A stretch of 46,436 nucleotides of DNA, from assembly GCA_041690835.1 (NCBI GenBank), contig JBEPVY010000001.1, forward strand, positions 1 through 46,436, written 5' to 3'. Source of the stretch: Vulcanimicrobiota bacterium (GTDB lineage Bacteria > Vulcanimicrobiota > Vulcanimicrobiia > Vulcanimicrobiales > Vulcanimicrobiaceae). Under the pieces are notes generated by a model. That model did not search any database, was not told the origin of the DNA, and worked only from the letters and a program-made list of their open reading frames with translations. The translations under genes were made by a program, and so were the position numbers. Below, one piece after another: positions 1 to 46,436 of this stretch (position 1 is the stretch's first letter; every line of letters starts with the position of its first letter).

Positions 1-933
1 GGTATCCGCCTGGATGTTCTTGATCTTGTAGTAGTCCATCACGCCGAGATTGCCGCTCCGGAACGCCTCGGCGATGGCGAGCGGAACGGTCGCTTCGGAT
101 TGGACGACCTTCGCGCGCATGGCTTGGGTCTCGGCCTTCTGCTCTTGCTCGGAAGCCATGGCGGCGTATTGCCGTTCGGCGGCCTTCGCTTGAGCGATCT
201 TCCGATCGGCTTCGGCTTGGCTGGTCTGCAGCTCGGCGCCGATGTTCTTGCCGACGTCGACGTCCGCGATATCGATCGAGACGATCTCGAAGGCCGTTCC
301 GGCATCGAGGCCCTTGGCGAGTACCGCCTTCGAGATGCGATCCGGATATTCGAGCACTTCCTTATGATCAACGGCCGCGCCGACGGCCGAGACGACGCCT
401 TCGCCGACGCGTGCCACGATCGTGGGTTCGCCGGCGCCGCCGACGTACCGGTCCAGATTGCTGCGCACCGTGATACGCGCTTTGACGTTCAGTTGGATGC
501 CGTTCTGCGCGACGCCCTGGAAGATCGGGGTCTCGATGACTTTCGGGTTGACCGAGGTCTGCAACGCTTCGAGCACGTCGCGACCGGCCAGATCGATGGC
601 GGCGGCGCGCTGCCATTCGAGCGGGATCTGCGCCCGCTGGGCGGCGATCAGCGCGAGCGTCACCTTGTCGACGTTACCGCCGGCCAGGTAGTGCGACTGC
701 ATCTGATCGACCGTCAACGCGAGGCCCGCTTTACGGGCGCGCACGTAGTTCGAGACGATCACGCTCGGCGGGATCCCGATCAAACGCATGCGTACCAAGG
801 AGATGATCCCGAGCGGCACGCCGGCCGCGATCGTCCGGATCCACAGCCCGATCGGGAAGTAGTACAGGAACATGAAGAACAGGATGATCGCGGCGAAGAA
901 CACGATGATCATTCCGATGCCGAAAGCGGCCAC
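1..933 (-). CDS. floA: Flotillin-like protein FloA (UPF0365/YqfA family); C-terminus runs off the window start
   Basis: Absent from the ORF track because it is open at the window edge. My translation of the minus strand from GTG (931-933) gives [13 protein letters not shown]...[15 protein letters not shown]...[54 protein letters not shown]...[20 protein letters not shown]...[42 protein letters not shown]...[29 protein letters not shown]. This is essentially colinear with B. subtilis FloA as I remember it. An in-frame TAA at 937-939 fixes the start. Confidence 0.9.
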
Positions 934-936
934 TGA

Positions 937-2268
937 TTACTCCTTGTAGCTTGGAAGCGTAACGGGTTCGACGAAGATGCGCGCGCCCTCGACGCGGGTG
1001 ACGCGGACCGGCGTGCCGAGCGCGATGAACTCACCCGAAGTGAGCACGTCGACGCGGCGGCCGTCGATCGAGGCGACGCCGGCCGGACGGAGCAGCGATG
1101 CCGCCGTGCCGGTGCGACCGCGCAGGTATGTGAAGTCGGCGGACGTGACGTAGTCCGGCCCTTGTTCGGCGAGCAGCGTGAGCCTGCGCATCCAGGCGTT
1201 CTCGGGGAACGCGCGGACGGCCAGTGCGAACAGGATGACGGTCAGCACGATCGCCGTCGCCATCGTCTCCGCCGCGACCGTGAAGAACTGCAGCCCGAAC
1301 GCAAGCGCGACCGCCGCGATCAGGAGAAAGCCCCCGAGTATGCCAGGCAAACCATGCCCGGGTACGACGTGCAACTCGAAGAGGATGCCGATGATGCCCG
1401 CGATCGCGAGCACGACCACCAACCCGTTCGAGAATCCGGCGTAGATGTGCGTGCCGAAGAACAATACGAAGGCCATCACGCCGATCACGCCAGCGATGCC
1501 GTGGAGGGTCTGCATCTCGATCAACAGTCCGAGCATGCCGATCGTCAAGAGCAGTCCGCTCACGATCGGATCGGTCGCGAAGCGCGCGATCCGTTCGCCC
1601 AGGGTATAGTCGGCTTCGACGCGCGGAACGCCTTGCAGGTTCGAACCCGCAAGCGCCGCGTCGAGCGTCGGTGCGGTCGCGTCGGCGATGTGCGCGCGCA
1701 CGGCGTCCTGGGTGTTGAGCGTGAGGATCGCACCCGCATGTTTGTAGTCCGGCAGATCGACGTTCTTGTCGACCATCGCGCCCGCGACGGTCGCACTGCG
1801 ACGATTGCGCAGCGCGGTCGATTCGAACTCGCCGCGCAGGGCCGAGATCATCTTGCCGGTGTTGGGGATCGGTTCGGCCGCGCCGATGCTCGCACCGGGG
1901 CCCATCACGATCCGATTCGCGGAGAGCGCGATCAACGCGGCGGCCGAGTAGGCGCGCCCGTCGACGTAGGCTATGACCGGTTCTTGCGCGCTGAAGATCG
2001 CGTCGCGGATCAGGAAGGCGGCTTCGACCAATCCGCCGCCGCTGTTGATATCGAGGACGATCGCGCGGGCGTGGGAGGCGTTCGCATCGGCGACGCCGCG
2101 CTGTACCAGGTGGGCCATGCCGTCATCGACGGTGCCGTCGATGTGGATGACTTCCACTTGCCCGGTCGGCGCAGAGGAAAGCGCGGTCATCCCCAAGCCG
2201 ATAAAGCCGACGAGTAGGAGAGCGATCCACAGGGAGGCGCGCAGCCGACGGGCGTTCATGCGTAGCAC
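937..2268 (-). CDS. nfeD: NfeD-family membrane-bound ClpP-class serine protease (YqeZ-like)
   Basis: 443-aa ORF with four parts: an N-terminal signal/anchor, a ClpP/SppA-like domain (VLDINSGGGLVEAA...GRAYSAAALIAL...GAAEPIP), a central block of TM helices, and a C-terminal OB-like NfeD tail (GTAASLLRPAGVASIDGRRVDVLTSGEFI..GTPVRVTRVEG). It sits immediately upstream of floA, which is the classic pairing. The start could be GTG at 2268 or ATG at 2259. Confidence 0.85.
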   Translation of the reverse strand: MLRMNARRLRASLWIALLLVGFIGLGMTALSSAPTGQVEVIHIDGTVDDGMAHLVQRGVADANASHARAIVLDINSGGGLVEAAFLIRDAIFSAQEPVIAYVDGRAYSAAALIALSANRIVMGPGASIGAAEPIPNTGKMISALRGEFESTALRNRRSATVAGAMVDKNVDLPDYKHAGAILTLNTQDAVRAHIADATAPTLDAALAGSNLQGVPRVEADYTLGERIARFATDPIVSGLLLTIGMLGLLIEMQTLHGIAGVIGVMAFVLFFGTHIYAGFSNGLVVVLAIAGIIGILFELHVVPGHGLPGILGGFLLIAAVALAFGLQFFTVAAETMATAIVLTVILFALAVRAFPENAWMRRLTLLAEQGPDYVTSADFTYLRGRTGTAASLLRPAGVASIDGRRVDVLTSGEFIALGTPVRVTRVEGARIFVEPVTLPSYKE

Positions 2269-2302
2269 TACCCGCCCGCTTGGCGGAAGTTACGCCGAAT
2301 GC

Positions 2303-2746
2303 CTAGGCGAGAGCGGCGGCGACGGCTTCGCGGACGAGATTGCCGTCGGCGAGGCCTTTGAGCTGCGGCATGACGATCTTCATGATCGCGCCCTGATTGC
2401 GCCCTTCGGGCGGCAGCGTGTCGACTGCGGCTCGCACGATCGTACGGATCTCTTCGACGGATTTCTGGGCGGGCAGGTAGGCCTGGAGGATCTCGCGCTC
2501 GGTCGCCTCTTTCGAAGCGAGGTCGGTCCGTCCGGCCTTGGTGAACTCGGTGAACGAGTCGGTCCGCTGTTTGACTTGCTTGGCGACGACCGCCAGCTCG
2601 TCGGCCTCGGTCAGGTCGACGCCCGCCTCGGAACGTTTATAGGTAAAGCCGGAAAGGGCCGACCGCAAAGTGTCGACCCTCACCTGATCTCTGGCCTTCA
2701 TCGCCGCGACCATGTCGGCGGAGATGCGATCCTTGAGGGTAGCCAT
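2303..2746 (-). CDS. yqeY: GatB/YqeY domain-containing protein
   Basis: 147-aa ORF: MATLKDRISADMVAAMKARDQVRVDTLRSALS...EREILQAYLPAQKSVEEIRTIV...GAIMKIVMPQLKGLADGNLVREAV. This is the typical YqeY pattern, and the gene lies directly downstream of rpsU as in Bacillus. Confidence 0.85.
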   Translation of the reverse strand: MATLKDRISADMVAAMKARDQVRVDTLRSALSGFTYKRSEAGVDLTEADELAVVAKQVKQRTDSFTEFTKAGRTDLASKEATEREILQAYLPAQKSVEEIRTIVRAAVDTLPPEGRNQGAIMKIVMPQLKGLADGNLVREAVAAALA

Positions 2747-2749
2747 CGA

Positions 2750-2920
2750 CTACGTGCGGCGCTTACGCGCGGCGGCCGACTTCTTCTTCTTGCGGACGCT
2801 GGGCTTTTCGTAGTGCTCGTGCTTACGCGCTTCGGCGAGAATGCCGGCCTTTTGGGTGGCTTTCTTGAAACGGCGCAACGCGCTCTCGATGGGCTCGCCC
2901 GGTGATACGCGGACTTCCAT
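2750..2920 (-). CDS. rpsU: 30S ribosomal protein S21
   Basis: The internal ATG (2918-2920) of track ORF 2750..3022 gives [56 protein letters not shown], 56 aa. An SD-like GAGAGGGGGG lies 10-19 nt upstream. The 34-aa N-terminal extension in the track is non-S21 sequence. Confidence 0.92.
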
Positions 2921-3011
2921 AGTGTAACAACCCCCCTCTCGGCCGCATGCCTGAAGCACGCGAAAATTCAGACCCGTCTCGCGGGCCTCGGCAATGCTAC
3001 CACAGGGGGGA

Positions 3012-6000
3012 CTAGGGCACAACCTGGATGGTCGTGCCCTTGCCGACGGCGGAGACGGGTGGGCCGTACATAGCGTTGGCGGTCGGGGCCGGCGCCGTGT
3101 AGGTTCCCGGAGTGGTGACCCGGAGCGTATACCGGATGGTGAGCGGGGAGCTCGGGTCCAGCCGGTCTGCGAAGAAGGCGGCGTGGTCGTCCAGGATCTG
3201 CACGCCGCTCCAGGCCTGGGCGGCGGCCTGGCCCTGCTCGTCCTGGTGCTCGGCTCCGGCCGGGAACGGGTCCTCGACCAGCACGTACTGGACCGCCTCG
3301 CGGGTCCGGACCGTCACCGTGACGTTGATCTGGTCGCCGACCCGCCACGGGCCGGGGTGGCCGGCATCGTACGTGCGGTCGATCGAGAACTCCGGCGCTT
3401 TCGCGAAGAGTCGCGCGAACAGGCCGCGATCGGGGTCGCTCGCGCTGGTCGCACCCGGCGGGACGTAGCGGACCGCGTCGGTCGCCCAATAGAGCGAGCC
3501 GGTGCCGGTCTTCTCGAACGTCAGGGTTCCACCGTTGCGCACCTTGGACGCGGGGATGACGATCTGCGCGTCGGCCGCGTCCAGTATCGGCGAGGTGACG
3601 TGCACCGTCCCGACCTCGACGCCGTCGAGCAACACCCGGACGCGCTCGTCCGGATGGAACTCGCTCGCATCCGGATGCAGGGCCTCTGCCAACGCATAGA
3701 TGCTCGCGGCGGTGTCTTTGGTCGTGTACCACCAGTTGCCGCGTTGCTGCGCGCGCAGGAACGCGATCGTGCGCGCGACGCGCGGCGAATCGGGAGCCAG
3801 GGCCGACTCGAGCCGCAACGCGTACGCCGTCGTCTCGATCGGATCGTCTTCCCATGCATAGTGCCACGTGTCGCCGCTCCAGTAGGTGAACGCGCCATCC
3901 GTGATCGCGCGCGCATCCAGGAGCGCCAGGAGCGAACGGGCCGCCGCGTCGTTGCCGAGCCGGTGTTCGGCCAGGCCTAGGACCGCGAGCGCGTAGGGAT
4001 TGAGTTGCTTGGCGTGCGCCAATGTCTGCACGTACCAGGTCGCGGCAACGCCCTTCGCCCGATCCGGGGCGGCTTCCGCGAGCGAGAACAGCATGTAGGC
4101 ACGGGTATTCCATTCCGAACCGTCCTGCGCACCGCCCCAGAAACGTAAGGTGTCGGCGTTGGAGCGTTCCAACTGCGAGAGTAGGCTCGCGACCCCGCGG
4201 TCGTAGACATAATCGGAGACGGAGTAGCCGCCCTGCCGCATCTGGGCAAGCCCGTAGAGCGCGTAGGCCGTCATGAACGGATGGCCGGCATCGTGCTCCC
4301 ACCAACCCCACGAGCCGTCTGCGTGCTGCAGCTCGCTCAACCGGGCGATCGCGTTCGCGACGATCGGGCCGGGTCGCACATCGTCGGGCGCGCGCAAGCC
4401 GGAACGCTTGAGGACGCCGTCCACCACGATCGCCGGCAGCGCCGCCGACATGGTCTGTTCGGTGCAGTAGTACGGATAGACGTCGAGCAGGCGCAGGTTC
4501 TGCACGAGTCCCGCGACCACGCTCGGCGTGAGCGAGACGGTGACGTCGCCGCCGAGATAACCGCCCGACGGAACAGTCACGGTCAGGTTCGCATCGTTCG
4601 GCAGCGATCCCGCGCTGCGAACGTGCTCGGCGGCGGTGGCGGCGAGCAAGGGCAGCTCCTGGCGGACCGCGTCGGTGCGCGCGCCGTCGCTCCCGAACAG
4701 GGTGAGCGAGACCGATCCGGTTCCCGGCACCTTGATCGGCCACGCCGTATCCGCGCTACGATTGGCATCCAAGGTCAGCGACCGCTCGAGCGTCCCGAGA
4801 CCGAGCGCCCCCGTATCCAGCTTCATGGAGACGGCCGAGCGGTCGGGCATGCCTTGCGCGATGCCGACGATCTCGGTGGTGTCGCCGGCACGCGCGAAGC
4901 GCGGCGTTTCGAGGCGCACCAGAAAATCTTTGGTGACGAGCGAGCTGGCCCGCGTGGTGCCGAGCGAGGTGTCGCGCGTGACGGCCAGACCGTCGGTGCG
5001 CCAGGTCGTCAGATTGTCCGGCCAGACGAACGTCACGGTCGCACGACCGTTCGCATCCGTCACGATCGACGGCGACCAGTAGGCGGTGTCCTGGAAGTTC
5101 GAACGGATGACGGGTTGCGACCGGACCGCGGCGATCGTGGACAAGGGCGAGGTCAGCCGACCTGCCACCGTCTTCGAAAACGCGTTGACGGTATAGGTAT
5201 CCGCCATCGTCCCAGATCTCTCGAGGGCGCCTTCGTTCGGGCGGAACCACGAGAACGTCGGATAGAAATACGTATCGCGCGTGTAGAACGTCGCCATCGG
5301 GTCGATCGGCGAGGCGGCTTGCACCGCGTAGAGCGCTTCGTCCACCACCCCGAGCGCGAGTTCCGCCCGAACCCCGCGACCGCGAAGGTCGCGCGCCTCG
5401 ATCGCAAATGTCGCGCGCTCGCCGGGCGCGTAGCGTGCCTTGTCCGGACGAACGGTGACGAACAGCGCCTTGGGTGCGGGAACGAGTTTGATCGTCGTCT
5501 GCGCGTTCGAGACACCGTTCTCGTTCGGCATCTGGACGGTCACCGTGAACTGTGCCGCATCGGCCGGTGCGTCGAGCGCCAGTGAGGCGCTCATCCCTGC
5601 GACGTGTACGACCCGGGTCGACACGAACCGGTCGGTCGCCTCGACCACCAGCACGTCGCGATCCGGCTTCGGCAGGGTGATCAGCACGCGCGGACGTTCG
5701 CCCGGCGCGAATGCGTCCTTCTGCGCGATCACGCGCGGCTGATCGGATGGTTGGAACCAGGACCGCTCGCCGTCGTCCAGCACCCACATGTAGAAGTAGC
5801 CGTGGGCGACGTTCCCGCGATCGTCTTTCGATGTCGCCTCGAACGAATACGAACCGCCGGCCTTCGGCGTCCAGTCAAACGCGAGCTTCCCGTCGGGGCC
5901 GGTCGAGAAGCTGCGCGTTTCGCGCGAGACCTCGACGTACTTCGACCCCTTTACGTCCCAATGCGACCCGACGATGGCCAGCGTCACGTTCGCATTCGGT

Positions 6001-7454
6001 TGCGGCTTCTCGTCGTACGTCCGCGACGATAGCGCCAGATGCGCGGCCTTGCCGGCCTGGGCGAACCATTCGTCGCTCGATATGGCGAGGTAGAACGCCG
6101 CCGGAACCACCCGGAGCGATCCGCTCACCTGGACCGTCCGGCCGGACGCGTCGCGGCCGTCGGCTTCGATCGAGAGTTCGTCTTCGCCGGTAACCGGCTT
6201 CGTGGGAAGTGAGAAGCGATGCATGCCCTGAGCGTCGGTGGCGAAATCGCCCTCGGCGACCACGGGCCGCGCGTAGCAGTCGCCACGTCGGCCATAGTCG
6301 GCGCTCGACGCGAACGGACCGGGGAAGTACCAGCAATGCGGCTGCCGGCGCGCGACGTAGTGCAGATGCAGTCCGGCCGCCGGACGACCGAAGAAGTATT
6401 TCGCCGTAAGCGTGAACGTCGCGGCGTCACCGCCGACCACGAATGGTTTGTCGGGGGCGAACGCGATCTCATACTCGGGCTTCTTGTACGCCAGGATCGA
6501 GACGTCGGTCGAGAGGGTCGGGCCGACGCGAATGGCGTACCCGCCGATCGCGGCCTTCTCGGGAAGCCGGACCGAGGCCGCGACCGTTCCGAACGCGTCG
6601 ATCCGAACGTCGTGCGAGAAGACGATCGTCCCGTCGGACGCCGTTACGGTCACGCTGCGCACGCCGGTCGGGATCCGATAGCCGCCGATGCTGCCGCGAC
6701 GCACGATCGCGCGGAGTTCGATCGTCTGTCCGGGACGATAGATCGGGCGATCGGTCTGGACCAGCCCGACATCGTCGTCTCCGCTCCGGTCATTCCATGC
6801 GTTGACGGTCAGGACCATCGATGAGCCGTCGGCGGTGCTGGCGACCACCACCGGCTCGCTCTTCTCGCCGCTCGGCACATCGAAAGCGGCGAGCCCGTCC
6901 TTGTCCGCATGGACGATGCGGACGCCGTCCTTCAGATGCACGGCATATGATGTCGGCCCGGCGTGTCGCGCGAACGTGCGCAAGTCGACCGCATAGAGCA
7001 GGCGTGTGGCGCCGAGCGGATTGCCGACAACCCCTAACGTGGTCACGTCGAAGACGGTCGTGCGGTGCGTGTCCCCCACCGTGGCGACGGCAGCATAATA
7101 GCCCTGCGGTAGAGCCGGGACCGTGACTACCCATTGCGAGTCTGCTTCGTTACGCACGCCGTCGACGGCGGCCACACGCGGCCCGAACGCATCGCGTGGG
7201 AGGCTATTCGCATCGCCCCACCGGTTCACGCCGCCCAAGGCGATGACGCGCTCCAGCGTAAACGCATAGACGTCCACGTGCAGCGGCACCTTCGAAGGTG
7301 TCTCGCCCGAATAGTACCCGAGCACCGTCCGGCCGGGAACGTAGGCGCCGCTCGGACCGCCCCAGAGGTACTCCGGCGAGGCGGCCTGCGCCGTCGCTGC
7401 GATCAGGACGAGGGTGAGCACGAACGCCGCGGCTACCGCCCAGAAATGCTTCAT
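3012..7454 (-). CDS. Bacterial alpha-2-macroglobulin family protein with intact thioester motif
   Basis: 1480-aa ORF with a type-I signal peptide ([29 protein letters not shown]) and a long array of MG-like beta-sandwich sequence. The thioester motif is [15 protein letters not shown], with CTEQ encoded at 4455-4466 (Cys997). A TED-like helical region follows ([10 protein letters not shown]...[10 protein letters not shown]). A GAGGA SD lies 6-10 nt upstream of the ATG. Confidence 0.9.
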
Positions 7455-7531
7455 CGTATCCTCACAACGCGACGGGTGTGGCTGCTGTTACCGAGAAGGA
7501 CGATGCAACACTCGCTTTGAGAGGTCCCAGC

Positions 7532-7951
7532 ATGCGTCGTCTTCTCGTAGGTCTTTTTCTCGCGTCGACTGTCACGATCTCGCTGACGGCCTGCGGGGGC
7601 GGCGGTTCTTCCGCTTCCGCCGACGCGACGCCGGCGACGGATTCGCAGAACGTGACCGGCCTGCCCATCTATCCCGGCATGACCGATGCCGTCACCTTGG
7701 GCGCGATGGGCCGCGACGACGGGACCTACTCCGAGTACGGCGCGAAGTCGTCGGATCCGCTCGACGGCGTCGAGGGCTGGTACCGCGCCCATCTGACCGA
7801 CGCGACCGAGACCGTCAAGGACGATACCTTCGAACACGGCGTCGAGTTCGCGCTCCCGAGCAAAGACCTCGTCGACGTCTACAACGACAAGACCGGGGAT
7901 GCCGGCGTCGTGACCGTCAAGCTCCTGAAATACACCGGCCCGGCCACCTAG
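7532..7951 (+). CDS. Hypothetical lipoprotein
   Basis: The internal ATG at 7532 gives MRRLLVGLFLASTVTISLTAC/GGGGSSASAD, a lipobox LTAC with a Gly/Ser linker. GAGAGG lies 9-14 nt upstream. I recognised no family. The gene is divergent from the A2M gene. Confidence 0.6.
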   Translation: MRRLLVGLFLASTVTISLTACGGGGSSASADATPATDSQNVTGLPIYPGMTDAVTLGAMGRDDGTYSEYGAKSSDPLDGVEGWYRAHLTDATETVKDDTFEHGVEFALPSKDLVDVYNDKTGDAGVVTVKLLKYTGPAT

Positions 7952-7961
7952 AGACCACACT

Positions 7962-8324
7962 CTAGCCCGGAGGCCAGCCCATCTGACGGCCGGAGATCAC
8001 GTGCATGTGCACGTGGTCGACGGTCTGGCCGCCCTCCGGCCCGGTGTTGATCACCAGCCGATTGCCCGGCTCCCACTGTTCGCGCCCGAGTTGCGCGCCG
8101 GTGCTGAAGAACCGCGCGACCACCGCCGGATCGGCGTAGCCCGCGAACGTCGCGGCGTTCGGCCAGTGCTTGGTCGTGATCACCAGGCGATGTTGCGGTG
8201 CGACCGGAGCGATGTCGTCGATCACGATCACATCCGCATCGCGATAGACGAACGCGGCCGGGATCTCTCCGCTCACGATCTTGCAGAACAGGCAGTTCGG
8301 ATCTGGTTTCGGATCGTTTTCCAT
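7962..8324 (-). CDS. HIT (histidine triad) family protein
   Basis: 120 aa. It has CLFCKIVSGEIPA at the N-terminus and the histidine triad HVHMHVISG near the C-terminus. Confidence 0.9.
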   Translation of the reverse strand: MENDPKPDPNCLFCKIVSGEIPAAFVYRDADVIVIDDIAPVAPQHRLVITTKHWPNAATFAGYADPAVVARFFSTGAQLGREQWEPGNRLVINTGPEGGQTVDHVHMHVISGRQMGWPPG

Positions 8325-8331
8325 CGTGGTC

Positions 8332-9927
8332 CTACTTCTTCGGCTTGAGGAACTCGAATGCGACGTGCGTGTCCGGACTCGGCACGAACCCGCCGATGGT
8401 CGCCTTGAGGACGATCGGAACGGTCACGTGCACGATCGGCAATGCCGGCACCTGATCGGCGATGCGTGCGTTGGCCTGTTGGTAGATGACCGCGCGCTTC
8501 GTATCGCCCGCCACCGCCTCGCCGTCGAGGATCAGCTTGTGGAACGCCTCGTCTCGCCAGAACGAATAGTTCTGGCCGTTCGGTTTGGCTTCCGCGCTCG
8601 ACGTATCGAGCAACGGCACCATGAAGTTGTCCGGGTCGCCGTTATCGCCGCTCCAGCCGATCAGGCACATCGGATGTTCGCCGCGTCGCACCTTATCGAG
8701 AAAGACGCCCCACTCGAACGGTTGCAGGGTGACCGTGACTCCGACCTGCGCGAGATCCGCCTGGATCGTCTCCGCGATGCGCTGCGGTTCGGGCATGTAC
8801 GGCCGCGGCAGGGTCGGATAGTAGAGTTCGGTCGCAAAGCCCTTCGGGAAACCGGCCGAGGCGAGCAGCGCCTTCGCCTTGGCGACGTCGTGCGGATAGG
8901 CCTTGACGGCCGCCGTCTCGCCGATCATGCCGGGCGGCGTCCAGTTGTCGGCGACCATCGCGCCCTTCGGGTAGAGGCCCTTGACGATCCCGCGCACGTC
9001 GATCGCATAGGCCATCGCGCGCCGTACGTCGAGCTTGTCGAACGGCGCGCGGTCCATGTTGAACGCGATGTATGAGTTGTTGTTCGCGGGGTGATAGGCG
9101 ACGACCAGGCCGGTCTGCTTCGCGAGCGAGGCCGCGTCGTCGGGGCGTGGATCGGTGAGGATGTCGACGGTGCCCTTCTGCATCTCGAGCACGCTCGTCG
9201 ATTGATCCGGGATATCGCGCACGATGACCGTCGAGTAGGCCGGAGTACCGGGGTAGTTCGGGTTGGCGGCAAGCGTGATGTGGTCGTCCTTGACCCAGTC
9301 GGCCAACGTGTAGGGTCCCCAGCCGACCGGCGGTGTCCCCGGCTGGCCGTAGCTGTCCGCGTTCGCACGGATGGCGGTAGGCGACGAAATCGCGAACGGC
9401 GGCATCGCCAGATCGCGCAAGAACGGACTGAACGCACGCGCGATCGTGATGACGACCGTATCCGCTTTGGGAGCGCGGACGTCGGCGATCAGGCCGGGGA
9501 AACCACCGAACATACTCGCGTAGTAGCCATAGATCAGGCTGCCGTGATACGGATCGCCGGTCAGGCGCCAACGATCGAAGTTGAACTTCACCGCCGCGGC
9601 GTCGACCGGAGTGCCGTCCGAGAACTTCAGCCCCGGCTTGAGCGTGAACGTCCAGATGCGACCGTCCGGGCTGGTCATCCACTTCTGCGCGATTGCCGGC
9701 TGGACTTGAAACGTTCCGAGCTTGAAATCGACCAAGCCCTTGAGGATCTCTTGCGTCAGATTGAGCGACATGCCATCGGTGGCCTGAGCCGGGTCCATCA
9801 CGATCGCATCCTTGACGCGAGCCTCGATCAGCGTCGCACTCGAGACGGAACCGCCGCCGCACGCGGAAAGCCCTACGGCGGTGGCGAGAACGAGCGCGCC
9901 TGCGCGCGCGACGATGGCGAACGACAC
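8332..9927 (-). CDS. ABC transporter substrate-binding lipoprotein, family 5 (peptide/nickel, DppA/OppA-like)
   Basis: The family-5 SBP pattern runs throughout (LVDFKLGTFQVQPAIAQKW..SPDGRIWTFTLKPGLKFSDGTPVDAAAVKFNFDR; NPNYPG; GFPKGF). I chose the GTG start at 9927 because AAGGAG sits 7 nt upstream and the product begins VSFAIVARAGALVLATAVGLSAC/GGGS, which contains a lipobox. The track start at 9966 would overlap the upstream gene. Confidence 0.85.
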   Translation of the reverse strand: MSFAIVARAGALVLATAVGLSACGGGSVSSATLIEARVKDAIVMDPAQATDGMSLNLTQEILKGLVDFKLGTFQVQPAIAQKWMTSPDGRIWTFTLKPGLKFSDGTPVDAAAVKFNFDRWRLTGDPYHGSLIYGYYASMFGGFPGLIADVRAPKADTVVITIARAFSPFLRDLAMPPFAISSPTAIRANADSYGQPGTPPVGWGPYTLADWVKDDHITLAANPNYPGTPAYSTVIVRDIPDQSTSVLEMQKGTVDILTDPRPDDAASLAKQTGLVVAYHPANNNSYIAFNMDRAPFDKLDVRRAMAYAIDVRGIVKGLYPKGAMVADNWTPPGMIGETAAVKAYPHDVAKAKALLASAGFPKGFATELYYPTLPRPYMPEPQRIAETIQADLAQVGVTVTLQPFEWGVFLDKVRRGEHPMCLIGWSGDNGDPDNFMVPLLDTSSAEAKPNGQNYSFWRDEAFHKLILDGEAVAGDTKRAVIYQQANARIADQVPALPIVHVTVPIVLKATIGGFVPSPDTHVAFEFLKPKK

Positions 9928-9938
9928 GGATGGACTCC

Positions 9939-11429
9939 TTAGCGGGTACGGATGGTAAACGACCACGATTTCGAGGTGACGTTGCCTGCCAGGTCCGCGG
10001 CCTTGACGGTCACGTGCACGACGCCGTCGGGATACGGAACGACCGGGACGTAGTGGACGAAGCGCGCGGTACGGACCGAGCTCGCGGTGATGTCGTGACC
10101 GTCGACGATGATCCGGACGGAGGATGGATTGACCGGGACCGCGTCCGAAACGAACGTCGCGTAGAGCGAGGGGCGCGAACTATTGACGACCGCGCCTTCG
10201 TCCGGCGCGAAGTCGCCGATGCCCGGAGGCGAACTCGAGGCGGAGATGCTCTCCGGCGCCTGCCGCATGTACTCGGAGCCGCCCGAGCGCAGGTGCCCGA
10301 TGATCGGCACGTCCGCGAAGTTCGCCCCGTTCGGAATGCGATACGAACCGACGTAGGTGCCCGGCTCGCGCTCGCTCATGCCGAGGCCGAGGACGTAGGG
10401 TCCGACATCGAATTGGGCTGCGCCCGCCGCCGTCCCGCGAAGCGTGACGGTAAGCAGATCGTTCGCGCGGAGCGGGTGGGTCGCGCTGGTCCCGACCGAT
10501 GCGATCGCCGACGGCGCGCCCGTATCCGCAAGCGCGCGGCCGGCCAGTACTTCGCGCACCTCGTTGGTGGCGACGTTATACCGCACCGCGACGCTGTCGC
10601 CCGCGTGCAAGTCGTCGATCGTCGCAGCGGTTCCGTTGATCGAGACGCGGGTGTTGCGCCCCGGAACGATGATATGACCATCGGCGAGGACCATCTGCCC
10701 GCTCGCAACGGCCGCGACCGTTCCGACTCGCGAGCCGAACTGATCGACCACCCGATCCGCCCGCGCGAGGCTCGCGCCGAAGAGATGGGCGTAGTCGCCC
10801 GGGCGCACGTCGGTCAGCTCGCCGGGAACGGTCACGTTCGCGTTCACGTCCTCGAGCAGAATGGTCGCGTTCGGCGCGATCGGGGTCGTGCGGATCGAGG
10901 CGTTATATGAGAGCGTCACCGTCGGCGGGTCCGAGTCGACGTCGACCGCCGTGACCGTACCGACCTGCTCGACGCGCTTGGCAGACCGAGATATGCCGTT
11001 CCCCGAGCGCCCGATCAACTGCGAGACGACCGTGACCAACGCCGCCTTGCGATCGAACGACGCTTGCGAGCCGAGGACGTCGGTGAAGAAGCGGAGCGGG
11101 GCGTAGAGCACGTTTTTGATCTCGACCGGTGCGGCATCCAGGGGCGTCGCATCGCCGTCGATATCGGCACTGCGGCTGCCGAGTTGCAAGGTCACCGTCT
11201 TGTACCCGACGTGGGTGACGATCCGCTTGCCGTCCTGCGCGAAGTCGAGACCGAGCGCTTCGATGATGCGCCGCACCGGGACGAGCAGATGCCCGGCGAC
11301 CATCCGCGGCGGCGGATCGATCGCAAGCCGCTCGCCGTTGATGACGATGCCGATCTTGGCCGTCTTGGATGCGCCCGGAGCGGCGCCCAGCAACAGCGCG
11401 CACGCCGCGACGAGTGCGAGCGTTCTCAT
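9939..11429 (-). CDS. Secreted protein with two copper-amine-oxidase N-terminal-like (stalk) domains and a C-terminal Ig-like region
   Basis: The ATG at 11429 forms an ATGA overlap with the upstream stop and gives the signal peptide MRTLALVAACALLLGAAPGASK. Two repeats have the CuAO-N pattern (INGERLAIDPPPRMVAGHLLVPVRRIIEALG; IDGDATPLDAAPVEIKNVLYAPLRFFTDVLG). The C-terminus (VHVTVKAADLAGNVTSKSWSFTI) resembles Big-type domains. Confidence 0.7.
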   Translation of the reverse strand: MRTLALVAACALLLGAAPGASKTAKIGIVINGERLAIDPPPRMVAGHLLVPVRRIIEALGLDFAQDGKRIVTHVGYKTVTLQLGSRSADIDGDATPLDAAPVEIKNVLYAPLRFFTDVLGSQASFDRKAALVTVVSQLIGRSGNGISRSAKRVEQVGTVTAVDVDSDPPTVTLSYNASIRTTPIAPNATILLEDVNANVTVPGELTDVRPGDYAHLFGASLARADRVVDQFGSRVGTVAAVASGQMVLADGHIIVPGRNTRVSINGTAATIDDLHAGDSVAVRYNVATNEVREVLAGRALADTGAPSAIASVGTSATHPLRANDLLTVTLRGTAAGAAQFDVGPYVLGLGMSEREPGTYVGSYRIPNGANFADVPIIGHLRSGGSEYMRQAPESISASSSPPGIGDFAPDEGAVVNSSRPSLYATFVSDAVPVNPSSVRIIVDGHDITASSVRTARFVHYVPVVPYPDGVVHVTVKAADLAGNVTSKSWSFTIRTR

Positions 11430-12436
11430 GCGAGGATCTCGCGGTAGACGTCGGCCGTCGCGCGCGCGCATCGATCCCAGGTATAGGTCTTCGCCATCTC
11501 CGCCCCTTGGTTGACGAGCCGCGCCCGGAAGCCCTCGTCGTCCAGCACCTTTAGCAGCATCGCGGTGAGCGCGCCCGGATCGCGCGCCGGAAAGATCGCG
11601 GCGGCATCCCGGAGCACCTCGGGGACCGCTTCGTCGCTTGCGATGACGGGGGCGCCGGCCGCCATCGCCTCGAGCATCGGTAGCCCGAAGCCTTCGCAGA
11701 GCGCCGGATGCACGAGCGCGCTCGCGCCGCGATAGTACGAGAGGAGCGCGCTCTCGGGCAGATCGCCGAGCGCACGGATCCGCCGTTCGGGCGTACTCCG
11801 CCGTTCCAGCTCGCCGTCGAAATCATCGTTGCCGGTGACGTAGAGATCGACCGCGGCCCGGTCCGGGAGCGACGACCATGCCTCGAACAGGGTCGCAATA
11901 TTCTTATGCGTTCGATGATTGCCGACGTAGAGCAGGTACGGGCGCTCGGCGCGTTGCGGCGCGGCCGGCGCGGAGAACATCTCGCTCACGCCGAGCGGCA
12001 CCACCCGGATCTTCTCCGGATCGACCTTGAGATACCGGCGCAGATCGTCGATGGTTCGCGGATCGTCCGTGATCACGCGAGCCGCGCGCGCGCATGCGAA
12101 TCGCACGACCGAGCGGTAGTACGGCCCGACCTTGCTCTTGAAGAATTGCGGAAAGCGCAGGTGGATCAGGTCGTGGATCGTCAGCACGAAGGGCCCGGGC
12201 GGAGCGAGCGGGACGTACTGCGAGAGGAAATGCGAGACCGCCGGCCGCGCCATCCGCATCGCTAACGGCATGCCGATCTGCTCGTGCCAGCCGAAGTTCC
12301 GTCCACGGTCGAAGAATCGGTAGGCGAACTCTGGGGCGACCCACGGCAGGCGCGCGCGCAGCTCGCGCGCATAGGCGATCATTCCGACGGACATCTGGCG
12401 GGTCTCGCGCGCGTCGATACAGATCAGCGGTTTCAT
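11426..12436 (-). CDS. Glycosyltransferase family 4 (GT-B, RfaB-like)
   Basis: Starts MKPLICIDARE. The C-terminal half carries the GT4 signature (YVGNHRTHKN...LLSYYRGASALVHPALCEGFGLPMLEAMAAGAPVIASD). ATGA overlaps are present at both ends (12433-12436 and 11426-11429). Confidence 0.85.
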   Translation of the reverse strand: MKPLICIDARETRQMSVGMIAYARELRARLPWVAPEFAYRFFDRGRNFGWHEQIGMPLAMRMARPAVSHFLSQYVPLAPPGPFVLTIHDLIHLRFPQFFKSKVGPYYRSVVRFACARAARVITDDPRTIDDLRRYLKVDPEKIRVVPLGVSEMFSAPAAPQRAERPYLLYVGNHRTHKNIATLFEAWSSLPDRAAVDLYVTGNDDFDGELERRSTPERRIRALGDLPESALLSYYRGASALVHPALCEGFGLPMLEAMAAGAPVIASDEAVPEVLRDAAAIFPARDPGALTAMLLKVLDDEGFRARLVNQGAEMAKTYTWDRCARATADVYREILA

Positions 12437-13149
12437 CGTGCCCGCCGGGCTTTCCACGAGACCACGCTCGGATAGAGGGCCGACATCCAGGCGACGTAGA
12501 TCCCGCGCGGGCCATCGAGCAGCCCACCGCGTACGACTAGGCTGTAGATGAGGCGCAGGGGCACGAGCAACGGGTTCGCGCGCGGAGGGTGACCGGCGGC
12601 CTCCAGATCGGTATAGCGCGCGAACTTCTCACGGTACGATTCGACCGTCTCGTACGAGTAGTGGAGCAGCCGTCCGCCCAACCGTTCGACCGGACCGTCG
12701 ACCACGTACCGTTCGTGGAGCTCCGCATCGCCGCCGGAGGCCGGGTTCGCCTCGACCCGTGCTTTCGCGACGCGCATCAGACGGAGCAACGATTCCCCTT
12801 GCCACATGCGCAGCGGCTTGCCGCAGAAATAGGTGTCGCGTGCGACCGCATAGCCGTCGGCGGTTCCCGCGCACGCAAGCACGGCGTCGCGAAGATCGTC
12901 GTCGAGCGCTTCGTCGGCATCCAGAGCGAAAGCCCAGGGTGTCGCGACCTGTGCGAGCGCGAATCGTCGCGCCTCTACGAAGCCGTCCCACGGGCGCTCG
13001 ATGACCCGCGCCCCGTAGAGCGCGGCCAGCTCTCGCGTACGATCGCACGATTGCGCGTCGATCACCAAGATCGAGACTCCGTGCGGCAGCGACCCGAGCG
13101 CCCGCGAAATGCGGCTCTCCTCGTCGCGCGTCAGCACGACGACGGTCAC
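12433..13149 (-). CDS. Glycosyltransferase family 2 (small WaaE/KdtX/LgtF-like type)
   Basis: Only the C-terminal 238 codons of track ORF 12433..14652 look protein-like: VTVVVLTRDEESRISRALGSL...ILVIDAQSCDRT...ALDADEALDDDL...LLHYSYETVESYREKFARYT. The GTG start at 13149 lies 11 nt after the pyrG stop. The upstream part of the track ORF is an out-of-frame shadow of pyrG. Confidence 0.8.
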   Translation of the reverse strand: MTVVVLTRDEESRISRALGSLPHGVSILVIDAQSCDRTRELAALYGARVIERPWDGFVEARRFALAQVATPWAFALDADEALDDDLRDAVLACAGTADGYAVARDTYFCGKPLRMWQGESLLRLMRVAKARVEANPASGGDAELHERYVVDGPVERLGGRLLHYSYETVESYREKFARYTDLEAAGHPPRANPLLVPLRLIYSLVVRGGLLDGPRGIYVAWMSALYPSVVSWKARRAR

Positions 13150-13160
13150 GTCGCCGGGGC

Positions 13161-14837
<1,677 letters not shown>

Positions 14838-14854
14838 TTATTCCGGCGCTGGGG

Positions 14855-15757
14855 TCAGGAAGCCTTCACCTTGACGTAGCGCGGGGAGCCCGCATAGTCG
14901 GAACGGACCTCGACCTTGCCCTGCGGGAAGGCGGCCCGGGCCAGGCCTTCGAGGCCGTCCATGGTGGGGGGCGCGGCCTCGAGGAGGAGCAGGCCACCCG
15001 GCCGCATCAAGCTCGCCGCGCCGAGCAGCAGGCGGCGGTAGTGGTTGAGCCCGTCGGGACCGCCGTCGAGCGCCTCGCGCGGCTCGAAAGCGACCGGGTT
15101 GGGCGCCTGCGGGACGTCGCCGGACGGGATATACGGCAGATTCGCGACCAGGACGTCGTAGCGGCGTTCGAGGACCGGGCCGGCCAGGTCGCCGAGATAG
15201 AACTTGCAGCGTGCGTGGACGTTTAAGCGGCGGGCGTTGTGCTCGGCCACCTTGATCGCGGCGGCCGACATGTCGGTGCCCGCGATGGCGGCATTCGGGA
15301 CTTCCGCGGCGATCGAGCAGCCGATCGCGCCCGAGCCGACCCCCACGTCGAGCACGGTCAGCAGTGCTTTTGGGAGATCCGGGTTGACGCGGGCGCGCAA
15401 GAATGCGACCGCCTCGTCCACCAGATGCTCGGTCTCGGGGCGCGGGATCAAGACCCGGTCGTTGACGGTGAACTCGCGGCCGTAGAACCAGGCCGAGCCG
15501 AGGATGTAGGCGATCGGCGTGCCGGCGGCGCGGCGCTCGACCAGCGCTTGATACTTCTCGACCTGCGGGCGATTCAAAAACGTCTCTGCATTGGAGACGA
15601 GCCATTCGCGGTCTCGGCCGAGCGCGTGCGCCAGCAATATCTGCGAGTCGGCACGCGCCGAGTCGCTCGACTTTGCGAGTGCGATCACGCCGCGCGCGAG
15701 GATCGTTGCCAAAGGTTGCGGTTTGAACGGCGCAGCGGACGTCATCGGCCCGCCCAT
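14855..15757 (-). CDS. prmC: Peptide chain release factor N5-glutamine methyltransferase
   Basis: SAM-binding motif VLDVGVGSGAIG and an NPPY-type motif (VANLPYIPSG). It lies downstream of prfA, and a GAGGA SD sits 8-12 nt upstream of the ATG. Confidence 0.88.
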   Translation of the reverse strand: MGGPMTSAAPFKPQPLATILARGVIALAKSSDSARADSQILLAHALGRDREWLVSNAETFLNRPQVEKYQALVERRAAGTPIAYILGSAWFYGREFTVNDRVLIPRPETEHLVDEAVAFLRARVNPDLPKALLTVLDVGVGSGAIGCSIAAEVPNAAIAGTDMSAAAIKVAEHNARRLNVHARCKFYLGDLAGPVLERRYDVLVANLPYIPSGDVPQAPNPVAFEPREALDGGPDGLNHYRRLLLGAASLMRPGGLLLLEAAPPTMDGLEGLARAAFPQGKVEVRSDYAGSPRYVKVKAS

Positions 15758-15958
15758 TCAACGGTCCTCGCGCTCAACCTTGCAGGAGTACACCGCGCGC
15801 TTCAAGGTCCCCGACGTCGCGGCCCGCGCGGTTGCGCAGGACCGGGTGCTCGAACGACGCCAAGCGCGCCAGTTCTTCGCGACGACCGACGAAGTCGTCG
15901 CAGGCGACCACGGCGCGAAGCATCGTTTCGGCCTTCGGCGCCACGCCCGGAGTTACTC

Positions 15959-17044
15959 TTAGGAGACTTCTTCTCCGGCCAGCAGGCGGGCGCGCTCGTC
16001 TTTGAGGAGTTCGTCGACCAGATCGCCGATGTCGCCGTCCATGATCCCGCGCAGGTTGCCGAAGCTCTGGTTGATGCGGTGGTCGGTGACGCGGTCTTGC
16101 GGGAAGTTATACGTCCGGATCTTCTCCGAACGATCGCCGCTGCCGACCTGACTGCGACGGAGCGAGCCCTTGGCCTCGGCCTGTTCGCGCTCCCGTTTTT
16201 CGTAGAGCATCGAGCGGAGCATGGTCATCGCGCGGGCGCGGTTCTGCATCTGCGATCGCTCTTGCTGCGACGCGACGATGATGCCGGAGGGCACGTGGGT
16301 GATGCGGATCGCGGATTCGGTCTTGTTGACGTACTGGCCGCCCGCGCCGCTGGCCTTATACGTGTCGATCTGGAGGTCGGTGTTCTTGATCTCGATCTCG
16401 ACGTTCTCTTCGACCTCGGGGAGCACGGCGACGGTCGCGGTGCTGGTGTGGATACGGCCCTGGGCCTCGGTCGCCGGGACGCGCTGGACGCGGTGCACGC
16501 CCGACTCGTGCTTGAACGAGCGGTACGGCGAGTTGCCCCGGATCCCGAAGACGATCTCCTTGTAGCCGCCGGCGTCGCTCTCGGACTGGGAGATCAGTTC
16601 GACCTTCATGCCCTGGCGTTCGGCATAGCGCATGTACATGCGCGCGAGGTCACCGGCGAAGATCGCGGCTTCGTCACCGCCCGCGCCCGCCCGGACTTCG
16701 ACGAAGAGATCTTTCTCGTCGTCCGGATCCTTCGGGATCATCAGGACTTGGAGTTCCGCTTCGAGCGCCTCGCCACGCGCGCGCAGGTCCTTGGCCTCGT
16801 CTTCGGCCATCTCGCGCATCTCGGGATCGGTCTCGCTCTCGATCAGCGTCGCGTTCTCGCGCGCTTCGTCCTGGACCTTACGGAACTCGCGATAGACGCG
16901 AACCGTATCTTCCATCGCGCTGCGCTCTTTGACGAGCGAGGTAAAGCGAGCCTGATCGAACCCACCGGCCGGATTGGCCAGCTCGCGTTCGATCTCATCA
17001 AACCGCCGAGCGATCGTCTCAAGCCGATCGGCAAAGGTCGTCAT
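15959..17044 (-). CDS. prfA: Peptide chain release factor 1
   Basis: The internal ATG at 17044 gives MTTFADRLETIARRFDEIERELA..., with the PxT tripeptide region RVPATE and the GGQ motif (YKASGAGGQYVNKTESAIRITHVPSG). The 97-aa N-terminal extension in the track reads through a repeat element and is rejected. Confidence 0.97.
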   Translation of the reverse strand: MTTFADRLETIARRFDEIERELANPAGGFDQARFTSLVKERSAMEDTVRVYREFRKVQDEARENATLIESETDPEMREMAEDEAKDLRARGEALEAELQVLMIPKDPDDEKDLFVEVRAGAGGDEAAIFAGDLARMYMRYAERQGMKVELISQSESDAGGYKEIVFGIRGNSPYRSFKHESGVHRVQRVPATEAQGRIHTSTATVAVLPEVEENVEIEIKNTDLQIDTYKASGAGGQYVNKTESAIRITHVPSGIIVASQQERSQMQNRARAMTMLRSMLYEKREREQAEAKGSLRRSQVGSGDRSEKIRTYNFPQDRVTDHRINQSFGNLRGIMDGDIGDLVDELLKDERARLLAGEEVS

Positions 17045-17119
17045 ATCTTTCTCACCCCAAGCGTAGCAATATTCTTTGCCCTCGAAACGCATGCTGCCGT
17101 CTTGTCGATGACCGCCCTT

Positions 17120-17158
17120 GTCATCCCGAGCGTAGCGCAAAGCGCGTAGTCGAGGGAC
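17120..17158. repeat. 39-nt REP/MITE-like repeat unit, solo copy
   Basis: GTCATCCCGAGCGTAGCGCAAAGCGCGTAGTCGAGGGAC matches the reverse complement of 21717-21755 at 38/39 positions. It matches 21657-21691 apart from two 2-nt indels. It is intergenic, between rpmE and prfA. Confidence 0.85.
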
Positions 17159-17183
17159 GAGGGTCGGCGACCAGACATAAGAA

Positions 17184-17212
17184 GAGACGAGCCGCCAATG
17201 GCGACCCGTCTC
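17184..17212 (-). terminator. Probable intrinsic terminator downstream of rpmE
   Basis: The minus-strand RNA reads GAGACGGGTCGCC-AUU-GGCGGCUCGUCUC, an 11/13-bp stem. It is followed by UUCUUAUGU and begins 20 nt after the rpmE stop. Confidence 0.55.
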
Positions 17213-17231
17213 TGGGATACGTTCGAGCCGG

Positions 17232-17510
17232 CTAAGCTTCCGCGGTCGCCTTCGAGGATTCTTTCGCGGCCTTGCGAGCGGCGGCTTCTTCTTGCTTCTG
17301 CTTCGCCAGAATGGCGCGCTGGTTGAACTTGTCAACCCGGCCGGCGGTATCGATCAGCTTTTGCTGACCGGTGAAGAGCGGATGGCAAGCCGAGCAGATC
17401 TCGACCGAGATCGTTTTCATCGTCGAGCCGGTCGTAAAGGCGCTACCGCAGGCACAATGGACGGCGGCTTCGGGGTACCAGGTGGGGTGGATCTTGTCTT
17501 TCACAGCCAT
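17232..17510 (-). CDS. rpmE: 50S ribosomal protein L31
   Basis: [30 protein letters not shown]...[29 protein letters not shown]. The GTG at 17504 would give the more canonical MKDKIHP N-terminus. Confidence 0.95.
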
Positions 17511-17513
17511 ACG

Positions 17514-17541
17514 ATTATACCAGGCCTGGCAAGGGGGGCAA
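17514..17541 (-). promoter_or_regulatory. Sigma-70-like promoter with extended -10, abutting the rpmE start codon
   Basis: The minus strand reads TTGCCC (17541-17536), a 16-nt spacer, then TGgTATAAT (17522-17514), then CGT and ATG. No SD lies between the -10 box and the start codon. Confidence 0.55.
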
Positions 17542-17842
17542 GATTGCTACCTAAGTGGCAGCCGAATCTGCCGGCGAGCGTCGATTTCTGGCGATCGAGC
17601 GGGCGCTCCGCGTAACTTCTGCCACGGCTTCTGCGTTCTTTACTACGTCGCAGTGGCGGCCAGAAAAACGTCTCGCCGTGCGAGCGCTCTTCATCCCCAG
17701 AACGAATCCCCGGCATCCCTTAAGGATGACACGGTCCAATTGGATCCGACCTCCCACACCCAAGACGAAAGTGAACACATTGCAGCCAGCCCCGCGCCCG
17801 GCAAACAAGGACCGCGAGCCCTCGAACTCCAAGGCAGGGCCC

Positions 17843-18463
17843 GTGAAGTACCGATCGTTATTCGTAGCCGGCGTGGTCGCGTCGGCCGCCCTTGCTTTGT
17901 CCGTGGTGACCACGTCGCTTGGCGGATCGCCCGCGGCCGCCGCCACGGCACCCCCGACTCCGCCGCCGCTCCCGGCCTCGACCTCGGCTCCGGCCCCGGT
18001 CGGAACGCCGGCCGCCAATCCGTACGCCGTTCCGACCTTGACGCCCGTCAGCTCGCCGAATCCCGGCAAGACGCCGGCGCCGCCGGCGGGCTTCCGCAAG
18101 GGGATCGAGGGCGTCTGGGAAGTGCAGATCCAACGCGGCGCAGCGACCGAGTACGATCACTTTCAACTCAAGCAGGATCAGAACGCGATCACGGGCTTCT
18201 ACCTGGACACGGATAAGAAGAAATTCCCGCTCGCCGGATCCCTCGACGGCAAGACGATCCGCATCGTGGTGACGTTCGCGGACGGAACGACCGCGACGTT
18301 CACGGCCCAACTCGACGGGACGACCGACATGCTCGGGCTGATGCTGACGCCCAAAGAATCGACGCCGTTCACCGCGGCGTATCGTCCGAAAGAGAGCTTC
18401 TTCGACAACATCAACCCGTCGCCGGGCGGCCTCGGCGGTACCGGCGGGCGCCCGCCGAAGTAG
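17843..18463 (+). CDS. Hypothetical secreted or membrane-anchored protein (Pro-rich linker plus small beta-rich domain)
   Basis: The GTG at 17843 is preceded by AAGGCAGGG and gives VKYRSLFVAGVVASAALALSVVTTSLG, a signal peptide or anchor. A PAPT-rich linker follows, then GIEGVWEVQIQRG...ITGFYLDTDKKKFPLAGSLDGKTIRIVVTFADGTTATFTAQLDG. An alternative in-frame ATG at 17726 would add a 39-aa cytoplasmic tail. The track start at 17555 is unlikely. Confidence 0.6.
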   Translation: MKYRSLFVAGVVASAALALSVVTTSLGGSPAAAATAPPTPPPLPASTSAPAPVGTPAANPYAVPTLTPVSSPNPGKTPAPPAGFRKGIEGVWEVQIQRGAATEYDHFQLKQDQNAITGFYLDTDKKKFPLAGSLDGKTIRIVVTFADGTTATFTAQLDGTTDMLGLMLTPKESTPFTAAYRPKESFFDNINPSPGGLGGTGGRPPK

Positions 18464-18487
18464 CGCCCTTCGAGCCCTTCGAGAAAA

Positions 18488-18516
18488 GAACGCGCCGCCT
18501 ATGTAGCGGCGCGTTC
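18488..18516 (-). terminator. Intrinsic terminator for leuCD, possibly bidirectional
   Basis: A perfect 11-bp stem GAACGCGCCGC/GCGGCGCGTTC with a 7-nt loop. On the minus strand it is followed by UUUUCUC. The leuD stop codon (18499-18501) lies in the loop. The converging plus-strand gene ends at 18463. Confidence 0.7.
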
Positions 18517-19011
18517 TGCTAGGCGGCGTTCGACGTACGGTTGCAGACCGCCGGCGTCGATGAGCGCCTGCATGAACGGCGGAAACGCCGCCGCCTGGAA
18601 CTGCGTGCCCTTGGTGATGTTCCGCACGACGCCGGTCGAGGGTTCGACCTCGATCTCGTCGCCCGCCGAAATACCGTCGACCGCCTCGGGGGATTCGAAG
18701 ATCGGCAAGCCGATGTTGAGCGCGTTGCGATAGAATATCCGTGCGAACGACTTCGCGATCACGGCCGACGTGCCCGAGCCCTTGATCGCGATCGGTGCGA
18801 CCTCGCGGCTCGAACCGCATCCGAAGTTCGAATCGGCCACGATGATGTCGCCGGGCTTCATGCGCGCGGTATATTCCGGATCGAGTCCTTCGAGCGCGTG
18901 TTTGCCGAGCTCGACCGGATCGACCAGGTTGCAGTACTTGCCGGGGATGATCACGTCCGTATCGACGTTCTTACCGTAGGTGTGCGCGTGTCCGCGGAGC
19001 GATGATGCCAT
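18499..19011 (-). CDS. leuD: 3-isopropylmalate (or homoaconitate) dehydratase small subunit, type 2
   Basis: 170 aa. HTYGKNVDTDVIIPGKY...GDIIVADSNFGCGSSREVAPIAIKGSGTSAVIAKSFARIFYRNALNIGLP. The 1-nt TAATG junction with leuC is at 19011. Confidence 0.9.
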   Translation of the reverse strand: MASSLRGHAHTYGKNVDTDVIIPGKYCNLVDPVELGKHALEGLDPEYTARMKPGDIIVADSNFGCGSSREVAPIAIKGSGTSAVIAKSFARIFYRNALNIGLPIFESPEAVDGISAGDEIEVEPSTGVVRNITKGTQFQAAAFPPFMQALIDAGGLQPYVERRLAERAAT

Positions 19012-20294
19012 TATGCGTGTGCCAGTTCCATGACGCGAGGGTCGGTGATGATGCCGGTGAGGGCGGATGCCGCGCAGGTCGCGGGCGACGCGAGGTAGAC
19101 TTCGGCGGTGGGCGAGCCCATCCGGCCGACGTAGTTACGGTTGGTCGTCGAGAGGCAGCGCTCGCCGTCGCCGAGCGTGCCCATATGGCCGCCGAAGCAG
19201 GCGCCGCAGCCGGGCGTATTGACGATGCAACCGGCCGATGCGAGGATCGTGAGGATGCCCTCTTGGGCGGCCTGCATCCAGACCTTCTGCGAGCCCGGGT
19301 TGATGATCACGCGCAGGCGCGATGCGATCTTCTTGCCGTCCAGGATCTTCGCGACCACGCGCAGATCTTCGATGTAGCCGTTGGTGCACGAGCCGATGAA
19401 GACCTGATCGAGCGGGATATCGTCGCGGGTGACGTCCGAGACGCCGTGCACGTTGTCGGGCGTGTGCGGACAGGCGATCTGCGGCTCGAGGTTGCCGACA
19501 TCGATCTTGACGATCCGCTCGTAGACCGCATCCGCATCCGAAGCCTCGACGATGAACTTGCGATCGGTGCGTTCTTGGACGTACGCGATCGCCTTGGCAT
19601 CGGCGTGGAAGATGCCGTTCTTGGCGCCGGCTTCGATCGCCATGTTGGCCATGGTGGTGCGACCGGTGATCGAGAGCGCATCGACCGTCGTGCCGTGGTA
19701 CTCGATCGCACGATAGGTCGCGCCGTCGATACCGAGCGTGCCGACCGTCTTGAGCATGATGTCCTTGGCCGAGACCATCTCGCCGAGCTGACCGTCGTAG
19801 ACGATCTTGATGGTTGACGGGACCTTGATCCAGACCTCGCCGAGGATGAACGCGGCCGCGATGTCGGTCGACCCCATGCCGGTCGCGAACGCGCCGAGCG
19901 CGCCGTACGTACACGTGTGGGAGTCGCCGCCGACGATCAACTCGCCGGGCGCGATCAGACCTTCTTCGGGGAGCACGACGTGCTCGATCCCGCCCCGTCC
20001 GACGTCGAAGAAGTGTTCGATCTTCTGATCGATGGCGAAGTCTTTCATCAACTTCGCGATCTTGGCCGACTGCACGTCCTTGGCCGGGACGAAGTGGTCT
20101 TCGACGAGCGCGATCTTGGACGGATCGAAGACGCGGTCGGCACCCTTGATCTGGCGCATGACGCCGATCGAGACGGCTGCCGAGAGCTCGTTGGCGAGCA
20201 CCAGGTCGACTTTGGCGTTGATGATCTGCCCGGGTTCGACGCGGTCGAGGCCGGCGTGGCGTGCGAGGATCTTTTCGGTGAGCGTCATTCCCAT
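19011..20294 (-). CDS. leuC: 3-isopropylmalate (or homoaconitate) dehydratase large subunit, type 2
   Basis: MGMTLTEKILARHAG...VDLVLANE...GGDSHTCTYGALGAFATGMGSTD...IGSCTNG...PGCGACFG (aconitase-family Fe-S cluster cysteines). I chose the start at ATG 20294, or possibly 20288. The track extension to 20417 is non-homologous. Confidence 0.9.
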   Translation of the reverse strand: MGMTLTEKILARHAGLDRVEPGQIINAKVDLVLANELSAAVSIGVMRQIKGADRVFDPSKIALVEDHFVPAKDVQSAKIAKLMKDFAIDQKIEHFFDVGRGGIEHVVLPEEGLIAPGELIVGGDSHTCTYGALGAFATGMGSTDIAAAFILGEVWIKVPSTIKIVYDGQLGEMVSAKDIMLKTVGTLGIDGATYRAIEYHGTTVDALSITGRTTMANMAIEAGAKNGIFHADAKAIAYVQERTDRKFIVEASDADAVYERIVKIDVGNLEPQIACPHTPDNVHGVSDVTRDDIPLDQVFIGSCTNGYIEDLRVVAKILDGKKIASRLRVIINPGSQKVWMQAAQEGILTILASAGCIVNTPGCGACFGGHMGTLGDGERCLSTTNRNYVGRMGSPTAEVYLASPATCAASALTGIITDPRVMELAHA

Positions 20295-20328
20295 GATGGT
20301 GGAGTTACTGCGGCGAAGGAACGGACTC

Positions 20329-21582
20329 ATGCAAGACCGCTCTTTCGGCTTTGCGACCCGGGCCATCCATGCCGGGACGCCGCCCGACCCCGTCACCGGC
20401 TCGCGCGTCGCGCCCATCTATCAGACTGCGTCTTTTGTCTTCGGCTCGACCGAGCAAGCCGCCGAGCTCTTCCAGCTCCGCTCGTACGGCCATATCTACA
20501 GCCGGATCAGCAACCCGACCGTCGCCGCGTTCGAGGAACGGATGGCCTCGCTCGAGGGCGGGCTGGGTGCGGTCGCGTTCGCGAGCGGCCTGGCCGCCCA
20601 GCTCTGTACCGTGCTCTCGCTCGCTCAGAGCGGCGACCACATCGTCTCCTCGCAGAACATCTATGGGGGCACGGTCACCCAGTTCTCGATCACCCTCAAA
20701 CGGATGGGGATCGAGACGACCTTCGTGCCGGTCGACGACTACGCGGCCATCGCCGCCGCGATCCGGCCGAACACGCGCCTGCTCTTCGCCGAGACGATCG
20801 GTAACCCGTCCGGGACGATCGCGGACCTGCGCAAGCTCGCCGACGTCGCGCACGAAGGCGGCATCCCGCTGGTGGTCGACAACACGTTCGCATCGCCGTA
20901 CCTGGTCCGGCCGATCGAGCACGGCGCCGACCTGGTGGTCCACTCGGCGACCAAGTTCATCTCCGGCCACGGCACCGTCATCGGCGGCGTGCTGATCGAC
21001 GCGGGTGTCTTCCCGTGGGAGAACGGCCGCTTTCCGCTCCTCTCGGAACCGAGCCCCGGCTACCATCAGAAGATCTTCACCGAGACGTTCGGCGAGTACG
21101 CGTTTCTTATGCGGGCACGCGCCGAAGTATTGCGCGATGTCGGCGCCCAGATGTCTCCGATGGATGCCTGGCTGCTCTTGCTCGGCCTCGAGACGCTGCC
21201 GCTTCGCATTCGCGAACACGCGCGCAACACCGAAGCGATCGTCGCGTTCCTCAAGGGCCGGCCCGAGGTCGCTTGGATCAAGCCCCCCGAGATGGGATCG
21301 ATCTTCACGTTCGGCATCGTCGGCGGGCGCGACGCCGGCCGGCGCTTCATCGATGCGCTCGAACTCTGGAGCCACCTTGCCAACGTCGGTGACGCCAAGT
21401 CGCTCGTCATCCACCCCGCCAGCACCACCCACTCGCAACTCTCGGACGACGAGATGCGCAACGGCGGCGTCGAACCCGAAGCCGTCCGCCTTAGCGTCGG
21501 CCTAGAGGACGTCGACGACCTCATCTGGGACCTGGACAACGCGCTCAAAGCCGCGTGCGTCGCAGAAACGGTGGAAGCGTGA
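20329..21582 (+). CDS. metY: O-acetylhomoserine/O-acetylserine sulfhydrylase (PLP-dependent, Cys/Met metabolism family)
   Basis: The internal ATG at 20329 (AAGGA 9 nt upstream) gives MQDRSFGFATRAIHAG...APIYQTASFVF...YSRISNPT...VVDNTFASPYLVRPIEHGADLVVHSATKFISGHG (PLP lysine in SATK)...VIHPASTTH. The 99-aa track extension is antisense shadow of leuC. Confidence 0.9.
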   Translation: MQDRSFGFATRAIHAGTPPDPVTGSRVAPIYQTASFVFGSTEQAAELFQLRSYGHIYSRISNPTVAAFEERMASLEGGLGAVAFASGLAAQLCTVLSLAQSGDHIVSSQNIYGGTVTQFSITLKRMGIETTFVPVDDYAAIAAAIRPNTRLLFAETIGNPSGTIADLRKLADVAHEGGIPLVVDNTFASPYLVRPIEHGADLVVHSATKFISGHGTVIGGVLIDAGVFPWENGRFPLLSEPSPGYHQKIFTETFGEYAFLMRARAEVLRDVGAQMSPMDAWLLLLGLETLPLRIREHARNTEAIVAFLKGRPEVAWIKPPEMGSIFTFGIVGGRDAGRRFIDALELWSHLANVGDAKSLVIHPASTTHSQLSDDEMRNGGVEPEAVRLSVGLEDVDDLIWDLDNALKAACVAETVEA

Positions 21583-21603
21583 CCCGCATCGTGAAGGGCC
21601 AAG

Positions 21604-21651
21604 CCCTTGTTGTAACGACGCGCCCCTCCCCTGTTGTAACGACGCGCCCCT
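21604..21651. repeat. Tandem duplication, 2 x 24 nt
   Basis: CCCTTGTTGTAACGACGCGCCCCT (21604-21627) and CCCCTGTTGTAACGACGCGCCCCT (21628-21651) match at 23/24 positions. They lie immediately 5' of the inverted-repeat element. Confidence 0.9.
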
Positions 21652-21656
21652 TCGCT

Positions 21657-21755
21657 GTCATCCCGAGCGTAGCGAAGCGTAGTCGAGGGACGACTCGAGG
21701 CGGTTGCGTTGTGGAGGTCCCTCGACTACGCGCTTCGCGCTACGCTCGGGATGAC
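21657..21755. repeat. Inverted pair of the 35/39-nt REP/MITE-like unit (long imperfect hairpin)
   Basis: The left arm (21657-21691) is GTCATCCCGAGCGTAGCGAAGCGTAGTCGAGGGAC. The right arm (21717-21755) is GTCCCTCGACTACGCGCTTCGCGCTACGCTCGGGATGAC. They are complementary except for two 2-nt bulges, with a 25-nt loop. The element is intergenic, between metY and the CoA-binding protein gene. Confidence 0.9.
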
Positions 21756-21787
21756 AAAGAAGGTCGCTTCGCTCCGGAAGACAAGGC

Positions 21788-22267
21788 ATGATCCTCAACA
21801 CCGTCTCCCAGCGGCGCGACTTGCTCGACCGTTCTAAAACGATCGCGTTGGTCGGCGCGTCGGGGAATCCGATGCGGCCGAGCTACACGGTCTTCTCTTA
21901 TCTCCGCACGCGCACGCGCTATCAGGTAACGCCGATCAATCCGACGATCGCGGCGATCGACGGCGTGACGGCGTTCCCGTCGCTCACGGCCTACGCCGCG
22001 GTACACGGCGCGCCGGATATCGTGGATGTCTTCCGCAAGCCGAGCGAAGTGCTCGCGGTCGTCGATGAGGCGATCGCGGTCGGCGCCAAGGCGATCTGGT
22101 TCCAGTACGGGGTCATCAACGACGAAGCGATCGCGCGCGCCGATGCGGCCGGACTCGAGGTCGTCGTGGATCGCTGTCTCAAGGTCGAGTCGGCACGGTT
22201 CGACGGCGGACTCTCGACCAGCGGTCTGAACAGCGGGCTCATCACCAGCCGGCGCCGTGTCATATAA
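21788..22267 (+). CDS. CoA-binding domain protein (YccU-like)
   Basis: 159 aa. LLDRSKTIALVGASGNPMRPSYTVFSYL...YQVTPINP...VDVFRKPSEVLAVVDEAIAVGAKAIWFQYGVINDEA. This is the typical single-domain CoA-binding (succinyl-CoA-synthetase-alpha-like) protein. Confidence 0.85.
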   Translation: MILNTVSQRRDLLDRSKTIALVGASGNPMRPSYTVFSYLRTRTRYQVTPINPTIAAIDGVTAFPSLTAYAAVHGAPDIVDVFRKPSEVLAVVDEAIAVGAKAIWFQYGVINDEAIARADAAGLEVVVDRCLKVESARFDGGLSTSGLNSGLITSRRRVI

Positions 22268-23354
22268 CCGCGAGACCGCCGAACTCGACGCCGAGATCCT
22301 CGGCGTCATCGGCAAGTGGCACAAGCGCGATCGCGACCTCGGCGAGGCCGAGTTCGAGGATCTCGCCCAACGTATCTTCGCCTACCAGCTGCGCTACGAC
22401 GAACCGTACACGCGTTACTGTGCCTCGCTCGGCGTCACGCCGCACGCACTCCCCGCGACCTGGCGCGACATCCCGGCCGTACCGACCGGTGCGTTCAAAG
22501 AGGCGACCCTGGCGACGTTCGATCCGGAGCGCGCCGTGCTCGCCTTCGAGACGAGCGGGACGACCAAGGGCGTCGGCGGCCGACACTTCATGGACACGCG
22601 CGCACTCTACGACGGATCGCTCCTGGCCGGCTTCGATCGCTTCATGCTTGCCGACCTCGATGGCGGGAAGCGCCTGCGCTACTTCAACTTCGTGCCGAAC
22701 CCGGCCGATCGGCCGCAGTCCTCGCTCGGGTACATGATGGGGCGCGTCTGCGCGGAGCGCGGCGACGGTCAGACCGGTTGGTATCTGCGCGGCGACGATC
22801 TCTTCGTCGAGGCGTTCCTAGCCGACGCGAAAGCGGCGATCGCCGATGGCGCCCCCGTCTGCATCGCGGGCACGGCATTCGCCTTCGTCCAGCTCTGCGA
22901 CGAGCTTGCCAAGCGCGAGATCGCGCTTGCGTTCGCGCCGGGTTCCCGCGTGATGGAGACCGGCGGTTTCAAGGGCCGCAGCCGAGTCGTCACCCGCGAC
23001 CAGCTCTACGCATCGATCGGCGCGTGTTTCGGCATCCCCGCCGAACGCATCGTCGCCGAATACTCGATGACCGAACTCTCCTCGCAGTGGTACGACACCG
23101 GTCCGACCCGCGTCAAACATGCGCCGCCGTGGCTTCGCGCGAAGGTCGTGGCAGCGGACGGCAAGCTCGTACCGGACGGCATCGTCGGCGCGCTCGTGCA
23201 CGTGGATCTCGCCAATCGTGGCTCGTGCATCGCGGTCCAGACCGAAGATCTCGGCGCGATCGTCGACGGCGGGATCGTCTTGATCGGGCGCGAGCATGGC
23301 GCGGAACTGCGCGGCTGTTCGCTCGATGCCGAAGCGTTGCGCACGACCCGATGA
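22257..23354 (+). CDS. LuxE-like acyl-protein synthetase (ANL superfamily)
   Basis: 365 aa with a GTG start that overlaps the upstream gene by 11 nt. Motifs seen: RIFAYQLRYDEPYTRYCASLGV, FETSGTTKGVGGRHF (ANL P-loop-like), METGGFKGRSR, EYSMTELSSQ, and a C-terminal ELRGCSL (Cys354, 23316-23318). The pattern matches the LuxE family as I know it. Confidence 0.8.
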   Translation: MSYNRETAELDAEILGVIGKWHKRDRDLGEAEFEDLAQRIFAYQLRYDEPYTRYCASLGVTPHALPATWRDIPAVPTGAFKEATLATFDPERAVLAFETSGTTKGVGGRHFMDTRALYDGSLLAGFDRFMLADLDGGKRLRYFNFVPNPADRPQSSLGYMMGRVCAERGDGQTGWYLRGDDLFVEAFLADAKAAIADGAPVCIAGTAFAFVQLCDELAKREIALAFAPGSRVMETGGFKGRSRVVTRDQLYASIGACFGIPAERIVAEYSMTELSSQWYDTGPTRVKHAPPWLRAKVVAADGKLVPDGIVGALVHVDLANRGSCIAVQTEDLGAIVDGGIVLIGREHGAELRGCSLDAEALRTTR

Positions 23355-24577
23355 ACGGAACCCTGGCCGACGTTCCGGTCCGCGCCATCCTGCGCGGACT
23401 CGCCGACGCCGCCAAGCGCTGGGCCGACGCCGACTTCCCGCCGCGCGTACGAGTGCTCGAAGCCATCGTCGCCCGGACCGGCTACACGCTCCCGGTCGTC
23501 GAGTACGCACTCGACCGGCTCTTCGAGACCATCACCGAACCCGCACTGACGGCGACCATCGTCTCTGAACTCGGCTCGCTCGATGCGCTCGACGGCTTCG
23601 TCGCCCGCAAAGGGCGCTCGCCGGCGCGCGCACTCCCGGTCGGACCGGTCTGCGTCGTCTCGAGCCGCACCACCATCGGGGTCGCGATTCCGGCGGCCGT
23701 CTTCGCGCTCTGCGCCAAGTGCGATGTGGTGGTGAAAGACCGTGAGGATCGCCTCGTCTCGGCCTTCTTCGCCTCGCTCGTACAGGAGCACGATGCATTT
23801 GGAACCGCCGCGCGGGCCGAGACCTGGAGCGGCTCGCACGATGCGCGCGATCTCTCCACATTCGCAAGCGTCGTGGCGTACGGGCGGAACGATACCCTCG
23901 CAGAGATCCGCGCCGCCTGCGCTCCCGAAGCGCGCTTCACCGGTTTCGGCGCACGCGCGAGCATCGGCTACATCCCACGCGAAGCACTCGTCGACGATCG
24001 CGCCGCCGCCGCGCTGGCCGAAGGTGCCGCTCGAGATCTCGTGCTCTACGAATCGGAAGGCTGCCTCTCGCTGCATGCGCTCTTCGTCGAGCGCGGCGGA
24101 CACATCGTGCCCGACCGGTTCGCCTTGCTCCTCGCGGAGGCGCTCGAACGCGCCCACGTCGAGTTCCCTCCCGGCGAGCGCGGTGCCGGAGCATCGGCCC
24201 GCTTGGGCAGCGCTCGTGCCCTCGCCGCCTTCCGCGCCGCCGGCGGTGCCGGCACCGTCTACGGTGACGGGTCGGCGCGCCATCTGCTCGTCCTCGATCC
24301 GCCCGCAAGCGATCCGCCCCTGCTATTGCCGCGAGCGCTCAACCTCCACATCGTCGATGCTCCGGTAGAGGTCATAGCCTACCTCAAGCGTCACGGCATC
24401 GCCGTTGAGGCGTTGGCCACGAGCGGAAAGCGCGAGGATGTCGTGAAGATGGCGGTCGATGCAGGTGCCGCCCGGATCGCGACCTTCGGTGCGCTCCAGT
24501 CACCGCTGATGGAAGGGAATCACGGCGGACGCCTGCGCGTTGCCGACTATATCCGATGGATGACCGACGACAGATGA
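23351..24577 (+). CDS. LuxC-like acyl-CoA (fatty acyl) reductase
   Basis: The ATG at 23351 forms an ATGA overlap with the luxE-like stop. 408 aa. AILRGLADAAKRWADADFPPRVRVLEAIVARTGYTLPVVEYALDRLFETITEPALTATIVSELGSLDALDGF... follows the LuxC N-terminal pattern. The candidate catalytic Cys is in YESEGCLSLH (Cys238, 24062-24064). The upstream 345 codons of track ORF 22316..24577 are an out-of-frame shadow. Confidence 0.8.
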   Translation: MNGTLADVPVRAILRGLADAAKRWADADFPPRVRVLEAIVARTGYTLPVVEYALDRLFETITEPALTATIVSELGSLDALDGFVARKGRSPARALPVGPVCVVSSRTTIGVAIPAAVFALCAKCDVVVKDREDRLVSAFFASLVQEHDAFGTAARAETWSGSHDARDLSTFASVVAYGRNDTLAEIRAACAPEARFTGFGARASIGYIPREALVDDRAAAALAEGAARDLVLYESEGCLSLHALFVERGGHIVPDRFALLLAEALERAHVEFPPGERGAGASARLGSARALAAFRAAGGAGTVYGDGSARHLLVLDPPASDPPLLLPRALNLHIVDAPVEVIAYLKRHGIAVEALATSGKREDVVKMAVDAGAARIATFGALQSPLMEGNHGGRLRVADYIRWMTDDR

Positions 24578-25896
24578 CCGACGACGACTTCGAGGATCTG
24601 CGCGGTCCGGTGCCGGGCGCGCGCACGCGCGAACTGACGCCGAGCCTGCGCGCGCGCGAGTCGCACAACGTGACCTTCTTCTCCGAGCGCTTTCCGATCT
24701 TCTGGGAGTCGGCGCTCGGCGCGACCGTCACCGACGTCGACGGCAATCGCTACATCGATCTGACCTCCGCCTTTGGCGTCGCCAACGTCGGCCATTCCAA
24801 TCCGTACGTCGTCTCGACGATCGCGGATCAAGCCTCGCGCTTGATGCACGGCATGGGCGACGTCCACCCGACCGAGGTCAAAGCCAAGCTCTTCGACCGG
24901 CTCGCGCAGCTCTTGCCGGCCGAACTCGACAAGGTCTTCCTCGCGACGACCGGCTCCGAGGCCGTCGAGGCGGCGCTCAAGACCGCCATGGTCGCGACCG
25001 GCAAGCACGCCTTTGCGTACTATCGCGGCGCCTATCACGGTCTCTCGCTCGGAACGCTCGGCATCTCCGGCATCGAGAAGTTCCGCGCACCGTTCGCCGG
25101 TGCGATCGCGGGCGACGCGAACGTCGAGTTGACGTACCCGGGCCACTTCGGCGACGACGCTTCCTCTGCCGAGACCGCGATCGCGCGCACCCGCAAGGAG
25201 CTGGGCGCGCGCACCGACCTCGCCGCGCTGATCGTCGAGCCGATCCAAGGACGCGGCGGCACGATCGTTCCGCCGGCCGGCTATCTGGCCGCGCTACGCA
25301 CGCTCTGCGACGAACGCGGCATCCTCTTGATCTTCGATGAGATCTACACCGGCTTCGGCCGGACCGGCACGTGGTTCGCCTTCGAACGCGAGAAGGTCGT
25401 ACCGGATATTCTCTGCATCGGCAAGGCGATGGGCGGCGGCTTCCCGATCAGCGCGGCGATCGCGCGCGAAAAGATCATGGACGCCTGGCCCGTCTCACGC
25501 GGTGAAGCCTTGCATACCTCCACGTACCTCGGGAACCCGATGGGCTGCGCTGCCGCGCTCTCGACCATCGACGAACTCGATCGCCTAGAACTTCCGGCCA
25601 TCGCGGACAGGCTCGGGCACGAACTGGGCGGGCGACTCGAAGAGTTGCGTTCGCATACGATCGTGCGCGCGATCCGCGGACGCGGACTGCTCTGGGGCAT
25701 CGATTTTCCGGACGCGGCATCGGCCGAGATGGTTGTGGTCGAAGGGCTCGCGCGCGGCGTGATCGCGCTACAGGCCGGCCCCGAAGGCAACGTCGTCCAG
25801 ATCGCGCCACCGCTGGTCATCACCAAACGTCAACTCTATCGAGCGATCGACATCCTCGAATCCATCATCGTTACGCTAACGGGGAACTCAAAGTGA
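24574..25896 (+). CDS. Class-III (omega) PLP-dependent aminotransferase (GABA/acetylornithine-AT-like)
   Basis: The ATG at 24574 forms an ATGA overlap. Motifs seen: DVDGNRYIDLTSAFGVANVGHSNP, ATTGSEAVEAALK, IVEPIQGRGG, LIFDEIYTGFGRTG, and CIGKAMGGGFP (PLP Lys284, 25423-25425). Confidence 0.88.
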   Translation: MTDDDFEDLRGPVPGARTRELTPSLRARESHNVTFFSERFPIFWESALGATVTDVDGNRYIDLTSAFGVANVGHSNPYVVSTIADQASRLMHGMGDVHPTEVKAKLFDRLAQLLPAELDKVFLATTGSEAVEAALKTAMVATGKHAFAYYRGAYHGLSLGTLGISGIEKFRAPFAGAIAGDANVELTYPGHFGDDASSAETAIARTRKELGARTDLAALIVEPIQGRGGTIVPPAGYLAALRTLCDERGILLIFDEIYTGFGRTGTWFAFEREKVVPDILCIGKAMGGGFPISAAIAREKIMDAWPVSRGEALHTSTYLGNPMGCAAALSTIDELDRLELPAIADRLGHELGGRLEELRSHTIVRAIRGRGLLWGIDFPDAASAEMVVVEGLARGVIALQAGPEGNVVQIAPPLVITKRQLYRAIDILESIIVTLTGNSK

Positions 25897-26921
25897 GCGA
25901 AGTCTACAAGATCGGCCTGGTCGGAAGCGGCTTCGGCCTCAAGGCCCATCTCCCGGCGCTGGCCGCGCACCCGCGCTTCGAGTGCGTCGCGCTCGCCTCG
26001 CCGAACAGTGCGGGCGCCGCGGCTGCCGAACGCGGCATCCCGCATGCGTTCGCTTCGTGCGACGAGATGCTCGCGAGCGGTATCGCCCTCGACGGCGTGA
26101 TCGTCGCCTCGCCGCCGTTCGCCCACCGCGACGCGGTGTTGGCGACGCTCGAGCGAGATCTCCACGTCCTCTGCGAAAAGCCGTTCGCCCTCGATCTCGC
26201 CGACGCCGAGACGATGCTCGCTGCATCCAAGCAGTCGAAGGCCGCCGCGGGAGTCGTCCACGAGTTCCGCTGGGTGCCGCAGCGTCTCGCGATCAAGGAG
26301 CTCGTCGCCAACGGGCACCTCGCGCCGATGCGCGAGATCGAGATGACGCACCTGATGGGCTTTCTCCGTTTGGATGGCCGTCGTAAACGCGGATGGTGGT
26401 TCGAGAAAGCCCGCGGCGGCGGGATGGCCGGCGCCCTGCTCTCGCACATGATCGACAGCGTCACCTGGATCGCCGGACGTCCGCCCAAGAGCGCGACCGG
26501 CATGCTGCGCACCGCCAACCCGAAACGCGAGGACGCGGCCGGTGAGTTCACCACCGACGTCGACGACGGCGCCTTCGCGCTGATCGACTACGGAGACGGA
26601 TTGATCGCGCGCCTGACGCTGGACGGCACCGCCGCCGTCGAACAGTTCACCCTCGCCGCCCATGCCGAGAACCGGACCGCGATCGCCAGCGGTACGAGCA
26701 TGATGGAGCTCTCGCTCTTCAGCGTCGACGACGAGGAGACGAACGAACTCGACTGCAAGCCGTCGCAATACGCCCGCTTCAAAGCGGTCAACCCGCACGT
26801 CCCGATGCTCATGGACCTCTACGACGAGTGGATCGCCCAGATCGAGACGGGCTCGAGCGCGCTCCCGACGTTCGCAGAGGCCGTCGAAACGCAACGCGTG
26901 CTCGCGGCGATCGGCTTCTGA
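25893..26921 (+). CDS. Gfo/Idh/MocA family NAD(P)-dependent oxidoreductase
   Basis: The GTG at 25893 forms a GTGA overlap. YKIGLVGSGFGLKAHLPAL is the Rossmann motif, and LCEKPFAL is the EKP motif of the family. Confidence 0.85.
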   Translation: MSEVYKIGLVGSGFGLKAHLPALAAHPRFECVALASPNSAGAAAAERGIPHAFASCDEMLASGIALDGVIVASPPFAHRDAVLATLERDLHVLCEKPFALDLADAETMLAASKQSKAAAGVVHEFRWVPQRLAIKELVANGHLAPMREIEMTHLMGFLRLDGRRKRGWWFEKARGGGMAGALLSHMIDSVTWIAGRPPKSATGMLRTANPKREDAAGEFTTDVDDGAFALIDYGDGLIARLTLDGTAAVEQFTLAAHAENRTAIASGTSMMELSLFSVDDEETNELDCKPSQYARFKAVNPHVPMLMDLYDEWIAQIETGSSALPTFAEAVETQRVLAAIGF

Positions 26922-26939
26922 CCGGAACTCCGGAGTTGC

Positions 26940-28538
26940 TTACTCGATCTGCAACGTGAGGATCGCGGCGTCGTCGCTGACGCGGCGGTGACCGATGACG
27001 CGGCGGTAGATGCCGAGGGCGGGATTGGCGCTCGGGTCGGCGCGTTCGGCCTTGAGCGCTAGGCGAAGCGCGCGTTCGCCGTCCTCGGCGTTGCGTTCGA
27101 ACTCGATCAGGCCATCGGTGTAGAGGGCGACCAGCGAGCCGTGTTCGAGTACGACCTCGGTCTGCGTTCCGGTACCGAGATCACGCATGCCGAGCGGCAG
27201 ACCCTCGGCGTGCACTACGTCGATCGTGCCGTCCGCCTTACCGATAAACGGCAACGGATGGCCGGCCTGCGCGTAGCGGAGCGTGCGCGTCGCCGGGTCG
27301 TAGGTGCCGAACCCAGCCGTCGCGATCGCCGAAGGACGTGCGAGCCGCAAAGCGCGATCCGCATGATCGAGCACGCGGGTCGGTTCGAAGAGTTCGATCG
27401 CCGCAGACCGGATGGCCTGGCGGACTTCGCCCATCACGACCGCCGCAGCCAGCCCGTGACCGGTGACGTCACCGATCGAGATGCCGATGGTGCCGTCGGA
27501 CAGGGCGAACGCATCATACCAGTCCCCGCCGACCTGCAGATCGCTCTCTCCCGGGTGATAGTTCCGATGTAGGCGCGCACCTTCCACCGCCGGTAGTGAG
27601 TTCGGCAGCATCGCGTCCTGGAGGGTGTCGGCGACGCGCCGTTCGCGCTGGAACCGGGTCGCGTTCGAGAGAGCCGCCGCGAGACGCCTGCCGATCTCTC
27701 GGGCCAGCCCGATATCTTCGGAGCGATAGCGCCGCCCCGACTCCGCGTAGACCATCGAGAGCAACCCATACGGTACGTCGCCTATCACCAGCGGAACGAC
27801 GATCGACGAGACGGCGCCGATCTTCTCCAACAGCGCGAGATGGTCGGGACCGCGGGCGCCCAATCGGCGAATCGCCGGCGTGACCTCGGGCACCGCGATC
27901 GGTTCGCGCTTCTCGAAGAGATAGTGGATCGCGGGCGCCTGCAGAGAGAACGGAAAGCGTTCCTCGAGTTCGTGCAGGACCGAGGTCTGCGCGGGATCGC
28001 GATGGACGATCGCGAGCGGCACGAACTCGCCGCTCGTCAGCGCGAAGATCTGGCAGTAGTCCGCCATCTGCGGCACGATCAGCTTCGCGAGATCGCGCGC
28101 CAGCTGGGTGGGCTCGAGCGACGCGGCCAACCCGCGCCCCGCTTCGAGGAGAAAGCGTAGCTGCAGCTCGGCACGTTTCTGCTGCTCGATATCGGTGCAG
28201 GTCCCCATCCAAGCCGAGATCTCGCCGCTCGCCGTCCGCATCGGGAGCGCCCGCACGAGGAACCAACGATAGTCGCCGTCCGCGCCCAGCAACCGGAACT
28301 CGGTATCGAACATCTCTCCGGTGCCGAGCGTACCCCCGCGCGCCGAGAGTGCCGTTGCTAGATCGTTCGGATGGACCGCGCGCGCCCAGCCGTCGCCGAC
28401 ACACTCGTCCGGGTGCAGGCCGGTGTATTCGAACCAGCGCGCGTTGAAATACTCCGCCGATCCCTCGGGGTTCGAGATCCAGACGATCTGCGGAATCGCC
28501 TCGGCGATGAGGCGATAGTCGAAGACCTGACCGTACAT
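26940..28538 (-). CDS. PAS-GAF-PP2C (SpoIIE/RsbU-type) serine phosphatase
   Basis: The N-terminal PAS domain reads IPQIVWISNPEGSAEYFNARWFEYTG...WARAVHPND. A central GAF-like region follows. The C-terminal PP2C motifs are VGGDWYDAF, GDVTGHGLAAAVVMG and ALYTDGLIE. AAGGAGG lies 4 nt upstream of the ATG. Confidence 0.85.
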   Translation of the reverse strand: MYGQVFDYRLIAEAIPQIVWISNPEGSAEYFNARWFEYTGLHPDECVGDGWARAVHPNDLATALSARGGTLGTGEMFDTEFRLLGADGDYRWFLVRALPMRTASGEISAWMGTCTDIEQQKRAELQLRFLLEAGRGLAASLEPTQLARDLAKLIVPQMADYCQIFALTSGEFVPLAIVHRDPAQTSVLHELEERFPFSLQAPAIHYLFEKREPIAVPEVTPAIRRLGARGPDHLALLEKIGAVSSIVVPLVIGDVPYGLLSMVYAESGRRYRSEDIGLAREIGRRLAAALSNATRFQRERRVADTLQDAMLPNSLPAVEGARLHRNYHPGESDLQVGGDWYDAFALSDGTIGISIGDVTGHGLAAAVVMGEVRQAIRSAAIELFEPTRVLDHADRALRLARPSAIATAGFGTYDPATRTLRYAQAGHPLPFIGKADGTIDVVHAEGLPLGMRDLGTGTQTEVVLEHGSLVALYTDGLIEFERNAEDGERALRLALKAERADPSANPALGIYRRVIGHRRVSDDAAILTLQIE

Positions 28539-28552
28539 GGGCCTCCTTGGAC

Positions 28553-30127
28553 CTATGGAACCGTGACGTCGCCGAGGGCGTGGGCGACCGCGCGATAGGC
28601 GTCGACCCGCCCGCAGCCTTGCTTGGAATCACCGATATTCAAAGCCGTCGAACAGAGATACTGCCGGACCGTCGCCGGCGCTAGGCCGGGATGGGCCCCG
28701 AGCATCAGCGCGACCAGGCCGGCCACGTGCGGCGTGGCCTGCGAGGTGCCGGCGATCAGGATTCGGCAGTTGCCGCTCTCGCCGAAGAGATCGACGCCGC
28801 AAGCGGTCGGGCTCGAGCCGTCCGCGGCGGTGCTCGTCCACATGCCTTCGATCCAATGATAGAAGTCGGCATCCGAACTGCCGGCCGGATCGCCCCCGGG
28901 GGCCGCGACGCCCCACCCGCTCGGGGCGCTCGCGTCGTAGTCCGAATACGACGCTATGTGTTCGCCGGTCACGACGCTGCCGACGCCGGCATCGGTCAAC
29001 GCCGAAGCGCCCACGGCGATCACGCCGGCGTCGCCGGCGGGGCAATCGAGTTTGGAGTTCCCTTCGTTGCCGGCGGCTGCGACGACCACCACGCCGGCCC
29101 CGAGGGCATTCGCGATCACCATCTGCTCGGGCGTTTCGCCCGGATCGGTCGCGCACGTACCGCTCGGCGTCGAACCCAAGCTCAGACTGATGACGTTCGC
29201 GCCGTGCGCGACCGCGTCGTTGATCGCCAGATCGATATCCGCGGTCGATGCACTCGTCTCGCACGCCGTGCCGATACATCCCGGCGCCGGATCGGCGAAG
29301 ACGCGGTAGGCCATGATCTGCGCGTTGAATCCGACCCCGACGAATCCGAACCCGTTGTTGGTGGCGGCCGCCGCGATACCGGCGACGTTCGTGCCGTGGC
29401 CGGCGTTGTCGTGGACGGTGTTGCCTTGGAATCCGTTCACGTACGTCGCCTGATACACGACCTTGCCCGCGAGATCCGGATGCGTGGTATCGACGCCGGT
29501 GTCGATGATCGCGATCTTGACGCTGCCGGCGAGCACGCCCGGAACCGCCCCGAACGTGTTGCCGGCCGCCTGCGAGTAGCCCCAGGCGCGCGAAGCGCAG
29601 ATCAGGTGCATATCCCATTGGCCGCCCTGTGCGTCGGTCTGATAGAACGGCGGCGAACCCGAGCCCGCGTGGCTCCAATACTGATCGTTCGGCGCGTAGA
29701 CGCTCGCCGTCTCGAGATGGCGATAGATCGCACGCGCCGCGCCGCTGACCCCGGGCTTCGCGCGAAGCGTCGCGACGGTTGCGTCTTCCGTGCCCGGCGC
29801 GACGTGTTCGATCGTCAGGCCTTCGTTGCCGGCGTGCACGACTTCCACGACACCCGGCACGAAGTGCGGACCGATCGGCGCTCGAGCGATCGCGCGGCGG
29901 ACCATCGCGGCCGGCGCCGCAGCCGCTAGGACGCTCTGCGGACTCGCGCTGTCGTACGTGCAGGCCGATCGGCTCGCCGGCAATCCGGGCGCGGGAGTTG
30001 CCGTCGGAACGATGACGACGCCGCCACCGCCTCCGGAACTCGTGCCGCCGCCGCCTCCCCCGCATGCGACCACCAGGTTCGAGAAGGCGGCCAGCGCGAG
30101 CGCGACACGAAGTCCGCGAACGTTCAC
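28553..30127 (-). CDS. S8 (subtilisin) family serine peptidase, lipoprotein
   Basis: The GTG at 30127 forms a GTGA overlap with the cinA stop and gives VNVRGLRVALALAAFSNLVVAC/GGGGGGTSSGGGGG, a lipobox with a poly-Gly linker. The catalytic triad contexts are IAIIDTGVD, HGTNVAGIAAA and GTSQATPHVAGL. Confidence 0.88.
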   Translation of the reverse strand: MNVRGLRVALALAAFSNLVVACGGGGGGTSSGGGGGVVIVPTATPAPGLPASRSACTYDSASPQSVLAAAAPAAMVRRAIARAPIGPHFVPGVVEVVHAGNEGLTIEHVAPGTEDATVATLRAKPGVSGAARAIYRHLETASVYAPNDQYWSHAGSGSPPFYQTDAQGGQWDMHLICASRAWGYSQAAGNTFGAVPGVLAGSVKIAIIDTGVDTTHPDLAGKVVYQATYVNGFQGNTVHDNAGHGTNVAGIAAAATNNGFGFVGVGFNAQIMAYRVFADPAPGCIGTACETSASTADIDLAINDAVAHGANVISLSLGSTPSGTCATDPGETPEQMVIANALGAGVVVVAAAGNEGNSKLDCPAGDAGVIAVGASALTDAGVGSVVTGEHIASYSDYDASAPSGWGVAAPGGDPAGSSDADFYHWIEGMWTSTAADGSSPTACGVDLFGESGNCRILIAGTSQATPHVAGLVALMLGAHPGLAPATVRQYLCSTALNIGDSKQGCGRVDAYRAVAHALGDVTVP

Positions 30128-31380
30128 GAGGTCGCCGCCCGTTTCAGCCGCTTCCAAAGCAACCCGAGCGCAAACGTGGTCGCGCGCGCTTGCACGATAC
30201 CTCGCTCGCCCCGGAAATCCACCCGCTCCGCCCGGACGGAACCGTCCGCGTGCGCCAGCGCAAACCATACCAATCCGACCGGCTTCTCCGCCGTCCCGCC
30301 GTCCGGCCCGGCGATTCCGGTCGTGGCGAAGCCGATATCCGTCTTCAGACGAGCCCGCACACCGAGCGCCATCGCGCAGGCCGTCTCCGGACTGACCGCG
30401 CCGTTCGCCGCAAGGACGTCGGGGGGCACGTCGAGTTCGGACATCTTCACCGCATTATCATAGGCCACGATACCCCCGAGGAAACTCCGGGAAGCGCCCG
30501 GCGTCGAGGTCAGTTCCGCGGCGATCCGGCCGCCCGTACACGACTCGGCGACCGAGATCGTCTGTCCGCGGGAATCCAGTATCCGCTGGACCGCGCTCGG
30601 AAGCGTCTCGTCGTCGACGCCGTAGACGAACCCGTCGAGGCGCCGCTCGATCTCGGCTTGCACCGGCGCGATCGCCCCCTCGGCTGCTTCCGCCGACGAC
30701 GCCTTCGCCATGATCTTGACGTCGCATCGATAGGCGTGCGCGAGCACCGCGAGTTTCGGGTTCTGGAGCGATGCGAACAGATCGTCGATGCGATGGTCGA
30801 TCTCGGATTCGGCGATCCCGACCGTATGGATGATCCGGGTCGTGATCCGCTCGCGGAGGTCGTAGCGTTCGCGTAGATACGGGATCAGACGTTCGGTCAG
30901 CATGGCCTTCATCTCGTAGGGCACACCGGGCATGCTCGCGACGAACTTGCCGCGCGCATCGAAGGCGACGAATCCGGGCGCACTGCCGTTGGGATTCTCC
31001 AGCACGAACGCGCCGGCCGGAACGTCGGCCTGTTTGAGATTGTTCTCGCGCATCTCGACGCCGAGCACCGCGAACCGTTCGTGGAGCCACGCCACCAACC
31101 GTTCGTCGCGGACCGGGGCGAGCCCGAGCGCATCGCAGGTCGCTTCGCGGGTCAGATCGTCGACGGTCGGTCCCAGCCCGCCGGTCGTCACGACACCATC
31201 GGCGCGTTCGAGCGAGGCGCGCATCGCCTCGGCGATCCGATCGCGATTGTCGCCGACGGCGTGACAGGCGAAGATATTGACGCCGATGTCGGCGAGATGC
31301 GAGGCGACGTAGGCCGTATTCGTATCCACGAGTTGGCCGAGCAGCAGCTCCGTCCCGATACCCAGCAGTTCGACGTTCAC
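30124..31380 (-). CDS. cinA: CinA family protein (MoCF-binding domain plus PncC nicotinamide-nucleotide amidase domain)
   Basis: GTG start. GIGTELLLGQLVDTNT...VTTGGLGPTVDDLT is the N-terminal domain. SVAESCTGGRIAAELT...GIAGPDGG is the C-terminal PncC domain. Confidence 0.9.
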   Translation of the reverse strand: MNVELLGIGTELLLGQLVDTNTAYVASHLADIGVNIFACHAVGDNRDRIAEAMRASLERADGVVTTGGLGPTVDDLTREATCDALGLAPVRDERLVAWLHERFAVLGVEMRENNLKQADVPAGAFVLENPNGSAPGFVAFDARGKFVASMPGVPYEMKAMLTERLIPYLRERYDLRERITTRIIHTVGIAESEIDHRIDDLFASLQNPKLAVLAHAYRCDVKIMAKASSAEAAEGAIAPVQAEIERRLDGFVYGVDDETLPSAVQRILDSRGQTISVAESCTGGRIAAELTSTPGASRSFLGGIVAYDNAVKMSELDVPPDVLAANGAVSPETACAMALGVRARLKTDIGFATTGIAGPDGGTAEKPVGLVWFALAHADGSVRAERVDFRGERGIVQARATTFALGLLWKRLKRAATS

Positions 31381-31391
31381 GTCTTCGCCTG

Positions 31392-32243
31392 CTAGAAATC
31401 CACCGGACGCAAGTAGAATTCATTGATCGCCGTGTTGCTCAGCATCGCGGTGGTCGGCAGATGCCTCTTCCAGTGGGTGGAGTCGACGCGTCGACGCACG
31501 ATCGACACATCGCTTGCCGCAAAGCCGCGACGGACCAGTTGGGCGTCGCTATAGCCCATCAACATCACCCGCAGGATCGCGTCGGCCTTGGCATAGGTGA
31601 TGCCGAGGTCGCCTTCGTCGGTCTGACCGGCTTCGAGATCGGCGCTCGGTGCCTTATCGATCAGCGCTCCCGGTACGCCCAGGTAGCGCGCCAGATCCCA
31701 GACCTGCGTCTTGAAGAGATCGCCGAGCGGATTGACCGGCGGCGTATCGTCCGCGTGCCAGGTGAAATAGCCGAGCATCCGCTCCGTCTTGTTGCCGGTC
31801 CCGACCGGCAGGCCGCCCAGCTTCGCCGACTGGTCGAACAGCACCAACATGCGCGTCCGGGCCATCACGTTGCCGCGCCGGCGCGCGTCCGCGTCCGGTT
31901 CGTACTGCAGATAGCCGTCGACGGCCCCGCTGATATCGATCGTGCGCAGGTGGATGCCGAGCGCATCGGCCACGATCTGCGCGTCGTCGAGACTGCTCGC
32001 GCTAGAGGTCGCGTACGGCAAGCGGAAAGCATGCACGTACTCGGGGCCGAGCGCGCGCGCGCAGAGATACGCGGTCACCGCCGAATCGATCCCGCCCGAG
32101 AGACCGATGACCGCGCACGCCATCGAACGGCGAACGCGGATCTCGTCGCGCACGAACCGAGTCAGCCACTCCGCCGCGACCCGGCCGTTCAAGCTCGGCG
32201 GCGCGAGATCGGTGGCATGGGTCTGTTTAAAGACGGTCAGCAT
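31392..32243 (-). CDS. nadE: NAD+ synthetase, synthetase (PP-loop ATP pyrophosphatase) subunit
   Basis: The internal ATG at 32243 gives MLTVFKQTH...VIGLSGGIDSAVTAYL (SGGxDS PP-loop)...GTGNKTE...ADLEAGQTDE. It is 283 aa, the size of a stand-alone synthetase domain. The track extension to 32489 is a shadow frame. Confidence 0.9.
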   Translation of the reverse strand: MLTVFKQTHATDLAPPSLNGRVAAEWLTRFVRDEIRVRRSMACAVIGLSGGIDSAVTAYLCARALGPEYVHAFRLPYATSSASSLDDAQIVADALGIHLRTIDISGAVDGYLQYEPDADARRRGNVMARTRMLVLFDQSAKLGGLPVGTGNKTERMLGYFTWHADDTPPVNPLGDLFKTQVWDLARYLGVPGALIDKAPSADLEAGQTDEGDLGITYAKADAILRVMLMGYSDAQLVRRGFAASDVSIVRRRVDSTHWKRHLPTTAMLSNTAINEFYLRPVDF

Positions 32244-33129
32244 CACTACGGCGCGGGAGCGGAAGTTCGTCGTCGAGCAGCAGGTCGGGAAGGACGCCAC
32301 GCAGATCGCCGAGCAGCGGCATGGACGCGCGCGCGATGTCGATCTCCGCGAGATCGAGCACGCCTTCGACGATGCACGCGTCGACCGCGTCGCCTTGCAC
32401 GACGACCTCGCCGAACGGATCCACGATGGCGGACGAGCCCGAGAGCCCCTTGCCACCCTCGAAGCCGACCAAGCCGGCATAGACCACATAGACGCCGTGC
32501 TCGGCCGCGGTCGAGGTCAAGATGTTACGCCAGCGGGTGACCGAGGTCAACTCGTCGCCCGTGCCGTCGACGCCGCGCCCGGGCGCCGCACTCGGCACGA
32601 TCAGGATACGCGCGTCCTTGAGCGCGGCGATGGTCGGTACGATCGAGTGCCAGACGTCCTCGCAGATCAATATCGCCGCGCGTCCGTAGCGCGTCTCGAA
32701 CGTCTTGAGGCTGCGTCCGCGCGAGAGAAAGCGCTCTTCGTCGAACACGCCGTAGGTCGGCAAGAACAGCTTGCGGTGGACGTGCACGATGCGCTCGGTC
32801 GCGCCGTCGATCTCGAGATAGATCGCGCTGTTGTAGTACGTGCCACCGTCGTTCTCGTAGAAGCCGCTGACCAGATCTACGCGCCCGCCGCCGGCGTCGC
32901 GCCACGCCTTGGCGAGATCCGTCGCGATCTGCGCGGCCGGCAGCGCCAGCTCGTAGACGGCGCCCTCGAGGAAATAGCCGGTCAGCGCGCCCTCGGGGAG
33001 CACGATCAGGTCGGCGCCGCCTCCCGCGATGATCTGCGCGAACGCTTCGCCCGCCGCACGCAGGTTCTCCGTGTATGCGCCCTTACGCGGTTTGAACTGG
33101 AGGAGCGCGACCTTAGCTGACGTGGGCAC
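32227..33129 (-). CDS. Carbon-nitrogen hydrolase (nitrilase superfamily), probable glutaminase partner of NadE
   Basis: The GTG at 33129 gives VPTSAKVALLQFKP... The E-K-C triad contexts are VLPEGALTGY, HRKLFLPTYGVFDE and ILICEDVWH. It overlaps nadE by 17 nt. Confidence 0.8.
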   Translation of the reverse strand: MPTSAKVALLQFKPRKGAYTENLRAAGEAFAQIIAGGGADLIVLPEGALTGYFLEGAVYELALPAAQIATDLAKAWRDAGGGRVDLVSGFYENDGGTYYNSAIYLEIDGATERIVHVHRKLFLPTYGVFDEERFLSRGRSLKTFETRYGRAAILICEDVWHSIVPTIAALKDARILIVPSAAPGRGVDGTGDELTSVTRWRNILTSTAAEHGVYVVYAGLVGFEGGKGLSGSSAIVDPFGEVVVQGDAVDACIVEGVLDLAEIDIARASMPLLGDLRGVLPDLLLDDELPLPRRSDADRL

Positions 33130-34555
33130 TGGTCGCGATCTCCATCTGCTGATCCATCGCCCCGCTCTTGCCGATCTGCTCGGCGCACTCTTCGGCCGGG
33201 TACGTCCAGATCTCCGAGAGAGTCGGATGGAGGTGCGGGATGCGCATGAACTCTTGTACGGTCGAACCATAGCTCATCGCGACGATCATCTCGTGGATGA
33301 GCTCCGAACCGTACGGTCCGATCACGGCCGCGCCCAGGATCCGCCCGTCGTCCGGATCGGCCATCATCTTCACGAAGCCTTGCGTCCGTCCGAGCGTCAT
33401 CGACTTGCCGTGCTCCGCGAACTCGTAGCGGCCGAGCACGTAGTGTGCGCCTTCGGCGACGAGATCGCGTTCCGTCTTGCCGACCACCGCGACCTGCGGC
33501 TCCGAGAAGACGGTGTGGGCCTTCACCAGATCGTAGACCGCCTTCTCGCAGCCGGTTTCGCCCTTGATGGCGTTGCGCGCGGCGATCTCGCCCTGGTAGA
33601 TGGCGACGTGGACGAGGGCATACTCGCCGGTGACGTCGCCGACCGCGAAGATGTTCTCGTTCGACGTCCGCAGCGTGTCGTCGACCGTGATGCCGGTCTT
33701 CGGGTGCACGTCCACGCCCGCACGCTCCAACCCGAGCCCCGCGACGTTCGGGACCCGCCCGAGCGCGTAGAAGATCTCGTCGGTCTCGATCGCGTACGGT
33801 GCACCTTCGATGGTCGCATGCACGGTCGCGCTCCCATCCGCGTTCTTCTCGACGCGCGAGAGCTGCGCGCCGGTGACGACGTCGATGCCCTCGGCCCGAT
33901 AGTAGCCGGTCAGTGCCTCGCCGATGTCGTGGTCGGCGCCGGAGAGCAGATGCGGTGCGCGCACGACCATGGTCGTCTTGGCGCCCATCCGCGCGAAGTA
34001 TTGGCCCAGTTCGCAGGCCACATATCCACCGCCGAGTACGACCAATCGCTTCGGAATCGTCTCGCGATCGAGGGCTTGGTCCGAATCGAAGTAGCCGGCC
34101 TCCGCGAGCCCCGGCAGGGCCGGGGGCGCGATGCTGCTGCCGGTCGAGACGACGTACTTCTTCCCCTCGAGAATCGTGTCGCTTCCGACCTGTAATTCGA
34201 GCGGCGAGAGAAACGCAGCCTCGCCCATGTAGACCGGGAACGTCTCGATGCCCTCGATCCGGTAGTCCGCGAAGCCTTTGATGAGTTCGCGCTTGCGCGC
34301 GATGATGTGCGAGACGTCGGTCGTGATGCCACTCGCATGCACGCCGAGTTCGGCGGCCGCGCGCATATCCTGGACCGCATCGCTCGATGCCAGCAGCGTC
34401 TTGCTCGGCATACAGCCCTGAAGGATGCAGAGCCCGCCGAGCGGGCCACGGTCTACGAGCGCGACCGTCGCGCCGAGATCGCGCGCGGTCCGCGCTGCCG
34501 CGTAGCCGCCGGAGCCCGCTCCGACGACGACGAGGTCGTAGCTATGCCGGTTCAT
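33113..34555 (-). CDS. Class-I pyridine nucleotide-disulfide oxidoreductase (dihydrolipoyl dehydrogenase / glutathione-reductase-like)
   Basis: The ATG at 34555 forms an ATGA overlap with the glpX stop. YDLVVVGAGSGGYAAA is the FAD motif. GGLCILQGCMPSK is the redox CxxxxC. LVVLGGGYVACE is the NAD motif. The C-terminal dimerisation domain carries HPTLSE. Substrate cannot be assigned from sequence. Confidence 0.85.
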   Translation of the reverse strand: MNRHSYDLVVVGAGSGGYAAARTARDLGATVALVDRGPLGGLCILQGCMPSKTLLASSDAVQDMRAAAELGVHASGITTDVSHIIARKRELIKGFADYRIEGIETFPVYMGEAAFLSPLELQVGSDTILEGKKYVVSTGSSIAPPALPGLAEAGYFDSDQALDRETIPKRLVVLGGGYVACELGQYFARMGAKTTMVVRAPHLLSGADHDIGEALTGYYRAEGIDVVTGAQLSRVEKNADGSATVHATIEGAPYAIETDEIFYALGRVPNVAGLGLERAGVDVHPKTGITVDDTLRTSNENIFAVGDVTGEYALVHVAIYQGEIAARNAIKGETGCEKAVYDLVKAHTVFSEPQVAVVGKTERDLVAEGAHYVLGRYEFAEHGKSMTLGRTQGFVKMMADPDDGRILGAAVIGPYGSELIHEMIVAMSYGSTVQEFMRIPHLHPTLSEIWTYPAEECAEQIGKSGAMDQQMEIATSAHVS

Positions 34556-35532
34556 ACGCCGCGGGGGCGTGCGCCGAGACGATGGGTCGATTCGATGAAG
34601 CGCACCGTCCCGGCCGAGTTCACCAGGATCGAGTGCGTCTTGGCATGATTGCCGAAGAACCGCACGCCGCGCACCAGGTCGCCGTCGGTCACGCCGGTCG
34701 CGCAGAAGACCACCCGATCGCTCATGACCAGATCGTCGATCATCAGCACCCGGTCGATATCGCCGAAGCCCATGTCGCGCGCACGCTGCGCCTCTTCCGG
34801 GTTGCGCGGCTGAAGCCGGCCCATGAAATTGCCGCCCAGGCATTTGATCGCGGCCGCCGCGAGGACGCCTTCGGGTGCGCCGCCGGTGCCCATCGCTACG
34901 TGCACGCCGGTCGCCTCGATCGTGGTCGCGATACACGCGTCGACGTCACCGTCGGAGATCAACTTGATGCGCGCGCCGGCCTCCCGGACTTCGCGGATCA
35001 GCTCCGCGTGGCGCGGGCGGTCCAGGATCACGACGCAGATCTCGTTCATCGGCTTCTCGAGCGCGTTCGCGACCGCTTCGAGGTTATCGCGCACCGGCGC
35101 ATCGATGTGGACGTAAGGGGCCGCCTTGGGGCCGACCGCCAGCTTCTTCATATACGAGTCGGGCGCGTGCAGCAGCCCGCCACGCTCGGCGATCGCCATG
35201 ACCGCGATCGAGTTCGGCAGACCGTTCGCGACCAGGTTGGTTCCTTCGACCGGATCGACCGCGATGTCGACCTCGTGGCCGCCGCGGCCCAGCTCCTCGC
35301 CGATGTAGAGCATCGGGGCTTCGTCGCGCTCGCCTTCGCCGATCACGATCCGCCCCGAGATATCCATCTCGTTGAGGGCCTCGCGCATCTTTTCGACGGC
35401 CGCGCCGTCGGCCTCATCGCGCTCGCCGCGACCCATCCAACGGGAGGCGGCCAATGCCGCGCTCTCGGTGACCTTGACGAAATCGAGTCCGTCGACCGGG
35501 TTGCTGGTGGTGCGCGGTGCGGTTGAAGCCAT
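34552..35532 (-). CDS. glpX: Fructose-1,6-bisphosphatase class II
   Basis: 326 aa. VTESAALAASRWMGRGERDEADGAAV...VIGEGERDEAPMLYIGE...VDIAVDPVEGTNL...LISDGDV...TGGAPEGVLAAAA. Colinear with the GlpX family. Confidence 0.93.
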   Translation of the reverse strand: MASTAPRTTSNPVDGLDFVKVTESAALAASRWMGRGERDEADGAAVEKMREALNEMDISGRIVIGEGERDEAPMLYIGEELGRGGHEVDIAVDPVEGTNLVANGLPNSIAVMAIAERGGLLHAPDSYMKKLAVGPKAAPYVHIDAPVRDNLEAVANALEKPMNEICVVILDRPRHAELIREVREAGARIKLISDGDVDACIATTIEATGVHVAMGTGGAPEGVLAAAAIKCLGGNFMGRLQPRNPEEAQRARDMGFGDIDRVLMIDDLVMSDRVVFCATGVTDGDLVRGVRFFGNHAKTHSILVNSAGTVRFIESTHRLGARPRGV

Positions 35533-35605
35533 GCTTCAGGCTACCAGGCGGGAGGAGCGAATCCCTCGCGGGAGTCGGAGGCCGCCTCGGTAAAGAGGAG
35601 CCGCC

Positions 35606-37126
35606 GTGTCTTCACACGCGACCGACGCTTCCACCCCGCGCCCGCGGCCGCCGATTCTCGACGAACTCCTGACCGCAGGCTGGGCGCCGCTGGCGGCCGT
35701 CGTGTTGGCGGGTCTGAGCCTCGGCTTCTTCGGCTGGTATGCGGCCATCGTGCCCCGGCACGACGAACTCCTCTCCGACCTGATGCTCCCGCTCGGCATG
35801 CTCCTCGGAGCGGCCGCAGCCGTCTGGCTCTGGCTCGGGTACGGCCACTACTTCGCACGCCGCGGCGGCATCACGTTCAATCGCGCGCTGCAGTACGATG
35901 CGCTCACCTGGATCCCGTTCATCCTGCTGTGGTTCACATTCGCGCTGCCGTCGGAGCTGACGCACGGCGCGCGCGTGCTGGTCGTCTGTCTCGGGCTCTG
36001 CACGATCGCCAAGGTCGCGATCGCGGCTCGCTTCAATCAGACCGTCCGCGAAGTGCTGCTCGACTTCACGGTCACCCGGATCGCGATCATCGTGATCGCG
36101 GAACTGGCCGCCGTCATCATCGGGCAACGCGCCGGCACGCACGTCAGCGAGTCGACCCATACCATGCTGGCCGTCTGGGGCCGCTGGGATGCCGTCCACT
36201 ATCTGGACGTCGCGACCAAGGGCTACGGCGGCACCGATATGGCGTTCTTCCCGCTCTATCCGCTACTGATCCGGATCCTCGGATCCTTGACCGGGAATCA
36301 CTTGATCGCCGGCCTGCTGATCTCGAACGCATCGTTCTTCTTCGGTCTGCTCTTCCTCTACAAACTGCTCGAACACGAATTCGACCGCTCGGTGGCGCGG
36401 CGCGCGATCTTCTACGTATCGATCTTCCCGTCGGCGGTCTTCTTCTCGGCCGTCTACACCGAATCGCTCTTCTTCTTTCTGACGGTCGCGTCGTTCTACT
36501 ACATGCGCGAGCATAAGTGGTGGTACGCGGGCGCGATCGGCTTCCTGGCGGCGCTGACCCGCTCCGAGGGCGTGCTCCTGGTCGTGCCGTTCGCGATCGA
36601 ATGGTGGGGGACGTACCGCGGCCGTCTCGAGGACGGGCTCCGTAGCGCCATCCCGAGCGCGCTGATACCGGCCGGGCTCTTCGTCTACATGGCCTATCTC
36701 TGGGTGCTGCGCGGCGACCCGCTCTACTTCTCGCACGTGCAGATCCATTGGAACCGGCACTTCGCGCCTCCCTGGGTCGCGGTCGGCGACGCATTCTCGA
36801 AGGTGTTCCACGCGACGGCCGGTCAGGTCATCGCGAACGAGCTGTTGGAGATCGGCTTCACGACCTTGATGGTCGTGGTGCTGATCGCCGGCTGGCGCCG
36901 TTTACGCCCGTCGTACATCGCCTACATGGGCCTCTCGATCCTGATCCCGATGTCGACGTCGAGTCTGATGTCGATGCCGCGCTTCGCGCTCGTGCTCTTC
37001 CCGATGTTCGCGATCCTGGCCCGCTGGGGCGACAAGCCCTGGATCAACAACGCGATCGTCGCGTTCTCGCTCCCGCTCCTCGGACTCTTCACCGTGCTCT
37101 TCGCCGATTGGTATTGGGTGGCATAG
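35606..37126 (+). CDS. Polytopic membrane glycosyltransferase, GT-C fold, PIG-V/mannosyltransferase-like
   Basis: The GTG at 35606 has AAAGAGGAG 5 nt upstream. There are more than 10 predicted TM segments. WGRWDAVHYLDVATKGYGG..MAFFPLYPLLIRILG is the signature I associate with the PIG-V-type mannosyltransferase family. The roughly 190-aa N-terminal membrane extension is not assigned. Confidence 0.6.
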   Translation: MSSHATDASTPRPRPPILDELLTAGWAPLAAVVLAGLSLGFFGWYAAIVPRHDELLSDLMLPLGMLLGAAAAVWLWLGYGHYFARRGGITFNRALQYDALTWIPFILLWFTFALPSELTHGARVLVVCLGLCTIAKVAIAARFNQTVREVLLDFTVTRIAIIVIAELAAVIIGQRAGTHVSESTHTMLAVWGRWDAVHYLDVATKGYGGTDMAFFPLYPLLIRILGSLTGNHLIAGLLISNASFFFGLLFLYKLLEHEFDRSVARRAIFYVSIFPSAVFFSAVYTESLFFFLTVASFYYMREHKWWYAGAIGFLAALTRSEGVLLVVPFAIEWWGTYRGRLEDGLRSAIPSALIPAGLFVYMAYLWVLRGDPLYFSHVQIHWNRHFAPPWVAVGDAFSKVFHATAGQVIANELLEIGFTTLMVVVLIAGWRRLRPSYIAYMGLSILIPMSTSSLMSMPRFALVLFPMFAILARWGDKPWINNAIVAFSLPLLGLFTVLFADWYWVA

Positions 37127-37129
37127 GCC

Positions 37130-37546
37130 GTGATCGCATCGCTCACCCAACGCCGCGGCGTCCGTCAGTTCGTGAAGTTCGCGGTCGTCGGACTCTCCGG
37201 CACGATCATCAACCTGGTCATCTTCACCCTGCTGCAGCGCGTCGATCCGATGCACGCTCGGCCGCTCCACTACAACGTGATCTATACCATCGGCTTCATG
37301 GCGGGCGGCGTCTCGAACTATTATCTCAACCGGATCTGGACGTTCCGCTCGACCGGGCATGCGGTTCGCGAGGGCGCGCAGTTCCTGACCGTCTCCGCGA
37401 TCGCGCTCCTCGTCGCACTCGGACTCGGACTGCTGCTCCACGGCTATCTCGGCTACGGGCACAAGATGTGGCTGGTCGCGACCTTGGGCGGCATCTGCGT
37501 CAACTTCTTCCTGAACAAATATTGGACGTTCAAGCACGTGAACTAG
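37130..37546 (+). CDS. gtrA: GtrA family protein (polyprenyl-phosphate-sugar translocation-associated)
   Basis: 138 aa with 4 TM segments. RQFVKFAVVGLSGTIINLVIF... and C-terminal FFLNKYWTF. The GTG start is 3 nt after the upstream stop. Confidence 0.85.
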   Translation: MIASLTQRRGVRQFVKFAVVGLSGTIINLVIFTLLQRVDPMHARPLHYNVIYTIGFMAGGVSNYYLNRIWTFRSTGHAVREGAQFLTVSAIALLVALGLGLLLHGYLGYGHKMWLVATLGGICVNFFLNKYWTFKHVN

Positions 37547-39063
37547 TGCGCAAGCACTGGTTCGCCTTCGGAATCGTGGTCGTCGCGCTGATCGGACTCG
37601 CGCTGCGCCTCAAGGGCATCCATAACCCGATCTTGGATCATCCGAACTGGCGTCAGGGCGATATGGCATCGGTCGCACGGAACTTCGCGCAGCTGCAGTA
37701 CAACCCGCTCTACCCGCAGACCAACTACAACGGCGCGCCGCCCAACTACGTCGAGCTGGAACTGCAGATCGTACCGTTCTTGGCCGCCACGCTCTACAAG
37801 CTCGTCGGCATCCACGAGGTCTTCGGCCGCCTGATCTCGATCGGCTTCAGCCTGGCGACCATCTGGGTGCTGGCGCTCCTCGGCCGCTGGCTCTTCTCGG
37901 ATCCTCGGGCCGGTACCGTCGCGGCCCTCGCGTATGCGATCCTACCGGGTGCGGTCTACTACGGGCGCACGTTCACACCCGATGCGACGATGGTCTTCTT
38001 CCTGACCGCCGCGCTCTACGTCGGATCGCGCATGCTGGTCGAAGACGAAGCCCTCGAATGGCGGAACGTCGCGTGGGCGACCGCCCTGGTCACGCTTGCC
38101 TATCTGGCCAAGTCGGTCGCGGTCGTCGCCGCTCTCCCGCTCTTCGCGATCGCGATCGCGCGCCTGCGCGCCGGGCGGGCGATGCCCGTCCTTCGGCTCG
38201 CGACGTTCTTCGTCGTCCCGTTCCTGGTTCTCGGAGCCTACGATCGAGCCGTCTCGTCGCACGCCGAATGGCATTGGGCGAGCGGCATCATGACGCTCCA
38301 CGTGATCCCGGAATTGCAGGCGGCCTTCGCCTCCGGCGGCGGTTTCGCGAACAAATTCGGGCAGTTCTGGACGATGCTCGATTCGCTCCGCGCGACCATG
38401 CTCGGAACGACCATGCTGATCCTCACGCTGTTCGGGCTCGCCGCGCTTCCGTTCGTCCAGGTGCGCAGCCGATCGCTTCTCTGGGCGTGGCTCGCCGGCG
38501 GTCTGCTCTACACGTTCGTGGTCGTCACGGTCGAGCGCGTCGACTACTACATGTTCTTACTGCTGCCGCTCGCGGCGCTGGCGATAGCCGCCCTGGCGGT
38601 CTTCCTGGCCGGACTGGTCGCGACCCGGGCCCCGCGCTTCGCACCCGCACTCGTCGCCGTTGCGGTCGTCCTTGCGGTCTGGTGCACGATCGAAGGCGTC
38701 GATGCGGTCGCGCCCTACTATGCGTACAACAAACAGGCGTATCGCGATGCTATCGCCTTGAACGCGACGCTCGATCCGCATGCCCTCGTCGTGATGGCCC
38801 ACTACGGGCCCGACGTGCTCTATTACATGAACCGGTTCGGATGGGAAGAGGACCCGCTGCTCTGGCGGCCGTTCGATCAGAAGAGCGCGATCCGTAAAGG
38901 CGCGCGCTACTTCATCTCGATCGAGGACCGCCGCATGCGCCGCAACGTCGCGCTCTGCACCTGGCTCCAACAGTTCCCGCTTCTCCGGAAGAGCGGAGCG
39001 AGCTGGCCCGTCTACGAGACCGATTTCGCAAAGCGCCTGGCAAGACCGGGCTCGTGCGGCTAG
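37546..39063 (+). CDS. Polytopic membrane glycosyltransferase, GT-C fold (PMT_2/ArnT, GT39/GT83-like)
   Basis: The GTG at 37546 overlaps the gtrA TAG by 1 nt. VRKHWFAFGIVVVALIGLALRL...WRQGDMASVARNF...YVELELQIVPFLAATLYKL... There are many TM helices, then a C-terminal soluble region. The upstream part of track ORF 36748..39063 is shadow. Confidence 0.7.
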   Translation: MRKHWFAFGIVVVALIGLALRLKGIHNPILDHPNWRQGDMASVARNFAQLQYNPLYPQTNYNGAPPNYVELELQIVPFLAATLYKLVGIHEVFGRLISIGFSLATIWVLALLGRWLFSDPRAGTVAALAYAILPGAVYYGRTFTPDATMVFFLTAALYVGSRMLVEDEALEWRNVAWATALVTLAYLAKSVAVVAALPLFAIAIARLRAGRAMPVLRLATFFVVPFLVLGAYDRAVSSHAEWHWASGIMTLHVIPELQAAFASGGGFANKFGQFWTMLDSLRATMLGTTMLILTLFGLAALPFVQVRSRSLLWAWLAGGLLYTFVVVTVERVDYYMFLLLPLAALAIAALAVFLAGLVATRAPRFAPALVAVAVVLAVWCTIEGVDAVAPYYAYNKQAYRDAIALNATLDPHALVVMAHYGPDVLYYMNRFGWEEDPLLWRPFDQKSAIRKGARYFISIEDRRMRRNVALCTWLQQFPLLRKSGASWPVYETDFAKRLARPGSCG

Positions 39064-39341
39064 GTTCCTGACGGGGGCGTAGGGGTGGAGCCGGTCTTCC
39101 GGTTGGGAGACTGCTCGCTTGCCACCTCGCGATAGAGGTAGCGCGTCGCCTTTGTGATCAGCTCGGCGACCCGGAAAAGCCCATCGCCCGAGATCGTGAT
39201 CGCCTGCCAATCGATCGCCTCATGGCGATGGACCAACGTGTAGGTATCGTTTCCGACGGCGTAGATCGCGAACTCGTTGGAATCCGCGACCAGCGTGGCG
39301 CTCTCGAGCAGTTCGGCATCGATACGCTGGACAAGCTTCAT
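39060..39341 (-). CDS. Small hypothetical protein (93 aa)
   Basis: The ATG at 39341 has GGAG 7-10 nt upstream. MKLVQRIDAELLESATLVADSNEFAIYAVGNDTYTLVHRHEAIDWQAITISGDG... Third codon positions are strongly G/C, as in neighbouring genes. I recognised no family. Confidence 0.55.
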   Translation of the reverse strand: MKLVQRIDAELLESATLVADSNEFAIYAVGNDTYTLVHRHEAIDWQAITISGDGLFRVAELITKATRYLYREVASEQSPNRKTGSTPTPPSGT

Positions 39342-39476
39342 GAGTATCTCCAAAAGACACGGAAAGTACACCACCTTCGTACCCCCGCGATGAATGGCCC
39401 AACCGGATGGCTCCTCGGCCGCCGTTGGGGCGTCGCCCGAGGTCCTAACCCATACTGTGCCCTATGGCAATTCGAA

Positions 39477-40127
39477 CTACGGGAGCGGCAGTAACGACCC
39501 CACGGCGCCCGAGGGCTCGCCCTTGGTGCTCGTGCCGGACTCGACCAACTGCCGGTAGGCGACCAGACGGTTGAGGTTCCGGGTGACGTCTTGCTGGAGA
39601 TCGTACGAAGCCTTGATCGCCTTGGTCAGATCCTGGGTGTCGTAGGTGTAGTCGAAGCGCTTGAGACTCTTGAGGATCACCTTGTTCGCATCGTTGAGCT
39701 CGAGGTAGGCCTTCTGTAGTTGCCGGCCGGCCAGCTCGTAGGTCGGATAGTTCGAGATCACGATCTCGCGTTTGAGCTTGGCGTTCTCGATGGCGGCGTG
39801 CAGCGCGATCAGCCGGACGCTTTGCGGATCGTATTTGGATGCATCCGCGATCGTGCCGGCTGCGGCATCGAAATCGCCCTTCTCGAACTGCATCTGCGCG
39901 AGCGTCGCAGCCGCGCCGACGAAGCCCTCTTGGGCACGGACGTCGCTCGGGTCGACCTTGAGCGCGAGCCGATACGAGAGCTCTGCGTCGGCCACGTTGC
40001 CGCGCGTCATCGCATCGTCGCCCTGATGGACGCGCGTATCCGTGATCCAGCGTTCGACCGAACCCGCACATCCGCCAAGGGAGAGCATCCCGACCAAGAC
40101 CAACGCCGCTCGAAACGTCCGCATCAT
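39477..40127 (-). CDS. Hypothetical lipoprotein with TPR-like helical repeats
   Basis: MMRTFRAALVLVGMLSLGGC/AGS contains a lipobox. Helical repeats resemble TPR (AELSYRLALKVDPSDVRAQEG..; QFEKGDFDAAAGTIADASKYDP). AGGAGG lies immediately upstream. Confidence 0.65.
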   Translation of the reverse strand: MMRTFRAALVLVGMLSLGGCAGSVERWITDTRVHQGDDAMTRGNVADAELSYRLALKVDPSDVRAQEGFVGAAATLAQMQFEKGDFDAAAGTIADASKYDPQSVRLIALHAAIENAKLKREIVISNYPTYELAGRQLQKAYLELNDANKVILKSLKRFDYTYDTQDLTKAIKASYDLQQDVTRNLNRLVAYRQLVESGTSTKGEPSGAVGSLLPLP

Positions 40128-40131
40128 CCTC

Positions 40132-41046
40132 CTACCGCCCGTGACTGACCAGGTGCGCCACGAACTTGATGATCTCCGCCGAGGGCCAGAGCAGCAACTG
40201 CGAGACCAGCCACCCGACGATCGCTGTAACCGCCAGATAGAAGACCATCGATTTGACGTCGTCGTGCGGCCGCTCCCCCTTCACTGCCTCGTCGACGATG
40301 ATCGAGGATGTCGGATCCACGAAGAACGTGAAGGCGATCGTCCCGACGCCGTTGATGATGCCCGATATCCCGATCGCGGTGCGCGCCACGTTCACGTCGA
40401 GGACGCTCGCATAGTAGGCCGCCACGACGCCGATCGCATAGATGCCGGTCACGACCACGTTGAAGATCAGCAGGCGACGCGGAATGTTCCTGGGGGAGAA
40501 CGTCCGGATCTCGGCAAGGCCGGGCAGGCGGATATGCGAGAGGACGTCTCCGATCACGCGTGGATCGAAGAGCCGGATCATCGAATGCGGCAGCGACTTC
40601 GTCCGCTCGAACGACCGCACGCCGCGCACGTACATGTACGTGAACATCGGCAGCAAGAGGCTGCCGAGAATGGTGCCGATCGTACCGGCGATGACGATCG
40701 CGCGGAGCTGCCACTCGAACGTCGATTGGATATGCGAGGTCGCGAGTTGCGCCGCCGGCAGCATCAGGTGGCCGGCCTTGGGAACGAGCGCTTTGACCGC
40801 GTTGCCGGCGCCGTCCGAGAGCGGGCCTAGCATCAAGGTGTAGACCAACGTCGCGAGCCGGCTCGCCGTGACGAACAGGTTGAAGAGCGAGAGCGAGGTC
40901 GCGATCCGCCCGGTTCGAACGCCCGCCAGACGAGCGGCATAGGCGCCGATCTGAATGGCCTGGATCAACACGTTGAACGCAATTGCGACGACGAGTTGCC
41001 ACGACCAGAACGGGATCGTGTTAAGCGGCGCTACGTGACCAGTCAA
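40132..41046 (-). CDS. amj: Amj-family (DUF2837) putative lipid II flippase
   Basis: IQAIQIGAYAARLAGVRTGRIATSLSLFNLFVTASRLA resembles the conserved N-terminal block of B. subtilis Amj (YdaH), and the protein is polytopic throughout. The start is uncertain. The only canonical candidate that keeps the first TM helix is TTG at 41046, which overlaps the M16 gene by 26 nt. The track start at 41145 is a shadow extension. Confidence 0.65.
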   Translation of the reverse strand: MTGHVAPLNTIPFWSWQLVVAIAFNVLIQAIQIGAYAARLAGVRTGRIATSLSLFNLFVTASRLATLVYTLMLGPLSDGAGNAVKALVPKAGHLMLPAAQLATSHIQSTFEWQLRAIVIAGTIGTILGSLLLPMFTYMYVRGVRSFERTKSLPHSMIRLFDPRVIGDVLSHIRLPGLAEIRTFSPRNIPRRLLIFNVVVTGIYAIGVVAAYYASVLDVNVARTAIGISGIINGVGTIAFTFFVDPTSSIIVDEAVKGERPHDDVKSMVFYLAVTAIVGWLVSQLLLWPSAEIIKFVAHLVSHGR

Positions 41047-42277
41047 TCGATGCTTCTTCCACGGGGCCGAGCACGCATAGCCCGAGGTTTTCGGGTGCGA
41101 AGAGTTCGTAGGCGACCGAGCGGACGTCGTCGACGGTGACCGCATCGACTCGGGCTTCGATCTCCTCGGTGCCGATCTGCCGCCCGAACGTGAACTCGTT
41201 CCGTCCGAGGCGGATCATCCGGCTCGAACTCGACTCCAGCGCTAGCGTCAGACTGCCCTTCATGTGTTCTTTGGCCAAGTGTAGTTCGGCTTCGGTGACG
41301 CCCGCGTGACGGACCGATTCGAACTGCTCGCCGATCACGTCGACGCACTTCTGCACGTTCTCGGCCGAGGTTCCGGCATACACGCCGAACAGTCCCGCCG
41401 CCCGATACGAAGCTTGAAACGTGTAGACGCTGTAGACCAGGCCGCGCTTCTCGCGGATCTCTTGGAAGAGCCGGCTCGACATGCCGCCGCCCAGGATCGT
41501 ATCCAGCACCGAGAGCGCGTAGCGTCGCTCGTCGACCGCAGAGAGCCCGCGCGTCCCCAACACCACGTGCGCCTGTTCGCTCTTCTTATGCCGGAAGAGC
41601 GCGTTCGGGGTGGTCGTCGGCGCCTCCGGAACCGGCAGCGTACAGCGACCCGCAAACCCCTCGAAGTTGGCCGCGACCTGCTCCACGAACGCGTCGTGGT
41701 CGACGTTGCCGGCGGCCGCCACCAGCACCGAGTTCGGCGCGTAGCGCGAGCGCATGTGGGCCCGCAGATCGTCGGGCGTGACCGCCGAGACCGTCTCCGC
41801 GAAGCCGATCGTCGGATCGCCCAGGTTCGCGCCGGCCCACATCGTCTGGATGAACAGATCGTGGATCAACTCGTCGGGCGAGTCCTCGTACATCTTGATC
41901 TCTTCGAGGATGACCTTCTGCTCTTTTGCCAGCTCCTCGGGATCGAAGGTCGAGTGCAAGAACATGTCGCCGAGCACGTCGAGCGCGAGGGGCAGATGCC
42001 TGTCCATCACCTTGGCGTAGTAGCAGGTCGACTCTTTATCCGTGAACGCATTGAGGTTGCCGCCGATGCCGTCCATCGTCTCGGCGATCTCGCGCGCGCT
42101 CCGGCGGCTCGTCCCCTTGAAGAGCATGTGTTCGACGACGTGCGAGATCCCGCGCTCGTGCGGCAGCTCGGCCGCCGAGCCGACGTCGGCCCAGACGCCG
42201 ACCGTCGCGGAGCGGACCGCCGGCATGGCCTCGGTCAGCACCCGAACGCCGTTCGGAAGAGTCGTCTGCTGCTGCAT
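41021..42277 (-). CDS. M16 family (pitrilysin-like) zinc metallopeptidase
   Basis: The ATG at 42277 gives MQQQTTLPNGVRVLTE...GISHVVEHMLFKGT (HxxEH zinc motif)...NAFTDKE. It is 418 aa. The track extension to 42655 is shadow. Confidence 0.9.
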   Translation of the reverse strand: MQQQTTLPNGVRVLTEAMPAVRSATVGVWADVGSAAELPHERGISHVVEHMLFKGTSRRSAREIAETMDGIGGNLNAFTDKESTCYYAKVMDRHLPLALDVLGDMFLHSTFDPEELAKEQKVILEEIKMYEDSPDELIHDLFIQTMWAGANLGDPTIGFAETVSAVTPDDLRAHMRSRYAPNSVLVAAAGNVDHDAFVEQVAANFEGFAGRCTLPVPEAPTTTPNALFRHKKSEQAHVVLGTRGLSAVDERRYALSVLDTILGGGMSSRLFQEIREKRGLVYSVYTFQASYRAAGLFGVYAGTSAENVQKCVDVIGEQFESVRHAGVTEAELHLAKEHMKGSLTLALESSSSRMIRLGRNEFTFGRQIGTEEIEARVDAVTVDDVRSVAYELFAPENLGLCVLGPVEEASIDWSRSAA

Positions 42278-42819
42278 CAGGTTCCACCTTTGAGGACGGC
42301 GCGGGCCCACTCCTCGTCCAGGTAGACGCCCTGCCCGGTCTTGATCCGCTCGGCCAGCGCGGCTTCGGATTCGTTCCGGACTACCGAGAGGGTGAAGACG
42401 TTCCGGGTGGTCGGCGTCGCCAGGTCGCCCGAGACGATCACGCCTTTGCCGACCGTCAGCGGAACGGCCGCCCAAAGGTCCACCTCCGCGACGTGCGGAT
42501 CGGCCGAGAAGACGCGCTGGACCAAGGTCATCGCTTCGCTCTCGAAGCCGGCAAGCGTGAGCGAACCATGGAACTTCACGCCGGAGACCCTGAGACCGAT
42601 CACGAGCGTGCCGGCGGTCTCGTTCGCGGAGACCTTCATCACTTGGGCCGGCCACTCGATCGCGAAGAGCGCATCGCCGATCTTCATCGCGACGTCTTTG
42701 CGATTGCCGCTGGCGCGTGCGCCCGCGTCCAGAGTGGCGATCGACGGCGCGGAGGCGAACGCGGTGCCGGGTGCGCCGGCGATCAGGAGCGCGAGCGCGA
42801 GCTTAGTACGATTGCGCAA
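42277..42819 (-). CDS. Hypothetical secreted protein
   Basis: The TTG at 42819 gives (M)RNRTKLALALLIAGAPGTAFA/SAPS, a signal peptide. The mature part is beta-rich and I recognised no family. It overlaps the proS end by 17 nt and the M16 start by 1 nt. The start assignment is tentative. Confidence 0.5.
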   Translation of the reverse strand: MRNRTKLALALLIAGAPGTAFASAPSIATLDAGARASGNRKDVAMKIGDALFAIEWPAQVMKVSANETAGTLVIGLRVSGVKFHGSLTLAGFESEAMTLVQRVFSADPHVAEVDLWAAVPLTVGKGVIVSGDLATPTTRNVFTLSVVRNESEAALAERIKTGQGVYLDEEWARAVLKGGT

Positions 42820-44260
42820 AGTAGGCTCGGGCCTTGGACGGCTCGCCGCAGGCGACGCAAGCGGCCTCGCCGCCTTCGAGCGCCCGCGTGTTGCGCGTGG
42901 CCGCACCGGTCTCGGCTTTGACGTGCGCCTCGCATTCGGCGCGCTCGCACCAGGCGATGTCGAGCATGCCGTCGCGGTTTCTGGCGCGCGCGAAGAACTC
43001 ATCGCGCTCGGTCACCCGGAACGTATGCGCGTCCAAGTGCGCCTTGGCTTGGGCGAAGAGCGACGCGTGAACGGCATCCAATCCGGCCGCTACCGCCGCT
43101 TCAAGGTCCTCGAACGGGATGGCGACCTTGGCGCCCTCTTCGCCCTTCTGCCTATCGCGGCGCGCCAACATGGCGCTCCCCGACTCCAGATCCTTCGGAC
43201 CGATCTCGATCCGGAGCGGCACGCCGCGCATCTCCCACTCGGCGTACTTCCAACCGGGCGATTGATCGCGCGCATCGACCTTGACGCGCCGTCCGGCCTT
43301 GCGCAGTGCGCTCGCGATCTCGTTCGCCTTGTCGACCGCGCGCCGGTCGTCGCCGCGAACGATCGGTACGATCACCACTTCGACCGGTGCGAGCTTCGGC
43401 GGGATGCGCAGGCCGCGGTCGTCGCCGTGCACCATGATGACGGCGCCGAGCATACGCCACGACATACCCCACGAGGTCGTGAACACGTGTTTGACCGCGC
43501 TGTCCGCGTCGGTGAACGTGATGTCGTAGGCCTTCGAGAAATTCTGTCCGAGGTCGTGCGAGGTGGCCGATTGTAGGGCCTTGCCGTCCGGCATCAAGGC
43601 TTCGATCGAGAACGTCTCGACCGCGCCCGGGAACCGTTCGCTCGCGCTCTTGGCGCCGGCATAGACCGGGATCGCAGCCACGTTCTCGGCGAAATCTTTG
43701 TAGACGTCGAGCATCTGCAGCGTCTCGGCGCGGCCTTCTTCCGCCGTCGCATGCGCGGTGTGACCCTCTTGCCAGAGGAACTCCATCGTGCGCAGGAACG
43801 GGCGCGTCGCCTTCTCCCAGCGCACCACGTTCGCCCATTGGTTGATCAGGATCGGAAGATCGCGATAGGACTCGATCCACTGGGCGTACATCGTACCGAT
43901 GATCACTTCCGAGGTCGGGCGGATCGCGAGACGTTCGGTCAGCTCTTCGTTGCCGCCGTACGTGACCCAGGCGACTTCGGGCGCGAAGCCTTCGACGTGC
44001 TCCGCTTCCTTCGTCAGTAGACTCTCGGGGATCAGCAGCGGGAAATAGGCGTTCTCGTGGCCGGTCGCCTTGAAGCGCTCGTCGAGATGCTTCTGCAGAT
44101 TCTCCCACATCCCGAAGCCGTGCGGCCGGAGCACGACGCACCCGCGAACGGGCGCATACGAGACCAGTTCGGCCTTGATACAGACGGCGGTGTACCAGGC
44201 GGACAGGTCGGCCGCCTTGGGCGGGATCTCTTTGACGACGGGCGTGAGGCTTTCGGACAT
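42803..44260 (-). CDS. proS: Proline--tRNA ligase (archaeal/eukaryote-like type with C-terminal Zn-binding domain)
   Basis: 485 aa. WYTAVCIKAELVSYAPVRGCVVLRPHGFGMWE...FPLLIPESLL...RPTSE...RWE.ATRPFLRTMEFLWQEGHTAH...; the C-terminus reads CERAECEAHVK...CVACGEPSKARAYFAQSY, ending in Tyr as is typical of this ProRS type. Confidence 0.95.
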   Translation of the reverse strand: MSESLTPVVKEIPPKAADLSAWYTAVCIKAELVSYAPVRGCVVLRPHGFGMWENLQKHLDERFKATGHENAYFPLLIPESLLTKEAEHVEGFAPEVAWVTYGGNEELTERLAIRPTSEVIIGTMYAQWIESYRDLPILINQWANVVRWEKATRPFLRTMEFLWQEGHTAHATAEEGRAETLQMLDVYKDFAENVAAIPVYAGAKSASERFPGAVETFSIEALMPDGKALQSATSHDLGQNFSKAYDITFTDADSAVKHVFTTSWGMSWRMLGAVIMVHGDDRGLRIPPKLAPVEVVIVPIVRGDDRRAVDKANEIASALRKAGRRVKVDARDQSPGWKYAEWEMRGVPLRIEIGPKDLESGSAMLARRDRQKGEEGAKVAIPFEDLEAAVAAGLDAVHASLFAQAKAHLDAHTFRVTERDEFFARARNRDGMLDIAWCERAECEAHVKAETGAATRNTRALEGGEAACVACGEPSKARAYFAQSY

Positions 44261-44358
44261 GACCGGGCCCGGTTCGAGCGGGCTCGTGGCGCGGCCTTCC
44301 CGGGAGCCCCGTCTGGCCCCCGGGACGCTTTTGGACGCACGCCCGCGAGAATCCAGGC

Positions 44359-44598
44359 ATGGCTACTGGACTCACCCCTAAGCACGACGAGCTCTTCGTC
44401 GTGCGGATATGGAACGAACCGTCCCAATACGCCTCGACCTGGCGCGCCTCGGTCACTCACGTCGCGACCCGCGAATGCCGCTACCTGATGAGCTACGCCG
44501 AGCTGTGCGAGTTCTTGGACCGTTGGCGCAGCAAGGTGACGGCCTTGGGTGACGCCGCTCGTGCCGAGGCCCTTTCGAGCCGGGGCGTCGCCCGGTAG
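44359..44598 (+). CDS. Small hypothetical protein (79 aa)
   Basis: MATGLTPKHDELFVVRIWNEPSQYASTWRASVTHVATRECRYLMSYAELCEFLDRW... G/C-rich third positions. The FVVR.W.E...WR..V.HV...E.RY......L..FL pattern recurs in small orphan proteins I have seen in GC-rich genomes. The SD is weak. Confidence 0.5.
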   Translation: MATGLTPKHDELFVVRIWNEPSQYASTWRASVTHVATRECRYLMSYAELCEFLDRWRSKVTALGDAARAEALSSRGVAR

Positions 44599-44623
44599 GC
44601 CGATTACCTCTCCGGCCCGTCCA

Positions 44624-46342
44624 CTACGGGAACAGCGCGATCGAATCCGTACCGGCCAAGCCCTGGAAGTACGTCGCCGTGCTCGCGCCCGTATAGGGGT
44701 TGAGGTACGACTGGATTTCCGCGAACGCGTAGTTGCAAACGTACAGAATTCCATCGCGATCTGGTACGGCGCACCCCGGATTCTGGGAGATGTTCAGAGA
44801 GCTGGTCGCGACGTTCGAACCGACCGGATAGATGTTCACAGCATGTGCGAACGGATCGGCCGCGATGATCCGGGCCGGGCCGCCGACCGAGGCGAGCGAG
44901 TACGGCTTACTGACCGGCGCCGCTGCGGTGCTTGCGATCGTGAGGACCGGCGTCGCCGCATTGAACGGTCGTGAGAATCGTTCGATCGATCCGCTGTTGG
45001 CGACGTAGAGATCGGCCGCGACGTTGGGCATGAAGAACAACACGTTCGGAGCTTGGAGGCCCTGCGCGATCGTCGTCGTCGGCGCTTGGTTGGCATACGG
45101 CGCGGGGTAGCCGGTGACCGTGTTGTTGAGCTGCTGGCCGATGAAAAGATCCCCGGAGACGGGATCGAAGGCGACGGGCACGGGCCCGTGCATCCCGATC
45201 GAGACGACGCCCGGCACGCCCGAATACGGATACGGATAGATCGTCACCGAGTTGCTTCCGAAGTTGGAGATCGCAAGACTGGTACCGGCACTGTCGGCTG
45301 CGAGCGCCTGCGGCTGACTGATACCGGTCGAGAGCGTCTGCGTAGGCGCACTCGCGAACGGATACGTATAGACGGTGACGGTATTGTTGCCGCTATTAGA
45401 GACGATGAGATTCCCGTAGGCATCGAAAATGGCGGCATTCGGTTGATCGACAGCGAGCGTCACCGTCGCAAGCGGACTATTGGGAACACCCAGCGACCAG
45501 ATCACGACCGAGTTGTTCGACCTGCTGGCGACGGCCATCACCTGATCCGGCTCGATGGTGAGCGAGGCGCTACAGACCGCACCGGCGAGCACGCAGGTGG
45601 GCGCGTTCGCCGTTGCGTTTATGGTCAGCGGGTTGGTGCGCCCGAACCCGGGAGAGGTCGCGGTGATGGTCGCACCATTGATGGCGACATTGGTCCACGC
45701 GTTGCCGCTATTGACGAAGGTCGCGGCGTCGCCCGGCGCCCCCGGGCCGACGATCGCCGCACCGGTCGCATCGCGCGTGATGATCGAGATCGTCATCGCC
45801 GTGTTCGGCGTCACCGAACGATAGGTCGCCGTCTGCTTCACCAGCGTCCCTACCGACGGAACCAAGTCGAAGGAGGCAGGAACGCCGTCGAGCACGGCGT
45901 TCGCAACGCTATTCGCTCCGGAGACGATCGCGAGCGGAACCGCTTGGTTCTGCGAGAGCAGCGCGCCGCTCGGCTGACCGGCGACGAGCACGACCGAATA
46001 GGTCGCGACGCCGAGGGTATACGTACCGGGCGCGAGTGCGAACGTCAGCGTGCAGGTGAACCCGTTGACACCGGTCACGCAGCTCGGAGACGCGGAACTC
46101 AGGTTGGAGATGACGGTCTGACCGGCGGCCGTGCACGTTCCGCATCCGGTATTTGCGGTCGCGACCACCTCCACCGACTTGGTTCCGGGAGAGACGAACT
46201 GCGGTGTCTTCGAGCCCGCACCGCTGCCGGCGGCGTACGGCACGACGATCTGTAGCGAACCGCCACCGTTGCCGGCGATCGCGCCGGGTGTGGGCGGAAG
46301 CGTGTGTCCGGCGTTGCCGCCGGAGCATGCGGCGAGCATCAC
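44624..46342 (-). CDS. Surface or secreted protein: Ig-like N-terminal region plus beta-propeller repeats (YVTN/NHL-like); probable lipoprotein
   Basis: The 572-aa ORF has recurrent blade-like motifs (NNSVVIW, NNTVTVY, SNSVTIY, NNTVTGY, GSIERFS, HAVNIYP, FAEIQSY). A Cys in ..LILVVMLAAC/SGG looks like a lipobox. The hydrophobic core and basic n-region lie upstream of the first canonical start (GTG at 46342), so the true 5' end is probably near 46372 (see findings). Confidence 0.7.
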   Translation of the reverse strand: MMLAACSGGNAGHTLPPTPGAIAGNGGGSLQIVVPYAAGSGAGSKTPQFVSPGTKSVEVVATANTGCGTCTAAGQTVISNLSSASPSCVTGVNGFTCTLTFALAPGTYTLGVATYSVVLVAGQPSGALLSQNQAVPLAIVSGANSVANAVLDGVPASFDLVPSVGTLVKQTATYRSVTPNTAMTISIITRDATGAAIVGPGAPGDAATFVNSGNAWTNVAINGATITATSPGFGRTNPLTINATANAPTCVLAGAVCSASLTIEPDQVMAVASRSNNSVVIWSLGVPNSPLATVTLAVDQPNAAIFDAYGNLIVSNSGNNTVTVYTYPFASAPTQTLSTGISQPQALAADSAGTSLAISNFGSNSVTIYPYPYSGVPGVVSIGMHGPVPVAFDPVSGDLFIGQQLNNTVTGYPAPYANQAPTTTIAQGLQAPNVLFFMPNVAADLYVANSGSIERFSRPFNAATPVLTIASTAAAPVSKPYSLASVGGPARIIAADPFAHAVNIYPVGSNVATSSLNISQNPGCAVPDRDGILYVCNYAFAEIQSYLNPYTGASTATYFQGLAGTDSIALFP

Positions 46343-46436
46343 GACTAGGATGAGCGCGCGGCCGCGCGCGATGCGCGACGCGGTCGAGCGCGGTGAAAAC
46401 CGGGCGCGAAATTAAATATTGGGAAAGGGGGGGGTG

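Follow-up and report, generated by a model that had tools for sequence, protein, structure and literature searches.

The locus described here raises the question of what relatives of the bioluminescence proteins LuxE and LuxC do when no luciferase accompanies them. The window (the whole 46,436-nucleotide stretch that was analysed) is a chromosomal housekeeping region of an Eremiobacterota (Vulcanimicrobiales) genome, from a soil bacterium, and it contains five consecutive open reading frames (Table 1) whose junctions are an 11-nt overlap followed by ATGA, ATGA and GTGA. A sequence-only reading had described them as a translationally coupled operon lacking luciferase, LuxD and ACP, and this description held up: coordinates and junctions were as claimed, the five expected Pfam families were all recovered with scores that exceed the curated cut-offs, and every quoted motif was found in its place in all four motif-bearing proteins. 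None of the luciferase, LuxD or carrier-protein families appeared among the scanned window ORFs, and a tblastn search of the window with E. coli ACP gave no match. The aminotransferase gene has a second possible start, an ATG at 24556, but since the orthologues use a 4-nt overlap the start at 24574 is favoured. The terminal oxidoreductase carries GLVGSGFG at 8 and EKP at 95, and both GxGxxG and EKP are conserved among its orthologues. The earlier statement that no characterised pathway has this gene architecture also stands, as none was found in the searchable literature.

Table 1. Features of the operon and its upstream flank, with window coordinates
Feature	Position	Strand	Details
metY, O-acetylhomoserine sulfhydrylase	20329-21582 (start inferred)	+	TIGR01326, 556 bits vs cut-off 495
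Long near-perfect hairpin, REP or MITE type	21640-21771	+	inverted repeats
YccU-like CoA-binding protein	21788-22267	+	159 aa; PF13380 CoA_binding_2, 126 bits
LuxE-like acyl-protein synthetase	22257-23354	+	365 aa; PF04443 LuxE, 47.5 bits
LuxC-like thioester reductase	23351-24577	+	408 aa; PF05893 LuxC, 126 bits
Class-III PLP aminotransferase	24574-25896	+	440 aa; PF00202 Aminotran_3, 353 bits
Gfo/Idh/MocA NAD(P)-dependent oxidoreductase	25893-26921	+	342 aa; PF01408 (81.6 bits), PF22725, PF02894

The assignments to the LuxE and LuxC types are borne out by structure matches and catalytic residues as well as by Pfam. The LuxE-like protein (FETSGTTKG at residue 97, METGGFKGRS at 233, Cys354 within ELRGCSL) matches PDB 7xc6_E with E = 1e-14 and retains three residues singled out by the LuxC-LuxE cryo-EM study, a Lys, an Arg and the Cys of the C-terminal [KR]GCSL: its Lys239, Arg345 and Cys354, invariant across 68-69 orthologues, have as counterparts in P. 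phosphoreum LuxE Lys238, Arg355 and Cys364 (PMC9157457). These features mark it as a predicted adenylate-forming enzyme with a C-terminal arm that bears Cys354. The LuxC-like protein keeps a catalytic Cys238 (within YESEGCLSLH, invariant in 87/87 sequences), and the top Foldseek match of its AlphaFold model (pLDDT 91.8) is LuxC 7xc6_A at TM 0.86, with other aldehyde dehydrogenases at 0.71 or below. The operon shares with P. phosphoreum LuxC-LuxE (PDB 7XC6) both folds, the adjacency of the two genes and the key residues: in LuxE the Lys and Arg together with the Cys of the C-terminal [KR]GCxL, in LuxC the catalytic Cys. There are also multiple differences: the window proteins are only about 19-20% identical to the P. 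phosphoreum pair, they are accompanied by an aminotransferase and a Gfo oxidoreductase, and luxAB, luxD and luxG of the luminous lux systems are missing from the operon. Both proteins score far below the NCBIfam equivalog cut-offs (LuxE, 46 vs 550; LuxC, 25 vs 750), and the LuxC-like protein, some 70 residues short of the length of P. phosphoreum LuxC, falls in a compact, short subfamily distinct from ordinary LuxC proteins.

The LuxC-like gene has relatives in 438 species-level genomes, and gene order was counted around the best 80 of these 438 relatives, all from Eremiobacterota, with informative loci as denominators. In this set a class-III aminotransferase lies directly downstream of LuxC in 70/71 loci, a Gfo/Idh/MocA gene is found downstream in 60/62, and LuxE lies no more than 2.7 kb upstream in 62/68, so the order first noticed in a single genome recurs and is no chance juxtaposition. 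Conserved order inside one phylum may be partly inherited synteny, and in the extreme case the order would persist by descent alone while the enzymes serve unrelated pathways. Nearly all of the loci do come from one phylum, the broad synteny reaches RF1, CTP synthase, CinA and NadE, and an inserted opposite-strand gene can split the operon. However, the genes share start/stop overlaps of 4 nt, LuxC, aminotransferase and Gfo remain contiguous even where the flanks differ, and LuxE-LuxC beside a class-III aminotransferase recurs in two further uncultured lineages. In the first, Omnitrophota-like (loci L088 and L089), identity to the window proteins is 41-43% for the aminotransferase, which has the same arginine-less signature (see below), and 40-41% for LuxE; in the second (L091), which also has LuxE-LuxC, LuxC is overlapped by a different class-III aminotransferase. 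Synteny without shared function is thus a very improbable explanation. Outside core Eremiobacterota no Gfo gene adjoins LuxE/LuxC, and in deep Eremiobacterota LuxC, with or without LuxE, sits beside metY and yccU with no adjacent aminotransferase or Gfo gene.

The extent of the operon calls for some revision. The five genes are coupled as proposed, but in most relatives metY is the operon's first gene and is itself translationally coupled, which gives a six-gene unit. It is present upstream in 45/60 loci (absent from 15/60) and is overlapped by the CoA-binding gene in loci L003, L010, L085 and L087. In the window the two genes are parted by a 206-bp spacer with a very stable hairpin (dG -92.8 kcal/mol, z = -8.9), whose 13-mer GTCATCCCGAGCG is found at 4 places in the window, against an expected 0.34; judging by the overlapping genes at this point in orthologous loci, the hairpin is an apparent insertion between metY and the CoA-binding gene. 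The CoA-binding protein, which is orthologous to YccU (about 45% identity to the E. coli protein), had been thought to deliver or hold an acyl-CoA. That role is not supported: the gene is present in 54/66 Eremiobacterota loci and missing from 12/66, and in Sinorhizobium meliloti a yccU-like gene adjoins metY at a locus with no LuxE/LuxC. Given this distribution, the CoA-binding gene is co-transcribed with the operon but its functional partner is probably metY, and the two would make a functional pair of their own. The functional unit consists of the four genes LuxE-LuxC-aminotransferase-Gfo, and the YccU-like gene is dispensable. An aconitase-type leuCD pair also adjoins the operon.

What can be read directly is the order of the genes, the families they belong to, the catalytic residues that are kept and the conservation between genomes; from this we infer a chemistry, a direction and a substrate class. 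We propose, with a probability of about 0.58, that the four products make up a module acting on one small carboxylic acid. LuxE would adenylate the acid with ATP and load the thioester onto its own Cys354; its flexible tail would hand the acyl group on to LuxC, at Cys238, where NAD(P)H reduction would give the aldehyde. The dedicated PLP aminotransferase would then convert the aldehyde to a primary amine, and the Gfo/Idh/MocA enzyme would interconvert the same aldehyde and the alcohol, its gene seemingly holding the operon slot that a FabG-like reductase takes in related LuxE-LuxC operons. There is precedent in tambjamine BE-18591 biosynthesis, in which the LuxC-like thioester reductase TabE and the omega-transaminase TabA lead from a thioester to a primary amine (bioRxiv 10.1101/2025.08.11.669332), although TabE, which works on a thioester of a carrier protein or CoA, is not paired with a LuxE, belongs to a secondary-metabolite cluster and has a fatty substrate. 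The reverse, catabolic direction, which the sequence-only reading had left open, would be unlikely because the thioester-forming step is ATP-driven. The operon, conserved throughout the little-known phylum Eremiobacterota, most likely represents an uncharacterised use of LuxE/LuxC relatives, from acid to aldehyde to amine or alcohol; the carboxylate-to-amine chemistry first suggested is partly supported, by the enzyme families and their coupling, but a fatty or dicarboxylic substrate and a CoA-binding step are not supported.

The aminotransferase (FDEIYTGFGRTG at 254; Lys284 within CIGKAMGGG) reaches the cut-off of none of the NCBIfam models, and the families closest to it are GabT, ArgD, LysJ and PatA. 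Its Leu157 and Gln409 replace Arg or Lys of GabT, OAT, PatA and PigE, with Leu157 standing where Arg or Lys binds a distal carboxylate or amine, and Arg never occupies the equivalent of position 157 or 409 among 74 orthologues. The enzyme belongs to a subfamily lacking both canonical carboxylate-binding arginines of GabT/OAT-type enzymes, which makes a plain omega-amino-acid transaminase unlikely. Among the residues it lacks is the Arg to which an amino donor's alpha-carboxylate normally binds, and it may not be an ordinary transaminase. The same residues bear on an amino-acid semialdehyde route, in which Glu, Asp or 2-aminoadipate would be reduced to the semialdehyde and aminated to a diamino acid, tied to the metY- and leuCD-type genes. 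The nearest families, the coupled metY, the neighbouring leuCD and the position of the L088/L089 aminotransferase after glutamate synthase genes are all in keeping with it. Set against this, the arginines are lacking in 74/74 orthologues, and the scores of metY and leuCD are those of ordinary housekeeping enzymes (leuCD being absent from 14/53 loci, and metY from a quarter), which makes the route improbable.

Clues to the substrate of the proposed module come from homologous modules elsewhere. Among cultured bacteria, relatives of both LuxE and LuxC were found only in Pantoea, Azospirillum, Priestia, Niallia and Lactiplantibacillus (L. plantarum), and all of them sit in TPP-riboswitch operons that encode transporters of the thiamine-precursor type (ThiW, an NCS2 permease or a ThiY-like ABC system) together with a FabG-like SDR; in a PVC-like lineage the pair adjoins queD in a LuxE-LuxC-QueD arrangement. 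These contexts favour a small acid over a fatty one, probably a nitrogen heteroaromatic or one derived from a cofactor; Leu157 of the aminotransferase points the same way, and the fatty or dicarboxylic substrate named earlier is unsupported. A fatty route, in which a fatty acid would be turned via its aldehyde into the corresponding amine or alcohol, destined for an envelope lipid, along the lines of lux systems and tambjamine tails, does have points in its favour. Myristate is the substrate of canonical LuxE and LuxC (PMC9157457), TabE and TabA make dodecylamine (bioRxiv 10.1101/2025.08.11.669332), PigE, an enzyme that aminates an aldehyde of fatty type, gives the best local match in the PDB to residues 115-193 of the aminotransferase, and a hydrophobic substrate suits Leu157. 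It is nonetheless unlikely: genes for a carrier protein, a thioesterase or fatty acid synthesis are absent from the window, the equivalog scores and short LuxC noted above fit it poorly, and all the cultured relatives found pair with vitamin-type transporters and riboswitches rather than lipid genes.

The TPP-riboswitch operons would also suit a salvage of thiamine precursors, in which a carboxyl derivative would be reduced to the aldehyde and then to HMP or HET by Gfo, or aminated to aminomethylpyrimidine. Over its full length their LuxE shares 30-39% identity with the window's, as well as the C-terminal motif; for LuxC the identity is 26-30%, and an oxidoreductase gene likewise ends the window operon. 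Their SDRs resemble OarX (a likeness that does not imply orthology), an orphan reductase of the thiamine regulon proposed to salvage just such carboxyl derivatives (PMC11223231). However, the window operon has an aminotransferase and Gfo in place of riboswitch, transporter and SDR; scans found no TPP or other riboswitch in the window at E <= 1 and no TPP riboswitch in Eremiobacterota loci L085-L087 at gathering score, and no thiamine or queuosine genes were seen near the operon, whose co-transcribed partner is metY. LuxE proteins from Eremiobacterota group with the Omnitrophota-like ones in a clade apart from the TPP group. In C. glutamicum, genetic tests of carboxyl-derivative salvage were negative, and the oarX operon there is oarX-fmnO, with no LuxE or LuxC gene evident (PMC11223231). 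Thiamine-precursor salvage by the operon is thus doubtful, if slightly less so than the fatty route.

The flagellin glycosylation islands of Aeromonas and Enterobacteriaceae resemble the window operon in having a non-luminous luxC/luxE pair annotated by homology only, but they differ in having a carrier protein, FabG, AMP-ligase, pse genes and glycosyltransferases, all of which the window operon lacks. Only one fusion of LuxC with an aminotransferase (P0141) was found, a singleton on one 4.6-kb contig.

Enzymes that spend ATP to turn a free acid into an aldehyde are rare, and to our knowledge LuxE and LuxC are known biochemically only from bioluminescence. Here a conserved housekeeping operon has recruited a LuxE/LuxC pair along with an oxidoreductase and a dedicated aminotransferase. 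The five same-strand genes follow one another through an 11-nt overlap, ATGA, ATGA and GTGA, and the layout, the motifs and the residue numbering (Cys354, Cys238, Lys284, GLVGSGFG and EKP) are all as the sequence-only reading had described them. Its claim that luciferase, LuxD and a carrier protein are missing from the window held as well: Pfam scans of the remaining window ORFs returned housekeeping families only, and tblastn with E. coli ACP found no ACP. Window G+C is 63-69%, and the gene content includes floA/nfeD, alpha-2-macroglobulin, pyrG, prmC, prfA, leuCD, metY (the O-acetylhomoserine sulfhydrylase gene upstream of the operon), cinA, nadE, glpX, amj and proS. The Gfo gene is followed after 18 bp by a convergent gene for a PAS-GAF-SpoIIE (PP2C) phosphatase; relatives have a subtilase gene at this position.

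Features of the window and of homologous loci in other genomes (L0xx)
Feature	Location	Strand	Remark
CoA_binding_2 gene	window 21788-22267	+	Pfam above curated cut-off
LuxE-like gene	window 22257-23354	+	Pfam above curated cut-off
LuxC-like gene	window 23351-24577	+	Pfam above curated cut-off
Aminotran_3 gene	window 24574-25896	+	Pfam above curated cut-off
Gfo/Idh/MocA gene	window 25893-26921	+	Pfam above curated cut-off
metY with CoA_binding_2 gene	window 20329-22267	+	suggested functional pair
yccU-like gene adjoining metY	L098 3965-5701		S. meliloti
Tandem 24-nt repeat	window 21593-21640
Hairpin	window 21640-21771
Further copy of hairpin 13-mer	window 17120-17132
PAS-GAF-SpoIIE phosphatase gene	window 26940-28538	-
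Small secreted protein gene	window 18038-18412	+	also L085 7564-8076; L087 1229-1876; L086 5872-6384
1.5-kb stretch	window 37546-39060		no Pfam match
572-aa ORF	window 44624-46342	-	no Pfam match
Splitting secreted-protein gene	L010 8668-9939	-	also L062, L067
LuxE-(MFS, YkuD-like or nothing)-LuxC-queD	L090 5392-9796; L092 6946-9805		also JGI 3300075153 contig
TPP-riboswitch operon, Pantoea	L093 7778-11399		riboswitch 66.6 bits
TPP-riboswitch operon, L. plantarum	L094 1390-6321		riboswitch 67.6 bits
TPP-riboswitch operon, Azospirillum	L095 6674-12800		riboswitch 59.6 bits
TPP-riboswitch operon, Priestia	L096 6770-12777		riboswitch 49 bits, slightly below gathering score
TPP-riboswitch operon, Niallia	L097 4754-10346		two riboswitches, 85 and 72.9 bits

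Both Lux family assignments are borne out by several lines of evidence that agree. The LuxE-like protein scores 47.5 bits with PF04443 (cut-off 24.9), and its residues 37-335 match LuxE as present in the P. phosphoreum complex (PDB 7xc6_E) at E = 1e-14. Cryo-EM and mutagenesis of LuxC-LuxE have defined an adenylation lysine, an arginine nine residues before the cysteine, and a C-terminal [KR]GCxL cysteine (PMC9157457). The trait examined was this Lys/Arg pair plus an acylated cysteine, the latter in a short [KR]GCxL tail standing at the C-terminus in place of the ANL C-terminal subdomain: Lys239 corresponds to the adenylation lysine, Cys354 lies in the tail, and Arg345 precedes it with the spacing of Arg355 and Cys364 in P. 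phosphoreum LuxE. All three residues are invariant across 68-69 orthologues; no phage relative of LuxE was found. For the LuxC-like protein, profile (PF05893, 126 bits against a cut-off of 21), fold and catalytic cysteine coincide. Its AlphaFold model (mean pLDDT 91.8) has LuxC (7xc6_A) as best Foldseek match, with a TM of 0.86 and rmsd of 2.7 as against TM 0.59-0.71 for other aldehyde dehydrogenases, and Cys238 is kept by all 87 sequences; phmmer gave no match in the PDB. The protein belongs to a compact, distinct subfamily of about 407 aa, its members running to about 400-420 residues, with 30-59% identity inside it (among 50%-identity representatives) and 19-36% to the nearest ordinary LuxC representatives compared. 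Two relatives are odd. P0141 (818 aa, from a 4.6-kb Logan contig) joins a LuxC-like protein in frame to a class-III aminotransferase and may represent a genuine fusion or a frameshift introduced by assembly; as a singleton cluster from a single short contig, it was downgraded as Rosetta-stone evidence. P0158 looks like a frame-shifted read-through. One alternative, second in likelihood among the four we weighed, is that the pair acts on fatty acids. The pair shares the families of the lux enzymes; against this alternative stand its scores, 46 bits with the lux-operon fatty-acid ligase equivalog NF052244 (LuxE-like protein, cut-off 550) and 25 bits with the lux-operon long-chain reductase NF052251 (LuxC-like protein, cut-off 750), NCBIfam equivalog cut-offs for fatty-acid enzymes thus being missed more than tenfold by both proteins.

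The aminotransferase retains its PLP motifs (Lys284, Asp255, Glu256 and GFGRTG are invariant in 74 sequences) and is nearest to GabT, ArgD, LysJ and PatA, reaching no curated cut-off. Membership in the GabT/OAT/ArgD group was judged by two residues: the alpha-carboxylate arginine (OAT Arg413) and an Arg or Lys after the HG motif (OAT Arg180). Arginines of this type are absent: Gln409 replaces the alpha-carboxylate Arg of PDB relatives (RVIPPL, RLLPPL, RIAPPL), and Leu157 follows HG at a position held by Lys in PigE and PatA and by Arg in LysJ. Neither position is Arg in any of the 74 orthologues (position 409 is mainly Ser, else Ala, Thr or Gln), although conservation reaches at least 97% at 106 other residues. 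Without these arginines, GABA-, ornithine- or acetylornithine-like substrates are disfavoured, and the GABA/succinate semialdehyde route was rejected on that ground. An amino-acid semialdehyde as the intermediate, the third likeliest alternative, draws on the kinship with GabT and ArgD and faces the same absence of carboxylate-binding arginines. A lysine/leucine link through the aconitase pair was also rejected: by score the pair is plain LeuCD, and the locus often lacks it. The closing oxidoreductase matches PF01408, PF22725 and PF02894, that is, a Rossmann plus a C-terminal alpha/beta domain, with Gly8, Gly11 and Gly13 of the GxGxxG motif at least 97% conserved and, in EKP, Lys96 kept in 61 of 62 sequences and Pro97 in 62 of 62. 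It reaches no NCBIfam equivalog cut-off and has no close characterised relative.

Read against what was observed (gene layout, family assignments, conserved catalytic residues and co-occurring genes), family chemistry outlines a putative route. LuxE would adenylate an acid and acylate itself on Cys354, its tail would hand the acyl group to Cys238 of LuxC, and NAD(P)H would release the aldehyde; the aminotransferase would turn this into a primary amine, and the Gfo enzyme would interconvert aldehyde and alcohol. As enzymology this is of a known kind, both in the LuxE/LuxC carboxylate reductase and in the pairing of reductase with transaminase, as in TabE/TabA of tambjamine BE-18591; the set of partners, the aminotransferase subfamily that lacks the arginines, the short LuxC subfamily and the conservation throughout the phylum are all uncharacterised. 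Searching the literature for a characterised pathway that joins LuxE/LuxC to an aminotransferase turned up only lux systems, flagellin islands, TabE/TabA and a paper on OarX, an orphan thiamine-regulon reductase, in keeping with the earlier remark that no characterised pathway with this five-gene architecture is known. A galactosyrin paper was discarded as a lead, lux there being a reporter construct.

Conservation of the operon was followed with a degenerate-pattern scan, one genome per species, which gave 438 genomes with a LuxC-like relative; the best 80, all Eremiobacterota, were analysed, and neighbours were counted only at loci with enough flank. Among these best 80 of 438, the aminotransferase gene lies directly downstream of LuxC at 70 of 71 informative loci and the Gfo gene downstream at 60 of 62. 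LuxE is directly upstream at 54 of 75 and no more than 2.7 kb upstream at 62 of 68; at about 12 loci it is split from LuxC by an opposite-strand gene whose secreted product, ~420 aa long, has a tail rich in Pro, Thr and Ser, and a few loci have no LuxE within 10 kb. The neighbour counts and the split or absent LuxE indicate that LuxC, aminotransferase and Gfo form the tightest unit, with LuxE usually attached. The CoA-binding gene is present at 54 of 66 loci, metY at 45 of 60 and a divergent leuC at 39 of 53. Synteny without shared function, the least likely of the four alternatives, would make these genes mere neighbours. In deep lineages the arrangement is metY-yccU-LuxE-LuxC (L087) or metY-yccU-LuxC (L085), neither with an aminotransferase or Gfo gene beside it. 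Close relatives of the LuxC-like protein number in the hundreds, those with names being Eremiobacterota (Baltobacteraceae, Vulcanimicrobiaceae, Tumulicola, Lustribacter), and among genomes a Vulcanimicrobiales MAG comes closest, with 89% identity. MAGs labelled Acidoferrum, Acidiferrales and Verrucomicrobiia (L007, L008, L020, L028, L038, L073) carry the Eremiobacterota-type operon at 59-63% identity, and the MAGs of this class, among which Dongiaceae is a further label, share the flanking synteny wherever the upstream flank is present; given that synteny and range of identity, the labels are probably wrong. A single cultivated member of the phylum has been reported (PMC9758169).

Since the scan matches were mostly Eremiobacterota, lineages outside the phylum were reached through distant representatives. 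The nearest outgroup of the LuxC-like protein is a pair of Omnitrophota-like contigs (L088, L089), whose LuxE is 40-41% identical to that of the window. On the same strand, after genes for glutamate synthase, ferredoxin and a TrxB-like protein, they carry a class-III aminotransferase that shares 41-43% identity with the window enzyme and likewise has Leu and a non-Arg residue at the two signature positions; the glutamate synthase hints that glutamate is nevertheless the amino donor. A third locus (L091) has overlapping LuxE, LuxC and aminotransferase genes, the last belonging to a different class-III type in which the Arg is retained. In neighbour-joining trees the Eremiobacterota and Omnitrophota-like LuxE cluster together, apart from other groups. 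The association of LuxE/LuxC with a class-III aminotransferase, posited from the window and recovered in these three loci too, has on this comparison arisen or been kept in at least three lineages, which supports an acid-to-aldehyde-to-amine reading. In a PVC-like group LuxE and LuxC, with or without a gene between them, are followed by queD (6-carboxytetrahydropterin synthase; above the TIGR03367 cut-off in L092), a hint that the substrate there is a pterin carboxylate or a 7-deazaguanine carboxylate; riboswitch searches of these QueD-linked loci found none.

Cultured bacteria offer a further comparison. Full-length LuxE relatives of 30-39% identity occur in a handful of genera (tblastn, plasmids and chromids), and a LuxC search returns nearly the same records. 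The annotated loci examined share a layout of thiamine-precursor-type transporter, LuxE, LuxC and FabG-like SDR, each with a TPP riboswitch directly upstream (Rfam). The transporter is NCS2/xanthine-permease-like in L. plantarum and Niallia, the latter also having ThiW, and an ABC system with an NMT1/THI5-like binding protein in Azospirillum and Priestia. Such an operon would be a complete three-step route from acid through aldehyde to alcohol, and by analogy the oxidoreductase that closes the window operon plausibly reduces an aldehyde to an alcohol. The layout fits a published hypothesis on OarX, an SDR, under which this enzyme would recover thiamin, or the thiazole or pyrimidine part of it, from carboxyl derivatives; its genetic tests were made in C. 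glutamicum, where the operon is oarX-fmnO with no LuxE/LuxC gene, its clustering with an “acyl-CoA synthetase” is only occasional, and LuxE and LuxC are not mentioned in the paper (PMC11223231). The riboswitch-linked operons could explain OarX, their SDRs being candidate relatives, and their presence in culturable bacteria makes the twenty-year-old question of OarX function directly testable. They also suggest, indirectly for the window, that LuxE/LuxC pairs outside luminescence can act on small acids of the cofactor type. Thiamine-fragment salvage by the window operon itself is the likeliest of the four alternatives. Unlike the riboswitch-linked module, however, the window has no Rfam match at E <= 1 in 17300-27200 and, by Pfam scans, no thiamine-precursor-type transporter or FabG/OarX-like SDR, and its LuxE falls in a different clade.

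A bolder reading, unlikely at a probability of about 0.15, is that non-luminous LuxE/LuxC pairs form a family of reductases for cofactor-type heteroaromatic carboxylates, and that the product of the Eremiobacterota/Omnitrophota-like branch, whose aminotransferase lacks the arginines, is a heteroaromatic with an aminomethyl or hydroxymethyl group. Examples would be 7-aminomethyl-7-deazaguanine (preQ1), formed from 7-carboxy-7-deazaguanine without QueC and QueF, and the thiamine pyrimidine, in aminomethyl or hydroxymethyl form, from its carboxylic acid. If true, the operon would represent a new way to make or salvage an essential cofactor precursor, conserved phylum-wide, and a cofactor-fragment substrate would also make it a compact acid-to-amine cassette for biocatalysis.

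The first gene of the operon appears to belong elsewhere. Its product is a YccU orthologue (~45% identity to E. coli YccU) whose stand-alone PF13380 domain scores 126 bits and is predicted to bind CoA. The idea that it delivers acyl-CoA to the reductase was not sustained: the gene is absent from 12 of the 66 loci, and in S. meliloti a yccU-like gene adjoins metY with no LuxE/LuxC gene annotated nearby. On this one independent example and those absences we assign it to metY, to which it is translationally coupled in four Eremiobacterota loci (L003, L010, L085, L087); this suggests that the YccU-type protein and metY are an unrecognised functional pair in homocysteine synthesis. In the window a 206-bp spacer separates the two genes and holds a near-perfect hairpin of ~130 nt (dG -92.8 kcal/mol, z = -8.9), of which the 13-mer GTCATCCCGAGCG recurs in the window. 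Since orthologous loci have overlapping genes at this point, the hairpin looks like an inserted REP or MITE-like element. The same spacer carries the tandem 24-nt repeat. Elsewhere in the window, composition around the Pfam-less regions deviates from the rest, with an A+T skew and lower G+C at 36-40 kb. A small secreted protein without a Pfam family is kept phylum-wide, either close to leuD or in front of metY; in L085 and L087 its ends are rich in histidine.
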